A DNA stretch of 64,000 nt from Candidatus Bathyarchaeota archaeon (lineage in GTDB: Archaea; Thermoproteota; Bathyarchaeia; 40CM-2-53-6): contig CAVTBR010000001.1 in NCBI GenBank assembly GCA_963733055.1, positions 192,001 to 256,000 of the forward strand, read 5' to 3'. A program made the translations under genes and the position numbers. Shown here piece after piece: positions 1 through 64,000 of this stretch (position 1 is the first letter of the stretch; each line of letters starts with the position of its first letter). The notes below the pieces were generated by a model. The model was not told the origin of the DNA, searched no databases, and saw only the letters and a list, made by a program, of their open reading frames with translations.

Positions 1-451
1 AAGATTTCACACTCCGCACTATGCATTGATTCTGATGAGCGTCTTGGAGATCCTTTTCGTGTACCTCACAATTTACACGCCAGCGTCCGCTTACCTTACC
101 TACAACGTAACCGGGCAGTTCGCGATTCTAGCCATCCTCGGCGTCGGAGCCATAGTCTTCCCATACGGGCGGTGGAAGGGTCTATTCGAGTCATCACCTC
201 CACTCGTTAGGAGGAAGGTTGCGGGAGTACCGTTGATTGTAATCATGGGAGTCCTCTCAGTGATTGACGGAATTGCCGTCGCGTACGCGACCCTGTCGCC
301 AGCAATAACCGGCCCGTTCAACCCAGCGTACGTAACAATGACGGGACTGTTCTTCCTCGCCGGTTTCGTCTACTATTGGCTATCGTACTTTGTCCAAAAG
401 AGACGAGGAATACCGATAGACCGGATCCATAGGGAGCTCCCACCCGAGTAA
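1..451 (+). CDS. APC-family amino acid/amine permease, C-terminal part (5' end outside window)
   Basis: Hydrophobic TM segments; C-terminus ...RRGIPIDRIHRELPPE matches the ...IPPE/IPPS ends of the two complete permeases in this window. Confidence 0.75.
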   Translation, partial: RFHTPHYALILMSVLEILFVYLTIYTPASAYLTYNVTGQFAILAILGVGAIVFPYGRWKGLFESSPPLVRRKVAGVPLIVIMGVLSVIDGIAVAYATLSPAITGPFNPAYVTMTGLFFLAGFVYYWLSYFVQKRRGIPIDRIHRELPPE

Positions 452-786
452 ACGCTTACCAGCTTTCCGAATAGCGTTCAAACAGGTCCATGAACGACCT
501 GTAGTTTCCCCTATTTCCCGCGTCGAACCTCATGCTCGTCCCATGTTCATTCGACCGGCCCAGGAGTTTTGTCCTCCGGCTCTGAGAGAAGACTCAGCCT
601 GCGCGAAGCGTTCCACACAAAGGTTAGAGAATGGTGAAGTCTTTACAACAGACATCCAACGCTCATTGATATGCATCCTCGAAACTGCAGAAATCATGAA
701 CTATTTGCGGGATCGAATCTGCATTTGCACCCGAGAAAAAGAGTCGATACGTTCTATACCTTCTTCGCAAACAACACGCGTCGATC

Positions 787-1473
787 GTGTTAGAAGGCAG
801 AAGAAATTTGAGCCGAACCAAAGACACCGCAATAAGAAACATAAGGAAACATGTCTTGGAGACCGCATTGAAAATGGTGAAAGCCGGGCTGGTCGTCGCG
901 AAGGAAGGCAATGTAAGTGCGCGGGTCCCGGGAGAGGATAAGATCGCTATTACCCCATCTCGACTCCCTTACGAGTTGATGACCGTAAACGATATCCTCG
1001 TTGTAGGGTTTGACGAAAAGATCATCCTTGGAAAAAGGAAACCATCAACAGAAACTAAGATGCATATCGCGGTTTTCAAAGCGCGAACCGATGCTGGAGG
1101 AATACTTCATACGCACTCACCCTACGCGTCTGCATTGTCGTGTCTTAATGGTTCAAGGATACCGCCCTTAATGGATGAGCAGACTGTTTACTTAGGTGGG
1201 GACGTTGGAATGACGCCCTACGCTGTGGCTGGGAGTGCCGAGATCGGAGCCAATGCTGCTTCTGCTCTCCTCGAAAGAGACGGTACATTGTTGTCCAACC
1301 ACGGCACTATCTGTTGCGGTAAGAGCCTAGAGGAGGCGCTGAGAAACGCCATTCTTGTTGAAAAGCTTGCAAAAGTCTATCTCCTTGCAAAAAGCATTGG
1401 TGAAGTTACCTCAGTCCCAGCGGACATCATTGAGGCGCAGAAACGTAGGTACCTCTCCGCGAGACAGATTTAG
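787..1473 (+). CDS. Class II aldolase/adducin family (L-fuculose-1-phosphate aldolase-like)
   Basis: GNVSAR, ITPS, PSTE, HTHS and NHG Zn-binding motifs; true start may be slightly downstream. Confidence 0.88.
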   Translation: MLEGRRNLSRTKDTAIRNIRKHVLETALKMVKAGLVVAKEGNVSARVPGEDKIAITPSRLPYELMTVNDILVVGFDEKIILGKRKPSTETKMHIAVFKARTDAGGILHTHSPYASALSCLNGSRIPPLMDEQTVYLGGDVGMTPYAVAGSAEIGANAASALLERDGTLLSNHGTICCGKSLEEALRNAILVEKLAKVYLLAKSIGEVTSVPADIIEAQKRRYLSARQI

Positions 1474-1541
1474 CACTTCGGAAGAAATATTTCACTGGAC
1501 TTTGCGTGCCCAAAACTAACAAAGCTCGTCCCATTCGGCAC

Positions 1542-2858
1542 TCATATTCTGGCAGCGTCTTTCATCGATTCTGCCGCGGCGTTGATCGTCTTATCGATAT
1601 CGTCTCTAGTGTGGGACACGGAGAGGCACCAACGCGTGTGTCGTCCTGGCGAAGAGTTGAAGACGCCTCGGTTAATCATGCCCTGGTAGAACACGGCGCA
1701 CCTCTTCATGTGAGGGTCGAGATGGATGTCGTTGATTTGTTCTGGCGTACTGAGAGGCTCGTTACTTCCGAAGATTATGGAGAATAGCGTTGGGACACCC
1801 TGTACTACACATTCAACATGTGCTTCCTTAGCCGCGTCTCGAATTCCCGCCATCAAGCGCTCTCCGAGATTGGCCATGGAGGAGTAGTGTGCCCCATTCT
1901 CGAGTTCTTTTATTGTCGCAATCGCGGCGGCAGTGCTGATCGGGTGCGAATTGTAGGTTCCCCCGACGTAGCTCTTCACACGCATGAATTCCTCCTTACC
2001 TGCCACGGCGGCAATGGGAAATCCGTTCGCCATTGCCTTTGCAAACGTCGCTAGGTCCGGTGTGATTCCATACAGCTTCTGCCCGCCTCCAATACCAACC
2101 CGGAACCCCGTCACAACTTCATCAAATATCAGCATAATATTCTCGGATTCGGTCAGCTTTCTGAGAAGTGAAAGGAAGCCTGGGTTTGGTGCGATGCATC
2201 CGAAGTTTCCAAGAAGCGTCTCGCAAATGACGGCAGCAATCTCATTGCTTCGCCTCTTCAATAATTTCTCAACGGCAGTCGGCTCATTCCATGGTAACGC
2301 TAGGATCTCTTGTCCCGCGCTTTCCGCGATTCCGCTTGATCCAAGCTGCGAGGGCAGGAAGGAATCGAATCTGTTCCAATCGTGCCAAGAATGGTAATGG
2401 CCGTTGAATTTTACGACCTTTTGCTTGCCCGTGTAGGCTCGCGCGATTCTTAATGCAGCAGCCGTGGCATCTGAACCCGACACAACAAGGTTCACCATCT
2501 CTGCACAGGGTACGTGTTTGGTGAATAGTTTTGAAAGCTCGATCTCGGCTTCATGGTTCAGCCCGAATATGATCCCATCGTCCATTTTCTTCTTGACTGC
2601 ATCATTCACCTTGGGGTAAGCATGCCCTAGAATTACCGGGCCTAATGCCATGTAATAGTCTACGAAATCATTACCATCCACATCATGCAAGTGAGACCCT
2701 GCGCCGCGACGGATGAATTTGGGATAATTCATTGCAGGCATCTCTACCCGGCCCTCGAACCTGCCAGCTATCGGCGCTATGCGCGCCCAACTGTGAGTTC
2801 CGTGAGGAGTTACTTTCTTCGCAACCTCAAGCAGTTCATTTGATTTATCAAAGTTCAA
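1542..2858 (-). CDS. Class III PLP aminotransferase, glutamate-1-semialdehyde aminomutase-like
   Basis: DVDGNDFVDY, GPVILGHA, FDEVVTGFR, FAKAMANG (PLP lysine). Confidence 0.88.
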   Translation of the reverse strand: MNFDKSNELLEVAKKVTPHGTHSWARIAPIAGRFEGRVEMPAMNYPKFIRRGAGSHLHDVDGNDFVDYYMALGPVILGHAYPKVNDAVKKKMDDGIIFGLNHEAEIELSKLFTKHVPCAEMVNLVVSGSDATAAALRIARAYTGKQKVVKFNGHYHSWHDWNRFDSFLPSQLGSSGIAESAGQEILALPWNEPTAVEKLLKRRSNEIAAVICETLLGNFGCIAPNPGFLSLLRKLTESENIMLIFDEVVTGFRVGIGGGQKLYGITPDLATFAKAMANGFPIAAVAGKEEFMRVKSYVGGTYNSHPISTAAAIATIKELENGAHYSSMANLGERLMAGIRDAAKEAHVECVVQGVPTLFSIIFGSNEPLSTPEQINDIHLDPHMKRCAVFYQGMINRGVFNSSPGRHTRWCLSVSHTRDDIDKTINAAAESMKDAARI

Positions 2859-2917
2859 GCTACGGACCTAGGCACCAGCATGGGATGCTTCCCCATAAGT
2901 GTCTCGCGCTATTCTCG

Positions 2918-4426
2918 TCAGGTCGCAGAATCTCGATTCGAATCCCATTCATGGTATATTTTGGCTAATTCCTTTGGATATGATTCCTTAAAGTTCCTCA
3001 GCAACTGTCCATAGATTCTAGAAAACTGTTTTCGTGGCCGCCTCCTGAATGAGATTGGAAGGAGTCTATCTAGATTGTCGAGGTTAGTGTAGAACCCCGT
3101 CCCAAGTGCGGCGATCAAGGCGGCGCCGATCGCGCCGGCATACTGTGGCCATTTTACCACTTCTATCTCTTGGGCCAGGACGTCTGCGAGTATCTGCGTC
3201 CATAGCCTACTATTGAAGCCCCCTCCTATCGTGCGAAGTGGTCTTCGTGTGATGGGTACGTGTTGATTCTTCATTTGGTCACGTACCCATCCAATGTTGA
3301 ACGCCACGCCTTCCATAACAGCCCGTACTAAGTGCTCCCTCCCATGATTGAGTGTCAGGCCCATGAACGCCCCTCGTGCGGAATCGTCCCTTATCGGAGC
3401 CTTCTCACCTTTCATCCAAGGCGTGAAGATTAGATTCCCGGATCCGGGTGGTGCTTGCGCAGCGAGGCGGTCTAACTGAGCGTATCTCTGACGTTCACTC
3501 ATGCGCGCGGGGTAGAGTTGCTGTGATAACCAGTCTAAACACGCGCAGGCACTCTCTGACTCACCCGCCAAAAACCATCTTCCCATAGGGTTGATTGCAA
3601 ATAGGCCGCCGGAAGGTATCTTTCCCGCTGCGAATCGAGTCTTCTTCGATGACGTTACGCAAAACCACGAAGAGGACCCTAGATAGACGTGGGCGCTTCC
3701 CGACCTTAGTGCTCCAGACCCCATGACTGCGGTCGCCACGTCACTTCCACCCGCGACTACCGGAACACCTTCAGTGAGGCCTAGCTCTCTACCCGCGGTC
3801 TCCGTCGTTATACCAGCAATGCCTATTGCGGGTATTGGTGTCGCGACCCTGTCTGCTGTTAGACCGTAGCGTTCGAACCTCCATTCCTTCTTCTCCCCAT
3901 AGCCAAACCATAGCGCATTTTCTATTGGCAAAACGAAATTTCCAGTCAGCTTCGCTAGTAGATAGCCGCCACAGTCAATGAATTTGAAGGCCTCACGGAA
4001 AACCCGCGGCTCATGTCTCTTCAACCACAAGCATTTCACGGGAACATCCTTAGCCGAGAGATCACGACCGGTTTCTTCGCACATGATGTCCGCCTCTTTA
4101 GTGGCTCTGGAATCGAGCCAAGTCATGCAGGGGGCAAGTGGTCGGACGTTGGCGTCGACGGGTATGAACCCTAATCCTTGAACTCCGCAACTGATACCTC
4201 CAACCCGGTTTGAGTGAAGCCGTCCTTTCCGCAACGTCCGTCTAGTTGCCCTTACAAGCGCCCTCCACCAATCCCTCGGATTCTGTTCATGTGCGCCTGC
4301 AACGGGCGAGTAAGACGGGTAGCGTTGAAAATCCGAAGCGAGAGGATGACCTTTCGAATCTACCGCAACGGCCTTAACGCCACTTGTCCCTAGGTCATAT
4401 CCAAGAAAATACTTTCCCGGCGTCAA
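2918..4426 (-). CDS. FGGY-family carbohydrate kinase (xylulokinase-like)
   Basis: GYDLGTSGVKA, WLDSRA, GGSD, RAVMEGVAF, GGG motifs. Confidence 0.9.
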   Translation of the reverse strand: MTPGKYFLGYDLGTSGVKAVAVDSKGHPLASDFQRYPSYSPVAGAHEQNPRDWWRALVRATRRTLRKGRLHSNRVGGISCGVQGLGFIPVDANVRPLAPCMTWLDSRATKEADIMCEETGRDLSAKDVPVKCLWLKRHEPRVFREAFKFIDCGGYLLAKLTGNFVLPIENALWFGYGEKKEWRFERYGLTADRVATPIPAIGIAGITTETAGRELGLTEGVPVVAGGSDVATAVMGSGALRSGSAHVYLGSSSWFCVTSSKKTRFAAGKIPSGGLFAINPMGRWFLAGESESACACLDWLSQQLYPARMSERQRYAQLDRLAAQAPPGSGNLIFTPWMKGEKAPIRDDSARGAFMGLTLNHGREHLVRAVMEGVAFNIGWVRDQMKNQHVPITRRPLRTIGGGFNSRLWTQILADVLAQEIEVVKWPQYAGAIGAALIAALGTGFYTNLDNLDRLLPISFRRRPRKQFSRIYGQLLRNFKESYPKELAKIYHEWDSNRDSAT

Positions 4427-4711
4427 GTAGTATCAACCGTAAGCCAAGGAAACTGCGAAACTCAAGGAGCCATAAAGTGTTATGGTGTGGCAGGAAGAAG
4501 TTAAATCCAAACAATCAAGATTCGCGGGCACTTTGGCGGAGAAAGTGAACTTCTAGAGAGAGCTCAAGGGAAGAACGGTCGCCACGGCGGTCATAGAGGC
4601 TTCTCAGCCGTGACTATGAAGGGCAACGACGAAGCCGAATTTTCAGTCGGATATCATGCGCGCGGAGTAGAAACCTTAAGAGAACCTGCTCGTAACGCGA
4701 GACGAGTCGCT

Positions 4712-5540
4712 TTGGAGACATCGGATCTTCAGCACCTACGAGAACTGCGCTAGGTTTGTCCGCACGGAGACGATACGTCTAATTCAGATCGCGAAGAGTG
4801 GGCATTATACGTCTGTCTTCTCAGCGGCAGAGATCCTTTCGACTTTGTACTACCATACCATGCGTCTCTCCTCAGATCCTAAATGGCCCGACCGCGACCG
4901 CCTAATTCTTTCAAAAGGGCACATCGCCGTGGGAGTGTACCCGATTCTCGCCGATTTGGGTTTCTTTCCAAAGAAATGGCTTGACACTTACGCTAACCTC
5001 GGATCGCCTTTGGGCGACCATCCGGATATGCGAAAAGTCCCAGGCGCTGATTTTAGTTCAGGTTCATTGGGGCACGGGTTATCGATTGGTTTGGGCATGG
5101 CGTTCTGGTTGAGGCAGACTCAATCGCCTGCCAGAGTCTTTGTGCTAATGGGAGATGCGGAACTGAACGAGGGTCAGATCTGGGAGGCGGCTCAAGCGGC
5201 TGCTCACTATCATGTCGACAATCTGATAGGAATCGTAGACCGCAACATGATGGGTCTCGATGGGTTCACTGATGAGGTTATGGACATAGAACCTTTGGCG
5301 GATAAGTGGCGGTCGTTTGGATGGCAAGTGCACGAGTGCGACGGACATTCCGTGGGCGATCTCGTACGCACATTCGACAACCTACCCAGAAGCAGTAGTC
5401 AACCACAGGTCGTCATAGCGCGAACCGTCAAAGGGAAAGGAGTCAGTTTCATGGAAAAATCGCGAGTATGGCATTTGGGCCTGCTAACCGGAACTGACGT
5501 GGAAGCTGCGAATAAGGAGCTGTTAGTTGATGACAGGTGA
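4712..5540 (+). CDS. Transketolase N-terminal (ThDP-binding) subunit; +1 frameshift near 4743
   Basis: LSKGH, GSLGHGL, GDAELNEG. The frame upstream of 4845 continues as ARFVRTETIRLIQIAKSGHYTSVFS and joins TTG-4712 if one base is removed. Confidence 0.85.
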
Positions 5541-6531
5541 CCTGAAGCTGCAGGAGAAACAGTCTTGGAACCTAGGCATGATCCCCACTCAAGCCCGCGC
5601 GCTTGTAGCCGGCAAAGTCCTAGCCGACCTCGCCGATCGGAATGACCGAATAGCCGTTCTGACCGCGGATTTGGGGTATAGCAATCGTACAATAGAGTTC
5701 GCGCAAAGGCACCCGAACCGGTTCTTCAACCTCGGAATCGCGGAGCAGAACATGGTGAGCGTCGCTGCGGGGCTTGCGGCTTGCGGCGCTATCCCGTATG
5801 TCGCCACATTCGCATCCTTCCTAGCCCTCCTGTGTTGCGAGCAGATCCGAACCGACTTGGCATATCCAAACCTCCCCGTTCGATTACTCGCACACCATAC
5901 GGGTATCTCACTTGGCTACTACGGCACATCTCACCACGCAACCGAAGACATCGGAATCATGCGATCCATGGCTAACATGAAGATCGTCTGCCCCGCCGAC
6001 GCTTACAGCCTCGACCAAGCCCTACGACAAACCGTCGATGTCGAGGGGCCCATCTACTTCCGCCTTGGACGGGGCCGTGAGCCAGACGTATACCGAAGCG
6101 GAGACAAATGGGAATTCGGGAAATTAAACGTCCTTCGCCGCGGAAAAAACGCATTATTAATCTCGAACGGCATCATGGTCTTTGCTGCAAGAGAAGCCGC
6201 AGAATTATTGGCGAAAGAAGGCATCGACATCACCGTCGTCGATTTGCACACACTCCAACCGCTGGACACTGAGCGGCTGTTATCCCTCGTAGCGCAGCAT
6301 CGTTCTGTATTCGTTGCGGAGGAGCATAACACGAGGGGAGGAGTCGCAAGCGCTGTTGCTGATATGATTATTGATGCCCGGATGAAAGACGTGCAACTAG
6401 TGCGAATTGGATTCCCCCCCGACGAATACGCGATTATTGGTCCGCCTTACTACCTCTACCAACATTACGGGTTGGACGGTGCTGGGATTGCGGGGCGGGT
6501 TCGCGAAGTGCTGCGTAAGGAGAAATCGTAG
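5527..6531 (+). CDS. Transketolase C-terminal (pyrimidine-binding) subunit
   Basis: GIAEQNM, GTSHHATED, EEHN motifs; overlaps the stop of the N-terminal subunit. Confidence 0.9.
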   Translation: MMTGDLKLQEKQSWNLGMIPTQARALVAGKVLADLADRNDRIAVLTADLGYSNRTIEFAQRHPNRFFNLGIAEQNMVSVAAGLAACGAIPYVATFASFLALLCCEQIRTDLAYPNLPVRLLAHHTGISLGYYGTSHHATEDIGIMRSMANMKIVCPADAYSLDQALRQTVDVEGPIYFRLGRGREPDVYRSGDKWEFGKLNVLRRGKNALLISNGIMVFAAREAAELLAKEGIDITVVDLHTLQPLDTERLLSLVAQHRSVFVAEEHNTRGGVASAVADMIIDARMKDVQLVRIGFPPDEYAIIGPPYYLYQHYGLDGAGIAGRVREVLRKEKS

Positions 6532-6631
6532 TAGCCGCGGTACGAATTAACGACAACTCCCACGGAGAGTATCAACGTTAATAGTCTGCAAGACTCGACG
6601 CTGCATGCTATCGTACCGTTGGTGATGCAGT

Positions 6632-7366
6632 TTGGGTTTAGAGATTTACACCCTGATGCTAGGGGAGACTGTGGACGACGAGAGCACACTCACGTACTTG
6701 GGAAGTCCCGGCAAAACAAGGAAGACCGCGTTCTATTCTTTCTACATTAAGGGCGCAGAAACTCCAATTATCGTCGACACGTTCATCAGAGACCCGACCC
6801 GGCCGAACTGGGGCAATGCGATTGAAGTTAAACCCGAATGGGAGTACAAGCGACAGCTCGCGAATGTTGGCCTTGACCCACAGAAGGTAGGGATCGTAAT
6901 ACTTACACACCTGCATTTTGATCACTGTGGCAACAACAACCTGTTTCCTAATGCCAAGATCTACGTACAAAGAGAGGAACTCGCCTACGCTGCAACCCTG
7001 AACGACACTAGATCCTTACAGCTCTTTGATCAGAGAGACATCGCTAATCTCGTTGAGCGTGACAAACACCGTCTCGAAATCATCGATGGCGACCGGGAAG
7101 TTGCTAAGGGGGTTAAGTGTGTTCGCGTAGGGGGACACACAGCGGGAAGCCAAGCGGTCTATGTCGACACTGCGCAAGGCCTTGCGATATTGACGGGGGA
7201 TGCCTGCTACGTTTACGATAACTTAGAGCAACGGATTCCTACAGGCATTTTCTTCCGATATGAGGAATGCATAGCCGCTATTGACAGGTTCAGAAGAGAA
7301 GGCCGATTCATAATAGTCAATCACGATCTCGATGTGCTCAAGAAATACCCGAAAGTACCTCCGTAG
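6632..7366 (+). CDS. Metallo-beta-lactamase fold hydrolase, N-acyl-homoserine lactonase-like
   Basis: THLHFDHCG, GGHTAG, TGDA, NHD motifs. Confidence 0.85.
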   Translation: MGLEIYTLMLGETVDDESTLTYLGSPGKTRKTAFYSFYIKGAETPIIVDTFIRDPTRPNWGNAIEVKPEWEYKRQLANVGLDPQKVGIVILTHLHFDHCGNNNLFPNAKIYVQREELAYAATLNDTRSLQLFDQRDIANLVERDKHRLEIIDGDREVAKGVKCVRVGGHTAGSQAVYVDTAQGLAILTGDACYVYDNLEQRIPTGIFFRYEECIAAIDRFRREGRFIIVNHDLDVLKKYPKVPP

Positions 7367-7460
7367 AGTGCTTGCTGATACATCTTCGACCTATTTCTAG
7401 CGCTCAATCCTGAGCCCAATCGTCCTGAAGAGATAGTCAGGATCTTCGCAGGTCGGCCAA

Positions 7461-9083
7461 TTATTCGGGTGGAATTTCTTTGTAGATCAGAGCGAGGTCG
7501 ATGCCCTCTCTCTTTTTCACCGACTTTAACAACGGGTAAACGAGCAATCCAACAATATACAGAACTACGATAACCATCAGTGAGAGCGTGTTGTTCTGCG
7601 GAGAGATTCCCGCATAGCCTGGGTTTGTGGCGACAACGTAGTCAATGTAGATCACCGACAAAGAACCTAAGATTCCGAAAAGCGTCATTAATGGTAGCGG
7701 TCCAAGTTTTGCCTTAACATAGCGGGGCTGCGCGTTGAACTGGTCTTTCCGGAGGAACGGAAATGCGGCAGCAATTAGGGGCGGAATTATCCAGATACTA
7801 TTGAAGGCTGTGGTGAAATTCGTGTAACTGAACGCGGGCGAAAATGAGTAGATGGCTAGGACAATGAACGAAAGCCCTGTTATTAATAAAATGGCTTTGA
7901 CTGGCGTCGCAGTTCTAGGATTGACATCAGAGAGAGAGGATGGGATTAAGCGATCGAAGCTCCAAGCAAATATGTTTCGCGTCACATACACGAACCAAAC
8001 CGCGACCAGCAGGTAGCCCCACAGGATGACTCCAAAGAACGTCAGCCAGATAACCACAGGACTAGTGTTTGCCAAGCTTACGAGAAACGGAAGACTCGGG
8101 ACGCTCGGCAGCGTGTAGGAAGAGGTGTTGAACGCAAGGTAGCTGACCGCCGCCAACCAATTCTGGCCCACCATATTGAACAGCAAGTAACCAAGAAGAA
8201 CCACTACTACGGCGACCAGGCCGAGGGCGGCCAGAGAGACCGCCACGACGGTTTTGCTAACGTTCTTGATTTCTCCTCCGACAAAATTGAGGCTATTCGC
8301 TCCGGTCATGGTGAAGTATACCACCGGCAATGATAGAATCGTGGATTGAAACATAGCCATCGTCCCGGTAGGGATCGAGAAGCCAGCTTTGTTGGCCTGT
8401 GTGACGAGGAGCGTGTAACTGTCTGTTGAGTTAGTGTAAGGGTGAGCAAAGGAGTTGAAGGAACTTACAAAACTCGAGTTGGGCGTGGTTGCCAAAACAG
8501 CTATCCAAACAAATACTGCGACCATTCCAACGATAAACGCGAAGCTGTTCACTCTCTTTAACCATCCGCGGCCGAGAATAATCACCGCTGCCGAAAATAC
8601 CGTAATGATGAATCCGACAATGAACCCATACATTGGTGTACTCGCTTGCGCCGCTAACGAGATCAAGGCCTGGTTGTTTGTTGCGTAGCCCGCGGCGGCT
8701 GCCGCGCCTGACAGCGCGAGGGTCCCCGCGAAATATGCGTTGAACGCTATCCCCAGGACTCCGACCGCGGTGAAGAAGAAATTGTTCGCGAAACCTAGGG
8801 AGGGTGAGAGCGTTCGGCTAATGAAGACATAGTCGCCGCCCGACCGGGGCATGGCAACCGTCATCTGAGTATAGACTACTACAACGCACAAATTCATCAA
8901 AGTACAGATGAGAAAACTCAGGCCAAGATTGAATGCTGGGGCAAAGGCGAGAGTCGAAGAGAATACGAGGTAAACGCCCGACCCTATGTTGATGAAACCC
9001 AGTACAAGCACGAAGGCATCCCAACCGCTAAAACCCCTAACTAAGCCGGTTGCGTCCCTAAGAAAGACACGTTTACTCGTCAT
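7461..9083 (-). CDS. APC-family amino acid/amine permease
   Basis: FLRDATGLVR, MPRSGGDYVF, about 12-14 TM segments, WSFDR, KEIPPE. Confidence 0.88.
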   Translation of the reverse strand: MTSKRVFLRDATGLVRGFSGWDAFVLVLGFINIGSGVYLVFSSTLAFAPAFNLGLSFLICTLMNLCVVVVYTQMTVAMPRSGGDYVFISRTLSPSLGFANNFFFTAVGVLGIAFNAYFAGTLALSGAAAAAGYATNNQALISLAAQASTPMYGFIVGFIITVFSAAVIILGRGWLKRVNSFAFIVGMVAVFVWIAVLATTPNSSFVSSFNSFAHPYTNSTDSYTLLVTQANKAGFSIPTGTMAMFQSTILSLPVVYFTMTGANSLNFVGGEIKNVSKTVVAVSLAALGLVAVVVVLLGYLLFNMVGQNWLAAVSYLAFNTSSYTLPSVPSLPFLVSLANTSPVVIWLTFFGVILWGYLLVAVWFVYVTRNIFAWSFDRLIPSSLSDVNPRTATPVKAILLITGLSFIVLAIYSFSPAFSYTNFTTAFNSIWIIPPLIAAAFPFLRKDQFNAQPRYVKAKLGPLPLMTLFGILGSLSVIYIDYVVATNPGYAGISPQNNTLSLMVIVVLYIVGLLVYPLLKSVKKREGIDLALIYKEIPPE

Positions 9084-9292
9084 ACTTCCGAGGGTTTCCG
9101 TGAATTTTGTATTAAAGACTTATGTCATATCATTTATGGGTCTGAATCGCGGAGCCAGCAGAACGCCTCATAATCAAAGACATCACAGATTCGGAAATAT
9201 TTTGTTGTCCGTATGACGAAATAACTGGGCCACCCGAAACACCCACCGCCTAGTAGGGTAAGGAATACAAATATACTCTGACCTCGCCAGCG

Positions 9293-10603
9293 TTGGCGGT
9301 AAGTCGGATGGCCTTATCCCACCTAGCTAAGTCGAGGCAGATCTTCGAATATGCGAAACGCTACATTCCAGGCGGAGTCAACACATCTCTCAGAGCGATC
9401 GGTATACCGTTTGCGTTTACGCGAGCCAAGGGATCTAGGTTATGGGATGCTGACGGAAATGAATATGTTGACTACCACGCTGCGTTTGGGCCGCAAATTC
9501 TCGGCCACTGCCATCCGAAGGTGGATGTGTGCGTCATCGAAACTCTGCAGAACCTGGACCTTGTAGGATTGGGTACGACGGAGGACGAAGCCAAGCTAGC
9601 CGAGATGATTTGCCGGCACGTACCTTCCTCCAAGAAGGTTCTCTTCTGTAACTCGGGTTCCGAGGCTACGTACACGGCTATCAGGTTAGCGCGGGCAACC
9701 ACAAAAAGAACAGAATTGATCAAGTTCCAAGGATGTTACCATGGCTGGCATGACTCCGTCCTATTGAACTACGCTAGCAAGAAATCAATGCTAAATCGTA
9801 GGGATCCGCAATCTGCTGGAATGATTGAGGAGGTTGTCAACAAAACCCACCCCCTCCCATACAACAACCTGGCCGCAGTGAAGCGCAAAATTCGCGAAAG
9901 GAAAAAGAAGATTGCGGCAATCATACTCGAAGCTATACCGCACAACATCGGTTGCGTAATGCCGAAGATTGAATTTCTGAAGGGACTCCGCGAGGTTACG
10001 GAGGATAATGGCATCGTACTGATCTTCGACGAAGTAATCACTGGGTTTCGTCACAGCTTAGGTGGATACCAGAAGATATGCGGAGTTACGCCTGACTTGA
10101 CAACCCTCGGAAAGAGCATTGCTAACGGGTACCCGTTGGCTGCGATTTGCGGTAGGGAGGATCTAATGAATAGGTTCAAGACTGCTGGAGGTGACGTATT
10201 CTTCGCGGGCACATACAACGGCCACCCACTCTCAACATCTGCTGGCGTCGCCACCCTCCAAGAACTAGAGAGCGGCTCAGTGTACGAACATGTCTTCGCA
10301 ATGGGCGACCAGATGAGGAAGGGTATGCAAGAAATATGCCAAAGCCTCGGTTTGACGGCCTACCCAACCGGGTTCGGATCGGTCTTCGTCACCTATTTCA
10401 TGAAGCCGCCCGTCGAGAACTATGCGGATCTTCTGAGAAACGACGGCAAGTTCGACGAAACCTTCCGACGCAAAATGGTTGAACGCGGCCATCTCATAAT
10501 CCCATCGAGCCTAAAACGCGGCGTCATCAGCGGAAGCCACACAGAGCAAGACATTAGGAATACGCTAGAGGCGGCTAAGCAAAGCCTCACTGAGAGTATG
10601 TAG
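9293..10603 (+). CDS. Class III PLP aminotransferase, GSA aminomutase-like (second copy)
   Basis: PGGVNT, DADGNEYVDY, NSGSEAT, FDEVITGFR, LGKSIANG. Confidence 0.88.
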   Translation: MAVSRMALSHLAKSRQIFEYAKRYIPGGVNTSLRAIGIPFAFTRAKGSRLWDADGNEYVDYHAAFGPQILGHCHPKVDVCVIETLQNLDLVGLGTTEDEAKLAEMICRHVPSSKKVLFCNSGSEATYTAIRLARATTKRTELIKFQGCYHGWHDSVLLNYASKKSMLNRRDPQSAGMIEEVVNKTHPLPYNNLAAVKRKIRERKKKIAAIILEAIPHNIGCVMPKIEFLKGLREVTEDNGIVLIFDEVITGFRHSLGGYQKICGVTPDLTTLGKSIANGYPLAAICGREDLMNRFKTAGGDVFFAGTYNGHPLSTSAGVATLQELESGSVYEHVFAMGDQMRKGMQEICQSLGLTAYPTGFGSVFVTYFMKPPVENYADLLRNDGKFDETFRRKMVERGHLIIPSSLKRGVISGSHTEQDIRNTLEAAKQSLTESM

Positions 10604-10678
10604 AACTCTGAACTTGAAGGAGCGACAAGAGATCAACTCGAGATATTTGCAGTCTTAGATTATTTTCTGAAATCAAGA

Positions 10679-11629
10679 GTGGTAAAAATGAAACCGGCTG
10701 AGACTATGTCGAAAGAGGAATTTGATAGACTCTTCAAGAAGATTAGCAACTGGGGACGGTGGGGACCCGACGACGAGCGCGGGACTCTGAACTACATAAC
10801 CCCATCGCACATACGCGCCGCGGCAGCACTCGTACGATCCGGACGCTCAGTTTCGCTTACCATTCCAATCAACAAAGTCGCTGGCCCAGACAATCCGAAT
10901 CCTGCAGTACATCTCATGACACTAACCTATGACACACCGCTATCGCACGGGGAACCGCAGTTCTCGATGGACTATTTGGCCTGCGCATGCCACGGTGATT
11001 CCCACACTCACATTGATGCGCTCTGTCACATAGGCTACAAGGGACAGCTCTACAACGGCAAACCAATGAGTGCGGTAAGCTCCCAGGGGGCGAGCCTAAT
11101 GGACATCACCGCTTACGCAAATGGGATTGTAGGGCGCGGAGTGCTTTTGGACATTCCGCGTTTGAAGGGTACGAAATGGCTCGAACCCGGAGAAGCTGTT
11201 ACGACTGAAGAACTTGAGGCTGCTGAGAAGGCGGAGGGCGTGAAGCTTGGGGAGGGAGACATTTTCGTATTTCGCACCGGACATCACAGGCGCCGTTTGG
11301 AGCTTGGCTCTTGGAATTGTGGATATGATGGGGAAGGAAAAGCAGGGCTTGACCCAAGCACAATGGAGCTTCTCTCTGAGCGTAAGGTGGCCGCATTCTT
11401 GCCCGACGGGGACGGAGAGGTTGTTCCAAGTTGCGTTGACGGCGTCGGTTATCCAATTCACGCATTGCAAATCGCTTCGATGGGTATGGCATGCGCGGAT
11501 AGCCTGCAGTTCGAGGATCTAGTCAAAGTGTGCGAGGAGGAGAAGAGGTGGGAATTCATGATTGTAGCGGCGCCGTTACGGCTGCCGAAGGGAACGGGAT
11601 CACTCTTCAATCCAATCGCAATATTCTAG
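10679..11629 (+). CDS. Cyclase family (kynurenine formamidase-like) metal hydrolase
   Basis: NWGRWGPDDERGTLN, HGDSHTHIDALCH, GTGSLFNPIA. Confidence 0.85.
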   Translation: MVKMKPAETMSKEEFDRLFKKISNWGRWGPDDERGTLNYITPSHIRAAAALVRSGRSVSLTIPINKVAGPDNPNPAVHLMTLTYDTPLSHGEPQFSMDYLACACHGDSHTHIDALCHIGYKGQLYNGKPMSAVSSQGASLMDITAYANGIVGRGVLLDIPRLKGTKWLEPGEAVTTEELEAAEKAEGVKLGEGDIFVFRTGHHRRRLELGSWNCGYDGEGKAGLDPSTMELLSERKVAAFLPDGDGEVVPSCVDGVGYPIHALQIASMGMACADSLQFEDLVKVCEEEKRWEFMIVAAPLRLPKGTGSLFNPIAIF

Positions 11630-11772
11630 CATCGACTTGCCCTCATCGAAGTCTAGACTAACCAACCCGAATGAAGTCTGGATATGCTCTCGAATCCTGC
11701 GAAACCTGTTTTGGTTTAGAGCCGAAACGCATAAGATTTGAGGAAACTTGCCGCTGGTCTGCGTGACTAAGT

Positions 11773-12759
11773 TTGGCGAAGATGGAGATTTCGGTAAATC
11801 TCGGGGAAAATGATTATGACCCGCAGGAATTTGTTGATGCGGCAGTTTATGCTGATCGATTAGGTTTCCGAACCGTTTGGTTTGGAGATCACATCTTTCC
11901 TTGGTATCACTCTGGTAAGCGGTCCTCTTTTTGCTGGTCGATGATGAGCGTGGCATTAGAAAAAACTAGAAACATCAAGGTAGGCCCATGGGTTACCGTG
12001 CCCACGGGAGCAAGGTATCATCCCGCAATAATCGCTCAGGCAGCAGCAACTCTAGACAACATGTACCCGGGTAGACTGATGCTTGGAGTAGGCACTGGTG
12101 AGGCGCTAAATGAAAGACCATTCTGGAACGGAAAATGGCCGACATGGGAAGAAAGAAAGGACAGACTCGTGGAAGGACTTAGACTAATCAAACAACTATG
12201 GAAATCCCCAGAACCCTTCAAGTTTGAAGGCAAATACTTCTCATCTGATTTCTATTACCTCTACACGAAACCAGCACGGAAGATTCCAATCTATTTCTCA
12301 GCAATAGGGAAGAAGGCGGCTCATGAAGCCGGCGTGCACGCAGACGGCCTGATTTCGATAAGTCCGAGAAATGACACCAAGAAACTTGTCGATACCATTC
12401 TTCCAGCATACAAAGAAGGAAGACAACAAGCCAACAAAGAAGGATTGGGAAAGGTAGCGGTTGAACTTGTCTTCAGCTTCGATGAACCAAATGAATTGAT
12501 CAAGAACACGTGGAGAACGCTTGGCATCTGCCGCAAAGACTCGTGGAGCATTCCAACCCCTGTTGCCGTAGAGGAAGAAGGAAGGAAAGTGACCGAGGAG
12601 GATTTGAGAAGAAACATGCACTTCTGCAAGAACTGGAAAGAAGTAGTCAAGGTAATCGAAGAGTACAAGAAAGCAGGTGTGAACGAAGTAACCACCTACA
12701 CGGGTTGCAACAAGAAGCTGATCCATGCATTTGCAAAGAACGTCCACGATGTCTTCTAA
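11773..12759 (+). CDS. LLM-class flavin/F420-dependent oxidoreductase (G6PDH-F420-like)
   Basis: GDHIFPW, RYHPAIIAQAAATLD, GVGTGEALNE. Confidence 0.85.
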   Translation: MAKMEISVNLGENDYDPQEFVDAAVYADRLGFRTVWFGDHIFPWYHSGKRSSFCWSMMSVALEKTRNIKVGPWVTVPTGARYHPAIIAQAAATLDNMYPGRLMLGVGTGEALNERPFWNGKWPTWEERKDRLVEGLRLIKQLWKSPEPFKFEGKYFSSDFYYLYTKPARKIPIYFSAIGKKAAHEAGVHADGLISISPRNDTKKLVDTILPAYKEGRQQANKEGLGKVAVELVFSFDEPNELIKNTWRTLGICRKDSWSIPTPVAVEEEGRKVTEEDLRRNMHFCKNWKEVVKVIEEYKKAGVNEVTTYTGCNKKLIHAFAKNVHDVF

Positions 12760-12833
12760 CCGTCCAGATAGTCACCGTTAGAATCTGGTGGCCGACACTG
12801 AGTCTGATCGGAATCGACCCTCAATATTTTCAA

Positions 12834-12852
12834 TGGTGCGGGGGAGGGGATT
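12834..12852 (-). repeat. 19-bp copy of the tRNA-Leu 3' end (putative att site)
   Basis: TGGTGCGGGGGAGGGGATT is identical to 19216-19234. Confidence 0.85.
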
Positions 12853-12951
12853 TCAGCCCCAATTTACTAGTAACTGCTAGCGAACCTGGTGGGTGCAGAC
12901 AGGAATTGAACCCAATAGGGCTCCAAAGAAGATATGGAAATCAGGGCATAA

Positions 12952-13689
12952 TCACTTCTTTACGATCAAGAGGCGAACACCGGGGTTGCCTTCAATACCT
13001 GATTTGAATTTGTCTACATCACGAATGAAACCAAGGTCGTAAACGACGAAAGTCATTCTTGCGTATCTGGTTTGATAGGCTGGAATGTCAGCATTGATCT
13101 CATCGACTATCGCTTTCTCCTTAGCCGCAGACTTACAGAGCTTGGCTTCCACGGCCAAATTGAGACTCTCAAATGTGAAATCTGGGATGAACAGTTTGGA
13201 TGAATATTCAATCGTCACCTTTTCACGCCTGTAGTCTAAGCCTCTAGCGTTGAAGATGATTTCCATCGCGTCCTGAACATCACTTTCGTCGTCCGGGTCG
13301 TTGAACATGGACGGTCGCAGCTTGGCAAGGATGAGATCTGCGATCGCGTCGGATTCCCTCTCTACAGCCCCGAGTTTACCCTGCACATAAGCTGCAAGCG
13401 CGCCCAATCTAGCGGAGGCAAGTTCGGAGTATGTTCTCCATAGACTGCCGACTGCGTCAGCAGGGTTCATTTGCTTTCCAATGTCAATGGGTTGGAACAG
13501 AGCCTCGGCTTCCTCTCCGAATTGCTCAAGGACGTATGGGAGCAATCGATTATACTCGTTGATGTACACCGGGTAACCTGCATAAGCCTCGAAAAAGGAC
13601 ACTTCGGTCTTCGGGACATTCGCTTCCAAGGGTCGTCTAGCACCTTCGGCAGCAGCCCTAATCATATTGTACAGTATCTGAATTTCCAC
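12952..13689 (-). CDS. PD-(D/E)XK restriction-endonuclease-like protein
   Basis: ESDVQD...RE...IPDF...AVEAK arrangement in the C-terminal half. Confidence 0.65.
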   Translation of the reverse strand: MEIQILYNMIRAAAEGARRPLEANVPKTEVSFFEAYAGYPVYINEYNRLLPYVLEQFGEEAEALFQPIDIGKQMNPADAVGSLWRTYSELASARLGALAAYVQGKLGAVERESDAIADLILAKLRPSMFNDPDDESDVQDAMEIIFNARGLDYRREKVTIEYSSKLFIPDFTFESLNLAVEAKLCKSAAKEKAIVDEINADIPAYQTRYARMTFVVYDLGFIRDVDKFKSGIEGNPGVRLLIVKK

Positions 13690-13868
13690 GAGTCCTCATT
13701 TAGTCGGGCTGAGTTCCGGGAGTCAATAAGGCTTGTGACAGGATCTGACACCCCAAGAGAAGGACTCGGCCTTTACTAGGGTCGTTCCGGAGGGACTTGA
13801 ACCTGATAAGGTGCAGGCCATGTTTCTGGCAATCTCGGTGCTTGATGTCTTGTAATATGGAATAGTTC

Positions 13869-14741
13869 TCAGACGATCTTCTCGGGAGGGGTTGTTAGAT
13901 TGTTGAAGAAAAGCCACAAGTTGACAACAACTCTCATGGCCTCTCCAAGAGTGCGGATTGCCTCATAGAGGCCAGCAACATCGTCAAATCTGAAGCTCTT
14001 ATCGAATGTAATCGCACCTTTTTCTTTTCCCCTCTCGATAACGTCGATGAACCGCATCATTTTCTTCTTCTCGTCATAGGTGAATCTGGCATGTGCTATT
14101 GCGTTCCTCACATGATGACCGTGTGTCCAAATGGCAATTATCGTCGGTGAATGGAAGCGAAGGGCTGAGTACAACCGGTCGATCGGTTCGTACTTCAGAA
14201 GATCCGGATCGGCAACTATGCCTGTCGAAATGAACTCGCGGACACAGTAAACAAGTCTGACCAATTCGTCGTAGTAACCCTCCATTGCGATCATGAAGGC
14301 GAAGCATAACACGTAGTAGCGAGGAAGATCCTCTAAATCTTTAATCACTTCGTGGAGACGGTTGAGTTTACCGTCTGTCTCCGACAACTCTTCAGGCATG
14401 ATTTTCATGAGCAAGTTAGTAATCTCGTGGCGATTCGCCTTGTACGATAACCTTGCGAAGAGATTGTCCACCTCCCCGAAAATCCTCACCGATACACGAC
14501 GCAGACGCGGAGCATTTCTGTCACAGAACTCTGGAAGTATCGTGTTGGCTCTAATGTTGTCGAATGTACGAATAAACTCTAGTTGAATTTGTTTGTCGGA
14601 GTGAACTTTTCCCCGACTTCTCTTCCAGTAGGACAACAGCTCCTTCAAGTCGCTCACTGTCGCGAAATAGGACCATCGTTCAAACAAGGAGAGCAGGTCC
14701 TCAGATTGTTTCTCAATACTTGGAAGATCCATGCATAACAC
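13869..14741 (-). CDS. Putative HEPN-domain protein
   Basis: Helical protein with an R-x4-H motif (VRNAIAH). Confidence 0.5.
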   Translation of the reverse strand: MLCMDLPSIEKQSEDLLSLFERWSYFATVSDLKELLSYWKRSRGKVHSDKQIQLEFIRTFDNIRANTILPEFCDRNAPRLRRVSVRIFGEVDNLFARLSYKANRHEITNLLMKIMPEELSETDGKLNRLHEVIKDLEDLPRYYVLCFAFMIAMEGYYDELVRLVYCVREFISTGIVADPDLLKYEPIDRLYSALRFHSPTIIAIWTHGHHVRNAIAHARFTYDEKKKMMRFIDVIERGKEKGAITFDKSFRFDDVAGLYEAIRTLGEAMRVVVNLWLFFNNLTTPPEKIV

Positions 14742-14753
14742 CGAATTCGAAGG

Positions 14754-15278
14754 CTAAATTGCACTCAATTCGAGCAGCCCTGTTTTGGGGTGAGCCAATA
14801 TGATTTGTATTTCCTTGTACAAGTTGTCTCGTTGACTGATGATCCGGTCTAGCTTGGTGCGGTGAGGCGGTCTGGCTCCGCCACTTAGATGATTAATTTC
14901 ATCAAATAACAACTCGTACCTCTCCTTGGTAAGGGTCTTCATCTTTGCGAGTTTTGGAAGATCTCTATGGAGTACTTCGTGAACGTGGGCCTGACATTGT
15001 TGGAAATCGAACCCTCTAACGAAGCATTTGATTTCACAAACGCACTCGGGCTCTACAGAAGGCCTGTGTCCAGCTCTCTCTGGTCCGATTACGAAATCGT
15101 ACTTGATCTGGTCGGGTTGACCCGTAACTCTTGCTTGGATATGCACTTTGGAAGGGGAAATCGTTGCTAAAGACAAGTGGTAAAGATATGACTGCCAGTC
15201 CGCCTCCATAATCGGGACAAAATCGCGTCTGTTATAATCATCTAGAAGAAGCCTGACAGCATCTGGTACCGAGAACAA
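14754..15278 (-). CDS. Putative PD-(D/E)XK nuclease
   Basis: EADWQ...YDFVI...CEIK. Confidence 0.5.
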   Translation of the reverse strand: MFSVPDAVRLLLDDYNRRDFVPIMEADWQSYLYHLSLATISPSKVHIQARVTGQPDQIKYDFVIGPERAGHRPSVEPECVCEIKCFVRGFDFQQCQAHVHEVLHRDLPKLAKMKTLTKERYELLFDEINHLSGGARPPHRTKLDRIISQRDNLYKEIQIILAHPKTGLLELSAI

Positions 15279-15502
15279 ATCACTCGTGAACTCTAAGTGC
15301 TGCTAAAGTATATCATATTTCGGGGTCAATTTTCGTTCATATATGCGCAGGAGGATTTCAACCGCGAGTTACCGGTAATCATATTCTCCGTAACGGAAAC
15401 CGTATAGGACTGAACCTAGAACAATTGCACAGACATAGATTGAGTTGCCGTACGTCTCTGAAAAATGCCAGGTCATGTAACTCTGCAACCGTTAAAGGCA
15501 AA

Positions 15503-16072
15503 ATGGAGCTTCAAGCTATTGCAAAGTTCTATGCCAATGATATTCGACCTCGAGCCTATGATGAACTCAATTGGTTTAGGGAACAGCCGACATTGAGCGC
15601 TAACATCCGCGCTGCCGCACTTGCAACCAACAGCAACGGCAAAAGGTATCCACACCAGCGGCGGCTACGCAAGACTACCCTTCAGCAAGCCTGCGATTCT
15701 CTTTTAGCGAATGAAAGGAAAATAAGAAAATGCGAAGACTTCGACGACCTGCATGCCCTTCTTGACAGACTGCTTAACCCGATCAAAGGCATTGGGGAGT
15801 TGTACATCTATGACTTGTCGTTGCGGATAGGTGCAAAGCTTGGTTTCCTGCCGACTAAGGTCTATTTGCATGCCGGAACACGGCTTGGGGCACGGGCGCT
15901 AGACTTCGATCGTCGAAGAAAGACGCTGGAGGTCTCAGAATTGCCCCTAGGGTTGCGACAACTTGAGCCACATGAAATCGAAGACGTCTTGTGTATCTTC
16001 AAGAATTCGCTGATTGAGGCTAAGACGAGTACGCAAATACATGAAGCGATCAAGCGGAGTTGGTGCAACTAA
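15503..16072 (+). CDS. Hypothetical protein with a helix-hairpin-helix-like motif
   Basis: IKGIGELYIYD (HhH-like), HAGTRLGA, EIEDVLC; ATG at 15503 preferred over TTG 15425. Confidence 0.55.
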   Translation: MELQAIAKFYANDIRPRAYDELNWFREQPTLSANIRAAALATNSNGKRYPHQRRLRKTTLQQACDSLLANERKIRKCEDFDDLHALLDRLLNPIKGIGELYIYDLSLRIGAKLGFLPTKVYLHAGTRLGARALDFDRRRKTLEVSELPLGLRQLEPHEIEDVLCIFKNSLIEAKTSTQIHEAIKRSWCN

Positions 16073-16100
16073 CCGAAGCACCCCACCTCCGATCAAACGT

Positions 16101-16739
16101 CTAAACGAAACAATTCACGAATTCACGCCATTGACCGGGAACAATCTCTTGGGTTCGTGATTCAGCGAGACAGAATGCCCTGTACTTTGGTTCAAGGGTT
16201 CTCTTCATATCTTCAACGTAACTGATGGATCCACTCTTCGTGGTTTTCCACGTTTCTCTAATGGTCAGATACACGCAGTTTATGTTCGGATAATACCTTC
16301 GCAATGCATCGAAATCGCATAACAACTTCTGAGGATAATCATGTCTCATGTAGCCATGGCTTTTGACTTCAATCACGAAACGCACCTCTTCGTTACGATA
16401 CGCGTTTGTGAAAGCCCTTGGAATAGCGTTTTGGTTTACCAGAAGGAGGTCGAATTCTGTTGGATACCCGTCAATGTATACATTAGGGCCAACTAGTTTC
16501 AAGTTTGATGGCAAACGGTGCTTCAAGAACACCTTTACCACTCTGCACACGAGGTCCCCGTTGAACTTATTCCAACTGTACTTCCTTCCTCCTGAAGTGG
16601 CAGCCCGTTTCTCGGAAGTTCTTATTGTGGATACAATTTCCTGTTGCTCTTGCATTGCCGCAGAGTCGTTCCAATTGGCATCAATATCCATACTGCTATC
16701 CTGCTTGAACACTCCGCGATTGCCGTGGGCGCTTTCCAT
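16101..16739 (-). CDS. Putative PD-(D/E)XK restriction endonuclease
   Basis: EFDLLLV...VIEVKS. Confidence 0.6.
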   Translation of the reverse strand: MESAHGNRGVFKQDSSMDIDANWNDSAAMQEQQEIVSTIRTSEKRAATSGGRKYSWNKFNGDLVCRVVKVFLKHRLPSNLKLVGPNVYIDGYPTEFDLLLVNQNAIPRAFTNAYRNEEVRFVIEVKSHGYMRHDYPQKLLCDFDALRRYYPNINCVYLTIRETWKTTKSGSISYVEDMKRTLEPKYRAFCLAESRTQEIVPGQWREFVNCFV

Positions 16740-16889
16740 GTTTCAAATGGGCATGAGAGCGGAGAATAAATCTTTGGAACAGCCTATTGACAAGGCAACA
16801 CGTACTCGAAATGCTTTAGGAGCTTTCAGCAGCAGTTTTCGGACTTGAACTCATTTAGGGTCAGATTCGGAGGGATTCGAACCGATTTG

Positions 16890-17717
16890 CTAGGGTCCTG
16901 TCTGGCTTAGGTCGAAAGCAGAAGCAGTCTTCTCAAGAAACTTAATGACACGGGTTGCCAGAATATTCAGGTCAGGCAGATATCCACCGGTCGCTCGAAT
17001 AATACTTGATATCTTGTACACGTCCTGTTTCTCCAGTTCGAGGTCATGATTCACAAAGAAGTCAACGAGCAACCAATAATTGACTATACCCTTCAATTCG
17101 GGATATTTTGATGCATACTTCTCTTTCAGTGATGCCAACTCGTTGGATTTGGTTTCCATCATTGGATTCCAGCCCCAGGGGTACCTTAACGGCGTTATCT
17201 TTCCTTCTCTAGCAGAGAAAAGCATCCCACCGACGTTTGGTATACTGTGTACAACCATTACGTCGCGAACTGGTCCGAGACAAATCTCGAACCAGTCTGC
17301 GTTTCTAACAAGCTCTGCGTATTCTTGGTTAGGAGGATAATTTGCATTCTCAGGCCGTTGAAAGAAAACTCTCTGGTCATGGAAAGATTTGGGCGGGCGA
17401 TTACCCTGATTTCGGAGGAGTATGGAAGTTAGTTCTCCAATTTTGTCCATGAGAATCTTGGCATGGATGATGAAACTGTCGTGATCCAAGTTCAATATTA
17501 GCGTCGTCTCTAATCCTCGCTGGAATTCCAACTGTTCTTTCGTGGATAGTTCGTATCCAACTCTGTGTTCGAAAAACTTTGTCTGGAAATCGTAGAATTG
17601 TGTGTAGCTTCTGTAGTCAGACCTTAACCGTCCCCAAATGATTTGTAAATACTCCAGTTGTCGAGAGTAGGCCATGTATGGGTAAAACAAAATGTCTCTA
17701 TCTTCTCTCCCATTCAC
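16890..17717 (-). CDS. Putative HEPN-like (Cthe_2314-type) protein
   Basis: FIIHAKILMD helix followed by RDVMVVH (R-x5-H). Confidence 0.45.
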   Translation of the reverse strand: MNGREDRDILFYPYMAYSRQLEYLQIIWGRLRSDYRSYTQFYDFQTKFFEHRVGYELSTKEQLEFQRGLETTLILNLDHDSFIIHAKILMDKIGELTSILLRNQGNRPPKSFHDQRVFFQRPENANYPPNQEYAELVRNADWFEICLGPVRDVMVVHSIPNVGGMLFSAREGKITPLRYPWGWNPMMETKSNELASLKEKYASKYPELKGIVNYWLLVDFFVNHDLELEKQDVYKISSIIRATGGYLPDLNILATRVIKFLEKTASAFDLSQTGP

Positions 17718-17822
17718 TCCGCGAAGAGGATCGTACCAACGAAAATGTCCTAGGTCGAATGTTATTGTCGTGGAGAGTCGCTTCCTAGGTGCGCCTTGCC
17801 TGCTCCGGGCATTGAATATCGA

Positions 17823-19048
17823 TTAATCGAGCGAGCTTAGTGATTCAATGGCCGCGGATTCAAGTGCCCCGGTATCCTTAGCTCGGACTTTGTACCCGAT
17901 GTTACGAGTCGCTGACTGATTCGACCAGCCTGCTTCGTAGTCAAATTCATTCGGTGACGGTGTGAGATCCTTCTGGGAATCTCCGTGACTCTCTGCCTGC
18001 TGGTCAATTAGGTAGCCGAAGTAACCGCCTGTGTATCCCAAGACCCACACATCCGACTCCATACAGTTTGCAATATGATAACCTGACTCGCAAAATGGTT
18101 CACCTGGTAGACCCACGATGTATGTTTCACCTATTTTGATCGCGTTGATATTACCCGGCCGCGTTACGAGCAATTGCCCTGGACACCAAGGTTCAAAGCT
18201 AAAGTCAATGGGTCTCGAATTGTAACCCAGTTTCGGATTTACAGTTGTTGACAATTCTAACGCCTTAACACTCTGGGCTAGTTGCGTACCGAGCCATCGA
18301 GCTTTCTCTTCACCTTTTCCACTGTCATCGATTTCTCCATCAGCACTTGGATCAACATAACCCGCGCAGCCGTTAACGAATATCGTACAGAAGCCAGGAA
18401 GCCCTTTCCGAAGATAGCCCACATAGTCCGCTGAAGCCAGATAGTTGGTCTGACCAAAACATGTTGGATGACAGGTGAATCGCACTATCAAAATTGTTTG
18501 AGAGGAAGTGTTCAATCGAAGTACGCGGACGCTTCGGTCAACTCCCCGGTTCTTCTCGTAGGCACGCCTATTGCAGTTCGCGACCAGACTTGCCGTCCCT
18601 TTTGACAATGTGGCAACTGATACGGTCTTTGCGGCTCTTTCCAGAAGATCAAGTGATAGATCGGATACCTTTGCACTGAAATCCAAATCGGCCCTGTCAG
18701 TACACGTTGTAACAAGAGAGGGGGCAGAGTGAGTGTGGCTAGATGTTATGAGGAGAGAATCTATTCCGAGTTTTTGATTCGCCTGTGATTCGATTTCCGC
18801 AACGAGTCCTGAATTGATCCCCAGAACGTCAAGTGACAGGATCGCTACTGTTAGTTTGTAATCCTTTAAGACTAATGCGGTCAAAAGGGGGGAGAGTCTT
18901 GATGCACATCATCACATTTTCTAAGCATGGTCTTGTAGTGTTCTTCATGCTGGGTCGGGTCCGGTATTACTGGCCCCCCGAATCCGACCAGTTTCGTCTC
19001 TGTCGGTTCCATGGGCAAGCATGAATATGCGTAAGCTGCATTCAGCAA
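17823..19048 (-). CDS. Neutral/alkaline ceramidase-like metallohydrolase; frameshift in the C6T4 run near 18885
   Basis: SHTHSAP, TCHPT, SADYVG, NGCAG, LPGEPF. The upstream frame supplies the N-terminus LVGFGG...RKCDDVHQD. Confidence 0.7.
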
Positions 19049-19215
19049 CGATCTCAAACTCCTCTTCTCAGGATCACCCTTACTTTTCTTCTCACCACAA
19101 TTTATAGAAAACTAGTCTTGCACGAAGCGGACTTACTCGATTAGGGTCATAGTCGGATGATTCGTACTGGACGGGTTCAAGCCCAGAGTGATTCTCTCAC
19201 TTCAGACCCGTAAAG

Positions 19216-19370
<155 letters not shown>

Positions 19371-19638
19371 GTCCAGGCCTACCCAGTTAACCCGTAAGGG
19401 TCCGCCGCGAGTCCGCGTGTGCGAATGGTAAGCTCTTAAAGATTGTCACGTGCTTCTGTTAACTTGTCATCTCATGTTGACTAGCCGTTTCTGTTAACTC
19501 GTCTGCATCTACTTTCAAGATTAACCTACGCTGGAGTTCTTGTACGATTGCTTCAGGTGCTGACGCGATGGTCCCGAAGACAGCCTCAAGCTTCAAAAAG
19601 CCATCCGGTATTCACAGTGGCAGGCCCGTGACAGCAAC

Positions 19639-19935
19639 TTGAAGTTCACGTTCGGCAAGAAACAGAGCGTTGACACCGTTGAATTGGACAACCTCTTCAC
19701 AGATCTGAAGGGTGTGCTCCAGAAGCATCCCTTGGTTCCAGCTGCCAACATAGATGCTCTAGTCTCAGAGTGGATTAACGATCTTCTCTTTCTCGCCGGC
19801 AAGATCACTGAGGATGAACTCAAGGAGGCCATGCAAACCTTCGAAACCGCAGAGACCACTGGCAAAGAAACTGCGGAAGGCGGTAAAGCGGCAGAGCAGG
19901 ATGAAGATGATGACGATTCAGAGGACGAAGACTAG
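19639..19935 (+). CDS. Small hypothetical protein with acidic C-terminal tail
   Basis: Protein-like composition with a D/E-rich tail; no family recognised. Confidence 0.55.
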   Translation: MKFTFGKKQSVDTVELDNLFTDLKGVLQKHPLVPAANIDALVSEWINDLLFLAGKITEDELKEAMQTFETAETTGKETAEGGKAAEQDEDDDDSEDED

Positions 19936-19977
19936 GGAAACGGTTGAAAGTTAACTAATGCTTGGATAATGCCCGGT

Positions 19978-20661
19978 CTATGAAATTGAGCTGACGTTGA
20001 TGTAGTCGGTTGGACACGAGTTGCCAATGGAGCTTGTGTTGTAGCCTTGGTACATTTGTCCGCTTACGGTGACCCATGTTCCGCTGGCTGGTGTGTTTGA
20101 GGGCAGGTTGTGTAGGGCGTAGTATTCGTTGACGTAGGTGGTTGCGTAGGATGGGTAGGGGTTGTTAGTTGTGGAGATCACTAGGAGAGTGCATCCGTTC
20201 TGGGCTTGGTACAAGTAACCTGAGCAGGTCACGTTATTGTACGTCCCTGATGATTGGCAGGGAGAGTAATAATTGCCATATCCATAGTAGCCTGGGTTGT
20301 AGTAGTAACTCGGGTAGCCATAACAGCCGTAGGAATAGCACGGCTGATAGCCTCCGTAGTTTCCGTAATTCCCATAGTTTCCATAATTTCCGTAACCGTA
20401 TCCGTTAGACATCCCGCTTAGCGTAGTGTAACTGGTTGCGGTGCTAACGCTAGTTACGGCTTGGGTTTGGACGAAATAGACGCTTTGAGTATTCGTCTGC
20501 ATCTGCTGTTGCGTGACAGTTACGGTGTGTGGGTTGAGCGCGGTATAGCCCGCGAAAGCTAAACTGAGAAGGGCAACCAACACGAGCCCGCCTACAGCGA
20601 CGCGGCTTGCTCCGCTGCGCCCCGATTTAGGAGCTTGAACGGGCTGGTTCGTTTGGCTCAT
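19978..20661 (-). CDS. Membrane-anchored Tyr/Gly/Asn/Thr-rich surface protein
   Basis: N-terminal TM helix, Thr-rich linker, (GNY)4 repeat, Cys-containing C-terminal domain. Confidence 0.7.
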   Translation of the reverse strand: MSQTNQPVQAPKSGRSGASRVAVGGLVLVALLSLAFAGYTALNPHTVTVTQQQMQTNTQSVYFVQTQAVTSVSTATSYTTLSGMSNGYGYGNYGNYGNYGNYGGYQPCYSYGCYGYPSYYYNPGYYGYGNYYSPCQSSGTYNNVTCSGYLYQAQNGCTLLVISTTNNPYPSYATTYVNEYYALHNLPSNTPASGTWVTVSGQMYQGYNTSSIGNSCPTDYINVSSIS

Positions 20662-20883
20662 GATTCCTCTCGTTAAGGGACGATGGAACCGCGATTAAAC
20701 ATATTTCCACCGGGTAGAAAACAGATCTACCCATGTTCTTTCAAAGGGCCTCAGTTTTACGAGGTAGGATTGAAGCAGCTGCACTTTTTCGCCCTATGGG
20801 TGGCACAACCAATCAACCTGTGATCCTTGCAACCACAAATCACGCAATGCTTCTCTGAGCCCATTGTGTCTCAACCTCGAGAA

Positions 20884-21246
20884 TTACTGCTTTCGTTCGG
20901 CTGTGGAGATGGGTAGCCCGTCAGGGTCGAGGCATACGGCCAACTTAATCTTCTCGTCAGGGCGGTCGGTGGGTGGCATGTTGAATGAAACTCCCTTCCC
21001 CTTGAGCTCATTGAATTTATCGTCAAGGTTGTCAACATAGAAACCAATCGAGGCCGAACCGGCTTTCGGTTCATGCGAAACCCCAGCGGGCTTAGCCCCG
21101 CCGTGAAGAGCGAGCACCGTCGTGCCAGTCTCGAACTCCGTCCATTCAGGCGACTCGAAGCGGAGTCGGAGGCCAAGTTTATCCCGGTAGAATTGGATTG
21201 ACCGGGACATGTCGGAGACCATGACATAATCTATGTGACTGAACAT
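20884..21246 (-). CDS. VOC/glyoxalase family protein
   Basis: VSDMSRSIQFYRDKLG, FYVDNLD, LDPDG. Confidence 0.85.
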   Translation of the reverse strand: MFSHIDYVMVSDMSRSIQFYRDKLGLRLRFESPEWTEFETGTTVLALHGGAKPAGVSHEPKAGSASIGFYVDNLDDKFNELKGKGVSFNMPPTDRPDEKIKLAVCLDPDGLPISTAERKQ

Positions 21247-21437
21247 CTGGCGTCACAATTAACCAACCACGGCCGGTACTTTTCAAGTTACCCTCCTACA
21301 CTGCCTTCAGAAAGCGGCACAATTGATTAGCCAGACTGAGGCTACGCTGATCCTAGATTTCCTGAAGAACTCGGTACGAGTAGGAAAACGGTAGATATGG
21401 CACATCGCGATAATGAACTAGCAATCAGGTAGCAACA

Positions 21438-21998
21438 ATGACTAAGCCCCTCGTGAAACCCGGGCAAGTATACTCCAAAATCGCACTAGCAAATGGCGAT
21501 ACTGCAACCCTTCGCGCCCCGAACTGGAGTGACCTAGACGATTTAATTGACTACATTAATGGCCTTGTTGAGGAACGCGCCCTGATTACTAAGGCTGAGA
21601 AGGTAACACGCGAAAGCGAGGCCGAATGGTTGGGGCAGAGACTCGCGGAGATAGAAAACGGTCACACAATCCACCTGGTTGCGGAAGTCAACGGAAAAGT
21701 GGTGGGAGCGGGCGAAGTGAACCAACTCGCCGAGGAGAGAAGTCACACAGGATACTTGGGAATTGGCTTATCCAAGAGCTACCGCGGCCAAGGACTAGGC
21801 GCCGCGGTCATGCGAGCCCTTGAAAAACTCTCCAAGAAAGCAGGACTGAAAATTCTCATCCTCGATGCTTTCGCCACGAACACGGTCGCGATCACACTCT
21901 ATGAGAAGATAGGATTCAGGGAGGTAGGACGAATTCCAAAGGGAATTTGTCGGGACGGGAAGTACATTGACTTAGTCAGAATGACCAAGGAACTCTGA
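21438..21998 (+). CDS. GNAT N-acetyltransferase (RimJ/RimL-like)
   Basis: YRGQGLG, NTVAITLYEKIGF. Confidence 0.88.
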   Translation: MTKPLVKPGQVYSKIALANGDTATLRAPNWSDLDDLIDYINGLVEERALITKAEKVTRESEAEWLGQRLAEIENGHTIHLVAEVNGKVVGAGEVNQLAEERSHTGYLGIGLSKSYRGQGLGAAVMRALEKLSKKAGLKILILDAFATNTVAITLYEKIGFREVGRIPKGICRDGKYIDLVRMTKEL

Positions 21999-22039
21999 GA
22001 AATTCGCGCGAATGATCTGTGCTCGATCAAATGCGATTT

Positions 22040-22903
22040 TTACTTCAGAACCTTCAGATGACCCGATTCGGTTTGGCGGATTCGATTCAAGATCCTTAGT
22101 TCGGCTTTCTGCATACCAAGATGCATGCCAAGAGAGAAGTGCATGCTGAAGCCGAGAATGGCTAGGATGCCGAAATGGTATGGAAGCGGCGTTCTATTGA
22201 GCCAGAGGGCGCGGTAGACCAAGCCTACAAGTGTGAGGATTGCACCCAGCCCAGCTAACGCTCCGACAGCGTATAGAAGCAGCGTCGTGTGAAATGGACC
22301 TGCGTTAATTCCTGTGACCTTGAACTTTTCAATGTACGGCAGCGCGATAGCCGGAACGATTCCCGCTAAACTTGTAAGGACTACGAGCGCGGGTATCAAT
22401 TGTCGCGAGAACAGAATCGGTCCTAGTCCCGGGCTCGGTTTAGAGAAAATGTCCAGTGCGTGCAATACGAGTTGCAATCTACCTGCACCTGAACCGTCAG
22501 CATTGTGAATGTCCCAGCCTAAACCTAGAGCACAGATGAAAACTGCAGCGGGCAAATAGAGCCAGTGGGCTCGGTCAAGAAGTTTAGTCTTGTTGCGCGA
22601 TTTGGTGGAAGTTTTCGAGAGTTCAACAATCTGTTTCGAGTGTGTGAGATGAGCGATGAATTTGGCGAGCGAGAGCGATGCTGAACCGGCCAATATGATG
22701 ACCATAACGTATCCGACTACGACCACTCCCAAACCGCCGACGGTTGCGGTTGCAATCATGAAAAATGGGCCGAGCGTTGGACCGAGGATTGAGTGTTCCC
22801 AGAGCGTGCGAACGAAGGTGGTAAGGATCGCTATCGTATAGAACACCACACCCCCAATCAGGTACGTGAGTTCGCCGTAGCCAAATCTCAAGGAACAGAC
22901 CAC
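22040..22903 (-). CDS. Hypothetical integral membrane protein
   Basis: About 6 hydrophobic segments. Confidence 0.6.
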   Translation of the reverse strand: MVCSLRFGYGELTYLIGGVVFYTIAILTTFVRTLWEHSILGPTLGPFFMIATATVGGLGVVVVGYVMVIILAGSASLSLAKFIAHLTHSKQIVELSKTSTKSRNKTKLLDRAHWLYLPAAVFICALGLGWDIHNADGSGAGRLQLVLHALDIFSKPSPGLGPILFSRQLIPALVVLTSLAGIVPAIALPYIEKFKVTGINAGPFHTTLLLYAVGALAGLGAILTLVGLVYRALWLNRTPLPYHFGILAILGFSMHFSLGMHLGMQKAELRILNRIRQTESGHLKVLK

Positions 22904-23092
22904 AAGTCAGCTAAAGAATCACTAGGCTAATCTGATTTTCTTGTGAAACGATTCCACCTTCCGCCGCGAACCAACGAGCAGGGCAAAGTACACCTCCGGG
23001 CTATGTTCCACGGGCCTGCGCGTATGCGATGGCCAAAGGACTCACATGAAACGATGCCTGGAGAGTTTCAAGGCAAATAAGGGCTGAGCAGA

Positions 23093-24484
23093 TCAGATTC
23101 CGTTTCGCAGGATCGCGAGTATCTCGGTCTTTGGTTCTGGAGTTGGGACGTTGGTTCCGAGAGAGGTGTAGGACCAGTAGGACCAGCTAATTCCGTTTGC
23201 TCGACAGAATCCAAGTAAGCGTTGTGTGTCAGTTTGCCAGTTCGGATCAACTGTTGCCCTTGCTCCATTATCTCCTGCATAAAATGCGTTGAACTCACCC
23301 ATGTACAATGGAACTCCCCATTGCTTAGCGTTGTTTAGGTAGGCCTGGATGAGTGGTTGAGCTGTGTCCCAACCTGAGGTGTAAATGTGCACTTCGTAGA
23401 CAGCATTTGGAACCGGCGGAGGGGCCGTGAGGATCGGGGACCTTCCTTGAGGCATCAAATTCTGAGGCGGCTCCTCGAAAATGATTAGCAGGTGGGAATT
23501 GGCAGTCGAAACTCCTTTGGAAACCTCTGCGTCATAGTTGATCAGGAGCTGGTCGGCGGTGGAAGTTGAGCCGCATGATCGCGGGAACCATGGTTCGTTG
23601 AAGAGGTCTAAACCGACGACGGTCGGATTGTTGCTATACCTGATAGCGAGCATTTGCTCCGCGGCCGCCATTCCCTCAATTGGACCAGGCACGTTTTCGC
23701 CGACCATCGATTTGTCGTTGAAGAAATTGCAAACCGCCGTTCCAAGGACGGTAATGGTGGTTGGCGAAGTTGTGCCTGGATAAAGCCAGGTGGGTTCGCC
23801 CCAGCCTTCGCAGAAGCTTACATGGACCCCGCCTGGAGCTTGCTGAAATGCGGGCGACAGATCTAGTTGGTGGAAGTCCAGAATCACGACGATGTGTCTC
23901 TGCCCGAACTGCGTAATGAAATAATCAATCTCATTCAGGTAAGCGCTGTTCCACGAATGTAGCCAGGTCCCGTTGGCTGCATGGGTTGGAGCTGTGGGTT
24001 CCAGATTTTCCCATGAGATGGGGAGTCTTACGGAGTTGAACCCCCAAGAAGCAATGTTGTCGAATTCAGCCGTCGAGAAGCCACCCGCATCCTCTCCACC
24101 CCACCCGAATTTGCAGGAATCAGGACCGCTGGTTCCAACGCCGTATTCAAGGCCCATCGCGTTGAGGCCCACGAGACGCACAACGTTCCCGCTGCCATCG
24201 TAGATGTTCGTATCTGCCGGGTTAGTGTGTAACCACCCAGAAACAAAGGGAGCGCAAGGAGGCTGAACGCACCCAATCCCTCCGGGTCCAATAGTCGCAG
24301 ATGAATCGCTAGCTGAGTAGAAACTAACTCCGGAAGTAGCTGAACCAGTACCGCTCAGGTTCGTTCTAGGAAAGAGACCTAACGGCCCGATTGAGAATAC
24401 ACCAACAATTGAAGCTGCGAGGACAAGGGCTACGAGTGCAATCCCTGCGCCGCGAGTAATTGAAGGCCCTCGATACTGTTCCAA
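23093..24484 (-). CDS. Glycoside hydrolase family 5 (cellulase/endoglycoceramidase-like), membrane-anchored or secreted
   Basis: GFNSVRLPISW, ILDFHQ, FNEP (acid/base Glu), HIY, MGEF (nucleophile Glu), N-terminal hydrophobic helix. Confidence 0.85.
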   Translation of the reverse strand: MEQYRGPSITRGAGIALVALVLAASIVGVFSIGPLGLFPRTNLSGTGSATSGVSFYSASDSSATIGPGGIGCVQPPCAPFVSGWLHTNPADTNIYDGSGNVVRLVGLNAMGLEYGVGTSGPDSCKFGWGGEDAGGFSTAEFDNIASWGFNSVRLPISWENLEPTAPTHAANGTWLHSWNSAYLNEIDYFITQFGQRHIVVILDFHQLDLSPAFQQAPGGVHVSFCEGWGEPTWLYPGTTSPTTITVLGTAVCNFFNDKSMVGENVPGPIEGMAAAEQMLAIRYSNNPTVVGLDLFNEPWFPRSCGSTSTADQLLINYDAEVSKGVSTANSHLLIIFEEPPQNLMPQGRSPILTAPPPVPNAVYEVHIYTSGWDTAQPLIQAYLNNAKQWGVPLYMGEFNAFYAGDNGARATVDPNWQTDTQRLLGFCRANGISWSYWSYTSLGTNVPTPEPKTEILAILRNGI

Positions 24485-24666
24485 AACAGAATTCCCTCTT
24501 GCAATGACTTTCTACGGTCCCGCTCTATTCCTCCCTTCTCAGGAGGTCTTTGCCGCACTATATAATTCGACAGAACGATTCGTTCATCGTTCCCAACTCG
24601 CAACCAGGCGTTATCAATTCCAATGATTGCAAGTGACGTTCTAAATCGGAGTCGATCATTTCAGGA

Positions 24667-24804
24667 TTATTTTCTTAACCAGTCTTTGACAGCCATTTCT
24701 ATGCCGGCGCTTAGATCGCCTTTCTTGCCACCGAGTCTCTTCACAATCTCTAATCGCAGTCGTCGTTCAACCTCATCGGAGAGGACGATGTAGAGTTTAC
24801 CCAA
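24667..24804 (-). CDS. 45-aa ribbon-helix-helix DNA-binding protein (not in ORF track)
   Basis: Manual translation MGKLYIVLSDEVERRLRLEIVKRLGGKKGDLSAGIEMAVKDWLRK. Confidence 0.7.
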   Translation of the reverse strand: MGKLYIVLSDEVERRLRLEIVKRLGGKKGDLSAGIEMAVKDWLRK

Positions 24805-25017
24805 CTCTGACTTCGCTCCTGTTACACATTTGTAGCCATTATTCTTCCCGAACCGGTTTCCGCAATTTTTCCAATAAGGTCAGGGAGGATTTGGTAGCCA
24901 CATTTCCCACATTTCCACGCGTTATCGTCAGCATACTCATGCTGGCAATGAATTCTATCCGTCGCTTCATTCATCGCAATCGCAATGCTTGCCATGATTA
25001 TCTCCTGATTTCAGCAT

Positions 25018-25043
25018 ATGCATATACATAGATATATATGCAT
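25018..25043. repeat. 9-bp inverted repeat between divergent small genes (possible operator)
   Basis: ATGCATATA-N8-TATATGCAT. Confidence 0.45.
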
Positions 25044-25102
25044 GTCTTCCTTCTAAACTCATTGATTGTCAGGCTTATGCTTGCGAGCGGTGTAATTTGA
25101 CT

Positions 25103-25216
25103 ATGATGTCTAGGTTTGAGAAGGAAGGGCAGCGGTTTGTGTGTGATAAGTGCGGTTTTGAAACGAACAGTGTAGAAATCTTCCCCTTACACAAGAAGAA
25201 TTGCCCCAGAGTTTAG
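25103..25216 (+). CDS. 37-aa C2HC zinc-finger microprotein (not in ORF track)
   Basis: MMSRFEKEGQRFVCDKCGFETNSVEIFPLHKKNCPRV; ends 4 bp before the next ORF. Confidence 0.6.
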   Translation: MMSRFEKEGQRFVCDKCGFETNSVEIFPLHKKNCPRV

Positions 25217-25220
25217 GTGA

Positions 25221-25508
25221 GTGGTCTTAACGGCAAAGTCCGATCCTGTCGCCATTGAAACGTGGCTCAAGGACCGGTACAAACTTCTCTTCTTAAGAGT
25301 TAACCAGAGGACCGGTCATGCGTTTGCGATTGTAGATTTGCCCGAGTTGCCTACAAATCTCATCGAACACCCTGATTACAAACTCTCCCTAAGCACACCC
25401 CGCAAAGCCGAAAGTGATTTCATCAGAATGTCCGACTTCGACCAAGGTACAACCGTTTTCAATAGAAATGGTTGGGAGAAACGCCTCCTAGAAATCACAC
25501 GTAACTAA
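25221..25508 (+). CDS. Hypothetical protein
   Basis: Preceded by a GGTGA RBS; co-oriented with the Zn-finger ORF. Confidence 0.5.
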   Translation: MVLTAKSDPVAIETWLKDRYKLLFLRVNQRTGHAFAIVDLPELPTNLIEHPDYKLSLSTPRKAESDFIRMSDFDQGTTVFNRNGWEKRLLEITRN

Positions 25509-25656
25509 GTCCTCGGATATCATTGAAGTCATCCTGATAGACGTCTCAACGACTGAAGTTTAAGGCAATTAGTGATGGCTCAAATTCAGCTACCGGACCA
25601 ATGAGTTCCACACATTTGCGAAGTTCTTTAAATGCAGCTTCGGTTCAGAGGTTTGC

Positions 25657-26079
25657 ATGATTTCGAATAAGGGATCATCGAAAAAACCCACTATCTTCTA
25701 TCTCGACGCGAGAAATCCAACTGGCATCAATTTAACGGGTTTAGCCCGAAAATTTGATTCCGAAAAAGGAGACTCTGCTTCAACGGCTTTCGAGACGCTA
25801 AGAAAGTTATCTGAGAGGTTATGCGCTGAATTGAATTCAAAGTATCAAAGAGTTAACAACCAAGGAAGTCCCCCCGCGAAACCTTTCGAGAACCTTTGCT
25901 GGGCTGCTAGCTTGATACTCTCGAGTTGGCTCGGACTTACATCAGAATCCAAGTCCATAGCGGGCGTCGGGGAACGCAACTCAGACGAGGAACACCTGCT
26001 GTACTTTAAGGTTATACCGAGCGTTCTAAACGCATTCAAACAGGGGATAGAACTAGCGTCACCTGATAAAGGAAATTGA
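25657..26079 (+). CDS. Hypothetical protein
   Basis: ORF with a TTTAAA box about 30 bp upstream. Confidence 0.5.
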   Translation: MISNKGSSKKPTIFYLDARNPTGINLTGLARKFDSEKGDSASTAFETLRKLSERLCAELNSKYQRVNNQGSPPAKPFENLCWAASLILSSWLGLTSESKSIAGVGERNSDEEHLLYFKVIPSVLNAFKQGIELASPDKGN

Positions 26080-26219
26080 GCCCTCTTGGCAACAATTAGC
26101 CAATGGAAAGAGGTTCACGCGCAATCCCGCTCAAGTTACTCCTACAATTCGGTCGGGACAAAGTATTTTAGAGCTGAAACCGAAAGCGGTCAAGTTACCG
26201 CATCTGGTTGGTGTCTTGA

Positions 26220-27224
26220 ATGGGCCATAGGAAAATTCATGGTCCGAAACGCGGATCCTTAGCCTACCTACCTAGAGGGCGTGCTTCACGTTGGGTTGGC
26301 AGGATTAGGAATTGGCCCGAAGTTGAAGAGGGGCCGAAGTTGCTTGCTTTTGCCGGATTTAAGGCGGGCATGACCTATGCTCTCGCCGTTGACACCCGTC
26401 AAGGATCGCTTACCTTCGGAAAGGAGGTCGTCATCCCGCTAACAACTCTTGAAGCACCACCAATGTTAGCCTGTGCACTGAGGGCCTACACCAAAGATTA
26501 CAAAGGGCTGCAGACTTTCGGCGAGGCTTGGATGGAGAAAGTACCCAAGGACTTCGAACGAGTCATATCCGTTCCTGAGAAATTCTCAACGGAAGACGGG
26601 TTGAAGAAGATTGAAGGCGGCTTGGAAAAGATCGAGGACCTGCGCCTACTCATGGCAACTCAGCCCCGCCTCGCAAAGCACGGAATCAAAGCACCCCAAA
26701 TGATGGAGGTGAGAATCGGGGGAGGGTCGATTAAGGACCGATTCGAGTATGGAAAGAAAATGGTCGGTCAAGAAATCAAAGTCTCTGACTTCATCAAGGA
26801 AGGGCAAGCCGTCGACGCGATCGGCATAACGAAAGGTAAGGGAATTCAAGGCCCCGTGAAGAGATGGGGCATCCGACGTAAGATTCACAAAGCTCGAAAA
26901 ACCGTCCGCCAAGTTGGATCAATTGGTGGGTGGACACCGCACTACGTCATGTACTCGGTCCCACGTGCGGGGCAGATGGGTTTCCACCAGAGAACCGAAT
27001 ACAACAAAATTGTAATGAAAGTCGGCAACAACGGTAGCGAAATCACGCCGAAGGGTGGATTCCTAAGGTACGGCATAGTCAACTCAGATTACGTAGCACT
27101 CAAAGGAAGCGTGCCGGGAACGAGAAATAGGCTGATCGTGATACGATTGCCAATGCGACCGCCTCCTGAATCGAAACCAACGAAACTCGATTACCTAAGC
27201 ATCGTATCAATACAAGGCGACTGA
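26220..27224 (+). CDS. rpl3: 50S ribosomal protein uL3 (archaeal type)
   Basis: PKRGSLAYLPRGRA, GFKAGMT, TKGKGIQGPVKRWG, RAGQMGFHQRTEYNK. Confidence 0.97.
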   Translation: MGHRKIHGPKRGSLAYLPRGRASRWVGRIRNWPEVEEGPKLLAFAGFKAGMTYALAVDTRQGSLTFGKEVVIPLTTLEAPPMLACALRAYTKDYKGLQTFGEAWMEKVPKDFERVISVPEKFSTEDGLKKIEGGLEKIEDLRLLMATQPRLAKHGIKAPQMMEVRIGGGSIKDRFEYGKKMVGQEIKVSDFIKEGQAVDAIGITKGKGIQGPVKRWGIRRKIHKARKTVRQVGSIGGWTPHYVMYSVPRAGQMGFHQRTEYNKIVMKVGNNGSEITPKGGFLRYGIVNSDYVALKGSVPGTRNRLIVIRLPMRPPPESKPTKLDYLSIVSIQGD

Positions 27225-27230
27225 GCGAAC

Positions 27231-28452
27231 TCAACGCCAACGCCCCCAAGCCTCCCTAACAAATCTCCTACTCTCCTTTGGCAGAGAATAGACCGCAGTG
27301 GCACTGCGCCAGAATCGATGGCCCGGACGCAACGATCCTTTCCTTCAGCAAATCCTCCCAGGGCTCAAGCTCGTTCGCCATTAACTCGAGCAGCTCGTCG
27401 GCGTCCGGTTTAGCACCAAGGAAGGATTCTCGTTTCTCATGGTCTAGCACAATGTCCGCAGCTTCTTCGGCTATCCCGAGATTCTTAACCAGCCAATTCT
27501 TCAGCTCGGTGAGCTTTCCGAGGTCTCTTCCCCGCGAGAACAGAACGGCCAATTTGATTCTTGTCGGCAGTAGGTCCCAAGCATATTCTGCTTGATACTC
27601 CAAATCCAGATCGAGTCCTTTCTCCAAACTCCCTTCTGAGAAGATTAGTGGGAGAGGAGGAAGCGGTTCCATACTACCGTCGGGCAGGTCGACCTTCAAT
27701 CTATGATGGGGACATTTCGTCCGACACTCAGTCTCTGGCACCTGCCCGTTGAACCCAAGTTGTTTTGCCTTCCATACTTCCTTGATAACGGCCTGGGTTG
27801 GAACGTATTTCTCTTTCACAACCGAGAACGTGGCGAGCCTTGGGTATACGAGGATAGTTTCGGCGGCGCTTTTTATGAGTTGAGGGGCGAACTTTGGCGA
27901 GTCACCTTCGAGTCTCTCTCTAAGAACGTATACGCCGAACTTTTCGGCTATGCCGTTGTAGAACATTGCTTGAAATTTGTAGGCTGGAGTTGTTTTCGCG
28001 GAATCTTTCGCTTCCACGATTATGGGTGTGCCGTCGCGTTCTGTGAGGCCGATGAAATCTGGGCGCGCGGTTCCGGCAAGGTCAGGGTGCCGACCCTCCC
28101 CCCTACCAACTATTGTAACTGATTCGTAAGCGCCCTTCAGACTCTTGCGAATCTCATCCATACCCTCTACCGATTGAGCGGCGATTTGTGCAAGATACTC
28201 GTTAACCCTAATCTCAGGGATGGAATGCGCGATTTGCTTCAAAACTTCATGTTTCGGGACACCTTGAAGACTAAGTTTGACCGCAGCTTCACCGATCTTT
28301 CCTATGGTCGCGGGTTCGGATATTCTCCGGTCTTGAATTTCCTTTGCCTCACGGCTGATTCTGATCGCTCTGTAAGCCTTGATGGCCACGATCTTCGGGC
28401 ACCTACGGTGATCGTAGAGATCCTCTCGGGAGACGGTGAAGATTGAAGTCAA
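27231..28452 (-). CDS. PD-(D/E)XK nuclease, Cas4/AddB-like; probable +1 frameshift near 27310
   Basis: RCPK...RPDFIG...IVEAK...QAMFY...CRTKCPH; the +1 frame supplies a plausible tail SATAVYSLPKESRRFVREAWGRWR. Confidence 0.65.
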
Positions 28453-28523
28453 CGACTAGGTTCTAACTTCGTCCTCGACGGCTTAAGGATTGGAGGTTTG
28501 AACGTTTAATCGGCCCGTCTCCT

Positions 28524-28997
28524 CTACTCGCGTGGGTAGATTCGCTTACCCGTCTTCCTATCCACAATAGTGATCGCTTGAGTGGGACAGGACTGCGCGG
28601 CCATGACGAGGTTGTCGAAGTCCTTACCCCCAGCCTCATCGAGAACATCCAGCTTGGCTCTACTCTGGAACACTCCCTTACCAGGCCGCTCATCGAGTCG
28701 AAAAACGTCCGGCGAAACTATCACGCAACTACCAAAACCGAGGCATTTGTCAGGGTCAACATTAACCTTCAGCTCACCTTCCCCAGCCTCAGCCTCCGCC
28801 TGACGCTCCGAAGGCATCTTTACGCCCAAACCGTCGAAAATCCGAACCAACGCGTTATTGACGCCAATTTTCACAATCTTACCATCCTTCGCGAATGAAA
28901 CCGTAACGTCCTCATCCACAACCTTGGACGAGGTGTCCTTGTCGTCTTGAATAATTAGCTGCAGTTGGTCCGTTTTCTTATTGTATATCATTCTCAT
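28524..28997 (-). CDS. DUF2283-like domain fused to a single-cluster ferredoxin
   Basis: N-terminal IYNKKTDQLQL...DGKIVKIGV; C-terminal CLGFGSC...SCPTQAI (three cluster Cys, [3Fe-4S]-type). Confidence 0.65.
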   Translation of the reverse strand: MRMIYNKKTDQLQLIIQDDKDTSSKVVDEDVTVSFAKDGKIVKIGVNNALVRIFDGLGVKMPSERQAEAEAGEGELKVNVDPDKCLGFGSCVIVSPDVFRLDERPGKGVFQSRAKLDVLDEAGGKDFDNLVMAAQSCPTQAITIVDRKTGKRIYPRE

Positions 28998-29118
28998 AAC
29001 AATGAACCTAGACCCATCGCTCCTTTCGAAGTAGTATGCCTTTCCCTATAAGGTCAGGGCTGACAAAAACAAGTTTTAGAGACATCCGCGCCACACTCAA
29101 ACGGATGGGCCTACTCAG

Positions 29119-30508
29119 TTGAGTGAAAATAGGAAGCTCAGAAGGGAACTCGAGCGCACGTTATCACCTGAACGAGTAATCGTTCATGAGAAGATCCCCG
29201 TCAAGTATCGCTTCGATGCGTTGAGACCTTACCGGCCATACCCCAAGCTCAGGAAGGGGGGGCTATGTCCCAGCAGTCCTCGTAAGGCCCGAGAACGATG
29301 CGGAAGTGACGGGTCTGATTCGAATTGCGCGACGATATCACACCCCAGTTGTAACTTACGGCAGCGGAACGGGGTTGATGGGTGCTGCCATAGCCTCCCA
29401 CGGGGGAATCATGGTTGACACTAGTAGAATGAATCGAATCGAGGAAACCTCTGGCGAGGATATGATGCTTCGTACGGAGGCGGGAGTTGTTCTTGAAGAG
29501 GCTTATGCCATGCTCGATCGAAATCAACTCTTGTTTGCGCATGACCCCTGGACGAGACCGATCGCCACAATTGGTGGGGCGATCTCGACGAACAGCCTTG
29601 GATACCTTGGCGCAAAATACGGAAGCATAGGGACCCAGTTACTTGGCATTGAAGCTGTGCTCCCGAGTGGGCAGTTACTCAAAACACGTTCCGCCCAATT
29701 CTCATCGACCGGTTTTGATTTGAGACGGCTGTTCATTGGCACGGAAGGGCTCTTTGGGGTCGTTACACGTGCTGTCGTGCGCGCTTTTCCGAAACCGCCG
29801 GCGAGGAAGTCGGTGAGCTATGGATTCTCCGATTTTGAAAAGGCCCATCGAGCCATTAACCTCATGCGTCGGAATGATGTCACACCCAGCATGATCGATT
29901 ACGGGGAAGAACCCGGTTCAAAGGAAGAGAGCCAGCTCAACCTAGCTTTTGATGGGCTTGAGAAGGAGGTCTCGGCTCAATCTGAGCAAGCCGAACGAAC
30001 GATATCGGAATGCGGAGGAAGTAAACTTGACGAGGCTGACGCCCACGAGTTCTGGGAACACCGTCACGACATCGCGCTAATGTATAGTCGCAGAATTTCC
30101 AACGCTGATCAAGAAGATGAGCCTCGAACGAAATATGATTACGTTCACGTCTCATTGCCAGCATCCAAGATCTTGGCCTTTCGCACATCACTGCTAAGCA
30201 TTGCTAGAGAGGGTGGGGTGAATGTTCTTGAGGTGGGTTTGTGGCAGGGCCCCGAACTCCTCTCCCTAGTTCTCTCTGCGCGAGCCGAAGACCCGAAGAT
30301 TGCTACAAGGAAACTGTGGCGCACATCAAATTCCATCATTCGGTACGCTCAGGATTTGGGTGGCGCTATGGAATTCTGCCACGGGGTTGGCATGAAGCTA
30401 GCCCATCTGATGGAGCGTGAACATGGAGTGGGGTTGGAGATTATGCGGCAACTGAAAAGAGCGGTTGACCCTCTTGGAATAATGAATCCCGGAAAGGCGT
30501 CGCTGTAA
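29119..30508 (+). CDS. FAD-linked oxidase (glycolate/D-lactate dehydrogenase GlcD-like); +1 frameshift in the G7 run at 29256-29262
   Basis: GSGTGLMG, ATIGGAIST, FIGTEGLFG, CHGVG, DPLGIMNPGK. The two track ORFs join on removal of one G. Confidence 0.85.
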
Positions 30509-30547
30509 CATTGCAATCAGAACCAGGATGGGCAAAGCCGCAAATAC

Positions 30548-31498
30548 TTGAGAGCCACCGCAATCCTGTGTGGCATAGGTGAGGTTTTGCCGAATAAGCG
30601 ATATGATGTCCTCGTTATTGGAGCCGGAATCATTGGACTTTCCTCTGCTTACCATATCAAAGAGAATCATCCAGACCTCTCGGTTTTAATCATCGACCGC
30701 GCCGCTGCCGCAGGGCAAGGAGACACTGCGAAGAGCAACGCCGCACTTCGCGACACTTTCACGTCAACCGTAAACCGAACACTCGCACGAAGCTCGATAG
30801 AGTTCTACAAACACGTACAATCGGAAATCGGTTTCAACCTAAACCTGGACTTGGTCGGGTACCTTTGGCTTCTGAGCGGGAAGCAAGTTCGAGAGTATGA
30901 ATCGGTTGAGGCTGAGATGCGGGAGCAAGGGACGCGGCTTCGGATCTTTGAAACGAATGAGCTCAGCGACCTGATCCCAGACCTCGTGTTGCAGCCTTCA
31001 TCAGAACAAAGCGGGCTCATGGGGTTAGAGAATGTTGAGAAGGGACTCTTAGGCGTGGACTGTGGCATCGTGGCCCCTGAACTGATCGTCAAGTTCTACG
31101 AAAGTGAGCTCACGAAGCTAGGCGCGGAATTTCAGTTCGGAACGGAAGCTAGAGGAATTCGGTTGGGGGCGAAGAAGGGCTTGGGTCTGCCCGGAGAACC
31201 ATTGGTCTGGCAGGATAAAGTCTTCAAGGAAGTCGACACGAACCACGGTCTAATTTCCGCAGACGTGATCGTTCTTTCTGCGGGAATAAGGAACCCACTC
31301 CTACTTGACGCAGTCGGCATAGATTGCCTGATTAAGCCCCGCAAGAACCAACTTTTCCAATTACGCGCGCCATCCCTTCAGCGGCTGCTTAAGACGAAGG
31401 GTTTCAACGAAGCCGCCCTGTTCGGAAACCGCGCCGTCTCAACCGCAAAATTGGGACTGATTGACCGCGCCGTTGAGAATGAGAAATTCGTAATCTAA
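30548..31498 (+). CDS. DAO/sarcosine-oxidase-family FAD oxidoreductase, apparently with an internal in-frame deletion
   Basis: IGAGIIGLSSAY Rossmann motif; the sequence jumps from KGFNE to a C-terminal-like tail and lacks the substrate-domain end and the second FAD motif. Confidence 0.7.
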   Translation: MRATAILCGIGEVLPNKRYDVLVIGAGIIGLSSAYHIKENHPDLSVLIIDRAAAAGQGDTAKSNAALRDTFTSTVNRTLARSSIEFYKHVQSEIGFNLNLDLVGYLWLLSGKQVREYESVEAEMREQGTRLRIFETNELSDLIPDLVLQPSSEQSGLMGLENVEKGLLGVDCGIVAPELIVKFYESELTKLGAEFQFGTEARGIRLGAKKGLGLPGEPLVWQDKVFKEVDTNHGLISADVIVLSAGIRNPLLLDAVGIDCLIKPRKNQLFQLRAPSLQRLLKTKGFNEAALFGNRAVSTAKLGLIDRAVENEKFVI

Positions 31499-31523
31499 AC
31501 TGATAGCCAGTTCGGAAATACAG

Positions 31524-31529
31524 TTTAAG
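31524..31529 (+). promoter_or_regulatory. Putative archaeal TATA box for tRNA-Thr
   Basis: TTTAAG about 28-33 bp upstream of the tRNA, preceded by purine-rich GGAAA. Confidence 0.45.
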
Positions 31530-31556
31530 ACAGGCGTGACTGAGCGTAAGGGCGGC

Positions 31557-31668
31557 GCCTCGGTGGCTCAGCCTGGTAGATTACCTGTACGGTAACTGGG
31601 AAGCGGCCGCCTCGTAACTAAGGCAAGATAGCGGCAGGTCGCGGGTTCAAACCCCGCCCGAGGCTCCA
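31557..31668 (+). tRNA. tRNA-Thr(CGU) with two introns (31580-31601 at about 22/23; 31617-31629 at 37/38)
   Basis: GCCTCGG/CCGAGGC acceptor stem, GCCGC-CTCGTAA-GCGGC anticodon arm, GGTTCAAAC T-loop, T-CCA end; 77 nt after splicing. Confidence 0.9.
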
Positions 31669-31695
31669 CCATCCGTTTAACGAGCAAAATTTCAA

Positions 31696-31821
31696 TGTGT
31701 TACTGTCGGTTGTAGAAGTTCATGTCGTTTTGGAGAACTGATTGTCGTTTTGCGGAATACTAAATGTCGTCGCAATTTGGAATATTAAATGTCGGAGTTT
31801 GATTCCGTCAGTGAATTGTCG
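31696..31821. repeat. Transposon end: array of putative TnsB-binding repeats
   Basis: TGTCG cores at 31704, 31723, 31743, 31765, 31790 and 31817; the first three read TGTCG(G/T)TT..GAA with 19-20 bp spacing; TGT at 31696, 31698 and 31704 are candidate termini. Confidence 0.75.
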
Positions 31822-32099
31822 CGTCCAATTGGAACAAGCGGCGGTCCAAGATTTTATAATCCGTGCCAATCCAAGAGTCGGGAATCTTGAGGGCTTTGTC
31901 AAGTCCTTGGTTGGTATTTTCACCTGTAAACTTCCGTTTGGTGCTGTGCGGGGGCTTGTGCTTGCACATTATAAGCCTGTAGAGGTAGCCGTCTCGGTCG
32001 GCATGGGTTTCGAAGTGGTTCTGCATATGACTCAGTGATTTCAGAGTACAGACATTAATTGCATATTGTTAATTTCTGTGATGATGAACGGCCACTAAT

Positions 32100-33159
32100 T
32101 TAGACGTTCATCGTTAGTGGCTTGCGATGATCGCTGAGGCATGGAAGATTTGAACTAATTAAATACGAAGATAGTTCAAATTTCCTAAGGAATTTTGGAA
32201 TTCTGTGCGTATATCCATTGTGGGTGAGGTAATTGAACAAGGTAGGATATGAAGTGCGACCAACACATTGACTACCATCGATATGTTGATGATGGGTCAA
32301 ATCGACCAATTGTTCGAGTTCGGCAGAGTCATTCAACACCCCCCAAGCTTGGCCGAGCAAGTCGTAGAAGAGACGCGGATCACACACTTCCTTAGGATAA
32401 TTGTCGAAGTTGGCCATAGCCCCTAGAGATAGGATCACAAACCTCAAAGCGTCGAATAGGTCAGCTACTGTGCCGTCAAAGAGGCACTGTCTGGGAATTC
32501 TCCTGCAGTTTAGCGACTTTAGAAGACCCTTAACCGCAACATAACCAAGGTCGTTAGGATTAACAGCCTTAGTGACCGTGTTCGCGAGCGGAAATCCACA
32601 ACGTGCACATTTGCCTATATCGAAGGTCGGATTTTCATCAAAGGGGTCCAACTGATTGTGGCAGTGGCCACATTCGGAAGCTAGGAGTACGTTGTGCGAG
32701 ACGCAGATAGGTGCAATCCTTAACCTCCAAAACAGACGCAGGTACGGCGTCCTGTCGTGCGCGAAACAGAGCGGACAGTACCATCTTCCATCCCGCCGAG
32801 GAACGATCCAATGAAATGCGCAGATGGCAGTCCTCTTAGCTCCTTTCGTCTCGCTGCGAATTTTGATTACATGCTTGAATGAATGTAAGGTCATTTGTTG
32901 AACAGCGTTCGGCGCCGAGGTAGCGTGCAACAACTTCGTAAGGTCCTCCGTTTGCTTCACTCAAGAAGTCAAGGTCGAACGTAACGCGCTCTTTTCGGCC
33001 CCAGTTGGATGTAGGGATTTTCAGATAGGTGGCCGCGAAATTCGCCGTAGAATAGCAGTTGCCATTGGCTAGCCTAGTAATCCATGATTCCAAGGATTCT
33101 CCGGCCAGAGGTTGCGGATGAATTGGCCCGAATTGATCTGATGCCATTTCTACCAACAA
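32100..33159 (-). CDS. tniQ: TniQ family protein 1; split by a +1 frameshift near 32955
   Basis: PIHPQPLAGESLESWITRLA (first ORF); WYCPLC, WRL..CVSH, CGHC, CARCG Zn motifs (second ORF). Confidence 0.85.
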
Positions 33160-33186
33160 GGAAACTACGCCAACACTTGCTGGAGA

Positions 33187-34197
33187 TTATCGTATGGTCC
33201 GCAAGGCGTAACGCTCCGAGGCGATTTTCAGGTGGCGATCCATTATTTGCTCTGATTCATCTTTCAGGGCATTGATTGCCGCCGTTTTTACGAGCTTAAG
33301 AATGTTAACTAAGACACCACCTCTTCCACTCGCATCTAGAGACTTGGAGAGGTCGACAATGAGATGAGCCTTTTCCTTTTTGTATAAGCAACTTGCCTTC
33401 TTGAGTGACAGTGTGGATTCAAGTTCCCACAAGAAGTGGCTTAAGTGACGCCCCTCCGTCCACAGCGGTAGCTTCGACACTTCCAGTCTAGTAGTTAGCG
33501 ATTCTTCATCACCAAAAACGATCCCTGCTTCCTCGCTCCCAGCAAAGACTATTGGAATTCGGAGGTAGTTGGAAATATTCCTAATCGCGAATAAGGCTTC
33601 AGATTTCTTCTTTCCACCGTGCAACATGTTGTTTACGTCATCTATCATGAGAAGCCTCACGCGACAGGTGAAGAGTGCGGTAAGGACTCTTCTCTGCTTA
33701 GAGACGACGCTCCCCGCGTCCCAATCCGAATATCCGAACGGTTGAAGGATTGTAGACAATAATTTTCCTTCACCTCCGTTCACCGGAGCGGTCGTTCTAA
33801 GTATGGGTATGATCTCAACGCCGGGCTCGCTTTGTCGCGGGTGTCGGCGTTCGCATTCGTTCAACAGGGCGCTCTTGCCGTTCCCCGGTGCTCCTGTCAG
33901 AAGGACCTTCTGAGTCTCGCCTTGATTGTTGGCTAATTTTTTTCGTCGCGGGTTCCTTTTTTCAAATTCATGAAGCAGTGCGGTCTTTCCATTTCCTGGA
34001 ACGCCGGTAAGCAAAATGTTTTGCGGGCGTAGCGTTCGTGGACGCGACAACAGTTCTTCGAACAGAGAAAGGACAGCGTTCCCTTGTGGGTATGGAATGA
34101 AACTGTCTTCCCAGATCGCTCTAATTCGCTCTTTTAGAGACCAGTTCAGCGTCTTGGCTGTCTTGTCTAGGAGATGTTCATAACCCAATTTTAGCAC
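33187..34197 (-). CDS. tnsC: TnsC/TniB AAA+ ATPase with a tandemly duplicated Walker A segment
   Basis: FIPYP, GVPGNGKT and GAPGNGKS, LLMIDD Walker B, LPLW; overlaps the tnsAB stop. Confidence 0.9.
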   Translation of the reverse strand: MLKLGYEHLLDKTAKTLNWSLKERIRAIWEDSFIPYPQGNAVLSLFEELLSRPRTLRPQNILLTGVPGNGKTALLHEFEKRNPRRKKLANNQGETQKVLLTGAPGNGKSALLNECERRHPRQSEPGVEIIPILRTTAPVNGGEGKLLSTILQPFGYSDWDAGSVVSKQRRVLTALFTCRVRLLMIDDVNNMLHGGKKKSEALFAIRNISNYLRIPIVFAGSEEAGIVFGDEESLTTRLEVSKLPLWTEGRHLSHFLWELESTLSLKKASCLYKKEKAHLIVDLSKSLDASGRGGVLVNILKLVKTAAINALKDESEQIMDRHLKIASERYALRTIR

Positions 34198-36806
34198 TCC
34201 TTTGAGTGGAAGGAGGTTCGAATCTTGGCGTGTTGGTTTTTTGCCGGCGGTTGGTACTCGTCACCGTCGGTTTCCATTGATAGCTTAGGCTCGTTAGTTT
34301 GTGTGATCTTGAATTCATCCGCGATTTCGCGATTCCTTCGTGCGATTTCTGTTTCTTTTCGGACTTTCTTGGTTAAAGAAACCGCATTTTCAACTATCGC
34401 TTGACTTTCCTCATACTGAGAGAAGACGATGCTTGCGGAGGGGCCACGAATTCCCCTCTTTGCTAGGTTTCGTCTGGAAATTTCCCATCTTGTAAGGGGA
34501 ATCGGCTCGTGGTAAATTGTTGTTGAGGGAATTCTGTAGTGCACTTTTTCTTTGGTATCCAGAATCCAGATATGCCGAATGTCCCAGGGATCGTATTTGA
34601 TTGCATGAGCTAGGCTGTTGCCTCTATTGTCCTCACGCGAGAACCTAGCCAGTTTATCTGAATAGTACGTCAAACCTGCGAAATGCACGCCGTCTTTTTG
34701 TATTGTTCGATCTTCCGCGGGAAGAAAGTCTAAGCGGAATTTCTGTTGGTCTTCGAGGTCAAGTTGCCTGGGCATTCCATATTCTTCCACGCCATGTTGC
34801 CATTTCTCTAGTGGAGTCATTCCTCCAAGTTCTTTTTGCGGTGTATGATGATACTGGTCAATGGACTTGACGAAGAAGGTTTCAAACTCATCTTGAGTGA
34901 GGCAAGCTTCTTTTTCAGAATGATACTCACCTCTCTCTTTCACGCTAGACTTTGTTGTACCAGGAAGAGTATGGATGAATTCTCTTTGCAGCGTTCCAAT
35001 AACTCGCTCCACAAGCCCTCCAAATCTTGGATTCCTTAATGGCCTATGTATGATTTGGATGCCCCACGCCGCGCAGCCAGCCAATATGAGATTGGCTGTG
35101 AATTCTTTCGCATTATCGAAATGTAGACCTGCCGGGATGCCGTGGACCGGCCACTCAATTCCGTGTTTGAGAGCGATTTCATCTTTGGGCATGGCGCACA
35201 TCAAGAGAGCAATCCCAACCAGGTAAGCGCTGGGCCTTGCCAGGCTGAAATAGAATCCGGCTAGCATGTGACTGTAAACGTCTATCATTGGCATCACGAA
35301 GGGTCGCCCAACCGATTGCCGCGTTTCAGCGTCAACCAGTATTACGTCCCCAGGCGTGTGATCTACCATGACGGTCTCCAGCGGACGTTGACCCAGGGTA
35401 GATTTGCTCCCAAAAGTGCTGAACCTATTCTCGGCTGCCTGCGAACCTTCACGCGCCTGAGCTTTCGCGCGGGGCTCGATTTCGTTAATTCTATTGTAGA
35501 ACGTTTTCAGGTTAGGGAATTCTAGGTGGTCTTTCTCGGGAAGAACCTTGTTTATCTGTGCGATTGCTTGGGTCAAATGATTGTATGTAGCTACCTTACT
35601 CTTCTTCTGGAGGGTTAAGTAGTGGGTCTCAATTGTCTTGGACATTAATTCGTCTACACGGGGATGAATTCTATGTTTTCCTTTCCCGCCTCGCGTTTCC
35701 GAAGGAAGTAGTCCAGAAGGACCGTGCTCTCTGTAGCTTCGGACTAGTCTCTCAACCTGTCTAGTACTCAGGCGGAGGTACTCGCCGACGTCCGAGCCAA
35801 GTGAGCTTGGCATGCGACCGAGGCGAACTAGGCCCCCAATGATCTCAAGACGTTCTATGAACTTGACGTATTCTTCAGGATCTCGCTGTTGTAGAGCATA
35901 TGCACTTAGCCTTCCTCCTGGGGTGTAATAGGTGTCTGCGCTTACACGATACTCTTCGCCACTTTCCAAACTTTTGATCAGGATACTTTCGGGAATTGTG
36001 TCATCGAGGATTTCATACTTGTGACCTGAGAATTCTATGTCCTTCTGTCCATTTCTGTAGTTACCTCCTTCTTTACCCATATATCGTAGCGGATGAGTCT
36101 CGATCCGTTTCAATAGTTTTTCAAATGGTATTAGGAAGTTTAATGTGCCGACGTTACTTGATTTCAGGGAAACCGTCGCGTCGTCAAGATGTAATGTCGG
36201 CGTTTCCACTATTGATAATCTGTGATCGAAAAGCAGTTTGCAGACTAGCGACCTTCGATCGGACACGGCTAGCTTTGATGAGCATTTTGCCGTAAGTGTT
36301 CTTACCTTTGCTGACGTCGTCTCGTGCAGTGGGGACAGTATTTCCTCTGCTGCGCGGTGGTCGGGCTGATTGATTCTACCTCGGTCATTGACCAGCCTGA
36401 GTATTGCGAGGCGATTTCTCAGCTCGTTGCGCGTAGCGTCTGTGAAAAATGCGTAAACGAATCCGTTGTCGCGACATTCGTTATGAGTTGTGGAGAACAG
36501 TGGAAACCAAGCTGGCCAATTTCTTACCAATTCTAATTCGTACTTAACGTCCACGACGTAATTCGGCGCTATACTCCTCAACAATGTAGCATCGAGAACA
36601 TGTCTCCCGATTCTCGGAGATTGAGGAATTATCTTCTCGATTGTTGGATTATCATCGCATAGGAGGAGGTGGTCATATTCGAGCCAAGATTCATATGCGA
36701 ATGGAGTTTCCATCCGTGACATATAGTAACCTGTAACTGACCTTGTGTTTGGACGGATCCTTCTAAGTGTTTGATCATAGCGATTTACTACAGGGGCCAT
36801 ACACAT
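34191..36806 (-). CDS. tnsAB: TnsA-TnsB fusion transposase
   Basis: N-terminal SVTG..YESWLE...LD...VDVK (TnsA endonuclease); HTH LSTRQVERLV; DDE triad VDHT / FDNAKEF / VERVIG; Mu-C RTIQKDGV, YDPWDI. Confidence 0.9.
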   Translation of the reverse strand: MCMAPVVNRYDQTLRRIRPNTRSVTGYYMSRMETPFAYESWLEYDHLLLCDDNPTIEKIIPQSPRIGRHVLDATLLRSIAPNYVVDVKYELELVRNWPAWFPLFSTTHNECRDNGFVYAFFTDATRNELRNRLAILRLVNDRGRINQPDHRAAEEILSPLHETTSAKVRTLTAKCSSKLAVSDRRSLVCKLLFDHRLSIVETPTLHLDDATVSLKSSNVGTLNFLIPFEKLLKRIETHPLRYMGKEGGNYRNGQKDIEFSGHKYEILDDTIPESILIKSLESGEEYRVSADTYYTPGGRLSAYALQQRDPEEYVKFIERLEIIGGLVRLGRMPSSLGSDVGEYLRLSTRQVERLVRSYREHGPSGLLPSETRGGKGKHRIHPRVDELMSKTIETHYLTLQKKSKVATYNHLTQAIAQINKVLPEKDHLEFPNLKTFYNRINEIEPRAKAQAREGSQAAENRFSTFGSKSTLGQRPLETVMVDHTPGDVILVDAETRQSVGRPFVMPMIDVYSHMLAGFYFSLARPSAYLVGIALLMCAMPKDEIALKHGIEWPVHGIPAGLHFDNAKEFTANLILAGCAAWGIQIIHRPLRNPRFGGLVERVIGTLQREFIHTLPGTTKSSVKERGEYHSEKEACLTQDEFETFFVKSIDQYHHTPQKELGGMTPLEKWQHGVEEYGMPRQLDLEDQQKFRLDFLPAEDRTIQKDGVHFAGLTYYSDKLARFSREDNRGNSLAHAIKYDPWDIRHIWILDTKEKVHYRIPSTTIYHEPIPLTRWEISRRNLAKRGIRGPSASIVFSQYEESQAIVENAVSLTKKVRKETEIARRNREIADEFKITQTNEPKLSMETDGDEYQPPAKNQHAKIRTSFHSKEC

Positions 36807-36816
36807 AGAGTATTTC

Positions 36817-36885
36817 TCACTCGCCTAGAGTGAATACCGCAACTATATAAGGTCTATTACACATTAAGTATGTGTTGTGCACACA
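36817..36885. promoter_or_regulatory. Divergent promoter region between tnsAB and the HTH gene
   Basis: TCACTC-N5-GAGTGA (36817-36833), TATATAA (36844-36850), TGTGT-N5-ACACA (36871-36885). Confidence 0.45.
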
Positions 36886-36889
36886 GAGT

Positions 36890-37648
36890 ATGACTGAAGA
36901 TTTATCCACGAGCCCATTGCTGGCGAGACTACTTCGCCTTGTAAGAACATCTCCTTCAGGAATAACATCAAGCCAAGCGGCAAAGCAATTGGGAAAACAA
37001 TTGGCCAGCGTCTATGCAGGCTTATCTCAGCTTCAAGAGAGAGGTTTGATCGATATAGGGGAGTCCATCGATAAACGTGAAACGGTTTTCGTGATATCCA
37101 GCGAATCTAAGAGACGCAAAGCTGACTCGATTCTCTCAGATCTAAAGTCAGTTAAATTAACTGGAAAATCGCTGCACTACGTAATGTCAGATTTTGAAGA
37201 GAGAATAACCAGCCGGCTCAACAAAACTCTGCCAGACAGCAAGGTGCAGCAATCAGGAAGAGATGACCTGCCCAACATTATCATATCCTGCGATAACAAA
37301 TTTCATGGCGTAGACCTTTACCCTGGATATCAATGGCACACAGCCCAGGCAGATCGCGCGTCTGGAAAACTCATGCGATTGGGTGCAACCCTCACATTCA
37401 GATCCCTGCACGGGGTGATTCTTGGTAAGCCTGAGGGAGAACCTGAGCCCGATTCACACTTCTCAAGCCTTCAGTACTTAAGACATTATGAATACGTAGG
37501 AAAGGAGTTGTCAACACGCTTCAACGTGATTATTGTTCCAGAAATCGATATCTTTGCTTTGCTGCCGGAAGACGAAGAGCTCGACAGAATAATTACAACC
37601 AAGATCGCAAAGCCTATTGCAGCGCGATGTAACGAATGGAACTCCTAG
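36890..37648 (+). CDS. Winged-HTH protein with an unknown C-terminal domain, putative transposon regulator
   Basis: GITSSQAAKQLGKQLASVYAGLSQLQERGLI; divergent from tnsAB. Confidence 0.65.
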   Translation: MTEDLSTSPLLARLLRLVRTSPSGITSSQAAKQLGKQLASVYAGLSQLQERGLIDIGESIDKRETVFVISSESKRRKADSILSDLKSVKLTGKSLHYVMSDFEERITSRLNKTLPDSKVQQSGRDDLPNIIISCDNKFHGVDLYPGYQWHTAQADRASGKLMRLGATLTFRSLHGVILGKPEGEPEPDSHFSSLQYLRHYEYVGKELSTRFNVIIVPEIDIFALLPEDEELDRIITTKIAKPIAARCNEWNS

Positions 37649-37688
37649 ACCATTTCAATTTCTTCGTTTAATAGCATCCTGCAATCGA

Positions 37689-38906
37689 CTACGTCCGGTT
37701 GCATTTCAGATATCGATGAGACCTTCCTAGATACGTTGCAATCGCCCCTACCGATGGATTGAGGCCCCTTTCCCGCAACATTCTGATGGCGTTTTGGATC
37801 TCCGCTTCTTTCCTAAGTCTGAACCTGCTCTGTCCCTCGAGTACTATCGCATTCACTCTTGCGTCGCTCTTCACACGCCCGAAACTGACTTCAGCAATTC
37901 TAGAGACAGCTCTCAGAGAGATAGGCGCATTCGTTTCCAGTAAATCTTGGACTGCCTGTCCTACTCTATCTTGGGGTGAACGATCTTTGACATTACGTGA
38001 ATTTTCGATCTTAGATTCAACGTTGATCCGTTCTTGTTCGATCCCATTGCGGATGAGATGGACTAGTTTCTTGGGCAAATGGATGCCATACTCAGCTTGT
38101 AGTCTTTTGAATCTAGCTTTGTTGGCACGCACAAACGTCTCTATATTTTTGGGCCAGTTTTCAACAAGACCAAGTGCTCTTTCAATCAATAGCGCCGCGA
38201 CAGCCTCATTCTCCCGCCAATCGAAAGGCGGTTTGGTAGGAAAACCGTGGGATTTCAGAGACTCAATCCAAGACGGTTCGCGTTGCAGGTAGAGATTCAG
38301 GTATCTCACTAGGGCAAGAAGGACAAGGAAACAATCCTGTGCACTCTCCGGCCAACCAAAGCTCTCGAAGAGAGCTTGCGATTCGAGAATTTGAATTCCC
38401 CAAGAACCGAGCCGTGACAACCGCGGGCAATTGATTGGCCTAACCAGGGGCCTTGCTGTCAGATCAGTCGTACCTCTCGCAGAGCTCCTTTGCAGGACTA
38501 CCCCGTGACGACTGCAGACAGGAAGGAACAAAAGTCGCCACACAAGCCTCGGGTAGGATCCTTCCGTTTGTAAGCAGGCCGGACAGTACCTGATTACCTC
38601 TCGCGAAGAAACCCAACCTTTTCGATCCATTACATTATAGGGCTCAGAGATTACGTCCCTCCATGGCGTTAATGCCATCCTCCACAACTTGTCGATTCCA
38701 CCTTGGACATGTGCCACGTTGGCGAGTATGTTCAGGTCACCTCGTTTCAGGAAATCGAGATCTCTGTATCTCCAGTCAGCCTCATTGAGGTACCATGACA
38801 GCAGCTGTCGAATCGTGATGCCGTTAGATATTGCAATCCGGTTGATCCACGATGTGATCGACTCACCTTCACGAGGTTGCGGGTGTATAGGGAGGCGCCC
38901 ATCCAC
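37689..38906 (-). CDS. tniQ: TniQ/TnsD-like protein 2 with two C-terminal HTH repeats
   Basis: LPIHPQPREGESITSWINRIA, RYCPACL, WRL..CSRH; C-terminal ISLRAVSRIAEVS and PSVGAIATYLGRS. Confidence 0.85.
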   Translation of the reverse strand: MDGRLPIHPQPREGESITSWINRIAISNGITIRQLLSWYLNEADWRYRDLDFLKRGDLNILANVAHVQGGIDKLWRMALTPWRDVISEPYNVMDRKGWVSSREVIRYCPACLQTEGSYPRLVWRLLFLPVCSRHGVVLQRSSARGTTDLTARPLVRPINCPRLSRLGSWGIQILESQALFESFGWPESAQDCFLVLLALVRYLNLYLQREPSWIESLKSHGFPTKPPFDWRENEAVAALLIERALGLVENWPKNIETFVRANKARFKRLQAEYGIHLPKKLVHLIRNGIEQERINVESKIENSRNVKDRSPQDRVGQAVQDLLETNAPISLRAVSRIAEVSFGRVKSDARVNAIVLEGQSRFRLRKEAEIQNAIRMLRERGLNPSVGAIATYLGRSHRYLKCNRT

Positions 38907-39603
38907 TCAGGCCTTCCCTCCCTTGGCTGGGCAAATTTGAACGAATGGGCAGTACCTGCACCAAGTGGAAGGCTCAGGTTCAGGAATGACAGATGCCTGG
39001 AATGCTCGATGAAGGGTCGTCGCTCGCTTGATCATCCATTCCTTGCGGTTCCCGAGTGGGACTTCTTTAGGAATAATTTCCTTGTCGTCCGCGTAAATCA
39101 ATACCAGCCGATTAACCGCGATCCCATATCGTTCGAGTAGTGTGGCGTAACATTGAACCTGCTCGATGTGGTTCTCGCGTGGGATGTGCCCTTTCTCTGC
39201 TTGCCACCGTGCAAATCGAGTTGTCTTTAGGTCGTAGACGGTCGCGGTCTCAGGCTCGAATGCGTCAACGTATCCGACGACAGTGATGGTCGCATCGCCG
39301 AGTTGGAACGACATTTTGACACGTAGCTCGCTCCAGCCGAGAGACCTGACCGTGTAATGGAGTAGAGTGCCACGAAGTTTAGCCCATGCAGACCCGACGG
39401 GTTCGTTCACGGGGGAGGTTGTTGCGAAGTATGCTTTCGCTGGGCAGTTCGTGAGAGTTGAAACGTGATAGGTGTTAGGTTGCGGTGGAAATCGTTGCCA
39501 TGTCATTCGACTCCAGAACGAGGCTGGAAGCAGTTCGTTGCAGTAGGGACAGTTGAGTACGTCACGATTATGAGAACATGTCAGTGAAATTGCGAGATTT
39601 CAT
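38907..39603 (-). CDS. Cas4-like PD-(D/E)XK nuclease with four Fe-S cysteines; probable +1 frameshift just after ATG-39603
   Basis: NCP, RGTLLH, GYVD, YDLKT, QVQCY, CRYCPFVQIC; GGAGG RBS before ATG 39603; its stop directly abuts the tniQ2 start. Confidence 0.8.
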
Positions 39604-39840
39604 ATCCTCCTATCTCTCTAACCTAAGCTATAGTTCGATGACCTTCGCCCGTACACCGAGTATAACCCGGATCTCTTCGGCAACTTCCCAGGCATTACGC
39701 TTCTTTACTTCGACAATTACAATTGCTGTCCCGTGCGTTGTTTCAATACCATCAGTTACCAATCGTTACCATCCTTCACCACATTCTATCAGGCAACCTC
39801 TATAAGTCTTATGGTGATTACATCATGTGGATGGTGAACT

Positions 39841-40020
39841 GTGGTGGCCGGAGAAGTAGAGGTCGCATTTGTCAAGGTTCAGCCGCAAGCCAGAGGCAAC
39901 TATATGGTAACGGTCCCTAGCGAAGCAGTCAAAATGCTTGGAATCAAGGACAACGAGAGGACCAAGGTGTACGTTGACAAGGAAAAGAAGAGAATCATAT
40001 TCGAACTGGTTAAACCCTGA
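39841..40020 (+). CDS. AbrB/MazE/SpoVT-family DNA-binding microprotein (not in ORF track)
   Basis: FVKVQPQARGNYMVTVPSEAVKMLGIKDNERTKVYVDKEKKRIIFELVKP. Confidence 0.75.
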   Translation: MVAGEVEVAFVKVQPQARGNYMVTVPSEAVKMLGIKDNERTKVYVDKEKKRIIFELVKP

Positions 40021-40139
40021 CTGTCACTAAGGAGTGTGTGCAACGGCAACGGTGGTTGACAAATGCACTTTGTTTTATCCTAACGCTAGCTCTACCACCT
40101 TTTTTCATTTAGAAGCTGTCTTCCTTAACTGTACTCGTA

Positions 40140-41303
40140 TCAGACGTTGGTCTTCGAACGGGTCAACAATTCGAAATCGTGCTTGCTTATCCGACGCGTT
40201 CCGATTACAAACCATCCCCAAGCCTGATTCGGGTCTCTATCCCTGAAAGCTTCTAACTGATTTCGGAGCGCAGCATCGATGACTACTGGATTCTGAATGT
40301 AGAGCTGCGGGCCACTAAGAGCAAACGAGTATGGATATTCTTCCGGATGTCGCACTTTTGGATGCGCTTTCTTCTCAGGTTTCGTTAAGACTTTGGCATG
40401 AGCAACAACGCCGATCGCACTAGCATAGAAGCAAATCCAATCATCCGGCTTCAGGTCTTTTCTTCCCGGAGTTCTTTCACCGAAGGCGAACACCTTGTGT
40501 TCACCCACCAGTTCCTTGATCTCACCCTCCGCTGATTGCGCCTCATAGGATTTCACAGGAGAGAGCCAGTACGAGGCTTCACCAGCTTCCGACGGAATAG
40601 TCGGTGAAGCTTGAGGTAATTCGGCTGGTTCGGCAATTAGACCCTTCATTATGTCGACTGCGGGGTCGATTCGGGGAGTAGGACGCAGCAACTCTAGGAT
40701 TTTTTCATCGTCAAGTTCGTACTCCTCCTTTAGCTCGGCGAGAGACAGCAGAGACTCGACGGAGATGATTCGCAACCTATCTGAGTTCTTCTCAGCAAGT
40801 ATATTCTTTTCAATTTGACGAACTTCCGGGTCGGGACGCCCGACTACGTACAAACCCAACGCATCATTCGAGCTGGAAATCTTCTTTTCGGAAATGAGGT
40901 CGTTCATGTAGTTTAGAAGGGAAGCGGTCTTAATTGGGTGCGACTCGCTAGTCTTCACTTCTAGGACAATGGCGAACCCTGATGCGGACCTCCAAAGTCC
41001 GTCGTAACCAATTTGTCCTGGAACGCCCATGTAGCGTCCAAATTCAACTTCTTTGAATCCCAGAAATTGTCCGGCGTGTGTTACGAGGTCTTGAAGTGCA
41101 CGATTGAATCGAGTGTGAGTTCTCTTGTCTTTCTCCGCGGCGCTGAGTCTAAGGCATTCGTCGATGTAATCTCGAACTTGACCGACCTCCACAACGCTTC
41201 CCTTTAGGAAATTCAGAAATCGTCCACGGGCAGTGTCCTCACCTGAGGAATCGTCGAGTGTTCCAAGCAGTTCTAGAATGACCTTTAGACTGGTCGAACT
41301 CAT
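40140..41303 (-). CDS. PD-(D/E)XK endonuclease fused to an EVE/PUA-like domain
   Basis: GYDGLW...LEVKTS; C-terminal YWL...RKDLKPDDWICFYA...RRISKHDFELL. Confidence 0.7.
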   Translation of the reverse strand: MSSTSLKVILELLGTLDDSSGEDTARGRFLNFLKGSVVEVGQVRDYIDECLRLSAAEKDKRTHTRFNRALQDLVTHAGQFLGFKEVEFGRYMGVPGQIGYDGLWRSASGFAIVLEVKTSESHPIKTASLLNYMNDLISEKKISSSNDALGLYVVGRPDPEVRQIEKNILAEKNSDRLRIISVESLLSLAELKEEYELDDEKILELLRPTPRIDPAVDIMKGLIAEPAELPQASPTIPSEAGEASYWLSPVKSYEAQSAEGEIKELVGEHKVFAFGERTPGRKDLKPDDWICFYASAIGVVAHAKVLTKPEKKAHPKVRHPEEYPYSFALSGPQLYIQNPVVIDAALRNQLEAFRDRDPNQAWGWFVIGTRRISKHDFELLTRSKTNV

Positions 41304-41622
41304 ACTTTCACTTCGAGTATGACCGCTCTCATATATCGTAAGGATTGAGTTAACCGTTTTGACAGATATCTGGCTCTGTTAACGTTCAGGCCAACTTGGT
41401 TCGAGCGATCGACCGAGCCGACTTAGAAGCGCATAACCTACGATGGTTCCTCAATTCTGCCTAACCGTCACCGTCACCACTTCAAACGCCTTTTGTATTC
41501 GTCCCAAGACCGTAGCGCTAACGCGAGTAGTTCTCCGTGTAGTAGCCGCGAGTATGATAACAACACTAGGCACCCGCGTCGAATCAAAAGACACAACTCC
41601 ATGCGCGACTGATAGTAGGAGC

Positions 41623-42099
41623 ATGGATTCTGCACCCACCCTAGACGATGCGATTCTCTTTGCCGCGCAGAAGCATCATGGCAAGAGAGACAAGGTCGGA
41701 CCCTACATACTTCACGTGCTTTCTGTCATGTTTCGGCTGGGGTCTGATGAAGAACGCATGGCCGGTGTCTTGCATGACATCGTTGAAGAGACGGATGTTA
41801 CTCTCGAGCAATTGAAGGAACTTGGGTATCCAGATCGTATCGTTGAGGCCATTGATCTTCTCACGTGGCGCAAGGAGCAGGAATCCTATGAGCAGCATAT
41901 TCAGAGATTGAAACCGAATCCACTCGCGGCAAGCGTGAAGAGAGCTGACCTCGAAGATCATCTCACACCCATTATCGGTGGTGGAGGGACTTGGCTCGAA
42001 GAGAACTATCCTAACCTCTACGAGAGATACCAGAAAGCCCTGCAAGAACTAGGCCAAAGGTCTTCCAACCCTACCCGAAGTGCCGAAGTCTGGTACTGA
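41623..42099 (+). CDS. Stand-alone RelA/SpoT-type HD hydrolase (Mesh1/SAH-like)
   Basis: FAAQKHHG..DK..PYILH, VLHDIVE, VKRAD; AGGAG RBS before ATG 41623. Confidence 0.8.
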   Translation: MDSAPTLDDAILFAAQKHHGKRDKVGPYILHVLSVMFRLGSDEERMAGVLHDIVEETDVTLEQLKELGYPDRIVEAIDLLTWRKEQESYEQHIQRLKPNPLAASVKRADLEDHLTPIIGGGGTWLEENYPNLYERYQKALQELGQRSSNPTRSAEVWY

Positions 42100-42148
42100 A
42101 ATACAGAATGCGAGATTCTATAGGGAAGCGTGCCAGAAGAACGAACCG

Positions 42149-42754
42149 TCAATCTTCGCTACTGTTTTGCCTCATCCCAGCAGGATCGAATCTTGTGTTT
42201 CGGAGAATAGAGTACAGCGACTTGCTTTGCAGTGGGCCTCTCAACTCGTAAATGTCGGGGTTATGAGGGGATACAGTGAAGCCGTATTCGATCAAGATGT
42301 GGCGAACGGCATCTTCATCAAGCGTCCATGGCTCCTTCCGATTGTTGAAAATTACCTTGAAGTTGAGGACGGTCACTTTGTTAGTGCCGGGCGTTAGAAG
42401 GCTAATGGTGACAAGCTCATGCAGTCCATTCTTCAAGTACTTGACATCTTCAATAGCGCCGGCCAGCAGGCTACCTTGGTTAGCCTTCGCATACTCTTCC
42501 ATCTGCCTTGATGGCTCATCATTTTTCCCGCTGAAGAAGAACGCGTGGGTTTTCCCTTGCTGAGCTTCCTCGGATGGAGGCATGACGCGTCTAATTTCAC
42601 CGCTAGGGCTCTTGATGTACACTCTGTCCTGTATTCCACCTGGACCTTGTCCCCCGGAGTCAGAGGAGGGCTGCAACTCCTCGAGCCTCTTGAGTTTCCT
42701 GTAAGCTGCATGGGCAGCTGCGTATTCGCTGAAATACCCGCCCAGTCGAACCAT
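42149..42754 (-). CDS. Hypothetical protein
   Basis: Longest ORF in the interval; no motif recognised. Confidence 0.45.
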   Translation of the reverse strand: MVRLGGYFSEYAAAHAAYRKLKRLEELQPSSDSGGQGPGGIQDRVYIKSPSGEIRRVMPPSEEAQQGKTHAFFFSGKNDEPSRQMEEYAKANQGSLLAGAIEDVKYLKNGLHELVTISLLTPGTNKVTVLNFKVIFNNRKEPWTLDEDAVRHILIEYGFTVSPHNPDIYELRGPLQSKSLYSILRNTRFDPAGMRQNSSED

Positions 42755-43003
42755 TTGCGCGTCAATATCGAAAGCGTCCTTGCTGAAGACTTCCCATTGC
42801 TTCTTGATTAGTTACCATAAGAATTCTATCAATAGGCTTGAAAGCAAAGAAACAGATTACCGGAATAATCAGTGAAGTCAGGTTTGCCCTGCTGTTTTCG
42901 TGAGATTTTAGTTGATTAATGGCTTAGGGCTTGCATCATCACTAGTCTTTGGTGAATCATTCTCAGATAGATAGGATTCTTATTTGCATGATAAAGAGTA
43001 GAT

Positions 43004-44338
43004 GTGGACGCGCTGCCTTTGGTCAGTCTAACATTCTACGGCGGAGTTGGAGAGATCGGCGGCAACAAGATCCTCCTAGAAGATAAGGATACGAAGATCC
43101 TCCTCGATTTCGGAATGAACTTTGCTGGACGCTCGAAATTCTACTCAGAGCCTTTCCTAGCGCCACGCAACGAGAGAGGACTCGTTGAATTAGGTCTATT
43201 ACCAAACATACCTGGAGCGTACAGATTCGAGGAAACTCAACCCGACATAGACGCCGTCTTCCTATCCCATTCTCACACAGATCATTCATCCTACATCACA
43301 TTCCTCAACCGGCAAATTCCAATCTACTGCGGCGAAACTACGGCAACAATCATACAAGGATTCAATGAGATCACGCCGAAAAGCTTCGACAACGACCTCG
43401 AAGGACTACAATTCAGAACATTCCGCACCGGAGACAAAGTCAAAGTTGGATCAGTGGAAGTTGAACCAATCCACGTCGACCATTCAGTCCCAGGCGCGTA
43501 TGGATTCATTATTCACACAACTGAAGGCGCAGTAATCTACTCCGGAGACTTCCGAATACATGGCACCAAATCTGAAATGACCCATGACTTCGTAAACGCC
43601 GCTGCTGAAAGCAGACCCATAGCTATGCTCTGCGAAGGAACGAACCTAATCGGAGCCGATTTCTCAACTGAGAAGGAAGTCAACGAAAAGATAGACAAAG
43701 TGGTCAGCACGTCACAGAATCTAGTGCTTGCCAGCTTTCGTCACACGGACGTTGATCGTACCAGGACTCTTTATGAAGTCGCCAAACGTAACCAACGTAA
43801 ACTCGCCATTTCTCTTAGACAGGCGTACATGCTGAACAAACTTAAGGAAGATAAGCATCTGGACCTACCGTCAGTTGCCTCGAACGATTTTCTAATCTTC
43901 AAACGAGAGAAGAAGTCGTACTACAAGTGGGAGAAGACCATTCTAGATTTCCCAAACGTAGTAGACGCGCAAGAGGTAAAACGAATGCAAAGTCACTTAA
44001 TCCTTGCAACCGGCTTCTCTGATCTGAAGGAGTTGGTGGATATGAAGCCCAAATCTGGGAGCACTTTCATCTTATCCACATCCGAACCCTTCAACGAGGA
44101 GATGGAGATCGAGTATGACAAGTTCGTGAATTGGCTCGACCACTTCGGCCTTCCCATGTTTCATATTCATTGCTCTGGTCACATAATGCCAACCGAGATG
44201 AGACAGGCGGTCGCCGAGATTGCTCCGCGCAAATTACATCCCATCCACACTGAACATCCAGAATTATTCGCACGATTCGTATCCGGCCTGACTGACGTGG
44301 AATTGCCTGTAAAAGGTAGGCCACAACAGATTCAATAA
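43004..44338 (+). CDS. MBL/beta-CASP ribonuclease J-like protein
   Basis: GGVGEIGGNKI, HSHTDH, VDHSVPG, SGDFRIHG, CEGT, HCSGH, PIHTE. Confidence 0.88.
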   Translation: MDALPLVSLTFYGGVGEIGGNKILLEDKDTKILLDFGMNFAGRSKFYSEPFLAPRNERGLVELGLLPNIPGAYRFEETQPDIDAVFLSHSHTDHSSYITFLNRQIPIYCGETTATIIQGFNEITPKSFDNDLEGLQFRTFRTGDKVKVGSVEVEPIHVDHSVPGAYGFIIHTTEGAVIYSGDFRIHGTKSEMTHDFVNAAAESRPIAMLCEGTNLIGADFSTEKEVNEKIDKVVSTSQNLVLASFRHTDVDRTRTLYEVAKRNQRKLAISLRQAYMLNKLKEDKHLDLPSVASNDFLIFKREKKSYYKWEKTILDFPNVVDAQEVKRMQSHLILATGFSDLKELVDMKPKSGSTFILSTSEPFNEEMEIEYDKFVNWLDHFGLPMFHIHCSGHIMPTEMRQAVAEIAPRKLHPIHTEHPELFARFVSGLTDVELPVKGRPQQIQ

Positions 44339-44543
44339 TGTGGGAAAAAACTCCACTATGAAAACGCCTACTCATCCAGAATATAGGAGATCAACCAACC
44401 TAGTGATGGTGATGAAGCAAGGCGAGAAGGAAACCTATGCTCGCTGGGGTTTAGCACCTGCAAGGTGTTAGTTGGCTCTCTCGGTTTGTAAGCAATTCGT
44501 TTCGTAGTTTCATCTAAGACCCCCTGTCAAGGATGGATGGCAC

Positions 44544-44595
44544 AACACCCTTTTCTACGGCGACAACATCGACATCCTTGAAGCGGTTCATCCCC
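44544..44595 (+). pseudogene. N-terminal remnant of a beta-class DNA methyltransferase
   Basis: Reads NTLFYGDNIDIL then (+1) KRFIP, breaking off before the expected DLIY.DPPF. Confidence 0.5.
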
Positions 44596-44635
44596 GGTTT
44601 CGTAGTAGCCAAGTTCTCTGGAAAGGGACTCGATT

Positions 44636-46828
44636 GTGAATGAAAAAGAGCTGTCGATGAAGATCAGGGATTACTTGAACAAGACTTCAATGGACATGCA
44701 TCTAAAGTTCATAGACGATTTCTGCGATATCGCGGATGAGAAGAACAGAATCTATATCGAAGTCAAACCCGACCACTTCGCCCCTGCCCAACTACTACAC
44801 GCGATTGCGAGAGAGGGAATCAAGGACGCAGTGTATCTTGGAGTTGCAGATAGCAGCGAAGTTAGATTGTTTGTCCCGCCGCCCTATGTCAAGATTCTTG
44901 CTTTTGCCAATAGCTTCGACCCGACACTTGTTTTCTCAGCCAGTCAAGTCGACAAGCCAGAATTGAACTCTCAAGCTGAGAGAATTCTAGGAAACCCTGA
45001 CAGGGTCATCAAACTCGAATTTTCGTCTGAACAATATCTCTTCATCAACAAGGATAACATGAGCTCTGTCAGGCCAATAACGGACAAGTACAAAATACAT
45101 CTCGATCTTTTAGTTGACTGGCTCGACGGAGTCGGCGAGAAAGATTCCATCAAGGTTAACACCGAAGGCTGGCTTGTGAATATAGACAAGGGAGAAATCT
45201 ATACCAACGAATATACGCAAGAAATAAGGGAACTCACGGAGTTCGGTCGTGGTTATCGCAGACCGAAGTACAATCCGATAAGACCAATTGACAAGTCTTG
45301 GTTTGAATCCCTACGCGTTAAGCACGAAGACCTTGCAGACGTTCTTCATGAGGTGGACCGACTTCTCTCCCGTAAGAAACGACGTGAAAGTGGCGTCTTC
45401 TGGACTGAGGTCGAGATTGGTGATATGCTGGCCGATGAAATATTGAACTTGACAAGACCCGATTACGTCGTTGAGCCTTGTGTGGGCGGCGGGTCTTTGG
45501 TGAAGAACATTGTCCCGCGCGTCAAGGGAACAATGAATGACATTAGTGTTGGGCACGTGGAAAACTGTAGAAGAATATTCGATGGCTACGATTGGAAGTT
45601 CACTACTCTTGATATCGTGCGTCGAGATACTGGCGAGCTAATGAAGGCTTGGGGAGTCCCGTCAGGTAAAACCCTGCTTCTTTACACGAACCCGCCATTT
45701 GGCACAGTATCGACGGGCCAGATTGTATCTAAGAAGAATGAAATGGACGGCAAACCATCGAGACAGCAATCAATCGAGTACCCGCCTGCACTGTTGAAGT
45801 ACGGTAAGGGTGACTTGTTTCTGCCCCTCATTGGACGTCTGATTGAAATTGCCAAGACCCAAGAGAAATGCTACCTGGCATTCTTCTCTCCTTTTGGCCT
45901 ATTCTGCGGCAGGAAGCGTTACCTGAAACTCTTTGGTGCGTTGATGAAGGATTTCAAGTTCCTAAAGGGGCATGTTTTTGCGGGCTACAACTTTCATGAC
46001 ATCAACAAGACTCTGCCAATATCACTAACCATTTGGAAATACTCACCGAACGCCAACACTAAGCACCTTGATCTCGTCTTTGAGTTTCTTGACAAGAGTG
46101 GGGATAGAAAGACTCTGCGTTTCAAGCAGATGACATTGTTGAAGGATGGGTGGAGATACAGGGACGGTAGTAAGTACGTGAAAATCAAGACGAAAGACGC
46201 GATAGGTGCGCCACGTTGTGACAGGTTCAACGCTCCGGAGCCAAAAATATTTGGTGTCGACTTAAAGGAAGGGAGCGGCGCAGAACTCTCGCCTGACAAT
46301 CTCAAGCTCGATAAGATTGCCCTGAAGATTCCAAACGTACCATCAGAGATTGTATACGGACTCTGGAGTGTATCTGTAGGCAAACATGCTTTCGGGACGT
46401 CGTTATCGGTGTCATTGCATCCCATATATTTCGAACAGGCCTACGTTCATCTACCAGACTTCAATAGGAAAGAGACCCTTGAGATTCTGGCATACGCCGC
46501 CTTAGGGGTACTCCTGAAGAACTATGCCGAAGACAGGATTGGCTTCTTCGGAACTAATCGCGTTTTCAGGTTCGGCAACGAGCGGTTGACCAAGGGCGTT
46601 GAACATCTCTTCAAATATTGCAAAGATGCGCCTACATATGACGGTAACACTATTGGCGATGCCTTGGAACTAATCAAACATTCGAAAGTTGACGCTACAA
46701 AACTAAGGAAGAGTCTGAAAGAGGAAGTGTCGAAGCGTCTGATTGCTATTGGCTACTGGGACTTCGTACCTATTCCGCAAGTCACCCTAGATGAATCAAA
46801 TTCCGAGTCCGCACAACAACGACTCTAG
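44636..46828 (+). CDS. Type IIG-like restriction-modification fusion (REase + N6-adenine MTase + TRD)
   Basis: FCDIAD..IYIEVK; GVFWT; EPCVGGG (motif I); YTNPPF (motif IV). Confidence 0.75.
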   Translation: MNEKELSMKIRDYLNKTSMDMHLKFIDDFCDIADEKNRIYIEVKPDHFAPAQLLHAIAREGIKDAVYLGVADSSEVRLFVPPPYVKILAFANSFDPTLVFSASQVDKPELNSQAERILGNPDRVIKLEFSSEQYLFINKDNMSSVRPITDKYKIHLDLLVDWLDGVGEKDSIKVNTEGWLVNIDKGEIYTNEYTQEIRELTEFGRGYRRPKYNPIRPIDKSWFESLRVKHEDLADVLHEVDRLLSRKKRRESGVFWTEVEIGDMLADEILNLTRPDYVVEPCVGGGSLVKNIVPRVKGTMNDISVGHVENCRRIFDGYDWKFTTLDIVRRDTGELMKAWGVPSGKTLLLYTNPPFGTVSTGQIVSKKNEMDGKPSRQQSIEYPPALLKYGKGDLFLPLIGRLIEIAKTQEKCYLAFFSPFGLFCGRKRYLKLFGALMKDFKFLKGHVFAGYNFHDINKTLPISLTIWKYSPNANTKHLDLVFEFLDKSGDRKTLRFKQMTLLKDGWRYRDGSKYVKIKTKDAIGAPRCDRFNAPEPKIFGVDLKEGSGAELSPDNLKLDKIALKIPNVPSEIVYGLWSVSVGKHAFGTSLSVSLHPIYFEQAYVHLPDFNRKETLEILAYAALGVLLKNYAEDRIGFFGTNRVFRFGNERLTKGVEHLFKYCKDAPTYDGNTIGDALELIKHSKVDATKLRKSLKEEVSKRLIAIGYWDFVPIPQVTLDESNSESAQQRL

Positions 46829-47030
46829 TCGGGTAGGCGTTGCCCTCTTCGTCGGCGGACTTCTGCTGCTTTGGTCTTGAACTGAGTGGTAGTACGCACC
46901 AGCAATAACACATACTTCCAGGCCGAATTGTTGTTTAATTCGGTTCGCATAGACCAGAACTCCCGTTCGACGCAACGAACTCTATACTATCTCGGGAACA
47001 ATCGATCATCGAACATTTCAGAGAAGGCGA

Positions 47031-47597
47031 CTACCTCTGAATCATTTTCTCTTTCCGTTGCATGCGAAACGCTTTGTTTGCTGTTCCGACGATTGTTCTC
47101 ATAGATCGAGCCGTTGCCGCGCAGTCTACTATGCTACTAACTGTTCCCCATGGGATCCGATTCTTAGCATCCAGCTTGGATCCTACCATGTTCTCCTTCT
47201 TGAGCACAGCGGAATAGAGCTCGTGTTTCTCCAGCACTTTCACCCATTTGCACGCGTTCATTTCATCGGACGAGGGTGGGCGCTCATGAAACAAAGCACC
47301 TATGGTAAAGATATCACCATTAGAACGCACTCTAAACTCCGATTGTTGCACAAACGCTTGGTTGCCTAAAAAGACGCGTTGCGATTCAAGCTCATAAATT
47401 ATCGATCTCAAGTCTTGAGAGCTGACGAGAGCAACGTAGCCTCTTCTGTTAGTCTTGAATCGTCGAGCATCATCAAGGTTTGAAAAAATGTAGTTTCCAG
47501 AAATTCCGAATTTCGCTACAGCTCTCGGAGGCAGCGTGGATCTCTCTTGAACATTCGTTCCGAAATTTCCCACGGCTTGCACAAATGCCACGTACAT
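47031..47597 (-). CDS. Hypothetical protein
   Basis: ORF only; possibly DUF1697-like, uncertain. Confidence 0.4.
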   Translation of the reverse strand: MYVAFVQAVGNFGTNVQERSTLPPRAVAKFGISGNYIFSNLDDARRFKTNRRGYVALVSSQDLRSIIYELESQRVFLGNQAFVQQSEFRVRSNGDIFTIGALFHERPPSSDEMNACKWVKVLEKHELYSAVLKKENMVGSKLDAKNRIPWGTVSSIVDCAATARSMRTIVGTANKAFRMQRKEKMIQR

Positions 47598-47757
47598 GCT
47601 AAGACATTGTTGTGTGGTCTATTATTCTATATCGGACTTTTGTTCGGAGCCCTCACATCTTATAAGACAAAGCCGTGTCGTCGCCGTCGTCGAGGCCAAA
47701 TGAAGAAAGGTTTCGATATCCACGACTTCAACCGCAGCTGGGACCTTGCCTCGCAAT

Positions 47758-49539
47758 CTACGAATACACTATTCGCGCCAGTTTCTCCACAATATCTGGA
47801 ATGGTAGTATCTCCGTCATACTTCTCCACAGCTGCATAGGGCTTTCCCAACTTATCCACACTATTTTGAGAGATTCCCAACAACGTTTCGAATTCAGGCG
47901 AGATAGCTTCTATAGCGCCGATATTCGCATCCAATCTTGAACGGATGTTTTGATTCTCATTGAAAAGTCGAGTTGCGTCATGTAGCTTTTGTGAATCTTC
48001 CCTAGCGCCCCCGGGTCGTAGTTCCAGATCAATCGGGTCTTCATCATGAATGACTAAGTACGGTAATTTGAATGCGTTCATAACCCTCATGTAGAGGACA
48101 AGATTGTATTTTGAGTTGCAATCGATGATGCTAATCTTGTAGTCGTAAACCCCAATTCTCTTCGCTAAGAGTGGAAAAACAGCTTTCTCTGTAGCGCCCT
48201 CAACAAGAACGGTCTTTCTTGAGAAAAATAACTCATTGCGGTCGGGATTAAAAAACTGAATCATTTGAAAGCGCTTTTTCTCCTCAACTTCACCTGCCGC
48301 AAATAGGTCCTCTCTTGCACGAAAGCACTTGGTGCCTTCGGTTGGGTTTGTCTTACGAATTAGCACAATATTCCTATAATCCTCTAAACTCACGAAGTGA
48401 GGTGAGTGGCTGCACAGGAAAATTTGGTCGACGGTAGAGATCTGTTTCAGTGCCTGGTAAGTCATTCTACACACTTGCGGATGCAAGAAAAGTTCTGGCT
48501 CCTCAAACGCGAATATGTTGCTTCTTCTCCTGACTTCCGTTTCGGGAGAAATTACCGCCGCCCAAATTCTCATAAGAGCAAACATCAGAGCCCTCTGGAG
48601 ACCATGGCCCTTCTGCGAGATGTCTGATTCGAAACCGTCATCAATCGTGATTCTTGTCGCTAAGGCTAAAACACTCTTGGGGTCTGGCGGTTCAACTCCG
48701 ATCTTAACATTTACGGCCCATCCTGAAAGTTCTTGTACGATATCGCGCTCTAGTTCACGAATCTCATGCATCTTCTGTTCCGGCGTCGGTCCTTCAATTG
48801 CGGATTTCAGGTTCAGTAATGATCGCACGACTTCTTGGTATGATGGATTGTGTTCTGAAATTCGTTCGATTAAAGCACTGACTAAACGTCCCAACAAAGT
48901 AGTGGCCGAAGACGTCTTCGTTTCATCTGCAACATCTCTTACGGCGGGAACTAAATACAGCTCTGGTAAATACCCATCAAGGACTTGCTTGAAACCTGCC
49001 GGGTTCTTCCTAGTTTCGGTGTGATAGGCGACGGTGGCCCGGTTGGCTTCAATATACTGTGTTATCGCATTGGAGTAAGCTTCCTTCGAAATTCTGCCCG
49101 TCGCTGGCAGGTAATTATATAGAGGTAATTGCGACACGGCATCCCGATCATTGTAATGTTCGAAATCTTCACTTAGCCATGACTCATTTGGTACTTGCAT
49201 TAGCGCAGAGTAGTTCGTGGTTGACTTTCCGTCTGCTGCGAGTACATATTCTTTGAGCACGGTGAGCTTACCATTGACGGTCCACGGCCTTAGTTTTTCC
49301 ATCTCCGGTTCGGTGAGGTTCTCGAACAGTGCACTCATTTCGATGGGTTCACTAGTCTCTCTGTTGAAAAAATCATTCGGCTCTACTTTGGACGAACTGC
49401 TAAGGAAAAGATCCAAGGCGTAAAAGAAGTTAGATTTCCCGTGGTTATTTGGCCCGATAAGAACAAGAAAATCTTCAGTGTCTAGTCCCACCGACTTGAT
49501 CGACCTGTATCTTTTGATTTCAAATCGACGAAGTTTCAA
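47758..49539 (-). CDS. OLD-family ABC-ATPase/TOPRIM nuclease
   Basis: GPNNHGKS, KGHGLQR, FEEPELFLHP, SHSP, LVEGATE, IHDED. Confidence 0.9.
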   Translation of the reverse strand: MKLRRFEIKRYRSIKSVGLDTEDFLVLIGPNNHGKSNFFYALDLFLSSSSKVEPNDFFNRETSEPIEMSALFENLTEPEMEKLRPWTVNGKLTVLKEYVLAADGKSTTNYSALMQVPNESWLSEDFEHYNDRDAVSQLPLYNYLPATGRISKEAYSNAITQYIEANRATVAYHTETRKNPAGFKQVLDGYLPELYLVPAVRDVADETKTSSATTLLGRLVSALIERISEHNPSYQEVVRSLLNLKSAIEGPTPEQKMHEIRELERDIVQELSGWAVNVKIGVEPPDPKSVLALATRITIDDGFESDISQKGHGLQRALMFALMRIWAAVISPETEVRRRSNIFAFEEPELFLHPQVCRMTYQALKQISTVDQIFLCSHSPHFVSLEDYRNIVLIRKTNPTEGTKCFRAREDLFAAGEVEEKKRFQMIQFFNPDRNELFFSRKTVLVEGATEKAVFPLLAKRIGVYDYKISIIDCNSKYNLVLYMRVMNAFKLPYLVIHDEDPIDLELRPGGAREDSQKLHDATRLFNENQNIRSRLDANIGAIEAISPEFETLLGISQNSVDKLGKPYAAVEKYDGDTTIPDIVEKLARIVYS

Positions 49540-49570
49540 ATGATAAACCTACCAAAATCAAGCAATCTAC

Positions 49571-51154
49571 TCATTTGATTTCTTTCACGATTCTTTCAGC
49601 ATTCGTTGCGATTTTCCTGATTTCTTCGCTTGTCATGCGTTTTGTTTCCGTACTCCTGAGCATGGCTTCTATCTTCGCGTAGTCCAGAACGTCGATCACA
49701 GTGGGCACCCTCACTGCGTCACCTACAATGAGTGCCGTCCGCATTGGAATTGACTGAGCAATGTTAGTCCAGACCTTGGCTTTCGGAACACCAGCCAAAG
49801 CGGCGGTTAAATCCTTAGGATCTTTGAGCGAGAGGATTATTCGATTTCCAAGTTGGCTCATAACTTCGTCGTCGATCTTGCTCGGGCGTTGGTCAATTAT
49901 TGAGACTACAAGATTGAACTTTCGCATCTCCCTCGCTAAGACGCTGAAAATGGTGAGTTCAGCAACTTCTGGGGCGAGGAACTTGTGAGCCTCTTCAAGG
50001 AATACGACTAGTCTCGGAAGTTCTTCGCCTTTGTCGCTGTAGATTTCGTGGAGTCTCCGTGATATTACGTTGGCCACGAACAGGTAGACCATGGATTCTT
50101 TGCCGTACTTACCGAAGTCCAAGACAATCGACTTGCCCTCCTTGACTTTTCTGAGCATTACGGTGAAGGAGTCTTCCTTTGCGGACTTAGGCTTCGGTCT
50201 TAGAAATTGCAGGCGATCCAGACGGCCGATTCTAGCCTGAAGACCCATCAGGGTGGAATCCGGTATCGTCTTGATACTTCCTGGCTGAGTGCTCTTAATT
50301 GCCGCGAGCAAGTCATCACGTGTTCGTGTCCCATTTATCGTCCAGATGGCGTCCTGCATCCGTGTTGTAAGGTCAGTGATCGCGAGAATCAGGTCTTCTG
50401 GAGTTATGGAGCTGGGATCTATGAAGAATGGTGTAGCCTCCCGGTTCCTGTCTGGATCAAGGGTGAGCCATTCGATTTTTTCCGGAAAATAGAATTTTAG
50501 TCCCCGCGAATTGTCAGTCGCAGAATATGTACCGTATTCGTTATGCATATCGAAGAGGAATACTGAAGCTGCTTCAGTCTTTAAGATGAAGTTGCAGATT
50601 ATCTTGTTAAGGAAGGACTTGCCAGCACCCGTCCGCCCAAGTAGAGCGAAGGCCTTCTGCGTGAGTTTGTCAAAATCTATTGGGATAGCGAAGTCAGGTA
50701 TTCCTCTAAGATTTCCAATGGGCATCGAGGTCTTGGTGGGCTGATAGATCACTTTGACGTCTTCAGCGGTGGCGAATCTCACTTTGGTAAAGTATTGAGG
50801 AATAGTCTCCACGTCAGTGAGTGTTCCGTCCTTTTTGTCGATCAACTGAATTGGTTCTAGTAGAACCTTTGAGTAGAATATGCTACCGAAGTATCCTTTT
50901 TGCATTCCCGGTGAAACGGCCGGGATTGCTCTTTTTCCTAGGTCTGAGGTAGCTAGTGTATCCACAATTTCAAGAGGAGGGTTGAATACATCCATCACGA
51001 CGCAGTAGAAGTCATATTTGTCACCTTCAGCGATAACGGGGTAACCTGTTTTAATGTTCTCTGGACTTGTAAGGCTAAGTTTGACGTTTATCCCGCCGGA
51101 AACCGATGCATCGACAACTTCTCCCACTGCACGTTTCTCATCGCCTTCTGTCAT
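49571..51154 (-). CDS. herA: HerA helicase/translocase
   Basis: HAS-like N-terminus, GRTGAGKS, FDMHNEY, LEEAHKF, AREMRKF, DQRPS. Confidence 0.9.
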   Translation of the reverse strand: MTEGDEKRAVGEVVDASVSGGINVKLSLTSPENIKTGYPVIAEGDKYDFYCVVMDVFNPPLEIVDTLATSDLGKRAIPAVSPGMQKGYFGSIFYSKVLLEPIQLIDKKDGTLTDVETIPQYFTKVRFATAEDVKVIYQPTKTSMPIGNLRGIPDFAIPIDFDKLTQKAFALLGRTGAGKSFLNKIICNFILKTEAASVFLFDMHNEYGTYSATDNSRGLKFYFPEKIEWLTLDPDRNREATPFFIDPSSITPEDLILAITDLTTRMQDAIWTINGTRTRDDLLAAIKSTQPGSIKTIPDSTLMGLQARIGRLDRLQFLRPKPKSAKEDSFTVMLRKVKEGKSIVLDFGKYGKESMVYLFVANVISRRLHEIYSDKGEELPRLVVFLEEAHKFLAPEVAELTIFSVLAREMRKFNLVVSIIDQRPSKIDDEVMSQLGNRIILSLKDPKDLTAALAGVPKAKVWTNIAQSIPMRTALIVGDAVRVPTVIDVLDYAKIEAMLRSTETKRMTSEEIRKIATNAERIVKEIK

Positions 51155-52173
51155 CTTCCCCTACCTCCGGATTTGGTCATAATATCCAAATACTCATGAA
51201 AGGCGTCGCGTCTTCTGCCGTCAATGTTGGTTCTTCCCCATACCGCTTCCGCAGGAGAAATTCCGTTCTCCGTCGCAACTCTGAACAAGAGATCGTCGTA
51301 GAGCTGGGAAAATCTTCTCAATTCTACTGCCGCCTTATGTGCTTCCGCAAGCGGGTAGATATATCCAAGGCAGAGTTGAGATCGAGCGAATTGGGCCAAT
51401 CCTCCAAAGATTTCGGCGGGGTTAGAGTCTTTTGAAATAACATCGGTTCTGAACCATTTCGGAGCGTCCGGATGATACTTTACGAAATAGATTACTCCTT
51501 TCGGGCCGAGAGTTGTCACGCGAGGTTGGGGTGGTACCGCATAAACTAGCCCTTCAGCCTTTGTATATTGTAGAAGCTCCTCATCTGCCATGGAGAGTCC
51601 GAAAAGGTTCACATTGGAATCTTTTGAAATACCTACCAATGTGTTTCCATTTGTGGCGCATGCGTCAATCAATTCTTCCACCTTGGACTTGATTTTCCGC
51701 AAGGGAGGGGCAGTCAAGGTTCCATCAAGGACTATTGTCACACCGGTTCTTCTCTTAGCTACCCAAGCTGCGAGTTCGAGCTCGCGAAGAATGCGGGCGT
51801 ATGCTGCCATGCGCTTCGGCGCTTCGCTGCGTCTCTTGGCGGTCAGGCTTTGCAATTCTAATGCAAATTCATCTATTTGTGAGGCTAGTTTCCTCTCCGT
51901 TGTTACAAGTTGAGCGGCCTCGTTCACATTACATGCTTCAATGTTGTAGCTTTGATCATGTCCAAATTCGTAAGTGAGAGCCACGGCGCGAATTGCGATC
52001 ACCCATAGGCTTGACATTCTGTAGATGGGAGCATACGAGCCATCTATGGCGACAACCTTAGTTGGGTGGTCGCTCAGGGAGAACGGAATTACATCTATCC
52101 GTGGCAGTTGTCCTTCTGCCTCCTCTCTGGACCGCGTCCAATGATTCGAAATGATGGCGAAGGCTTTTCTCAC
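51151..52173 (-). CDS. nurA: NurA nuclease
   Basis: AIDGS, VLDGTL, GISKDS, LGYIYPLAEAH. Confidence 0.88.
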   Translation of the reverse strand: MRKAFAIISNHWTRSREEAEGQLPRIDVIPFSLSDHPTKVVAIDGSYAPIYRMSSLWVIAIRAVALTYEFGHDQSYNIEACNVNEAAQLVTTERKLASQIDEFALELQSLTAKRRSEAPKRMAAYARILRELELAAWVAKRRTGVTIVLDGTLTAPPLRKIKSKVEELIDACATNGNTLVGISKDSNVNLFGLSMADEELLQYTKAEGLVYAVPPQPRVTTLGPKGVIYFVKYHPDAPKWFRTDVISKDSNPAEIFGGLAQFARSQLCLGYIYPLAEAHKAAVELRRFSQLYDDLLFRVATENGISPAEAVWGRTNIDGRRRDAFHEYLDIMTKSGGRGR

Positions 52174-52207
52174 GTCGTCTTCGATATCGCTTAGGTGGAT
52201 GATGTCG

Positions 52208-54565
52208 CTAGACGTTCCGCGGCGCCTCCAAAATCATGCTGTGCTGCTCGGGCGTCATGTAAACTCTGATGCGTGATGGAAATTGATCAGCAACTTCCGT
52301 GATATGTGTGATTAGAATCACTTTCTCGAACATGTCACCTAGTGTGAATAGTTTCTTAATGAAGAGTGTTCTACTCTGTTCGTTGTCGAGGGAACCTAGA
52401 TCGCCTTCGTCTATAAACAGCGTCCTCATGTTTCCATATGACTTTCCAACTTGAGGCATGCTAGCTAACTCTTTCGCAATCGAAAATCGGAGGGCTGCAT
52501 TCACCTGTGTCTTTTCGCCGCCACTGAAAATGGAAACATCATGAAACAATCCATCAACCCCTTCAACTTCGATTCTGACGCCTCCTCCTCTCGTGTCGGT
52601 GTAGGGCGTTAGACGGATATTGTTGAGTCGGTTGTCAGTGAGTTCGCCTAAGATGAATGAGGATTCCCGACCAATACCCTGAAGCAGCTGATTGATCGCA
52701 TAGATTAGAATGCCTTTTCGGTGGAATACTTCCTCTTTCAGGATCGTGTATATCTCTTGTTTTGCGGTAAGCTCCTTTACTGACTTTTCTAGCTTTGTGA
52801 TTTCCGGTTTAAGCTTCTCTAACTCTATCACTTGTTCTTTCAGCTGTTTTTGTTTTCCTTGCGCCTCTCTGGTATCCCCAACCGCTTTGTCAACCCTCTT
52901 GCGTATTTCATCCAATTCGTCGGACAGGATCTTGTAGTTCTGCTCGTGCTCTCGTAACTTTTGTTCCTGGTCTTTCAGTCTTTGAAGGTCTTTTGTTAAT
53001 TGTGATGTTTTGAGGCGGAGTTCAATTATCAATGCTCGTTGATCTGGGAGGCTGTCGAGTCTGTCACGCCTTTTCTCGTAGGTTAAAGCTTCACGTTTAA
53101 TTGAGTTTAGTCTTGACCGAACTTGGCTCAGTCTTTCCTTTGTCTTTGTTGAGAAACCGATAGTCCGTTTGCTTGCCTCCAGCCGAGTAATCTGGGCTTG
53201 TTCTGTCCTTACTTGCGCAGCGTTCTTGGTCCGAACTTTGCTTAGATCTTCATCTAGTCGTCGCATCGACGAGTCTATTTCTGTCTTGATGAAGACGTCC
53301 CCCGTGATTAGTGCAGTTCGTTTTGAGAGTGAGGGGAGTTGCTTGGAGACGGTGACCTTTTCCTTCTTCAACTGCGCGACTAGGTTATGGTTGTCTTTAA
53401 GCCAGTTGAGTTCCCTTTCTATTCTTTCTCTTCGCTCATTAAGGGCGCCTTCCAGTCTGAGTATGTTGAACGCCTCGTCCTTGCCTAAACTGGTCTTGAG
53501 AGGGTTCAGGCGTCTCTGGTATTCGTCGAGTCTCTTGCGATAAGTCTGGGCCTGAGCTCGAAAGGAAGCATTGAATTTCGTGATGTTGTCAGCGTGGATT
53601 TCAATTTTCTGATCTATAGTTAGTATCTTCTGTTCCAGGCCCTGGAGTCGGTTTTCTTCCTTTGTAAGACCTGAGTACTCTTCTGAGGTTTTCTTTAGGT
53701 TCTTGACTTCCAGAGAAAGTTCGCTTCGTTCTTTATCGTTTCTTTCCGCTTCGTGCAGTTTTTGAGCCGCCTCACCGAGATCGCCATCCAAAGTCTTAAT
53801 GCCGTCGGAAACCTTGCCGTAAGTATCGTGGAGCGCTTGAAGTTTCGCAACTGTCCCTTTCTTTTCAGATTCTTGCTTCTTGAGTTCGTTAGCACTTTCC
53901 TTCAGCCCTTTAGCTTGTAACTCGGCCGTCTGTAGTTGCTTCCTCTTTTCAGGGAGGATATGTTCGTATGATTTCTCCATCTCTTCCATTCGAGTGGAGG
54001 CACGTAATGCGGTGTCTCTGGATTCTTTGAGACGTTCATCTGCTATCTTCTGAGCTCTCTCGAAAGCTTCCAGCCGAAATAACCGTTGGAAAATATCAAG
54101 CCGTTGTGCGCCGGTTTCGGAACCAATAGCTTTCATTTCGTCTTGACGGATAAATGTGGAATTTCTAAATCCGATGTAGTCGAGACCAACTATGTTGATG
54201 ATTTCACGTTGGATCTCTGTTGTGCTACCTCCTATTGCTTTGATGTTCTGATTGAGCGCTAGATAGTTGCGGCCAGCTTTGCGACCGCGTACGATCTCAA
54301 ACTTATTTCCGCTTTGATAGAACTCGAGGCGAACGTGTCCGTTCTTGTCAACAAAATCTTCGATTTTCAGCTTCTCATCGGTGCGGGAGGAATCGCCGTA
54401 CAATGCGAAGGTTATTGCATCCAAGATTGAGGACTTGCCGGATCCTGTGGGACCCGTAATCACCGTGAATTGTTCTTGGAAGGGTATCCTTGTAGGGTTT
54501 TTGTAGCGCATGAAGCCCTCTAATTCGATCGAATCTATCACGAAGCCAGAGGGGGGTTGACTCAT
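52208..54565 (-). CDS. rad50: Rad50/SbcC SMC-like ATPase
   Basis: GPTGSGKS, RQDE, long coiled coil, FSGGE, FIDEG, ITH; no CxxC hook visible. Confidence 0.9.
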   Translation of the reverse strand: MSQPPSGFVIDSIELEGFMRYKNPTRIPFQEQFTVITGPTGSGKSSILDAITFALYGDSSRTDEKLKIEDFVDKNGHVRLEFYQSGNKFEIVRGRKAGRNYLALNQNIKAIGGSTTEIQREIINIVGLDYIGFRNSTFIRQDEMKAIGSETGAQRLDIFQRLFRLEAFERAQKIADERLKESRDTALRASTRMEEMEKSYEHILPEKRKQLQTAELQAKGLKESANELKKQESEKKGTVAKLQALHDTYGKVSDGIKTLDGDLGEAAQKLHEAERNDKERSELSLEVKNLKKTSEEYSGLTKEENRLQGLEQKILTIDQKIEIHADNITKFNASFRAQAQTYRKRLDEYQRRLNPLKTSLGKDEAFNILRLEGALNERRERIERELNWLKDNHNLVAQLKKEKVTVSKQLPSLSKRTALITGDVFIKTEIDSSMRRLDEDLSKVRTKNAAQVRTEQAQITRLEASKRTIGFSTKTKERLSQVRSRLNSIKREALTYEKRRDRLDSLPDQRALIIELRLKTSQLTKDLQRLKDQEQKLREHEQNYKILSDELDEIRKRVDKAVGDTREAQGKQKQLKEQVIELEKLKPEITKLEKSVKELTAKQEIYTILKEEVFHRKGILIYAINQLLQGIGRESSFILGELTDNRLNNIRLTPYTDTRGGGVRIEVEGVDGLFHDVSIFSGGEKTQVNAALRFSIAKELASMPQVGKSYGNMRTLFIDEGDLGSLDNEQSRTLFIKKLFTLGDMFEKVILITHITEVADQFPSRIRVYMTPEQHSMILEAPRNV

Positions 54566-55768
54566 TCTTCAAGCGCCTCCTTCAGAATCTCAATCCCTTT
54601 AGCAAGTAACTCGTCTCTTTGCCTATGCTTCGCGTAGTTCACTTCAATGAACGATTCGAGGAGGACCTGAGGCGTCATTATGCCAGCCTCAGGGAAGCCA
54701 CCGATGGGTTTCGTCAGAATTGGTACCCATTTGACTTTGTAATCGAAAGTTGGTCGGAGGGCCTCTGCAAGTCGAGTTTCTTGTATCAGTCTGCGAATCC
54801 CTTCGGGAAGTACGATCTCGACTCTCACCATCTTGTCCTTAATGTCAGGTGGTATTTGGTTGATGATTGTTTGCGTGGGGTTTGTATCTCCTGAATCAAT
54901 CCTCACGAGGATACGAACCATTTCTCGTGTCGGGAAATTATGAAACTCCCATTTCATGTCGACTGGGTCAATCGTTAGGAAGTGTTTCTCGCCCTCACGT
55001 TCACCCCAATCAATCCTCTCCACTGCGCCAACGAAAAGGATAGGGATACCTCGCACTTCTTTCGTTTGGCTTAGGTGGACATGGCCGAAAATCCCCATGT
55101 CGATATTGTCAGGTATCATTGAGGCGTTGAATTCAATCTCTCCCGGGTCGATTTCAGGAGTGACGGACGAGCTTAGGTCGGTGCCCTCGAAGTAATAGTG
55201 CGCCAGTAAAATCCTTGAATCAGCTTGCTGTCTTGAATACTTCTGAAGCAACTCCGCAATAATCTCGCGCCCAACCTCCTGTCTCTGATCCTCTGAGACT
55301 CCTGCCAATCCGCGATCAGTTTGCCCTATCAGGCTGTCGGGGTACAGGAAAGGCATGATCAAGAAGGAAATTTCCCTGCCCGCGACTCTTTCTATCCTAC
55401 ACTCTGGCTTCCTAAAGACGTGAACATTCGAATACCCTCGAAAATCGTCGATGGACGTCCCTCTACGAAACTCCCGCGGTTGGTCATGATTTCCGGCAAG
55501 AATGAAGACTGCTACTCCAGCTCGTGCAAGCGGTTCAATCACATCGTTTCTTACGTATTCGCGAAAGATTGGTGCGACGTGAGTTCTGTCGAAGAGATCA
55601 CCGAGGATGACAAATATCGAGGCCCGGTTCTCAATTGCATAGGCAGCAGCTCGTACTAGGTTGTGGTGCATATCGAGAGCGCGTTTCAGAGACGCCTGTC
55701 TGGGGATCAATTCTGATGTCGAAGTTGATTCCCTCATGAACATCTCCCACTACTACGATTTCGTTCAA
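54562..55768 (-). CDS. mre11: Mre11/SbcD nuclease; +1 frameshift near 55686
   Basis: Upstream frame gives IVVVGDVHEG (motif I); GDLFD, GNHD, LAH, GHVH follow. Confidence 0.88.
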
Positions 55769-56030
55769 GGTATTCGCTTGATTTAATTGCTCTTCATTGT
55801 ATCTCTAGGTTATTATTAAAAACTAAAGGCTAGAGTGGTTATTGAATCAAAGTAAGCGACTTACCATTGATTATCAATCTCGATGACGCCTGAGAGATAA
55901 CCAAACTATCGTGCTTGTCATAGTTTCATTCATCTCTGAGCCACCCCAAAATTCCAGTTTCTGAAGACTCAGAGACATCTCATCCAACTCTCCGGGCGTT
56001 ATTTGGTAACATCAGTCTTGTCAAAAATTC

Positions 56031-56198
56031 ATGCAAACAGTAAACTGTCCAATTTGCGGAACCGAATTGCTCGGCCAGCAAGGTTACCCATTGCTACGTT
56101 GCCTTCCCTGCGATTGTTGGTTTGAGCGTCAACCAAACGGTTCGGTGGTTTCTCTTCATGTTGCAGCGCTTTTAGCCGCTGGCCGGGTTGCGGTATGA
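56031..56198 (+). CDS. 55-aa zinc-ribbon microprotein (not in ORF track)
   Basis: MQTVNCPICG...RCLPCDCWFE; ATGA overlap with the next gene. Confidence 0.65.
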   Translation: MQTVNCPICGTELLGQQGYPLLRCLPCDCWFERQPNGSVVSLHVAALLAAGRVAV

Positions 56199-56605
56199 TA
56201 TTCGAAGACAAGTCCACAGAGTGCCAGCACTGCCACAAGAAGAAGCTGATACTGATCAGCCATGTCAGGACGACGGAGCGGGACACGAAGACATTCATCT
56301 CCACGCTTCAATGCGACCTCTGCCACCGAGAATACACTCTAAGAGACGGCAAACTCGCGGAGAAACGAGAGGAACGAGACCCGGTCGCCGAAAGCATCGC
56401 CATGCATAAGGCCGAAGTAGACGCGGTCCGGAACCGACGTTGTCCTCATTGTGGCGGACCAATCGATGATTTCCTTACTTGCGATTGGTGCCATGAAAAA
56501 TACGCGGTGAAGAGCGGAGAACTCGTACGTAGAATCGAAGACTTGCTGTCCAGACAGCGTAAGCCCAGGATAAACGAGTTCTATGTCATCAGCACGAAGC
56601 AGTAG
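56195..56605 (+). CDS. Double zinc-ribbon protein
   Basis: CQHC, CDLC, CPHC, CDWC. Confidence 0.7.
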   Translation: MIFEDKSTECQHCHKKKLILISHVRTTERDTKTFISTLQCDLCHREYTLRDGKLAEKREERDPVAESIAMHKAEVDAVRNRRCPHCGGPIDDFLTCDWCHEKYAVKSGELVRRIEDLLSRQRKPRINEFYVISTKQ

Positions 56606-57041
56606 TCGTTATACTATTCACGCTCAGCGGTCATGCACCAGTTGCCACCAGATCACCGACCAGACTTCGGTAGGATGCCGATACAGTGACGTCGAAGTTC
56701 CTAAGGTTCCAAAGGCTTACCTGAAGCACGTCGAGTGGGTTTGTGATTGGTGCGGTAATTGTGAGGAGGAGGTCAAAGAGGTTCTTGAGCCCACTGATAG
56801 GATGAAGCTAGTGAAGAGGTTGTTGAGTATTCAGGAAGACAATGACGTATTGGGCTTCACTAAGTTCGGATCCGAACGTGATCTCGATCAGAATTCGTCT
56901 GATCCTCAACATTACGCTGAACATCAGAATGACTCCGGCGTGGGAAAAAGCAGATTACTCTATCCTGAGGTTAGTAATGTGCTCTTAATTTCCTTCTTCT
57001 CTATAGCGACCAAGACTCCGCTGAGTATGCCATCCGTATAA
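56583..57041 (+). CDS. Zinc-ribbon protein; 3' end overlaps the convergent gene and may be truncated
   Basis: CTSC...CDWC. Confidence 0.5.
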   Translation: MSSARSSSRYTIHAQRSCTSCHQITDQTSVGCRYSDVEVPKVPKAYLKHVEWVCDWCGNCEEEVKEVLEPTDRMKLVKRLLSIQEDNDVLGFTKFGSERDLDQNSSDPQHYAEHQNDSGVGKSRLLYPEVSNVLLISFFSIATKTPLSMPSV

Positions 57042-57898
57042 TTACTACCGGGATTAATGCAAAGAGTCTTTCCTATCTTATGCATGCCCATTGCTTCGTG
57101 AATATGCCCGTGTAGGCTGAGAAGCGGTTGATATCGTTGAATCAAATCTAAGACTGCTTTGCTGCCTACGTGCTCAGTTTCTCCACGCGCAGACACTTGC
57201 AGGCCGTTCTTTAGCTTCGGAGCGACATCCAATCCCGAGCCGAAGGGGGGATCATGGAGATTGAAGACAGAGCTCTGCAAATCCCGTATTTTGGCAACCA
57301 TCGTTTCGATTTTTTTCGCTAATTCCTCTTCGCTGCATTCCCTTGGGGTGTGCCAGGGTGTGGGGTTAGACCATCCGCAGCTCAACATCTCATGATCAGC
57401 GTCCAAATCTAATATCTTGCCTTCGGAATTCACGAGAACGTCGCTTTTCTGAAGAACTTCGTCGATGAACTCATAGTCATCATTTCCCGGACATACAATA
57501 ATTCTCTTACCGGTGGCCTTGAATTCGGTTTGAGCAATCTCGCTCCATTCCTTCAGTCTTTCAGTTATTTTTTCTTTGAAGATAGTCTCAGCCACTTTCT
57601 TTTCTCCAAGATCCTCCATCTGCCCGGCTTCGGTGGAATATGCATACAGTCCTGAATCAGCTATAAGCGCCTCATGCGCTTGCAGTTCCTGCCGGTTCTT
57701 TAATGTCCATTTTCTTCCCAAGAAACTTGAAGTGAAGGTTCCGTCGCTCTGATGAACAATCGGAACAATCGCCTTGCCGGTTATGTCTCCCCCTACAATT
57801 ACAACATCGGCTTTGTAGAATTTCCTCGCCTTTACAACTTTGTTCCAACATCTTGTGGAGCCATGAATGTCGGTACAAAAGAACACCTTCGTGATCAA
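56960..57898 (-). CDS. Icc-related metallophosphoesterase
   Basis: TDIHG, GGDITG, PGNDD, HDPP, HGHIHE, NPGS. Confidence 0.88.
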   Translation of the reverse strand: MITKVFFCTDIHGSTRCWNKVVKARKFYKADVVIVGGDITGKAIVPIVHQSDGTFTSSFLGRKWTLKNRQELQAHEALIADSGLYAYSTEAGQMEDLGEKKVAETIFKEKITERLKEWSEIAQTEFKATGKRIIVCPGNDDYEFIDEVLQKSDVLVNSEGKILDLDADHEMLSCGWSNPTPWHTPRECSEEELAKKIETMVAKIRDLQSSVFNLHDPPFGSGLDVAPKLKNGLQVSARGETEHVGSKAVLDLIQRYQPLLSLHGHIHEAMGMHKIGKTLCINPGSNYTDGILSGVLVAIEKKEIKSTLLTSG

Positions 57899-57967
57899 AC
57901 GTTACTCAACACCATTCAACTTGCGAATCATTGCGCGTTACATTAAACCGTGCAAGGTACTGAACGG

Positions 57968-58783
57968 TTAGGTTCCTCGCTTGTTTAGCGCCTCTTGCCA
58001 CTTTTGAGCGCTGACTGTTTTCTCAGATTGTTCCTCAACTTCGTTGTACCATTTCTTTCTCGGCCCGATGGAGGCCCGCAATTTCCATGAGGAAGACTTT
58101 GGCTCTCTTTCCAATCTTGAAGAGATATTTTCTATCTTGGACTGAAGGAAGTCGACTTCGTCGTGGGAAAGAACATCATCTAATTTTTTGGGAGCGACAT
58201 TATTGATCTTGTTAAGGTTTGTACGGACGGTATAGTAGAATCCCCAGTCATTTGAAAGGAGCCTTGCAATATAGTTGACATCGATGTTCTCTCTGTCTTC
58301 CTCTTCTGCTAGGGAATGTTCGAGGATTAGTACAGTGATATCGTCAATATCTCGTTCATCAATTCTCACAATTTGCAGTTTTTGCAAGAGTATGTCAGCG
58401 AGGCTGATCGTTGGATAGTCCAATTCGAGCCTATCTTCAAGGTGGATCGTATGGCACATGGCAATTTTGCCGAAGAAGACATCCAAGGTTAGCTGCCCAT
58501 TGTAGTATATGTCACGACTCAGCCCCGTGATCGTCTTTCTCTCGTAACCTCGTTTCTCAAGGAACTCTCTAAGAGGTCTTTGATGATGTGCTACAGTTAC
58601 AAGATCTATATCGTGGAGTTTTCTTCTCATCTTGTTCTCATGTAGTTCATTATACCTAGTACAATGGATCCTCACTGCACATCCGCTCGTTACTCGAGCA
58701 ACAACCCCTAACTCTCGAACCTTCTCGACTATGCTTATCGCTTCACGGACGAACTCCTGATCGCCGGGAACAGTTGAAGTCAA
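57968..58783 (-). CDS. Conserved protein, putative nucleotidyltransferase fold
   Basis: SGCAVRIH...HDIDLV...LDVF; LLQKLQIV, NDWGFY. Confidence 0.6.
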   Translation of the reverse strand: MTSTVPGDQEFVREAISIVEKVRELGVVARVTSGCAVRIHCTRYNELHENKMRRKLHDIDLVTVAHHQRPLREFLEKRGYERKTITGLSRDIYYNGQLTLDVFFGKIAMCHTIHLEDRLELDYPTISLADILLQKLQIVRIDERDIDDITVLILEHSLAEEEDRENIDVNYIARLLSNDWGFYYTVRTNLNKINNVAPKKLDDVLSHDEVDFLQSKIENISSRLEREPKSSSWKLRASIGPRKKWYNEVEEQSEKTVSAQKWQEALNKRGT

Positions 58784-58900
58784 TCGGGAAACTCCCTAAG
58801 AGTCACCAGCTTATCGGTGACTTTCAGCAGATAACCACATGTCAGACATGCGCGATTGGCCGTGCCGGTCTGGCTACGATGCATTTGTCTGGGAATGTTT

Positions 58901-60511
58901 TCATGAAGGTGGGATCTGTCGGAAGGCCAGATCTATGTCAAGTCCCTTCCGTTTCCAATAGGCTCTCGATATGTAATAGAGAGCGACCGCCATCGCGTAA
59001 ACTAATATTGAGAGAACTATGGTTGGTGGTGAAATGCCAAATGATGCGTAGAAGGGGGCATTAGTAAAGTAGGCCGTCGTTACCCAGAGCGTAAGAGCTA
59101 ACGCCAACGCGGATATAATTGATAGAAGCGGAATCCCTGCTACCCTGGCCTTCAGAGGCATCAATTCGTACATGTCTTTCCGAATATACGGGAACATGAT
59201 GCCTGCTGCAGAGACAATCATCAGACCTATGAGAATCCAAAAGCCTTCGGCGGCAATGTAAACGTAAAGGTTCGCAAAAACTGCCAACACCAAAAGGGGA
59301 ATACTCACAATTAACAAAATCACGTGCCCGAAGGTCGGTGTTCTAAATCGGTCGCTCACGTGTGCCATTTTCGCTGGAAACATGCGGTCGAACGACCATG
59401 CAAGCCAGATCCTAGGAATGATTACTGCAAAGTTCATTAGAGCAACCGTCTCGGAGAGGAATATCACAAGTAATGCAAACGCATTAGCCCAACTTGGCAA
59501 CATTACTTGATACCATGACCAAGAAACCAGCACGCTAACAAACGGGTTGCCGATTGGAAGGCCGCTTACGCTACCCAACGAGCCAATCGCTGCTAAGAAT
59601 TTTAGGCCAGTCATGTTAATGAATGTCCAACCCAACAAAACATAGAGAACGATAAATCCCACCACAGCACCAGACATCATGATGTGCTGTCTTATTCCAC
59701 TATCAGCCTGTTTGACCTCACCTGCAATGTATGATGTCATGAATACGAACGGACAGATGAAAGCCACAACCTGAGACGCGAAGCTTAACGTCTGTTCCAT
59801 AGCTGGGCTCTCAGGAGGAAGCATGGCGAACCCAGCGCGTGTTGCATTACTAATGACCGTGTTGTACATGTCGGACTGAGTGGGAACGAACCTTAGAGAC
59901 CAAGCGTTGAAGGTAGCGGGGAAATTACCTGTCGCTGCTATAAACGCATAAGCCATAATCGCTACCGCAGGAATGGCGAGGATCCACACGACATTTTGCA
60001 TCCTCAGATACCATTTCATGCCTACAGCGCAGACCACCGTGACGATAATCGAAATTGCCGTACCGGTAAGAACGATGCCTAAAGGTTGCCATATCCAAGC
60101 GATAGCGCTGGCTGGGAAGACGGTACCTAAGAACATCCCCAGCAACGGAACCTCAAAGAATGCGTTACCGAAGACAAAGAAGAATAGGAAGCCGGCGGTT
60201 ACAGACCAGCTTATCAGGATCCCCACCAACGGATGCATGGCTCTGCTCAAGAATACGTATTCTCCTCCTGAACGAGGCATAGCGGACATAAAGTGAGCAT
60301 AAATGGAACTCAGCAGAATTGATGCGGTTCCTCCAATGAGCAACGCGAGTAACATGTTACCTCCGTTCGCGTATGATATGAAGTAGGGATTCAGAATGCC
60401 GAAGGCAAGTAAGCTTCCACCCTGGCAAAGGTTGAAAATAATTCCGCTTACCAGGCCTACTTCTCTAACTAATCCAGTCGATTGTCTGACGAACACTTGT
60501 TGCGATTTCAT
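58901..60511 (-). CDS. APC-family amino acid/amine permease
   Basis: FVRQSTGLVRE, MPRSGGEYVF, WSFDR, RQIPPS. Confidence 0.88.
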   Translation of the reverse strand: MKSQQVFVRQSTGLVREVGLVSGIIFNLCQGGSLLAFGILNPYFISYANGGNMLLALLIGGTASILLSSIYAHFMSAMPRSGGEYVFLSRAMHPLVGILISWSVTAGFLFFFVFGNAFFEVPLLGMFLGTVFPASAIAWIWQPLGIVLTGTAISIIVTVVCAVGMKWYLRMQNVVWILAIPAVAIMAYAFIAATGNFPATFNAWSLRFVPTQSDMYNTVISNATRAGFAMLPPESPAMEQTLSFASQVVAFICPFVFMTSYIAGEVKQADSGIRQHIMMSGAVVGFIVLYVLLGWTFINMTGLKFLAAIGSLGSVSGLPIGNPFVSVLVSWSWYQVMLPSWANAFALLVIFLSETVALMNFAVIIPRIWLAWSFDRMFPAKMAHVSDRFRTPTFGHVILLIVSIPLLVLAVFANLYVYIAAEGFWILIGLMIVSAAGIMFPYIRKDMYELMPLKARVAGIPLLSIISALALALTLWVTTAYFTNAPFYASFGISPPTIVLSILVYAMAVALYYISRAYWKRKGLDIDLAFRQIPPS

Positions 60512-60727
60512 TTAGGAAAAACTTCTCAACTTTGAAATTTCTTCCGTTTTGGATAAAAGGCTTATGGGCTCAATCAGTTCGCGTACAAGCATTCAAAAGC
60601 TGAGAAATGGAGCTGAACGGGCGCGGGTGCGATTACGGCTGAATCCGTTGCAACCCGTTGCGGCGTTCCACCAATTGAACCCCAACCTTTTATCGACAGA
60701 CAAGATTAGCTGCTCAGAAGGCATGAA

Positions 60728-61615
60728 CTATAAACCGGCGCCGTCTTCATAGACTGTGATTATTGAAGACTGATCTTTTTCAGAAAGCCCCTTCTTCTCG
60801 GCAATTCGGTACACCTTCTCGGCCGCTTCAGCAACGAAAAGCGGCACGCACATCTCTTTTCCCAGGTCTGTCACCAATCGGATATCCTTGGAGGCAAGTC
60901 TGACTGGAAATACTGGCTGGTCGAATTCCCTGGTCAGCGCAGGCGGGAAATCGAGCGTTAGGATCGCGCTGTTAGCGGCGCCTGTCTTAAGCACTGCAAA
61001 TGCGACTCTCGGGTCTATTCCGCACTTCTTAGCGAGGACTACAGATTCGCTTATGGCAGCCAACTCGACTGTGGTTATGAGTTGATTCACAAGTTTCATT
61101 TGCATTCCCTTTCCATGACCTCCTAAGTAGAATGGTTCCCCGATGTCTCTGAGGAGAGGCAGCGCTTTCTCGTAAGCGTCCGTATCACCGCCTACCATAA
61201 TCGCCAAACTTCCAGCCTCAGCCCTAGCTTGTCCGCCACTTACCGGGGCGTCCAAGAACATCGCTCCTTTTTCCGAGGCATGACGTGCAATTCTTCTTGC
61301 GAGCTTTGGTGAACTTGTGCTCGTGTCCATCAAGACCGATCCTTTCGAGACACCATTCAACAAGCCGTCTCTATCAAAATAGACCTCTTCAATTTGAACC
61401 GGGCCCGGGAGTGATGTTATCACATATTCTGATATCTCTGCCAACTCCTTTGGAGTTCGTGCTACTCGGGCACCCGCATCAGCCAATGGATTGATCGCAT
61501 CTTTCCGAGTGTCGTAGACGGCTAGAAAATGCCCCCGTCTGAGTAGATTACGTGAAATTGCGGAGCCCATATGCCCGAGACCGACGATTCCAATTTTCAT
61601 AGTGACAAACTCCAC
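60728..61615 (-). CDS. 3-hydroxyisobutyrate/tartronate-semialdehyde reductase family dehydrogenase
   Basis: GLGHMG, DAPVSGG, KLVNQ, ASKD. Confidence 0.9.
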   Translation of the reverse strand: MEFVTMKIGIVGLGHMGSAISRNLLRRGHFLAVYDTRKDAINPLADAGARVARTPKELAEISEYVITSLPGPVQIEEVYFDRDGLLNGVSKGSVLMDTSTSSPKLARRIARHASEKGAMFLDAPVSGGQARAEAGSLAIMVGGDTDAYEKALPLLRDIGEPFYLGGHGKGMQMKLVNQLITTVELAAISESVVLAKKCGIDPRVAFAVLKTGAANSAILTLDFPPALTREFDQPVFPVRLASKDIRLVTDLGKEMCVPLFVAEAAEKVYRIAEKKGLSEKDQSSIITVYEDGAGL

Positions 61616-61774
61616 CCTGCCTTACGACGTAGCGTGCCTAAAGCTTTTGGAAAACATTTTCTGAAAAATAACCCTTCTCGACTCCTCTAGACTGAATTCG
61701 AGGGGGCGCGTATCATCGTGAAAGAAGTGCAAAGCAGCGCTATGATCCTATGTTCTCTTCTGTAACCTTTCCCG

Positions 61775-63049
61775 CTAACTCTTGAGAACTGACTTGATTA
61801 TTGTGGCAACTTCTTCTTCCGTAGCAAAGCCGCGACTGCTATCTTTGATTTTCGCGCGGATCTTGTCGAGAATAACATCAAACTGCTGGTCATTGGCTTT
61901 CAATCCCATCATTGCAATCTTAACTCCGACAGCGGACAGGTTTCCCTTGCTTAAGGCAGCTTGTCCAAATTCCAGGCTCATCTCTGATCCGATCAGTTCG
62001 GGATGAATAACATTGTACGCGTACCAGAGTCCAGATAGAAGCGCCGCAATGTGAATGTCTGTCTCGTGTCGATAGATGTTTTCACCAACGACGCCCTTTA
62101 AGGGGCTGTTCTTAATTCCCCAAACCTCCTCGGCCAGTTTAGACAATGAGCCAAGTTTTTCCAGCTTGATTCCAGTCCTGACGTCGTAAAGAATCTCAAG
62201 CGCCGCGACAACTTCCTCAGTGGAGGCTACACCTGCTCTATCGCCCAGACCATTTACAGATACGTCGACCACCTCCGCCCCAGCTGTTACCGCTGCAAGC
62301 GCGTTTGCGCTTGCAAGTCCAAAGTCGTTATGATTATGGATAGCGAGTTGTGGCCTTGGGCCAACCAAATCTCTGAGCCACGTGAAGAAGTATTTCACGG
62401 CTTCCGGATTCGAACATCCGTAACCATCGGCGAAGTATATTCGGTCTGCACCCGCCTCCGCTGCTGCGGTGTAACAGTGATAATTGATATCGGGTCTCGT
62501 GATATTAGTACTCAACATAAACGCGGTAAAAGCGCCGCGATTCTTTGCATATTCGACTTCCTTTCTCACCAGACTTGCGAATTCCTCCTTTCTGATTCCG
62601 GGCACAACAAATTTCTCGGTCTCGGCCGTCCCGAAACCAATTAGGTTAACGATGTCCGCTCCAGCCGCGATTACTCCATCTATTTCTTTCTTCCAGTCTT
62701 CGGCCCACGTGCGCGTGTGAGCGCTCTGCTTAATGGAAACACCGCTCTTCTTCATTGCTACTGCGAATTCTCGGTGTTCGGCAACTGCTGCGGTGTAACC
62801 TACCTCTAACTCTTTGAAGCCGGCGTCTTCCAGAGCTTTTGCGACTCTTACAACTTGCTCTACACCTATGTGTTTCCGTCCTGGCACTGTGAGCCCCTCC
62901 CGAAGGGTTTCATCTTTCATGATGACATGTTTCGGCAAATTCATTGTAGACCTAACTTGATGGAGCAAATTCGAGTAGGTGTTCCACCATAGTTTGTTCG
63001 GTCCGAAAATCATCTCCTTTGACAACTCGTCGTTATCGATTGAGAACAT
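61775..63049 (-). CDS. DRE-TIM metallolyase (isopropylmalate/homocitrate synthase-like)
   Basis: DETLREG, HNHNDFGLA, NGLGDRAG, HETDIH. Confidence 0.85.
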   Translation of the reverse strand: MFSIDNDELSKEMIFGPNKLWWNTYSNLLHQVRSTMNLPKHVIMKDETLREGLTVPGRKHIGVEQVVRVAKALEDAGFKELEVGYTAAVAEHREFAVAMKKSGVSIKQSAHTRTWAEDWKKEIDGVIAAGADIVNLIGFGTAETEKFVVPGIRKEEFASLVRKEVEYAKNRGAFTAFMLSTNITRPDINYHCYTAAAEAGADRIYFADGYGCSNPEAVKYFFTWLRDLVGPRPQLAIHNHNDFGLASANALAAVTAGAEVVDVSVNGLGDRAGVASTEEVVAALEILYDVRTGIKLEKLGSLSKLAEEVWGIKNSPLKGVVGENIYRHETDIHIAALLSGLWYAYNVIHPELIGSEMSLEFGQAALSKGNLSAVGVKIAMMGLKANDQQFDVILDKIRAKIKDSSRGFATEEEVATIIKSVLKS

Positions 63050-63176
63050 GTGCTATCAATCTCACTTCATCCGGCTGAGATAGCTTAGATAAAACTTGTG
63101 ACGCGTTCTACCGATTCCTGTACCTTTTCGTGATGGTTTGCGAAAGAGACGGCTGCGGCACAACAGGACGGAGAAC

Positions 63177-64000
63177 CTATGCTATGTATCTCCTAGCGAT
63201 CCTCGCGGTGCAACTATACCAATTCGGGTCAAAACCTTGATTTACACGTATTTCGCCGACCGCGCTGAGGAGTTGGTAGGCATCAATGAGATCGAAACCA
63301 TAAAACCTTACGAGTCTTAGCGTAAGGTCGCAATAAGCAGCTCTGTACGCATCGTCCAACGAACCGCCAAACGGGCAGGAGACTGACCCAATGCCATCAG
63401 GAAAATCTATTTGCGGCCAATCTACATATTGTGCGTCCTTCTTTTTGATTAGTGAGATATCCAATGTTACTTGAGCTTCCGTATCCACGTGCGCACTGGA
63501 CAGTTCCCCGTCGCCGGTTACAGCGGCGACATCGCCTAACGAGAGCAGGCCGCCCCTTACATTAGTACGAAGAATTATTTTGTTGCCGACTCTTGCGTCA
63601 GGGCTATCGATGTTTCCGCCAAACTCTTGGCCGTGGTAGACCGTTCCAATGCGTTCTGCCCGCGGAGCTACTCCAATGGTTCCGACTACTGGATTCAGCG
63701 GGATCCGAATGGTTTTCTTGTGCTTAAGCGGGAAGAGGACCTCGTTGCCTTCGATAGGGCATATTTTCGATATTTGTTGAAGTGGAGGCAGAATAGAATA
63801 GGGCCCCGATAGACCTCCAAAGCCAGGAACGACTTCTGTAAATCCTTGATGAAGTGTACCACCACATTTGATCTCTTTGATGTGGACCACCAAGTTGTCT
63901 CCCGGCTCTGCACCTTCAACGAATATCGGACCCGATACCGGGTTTGCACCTCCGATCCCTCTCCTTTCCATTTCTTCGGGAGTGCAGATATCTCCCTCGG
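63177..64000 (-). CDS. Acetamidase/formamidase family protein (5' end outside window)
   Basis: NPVSGPIFVEGAEPGD, GGNID, LGD...GDGE. Confidence 0.85.
   Translation of the reverse strand, partial: EGDICTPEEMERRGIGGANPVSGPIFVEGAEPGDNLVVHIKEIKCGGTLHQGFTEVVPGFGGLSGPYSILPPLQQISKICPIEGNEVLFPLKHKKTIRIPLNPVVGTIGVAPRAERIGTVYHGQEFGGNIDSPDARVGNKIILRTNVRGGLLSLGDVAAVTGDGELSSAHVDTEAQVTLDISLIKKKDAQYVDWPQIDFPDGIGSVSCPFGGSLDDAYRAAYCDLTLRLVRFYGFDLIDAYQLLSAVGEIRVNQGFDPNWYSCTARIARRYIA

What the first reader, a model, noticed from the sequence alone, without database searches (positions are those of the whole stretch)
37689..40020. Cas4-like nuclease directly abutting the second TniQ: candidate new target-selection module
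Seen: the Cas4-like stop codon (38907) is immediately followed by the tniQ2 GTG (38906) with zero gap. The nuclease keeps all catalytic residues and four Fe-S cysteines, and gains an extra C..H..CPYC N-terminus if the +1 error is fixed. A ~44-codon ORF (39628-39762) lies upstream and an AbrB-type regulator is divergent. No cas1, cas2 or array is visible. Established: TniQ proteins are adaptors that pair with varied selectors such as Cascade, Cas12k and TnsF. Inference: Cas4-TniQ may steer insertion to DNA ends, ssDNA or replicating MGEs, or process ends. I know of no described Cas4-TniQ pairing.
Basis: partly seen in the sequence, partly recalled or inferred. Interest (0 to 1): 0.82.

Follow-up and report, generated by a model that had tools for sequence, protein, structure and literature searches.

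The report
Cas4 nuclease–TniQ pair in archaeal Tn7
A CRISPR-less Cas4-type nuclease gene sits stop-to-start against a second TniQ target-selector gene inside a 34.5 kb Tn7-type jumping element of a probable Bathyarchaeia archaeon, and the pairing recurs in a few related elements, so it is a real module whose role in choosing insertion sites is still untested.

Summary
A 199-aa Cas4-family ORF (39506..38907, minus strand) ends in TGA directly before the GTG of a 405-aa TniQ (38906..37689). Both lie inside a ~34.5 kb Tn7-family transposon: fused TnsA-TnsB, TnsC and a frameshifted TniQ1, 30 bp downstream of tRNA-Thr(CGU). Its far end lies about 2.2 kb beyond the window.

The adjacency is not chance. 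A same-genus genome (G325) has the same small ORF, cas4, tniQ2, opposite-strand regulator, tnsAB, tnsC, tniQ1 row, also with a zero-gap junction. Three metagenome Cas4 homologs share a diagnostic C-terminal tail and sit on contigs of the same length as TniQ2 homologs.

The Cas4 family is mostly something else. In 48 of 60 other loci the coupled downstream gene is a SWIM/Zn-ribbon protein related to IS240-type transposase N-termini. The window's cas4 is a gene-conversion mosaic: SWIM-type body, TniQ-type flanks. Four of five Cas4-linked TniQ2 genes on record are not full length.

A TnsA-replacement role is rejected because TnsA is present. A described Cas4-TniQ pairing was not found in five literature searches.

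Verdict: a real, conserved module and a new variant of a known kind. A target-selection role is plausible but unproven (about 0.4).

The parts
31557..31665 (+). tRNA-Thr (anticodon CGU) with two inserts; presumed attachment site
   Evidence: Rfam tRNA, 40.7 bits. The anticodon was read from the cmscan alignment. ARAGORN missed it.
31696..31840 (.). tRNA-proximal transposon end: terminal TGT at 31696, then six closely spaced TGTCG-containing repeats (R-end-like)
   Evidence: Sequence. It is the only cluster of 5 or more TGTCG in 150 bp in the 2.88 Mb genome. The 12-mer TACTRAATGTCG occurs 3 times in the genome: here (+) and twice (-) at the other end, C1:258079 and 258124, about window 66,100, outside the window.
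32100..33159 (-). tniQ1, split over two frames (33159..32836 and 32960..32100); frameshift near 32,900
   Evidence: Pfam TniQ 2.5e-10. Two TniQ pieces found in the genome search. The G325 homolog reads in one frame.
33187..34197 (-). tnsC (TniB-type AAA+ ATPase), 336 aa
   Evidence: Pfam TniB 1.3e-45.
34191..36806 (-). fused tnsA-tnsB, 871 aa
   Evidence: Residues 341-838 match solved TnsB chains (9.8e-44 to 2e-29). Mu-transpos_C 5.1e-12. Residues 18-131 match NCBIfam TnsA_like at 3.1e-7, below its cut-off. Of 28 aligned rows of the N-terminal region (the window's own plus 27 homologs), 23 match Pfam Tn7_TnsA-like_N; the window's own row gave none. E39, D72 and K88 lie in near-invariant columns.
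36872..37648 (+). winged-helix (IclR/TrmB-like) regulator on the opposite strand, between tniQ2 and tnsAB
   Evidence: HTH_IclR 7.2e-4, sub-threshold. G325 has a 245-aa TrmB-like gene in the same place and orientation.
37689..38906 (-). tniQ2, 405 aa, intact
   Evidence: Pfam TniQ 5.8e-20. PADLOC TniQ 3e-26. AF2 model pLDDT 81.9; best Foldseek rows are TnsD-TnsC-DNA (8v32_J, E 1.1e-3) and TniQ structures.
38907..39506 (-). solo Cas4-family Fe-S PD-(D/E)XK nuclease, 199-aa ORF; mosaic (body SWIM-type, tail TniQ-type); tail codons K-G-G carry a GGAGG 10 nt before the tniQ2 start
   Evidence: family; mosaic; junction.
39507..39599 (-). in-frame upstream extension encoding the family's C-x-H...C-x-x-C knuckle, without a canonical start codon
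39568..39603 (-). 12-codon uORF behind GGAGGA, +1 relative to the knuckle frame; same length and spacing in G325
39628..39762 (-). conserved small ORF (44 codons) upstream of cas4
   Evidence: 99 nt at 78% DNA identity to G325, and a shared peptide core. No Pfam family.
39841..40020 (+). divergent AbrB/MazE-like small gene; not found in G325
   Evidence: Pfam MazE_antitoxin 1.9e-4, below cut-off. No tblastn hit in the G325 loci.
40140..64000 (.). cargo part of the element; it runs on to about window 66,190, outside the window
   Evidence: Cargo genes: MBL and HD genes, OLD nuclease, a HerA-NurA-Rad50-Mre11-like row and metabolic genes (Pfam and PADLOC). The HerA-like gene's best matches in 5 same-genus genomes are 24-28% identical. 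G305 has DAO, tRNA, then a gene whose G000 counterpart lies beyond the far end.

Best explanation
cas4-tniQ2, preceded by a conserved small ORF, is a genuine, translationally coupled accessory operon of a Bathyarchaeial Tn7-family transposon. The transposon has TnsA-TnsB fused, TnsC and TniQ1, and its attachment site is tRNA-Thr.

The nuclease comes from a CRISPR-less (solo) Cas4 family. Members of that family are normally coupled stop-to-start with a transposase-derived SWIM/Zn-ribbon DNA-binding protein. In one small lineage that partner slot is filled by a TniQ.

My working mechanism has three steps:
1. TniQ2, a TnsD/TniQ-fold adaptor, engages DNA and TnsC as a second targeting route.
2. 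The Fe-S PD-(D/E)XK nuclease made with it cuts or trims DNA ends or flaps at the place TniQ2 marks.
3. The pair therefore acts as a nuclease-assisted alternative pathway, not as the homing pathway.

Shown: gene order, junction, conservation, family membership, intact catalytic and cluster residues, and location inside the element.

Inferred: co-translation, physical partnership, and any effect on target choice.
For: 1. Junction:
- TGA|GTG with zero gap in the window and TGA|ATG with zero gap in G325.
- In both, AAGGGAGG inside the last cas4 codons lies 10 nt before the tniQ2 start.

2. Conserved row in G325:
- The order is small ORF, cas4, tniQ2, opposite-strand wHTH gene, tnsAB, tnsC, tniQ1, at the same tRNA.
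- Cas4 is 65% and TniQ2 64% identical to the window's.
- TnsB is about 28-37%, TnsC 31% and TniQ1 40% identical.

3. Tail motif C.YC.F.Q.CPAKG:
- It occurs in 4 of the 120 listed Cas4 homologs: the window's own protein, P0052, P0053 and P0079. It also occurs in G325.
- It occurs in 0 of 58 locus-derived Cas4 proteins.
- Those three homologs are exactly the ones whose contig lengths (4029, 32355, 4948) equal those of TniQ2 homologs P0131, P0126 and P0134.

4. Conservation:
- The four non-mosaic TniQ-linked Cas4s are 79-82% identical to each other.
- Their TniQ2s are 52-63% identical.
- The nuclease is therefore conserved across diverged elements.

5. Parallel coupling elsewhere in the family:
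- The SWIM partner's start overlaps the cas4 stop by 4 nt in 21 of 49 pairs.
- A coupled DNA-binding partner is thus the family's norm, and TniQ2 sits in that slot.

6. Location:
- The pair is inside the element, whose paired ends were found.
- tniQ2 is the only intact TniQ there.

7. Established background:
- TniQ proteins couple varied selectors to TnsC (Faure 2023 passages).
- From recall, no call: Cas4 trims DNA ends for the Cas1-Cas2 integrase.
Against: - No test of binding or targeting exists.
- The window's Cas4 residues 1-160 are 84-87% identical to SWIM-linked Cas4s and only 64-66% to TniQ-linked ones. A foreign nuclease body is therefore tolerated next to TniQ2. That argues against a finely co-adapted complex, or else for decay.
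- Four of the five Cas4-linked TniQ2 genes on record are not full length: G325 is split at residue 209/210, and the others are 374, 266 and 243 aa against 405-445.
- G325's cas4 is frameshifted. However, that assembly also breaks a housekeeping gene into several frames.
- The window's cas4 lacks a canonical start for its knuckle, and tniQ1 is frameshifted.
- For 12 of the 16 other TniQ2 homologs (self left out), no Cas4 homolog on a contig of equal length appears among the 120 listed.
- tniQ2 is separated from tnsAB-tnsC-tniQ1 by an opposite-strand gene.
Confidence: 0.4

Rival explanations
1. Cargo cassette. The Cas4 nuclease (with the small ORF) does on the transposon what it does in Cas4-SWIM cassettes elsewhere, probably defence or DNA-end processing in restriction-modification-rich islands. 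It does not take part in transposition. TniQ2 either merely lies downstream or has been exapted as the nuclease's DNA-binding subunit.
For: - 48 of 60 other loci pair the family with a SWIM/Zn-ribbon gene, and none of them pairs it with a TniQ.
- At least 13 of those loci hold a large DNA-methyltransferase-type gene within 6 kb of cas4, directly behind the cassette in 8. The one representative put to PADLOC matched type IIG enzymes.
- The family is patchy: 9 of 401 class genomes.
- The window's own genome has a second, canonical Cas4-SWIM copy.
- The SWIM-type body was swapped in without loss of the ORF.
- Cas4 is better conserved than TniQ2, and TniQ2 is often broken.
- Tn7-like cargo is typically defence genes (Benler 2021 abstract and passages; Thesier 2025 discussion passage).
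Against: - The zero-gap junction with an internal GGAGG is conserved in both junctions that could be read.
- A tail motif specific to the TniQ-linked copies points to a maintained coupling.
- The pair keeps its place beside the regulator and tnsAB in two elements whose core proteins are only 28-40% identical.
Confidence: 0.33
2. Decaying relic. The element and the pair are no longer functional in this genome, and the conserved layout only reflects common descent.
For: - tniQ1 is frameshifted near 32,900.
- The cas4 knuckle has no start codon.
- cas4, tniQ2 and tnsAB are broken in G325.
- TniQ2 homologs on three contigs are short.
- There is one copy of the element in the genome.
Against: - TnsAB (871 aa), TnsC (336 aa), TniQ2 (405 aa) and the Cas4 core are open and keep their catalytic or cluster residues.
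- TniQ-linked Cas4s stay 79-82% identical.
- G325's assembly also shows frame breaks in a housekeeping gene, so some breaks may be assembly errors.
Confidence: 0.15
3. TnsA substitute. The Cas4-like PD-(D/E)XK nuclease makes the 5'-strand cuts that TnsA makes in Tn7.
For: Both are PD-(D/E)XK nucleases. The gene lies upstream of tnsB. No resolvase turned up in the Pfam scans of most larger ORFs of the element.
Against: - The 871-aa transposase carries its own N-terminal TnsA-like domain: NCBIfam TnsA_like 3.1e-7.
- 23 of the 28 aligned rows match Pfam Tn7_TnsA-like_N.
- E39, D72 and K88 are conserved.
- Fused tnsAB is reported for a Bathyarchaeia element (Thesier 2025, section 7).
Confidence: 0.03
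4. Chance adjacency of a proviral or host gene with tniQ2.
For: Most family members have another neighbour.
Against: - The same junction occurs in G325.
- The tail motif and contig-length coincidences link three more pairs.
- There is no hit in IMG/VR.
- The upstream DNA and small ORF are conserved.
Confidence: 0.02

Closest known systems
Archaeal Tn7-family elements (Thesier et al. 2025, bioRxiv 10.1101/2025.07.27.667033; Clade V, 'Ca. Bathyarchaeia', 15.8 kb)
   Same: Fused tnsAB, tnsC and tniQ; insertion next to a threonine tRNA gene; TGT ends; defence-type cargo (sections 7-8 and passages read).
   Different: The main text has no occurrence of 'Cas4', 'nuclease', 'two tniQ' or 'second tniQ'. 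Its Table 1 and Fig. 2 are images, and the supplements are closed, so a Cas4-like cargo entry there cannot be excluded. The present element is 34.5 kb and has two TniQ genes.
Tn7 with two selectors (TnsD and TnsE) and dual-TniQ CASTs (I-B, I-D)
   Same: Two target-selector genes on one element; one pathway homes to a conserved site, here a tRNA gene (Benler 2021 introduction passage; Faure 2023 passages).
   Different: No TnsE, no Cascade or Cas12k, no CRISPR array. The extra selector gene is coupled to a nuclease that looks active.
Tn6022 TniQ + TnsF, and CAST TniQ + Cascade/Cas12k (TniQ as adaptor for a separate DNA-recognition partner)
   Same: A small TniQ (about 400 aa) encoded beside a non-Tn7 protein recruited from another system (Faure 2023 passages).
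   Different: Those partners are catalytically inactivated DNA binders. Here the partner keeps its nuclease motifs and Fe-S cysteines. No binding has been shown.
Solo-Cas4 / MGE-Cas4 (Hudaiberdiev et al. 2017) and Cas4-family accessory nucleases such as ACE1 with long-A Argonautes (Mol Cell 2025; abstract in the search listing only)
   Same: A Cas4-family nuclease outside CRISPR loci, encoded beside a DNA-targeting protein.
   Different: The 2017 main text has 0 occurrences of 'transposase' or 'SWIM', and its 2 occurrences of 'transposon' refer to casposons. A TniQ or SWIM partner is not described there.
Cas4-SWIM/Zn-ribbon cassettes of Bathyarchaeia (defined here)
   Same: Same nuclease family (55-86% identity) and the same tight downstream coupling.
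   Different: The partner is a 170-200 aa SWIM plus Zn-ribbon protein related to the N-terminus of an IS240-type DDE transposase. It shows no detectable homology to TniQ2 (hhalign probability 1.1%).

Membership tests
Cas4 family (COG1468-type PD-(D/E)XK nuclease with 4Fe-4S cluster) | Profile match above curated thresholds | tested here: met
   Pfam Cas_Cas4 30.6 bits (cut-off 22.7) and PDDEXK_1 42.9 bits (cut-off 22). PADLOC Cas4 3.4e-17. The NCBIfam equivalog TIGR00372 scores only 50 bits against a cut-off of 65, so it is a family member but not an 'equivalog'.
Cas4 family (COG1468-type PD-(D/E)XK nuclease with 4Fe-4S cluster) | RecB-type motifs D...(D/E)xK, QxxxY, and four cluster cysteines (one N-terminal, CxxCx5C C-terminal) | tested here: met
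   D81, D92-L-K94, Q116..Y120, C21, C183, C186, C192 are invariant or conserved in at least 90% of 30 aligned homologs. The motif names are recalled.
Cas4 family (COG1468-type PD-(D/E)XK nuclease with 4Fe-4S cluster) | Association with cas1/cas2 and a CRISPR array (CAS-Cas4 as opposed to solo-Cas4) | tested here: not met
   No Cas1 in the genome, which is 96% complete. No CRISPR-like array in the window. It is therefore a solo-Cas4.
TniQ/TnsD target-selector family | TniQ domain profile match | tested here: met
   PF06527 72.8 bits (cut-off 27), residues 6-138. PADLOC TniQ 3e-26.
TniQ/TnsD target-selector family | TnsD/TniQ-like fold | tested here: inconclusive
   AF2 model pLDDT 81.9. The top Foldseek rows are all TnsD or TniQ chains, but the best E-value is 1.1e-3 and TM-scores normalised to the query are 0.22-0.33.
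TniQ/TnsD target-selector family | Encoded in an element with TnsB and TnsC | tested here: met
   ends.
TniQ/TnsD target-selector family | Binds TnsC and directs insertion | not testable with these tools
   Needs biochemistry or a transposition assay.
Tn7-family transposon | TnsB DDE transposase, TnsC AAA+ regulator and TniQ in one row | tested here: met
Tn7-family transposon | TnsA endonuclease | tested here: met
   Present as an N-terminal domain of the 871-aa protein. The window's own sequence is below the Pfam and NCBIfam cut-offs, so membership rests on homologs: 23 of the 28 aligned rows match Tn7_TnsA-like_N.
Tn7-family transposon | Inverted ends with arrays of transposase-binding repeats, terminal TGT | tested here: met
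   Six repeats at 31696-31840 and five at C1:257996-258170. The shared 12-mer occurs only there in the genome.
Tn7-family transposon | 5-bp target-site duplication | tested here: inconclusive
   The exact far terminus was not fixed. TTCAA precedes the tRNA-side TGT and recurs about 35 bp beyond the last repeat of the far end. That is not a clean TSD.
CRISPR-associated transposon (CAST) | CRISPR effector (Cascade or Cas12k) and guide array on the element | tested here: not met
   Pfam, NCBIfam and PADLOC scans of most ORFs of 110 aa or more in window 32-64 kb, plus two ORFs just beyond the window, found none. No array.

The most novel reading that the evidence does not exclude
The Cas4-family nuclease is the working partner of TniQ2. 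Together they would form a protein-only, nuclease-coupled target selector or target-end processor for an archaeal Tn7 transposon.

More broadly, Bathyarchaeial solo-Cas4 enzymes would be effector nucleases that plug into interchangeable, transposon-derived Zn-finger DNA-binding partners: either an IS240-type SWIM N-domain or a TniQ.
Probability: 0.25. Interest if true: 0.85.

Novelty: new variant of a known kind. Interest (0 to 1): 0.62.

Why it matters
Every Tn7 selector partner I read about in the papers opened here (Cascade, Cas12k, TnsF) is a DNA binder that has lost its cutting activity. A TniQ stably coupled to a nuclease that looks active would be a different logic for choosing or preparing insertion sites. 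It would occur in archaea that, by the 2025 CRISPR classification passage I read, lack CRISPR-Cas altogether.

It would also give a function to a widespread but unexplained solo-Cas4 family and to its SWIM partner.

If the nuclease is only cargo, the locus still has value. It documents a complete 34.5 kb archaeal Tn7 element with both ends, two TniQ genes and a gene-conversion exchange between a transposon-borne gene and its chromosomal paralog family.

Tried and rejected
**Searches and tests that gave nothing usable**
- Other end inside the window: repeat finder, pattern search and BLAST of the tRNA-side end found nothing convincing in 32-64 kb. The end lies outside the window.
- Complex prediction on TniQ2 (alignment A2) plus Cas4 (alignment A1): 'no answer', score 0.00 in both runs, controls not folded. 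This is no evidence either way.
- Expression: no RNA holder was listed for 37600-39800.
- Read laying: contigs of run X1 cover parts of 31.5-39.3 kb without indels. There is no depth over 39357-40200, so the cas4 5' region is not covered. Cover of the tniQ1 frameshift site could not be established.
- IMG/VR: no relative of Cas4 (A1) or TniQ2 (A2).
- Cas4 fusions: no protein of 350-2000 aa scored at E <= 1e-5. The tool itself calls this weak evidence.
- SWIM partner against TniQ2, profile-profile: probability 1.1%. Homology rejected.
- Terminal inverted repeats around Cas4-SWIM cassettes: one 22-nt pair in L012, nothing consistent in 4 other loci. Not claimed.
- G325's far end: not found with the end-repeat pattern or BLAST. 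Why its gene row faces away from the tRNA, while the window's faces towards it, is unexplained.
- TnsA substitution: rejected.
- ESM Atlas for the SWIM partner: only its own Bathyarchaeota 'hypothetical protein' cluster.
- Wider genome searches for TniQ2: 2 of 401 class genomes, 2 of 105 order genomes, 1 of 401 phylum genomes (G000 counted each time).
- The second structure job and the structural check of the TnsA domain were not run.

**Closed sources**
- Supplements, Table 1 and Fig. 2 of Thesier 2025 could not be seen.


Full report
**1. What is at the coordinates**

On the minus strand, an ATG ORF of 199 aa runs 39506..38907 and ends in TGA (38909-38907). The very next base begins the GTG of a 405-aa ORF, 38906..37689.

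The first ORF is a Cas4-family PD-(D/E)XK nuclease:
- Pfam Cas_Cas4 scores 30.6 bits over a 22.7 cut-off, and PDDEXK_1 gives 7.2e-11.
- PADLOC Cas4 gives 3.4e-17.
- The NCBIfam cas4 equivalog scores 50 bits, under its 65 cut-off.
- In a 30-row alignment of homologs, C21, D81, K94 and Y120 are invariant. D92, C183, C186 and C192 are at least 90% conserved.

The second ORF is a TniQ:
- Pfam gives 5.8e-20.
- Its AF2 model (pLDDT 81.9) finds TnsD-TnsC-DNA and TniQ chains as its best, though weak, Foldseek rows.

A short-read contig of run X1 spans the junction (38677-39024) without any difference. No Cas1 was found in the 96%-complete genome, and the window has no CRISPR-like array.

**2. The surroundings: a complete Tn7-family element**

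Downstream on the same strand lie four more genes:
- an opposite-strand winged-helix gene (36872-37648);
- an 871-aa transposase (36806..34191);
- TnsC (34197..33187, Pfam TniB 1.3e-45);
- a TniQ1 split over two frames (33159..32836 and 32960..32100).

The transposase is a TnsA-TnsB fusion:
- Residues 341-838 match solved TnsB chains at 9.8e-44 to 2e-29.
- Residues 18-131 match NCBIfam TnsA_like at 3.1e-7.
- A full-library phmmer of residues 1-340 found 42 relatives. Some are fused 860-950 aa forms and some are free ~240-270 aa proteins.
- Of the 28 aligned rows (the window's own plus 27 of these relatives), 23 match Pfam Tn7_TnsA-like_N; the window's own row gave none.
- E39, D72 and K88 sit in near-invariant columns.

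The element's ends:
- Thirty bases after a tRNA-Thr(CGU) gene (31557-31665), the element begins with TGT (31696) and six TGTCG-type repeats.
- This is the only such cluster in the 2.88 Mb genome.
- The partner end lies outside the window at C1:257996-258190, about window 66,000-66,190.
- The 12-mer TACTRAATGTCG occurs three times in the genome: once at the tRNA side (+) and twice at the far side (-).

The element is therefore about 34.5 kb, and cas4-tniQ2 lies inside it.

Two same-genus genomes have the flanking oxidoreductase gene but none of window 31.7-64 kb within 20 kb of it. In G305 a tRNA-matching segment follows that gene, and the next gene's G000 counterpart lies just beyond the far end. 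The HerA-like cargo gene has only 24-28% matches in five same-genus genomes.

**3. Is the adjacency conserved?**

The Cas4 protein has many close relatives:
- 140 proteins scored at E <= 0.001, and the 120 listed are 55-82% identical.
- One is named Ca. Bathyarchaeia by its source.

In 60 loci fetched with the family profile (3 genome, 57 metagenome), tblastn found no TniQ2 at E <= 1e-5. Instead:
- 48 of the 60 loci carry, directly downstream and on the same strand, a 170-200 aa protein with a SWIM finger and a Zn ribbon.
- In 21 of 49 pairs its start overlaps the cas4 stop by 4 nt.
- In two loci this gene is a full IS240-type DDE transposase with that N-terminus.
- At least 13 loci hold a large DNA-methyltransferase-type gene within 6 kb of cas4, directly behind the cassette in 8. 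The one representative put to PADLOC matched type IIG enzymes.
- The window's own genome holds such a canonical Cas4-SWIM copy.

TniQ2 itself is rare:
- 17 relatives in the 5.8-billion-protein set;
- 2 of 401 class genomes, 2 of 105 order genomes, and 1 of 401 phylum genomes (G000 itself).

The one other genome, G325 (same genus), shows at the same tRNA the row small ORF, cas4, tniQ2, opposite-strand wHTH gene, tnsAB, tnsC, tniQ1:
- Its junction is again zero-gap (TGA|ATG).
- In both genomes AAGGGAGG, within the last cas4 codons, lies 10 nt before the tniQ2 start.
- Cas4 is 65% and TniQ2 64% identical between the two genomes.
- TnsB is 28-37%, TnsC 31% and TniQ1 40% identical.

**4. Three more probable cases**

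I therefore used two independent marks.

- Contig length: Cas4 homologs P0053, P0052 and P0079 sit on contigs of 32,355, 4,029 and 4,948 bp. TniQ2 homologs P0126, P0131 and P0134 sit on contigs of exactly these lengths, all from the same source.
- Tail motif: the C-terminal motif C.YC.F.Q.CPAKG occurs in 4 of the 120 listed Cas4 proteins, namely the window's and exactly those three. It also occurs in G325, and in 0 of 58 locus-derived Cas4s.

Adjacency on those contigs is inferred, not seen.

In the TniQ2 tree:
- the window, P0134, P0131, G325 and P0128 form a 100/100 clade;
- P0126 lies outside it, within a 9-row group whose other members have unknown context.

Among the four non-mosaic pairs, the Cas4s are 79-82% identical and the TniQ2s 52-63%.

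**5. The window's cas4 is a mosaic**

In a 71-row tree the window's Cas4 falls with SWIM-linked copies (17-row clade, SH-aLRT 100). G325, P0052, P0053 and P0079 lie in another clade (12 rows, SH-aLRT 97).

Segment counts explain this:

| Window Cas4 residues | Identity to SWIM-linked copies | Identity to TniQ-linked copies |
|---|---|---|
| 1-160 | 84-87% (e.g. 139/160) | 64-66% |
| 166-199 | 36-42% | 61-71% |

At the DNA level, the 5' flank, the small ORF, the uORF and the knuckle-coding stretch match G325. From about the codons for S-F-W onward the window matches the SWIM type.

The simplest reading is an internal gene-conversion tract of roughly 500 bp from a SWIM-type paralog, with both native flanks kept.

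**6. The start of cas4**

- The family's N-terminal C-x-H...C-x-x-C knuckle is encoded in frame upstream of ATG 39506, but without a canonical start.
- The ATG behind GGAGGA opens a 12-codon uORF in the +1 frame.
- G325 has the same uORF length and the same 25-nt spacing to the Cys codon, and an in-frame GTG where the window has CTG.

In the window the protein may start at ATG 39506 (without the knuckle) or at a non-canonical codon. I could not decide, because no reads cover the site.

**7. How it most likely works**

Shown: a conserved, tightly joined gene pair inside a Tn7-family element; an apparently active solo-Cas4; and a TniQ-fold partner in the slot that a transposase-derived Zn-finger protein fills elsewhere.

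Inferred (0.4): the two are made together and act together, with TniQ2 as a second selector feeding TnsC and the nuclease working on DNA ends at that site.

The main rival (0.33) is that the nuclease is cargo with the same, unknown, probably defence-type role as in Cas4-SWIM cassettes. Points in its favour:
- the mosaic;
- the better conservation of Cas4 than of TniQ2;
- four of five linked TniQ2 genes on record are split or short.

A relic reading (0.15) fits the tniQ1 frameshift and G325's many breaks. However, G325 also breaks a housekeeping gene.

TnsA replacement (0.03) fails on the fused TnsA domain. Chance adjacency (0.02) fails on conservation.

The complex prediction gave no answer and counts for nothing.

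**8. Comparison with what is known**

- Benler 2021 found no Tn7-like transposase in archaea (passage).
- Thesier 2025 (sections 7 and 8 and passages read) reports 16 archaeal elements. One is a 15.8 kb Bathyarchaeia element with fused tnsAB, tnsC and tniQ next to tRNA-Thr. The transposon here is therefore a member of a known kind.
- That text has no 'Cas4', 'nuclease' or 'second tniQ'. Its cargo table is an image and its supplements are closed.
- Faure 2023 mentions Cas4 only as part of a type I-D adaptation module.
- Hudaiberdiev 2017 has no 'transposase' or 'SWIM' in its main text.
- 'Cas4-like' together with 'TniQ' finds two reviews, seen in the listing only.
- The search for TniQ, Cas4 and Tn7-like found 20 papers. 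I opened three of them: Faure 2023, Benler 2021 and the 2025 CRISPR classification.

Within those limits, a Cas4-TniQ operon is not in print.

**9. Verdict**

- The adjacency is conserved.
- The functional claim is open.
- Novelty: new variant of a known kind.
- Interest: 0.62.

Noticed in passing
window 31696-64000 and on to about 66,190 (C1:223696-258190): A complete ~34.5 kb archaeal Tn7-family element with both ends. Its cargo includes an OLD-family nuclease (47758-49539), a HerA-NurA-Rad50-Mre11-like row (49571-55743), MBL and HD genes, an amino-acid permease, a dehydrogenase, an HMGL-like gene and a formamidase-like gene. The HerA-like gene's best matches in five same-genus genomes are only 24-28% identical. 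A ParB-like gene and a TrmB-like gene sit just inside the far end.
   Followed up: partly
window 31557-31665: tRNA-Thr(CGU) with a 28-nt insert in the D-arm region and a 15-nt insert after the anticodon. ARAGORN did not call it; Rfam did. A contig of run X1 covers a variant of this tRNA (4 base differences), followed by a different flank. This may be an unoccupied site in a relative.
   Followed up: partly
loci L004-L063; own genome C1:1567107-1568350 (L078): A conserved two-gene cassette in Bathyarchaeia-like contigs: a solo Cas4 plus a SWIM/Zn-ribbon/coiled-coil protein, joined by a 4-nt overlap. Large type IIG-like methyltransferase genes lie nearby in some loci. In L029 and L040 the partner is a full IS240-type DDE transposase. 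Its function is unknown, and I found no description of it.
   Followed up: partly
window ~32,900 (tniQ1): A one-base frame break splits tniQ1. It is not in a long homopolymer. The G325 homolog is in one frame. Whether the break is real or an assembly error could not be settled.
   Followed up: partly
L076:12768-12900 and L076/L077 (G325:C32): At the same tRNA, G325 carries an element whose end repeats differ (TGTCAnnTCTCATAC type). Its core gene row points away from the tRNA, opposite to the window. Its cargo between the end and cas4 is a C-5 methylase, Vsr, an HATPase gene and a Shedu-like gene. Several genes there, including a housekeeping gene outside the element, are broken into frames.
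   Followed up: partly
window 40140-44338 vs L029/L040/L036: The MBL gene (43004-44338, 80-81% identity), the HD gene (41443-42099, 69%) and orf201 (42149-42754, 54% over 57 residues) upstream of the window's cas4 also occur near SWIM-type cas4 genes on metagenome contigs. This fits a recombination that brought the SWIM-type cas4 body together with neighbouring DNA.
   Followed up: no
window 39568-39603 and L076:17070-17105: A 12-codon uORF behind GGAGGA overlaps the knuckle-coding part of cas4 in the +1 frame. Its length and position are conserved in two genomes whose uORF peptides differ. It may be a translational control or re-initiation device.
   Followed up: no
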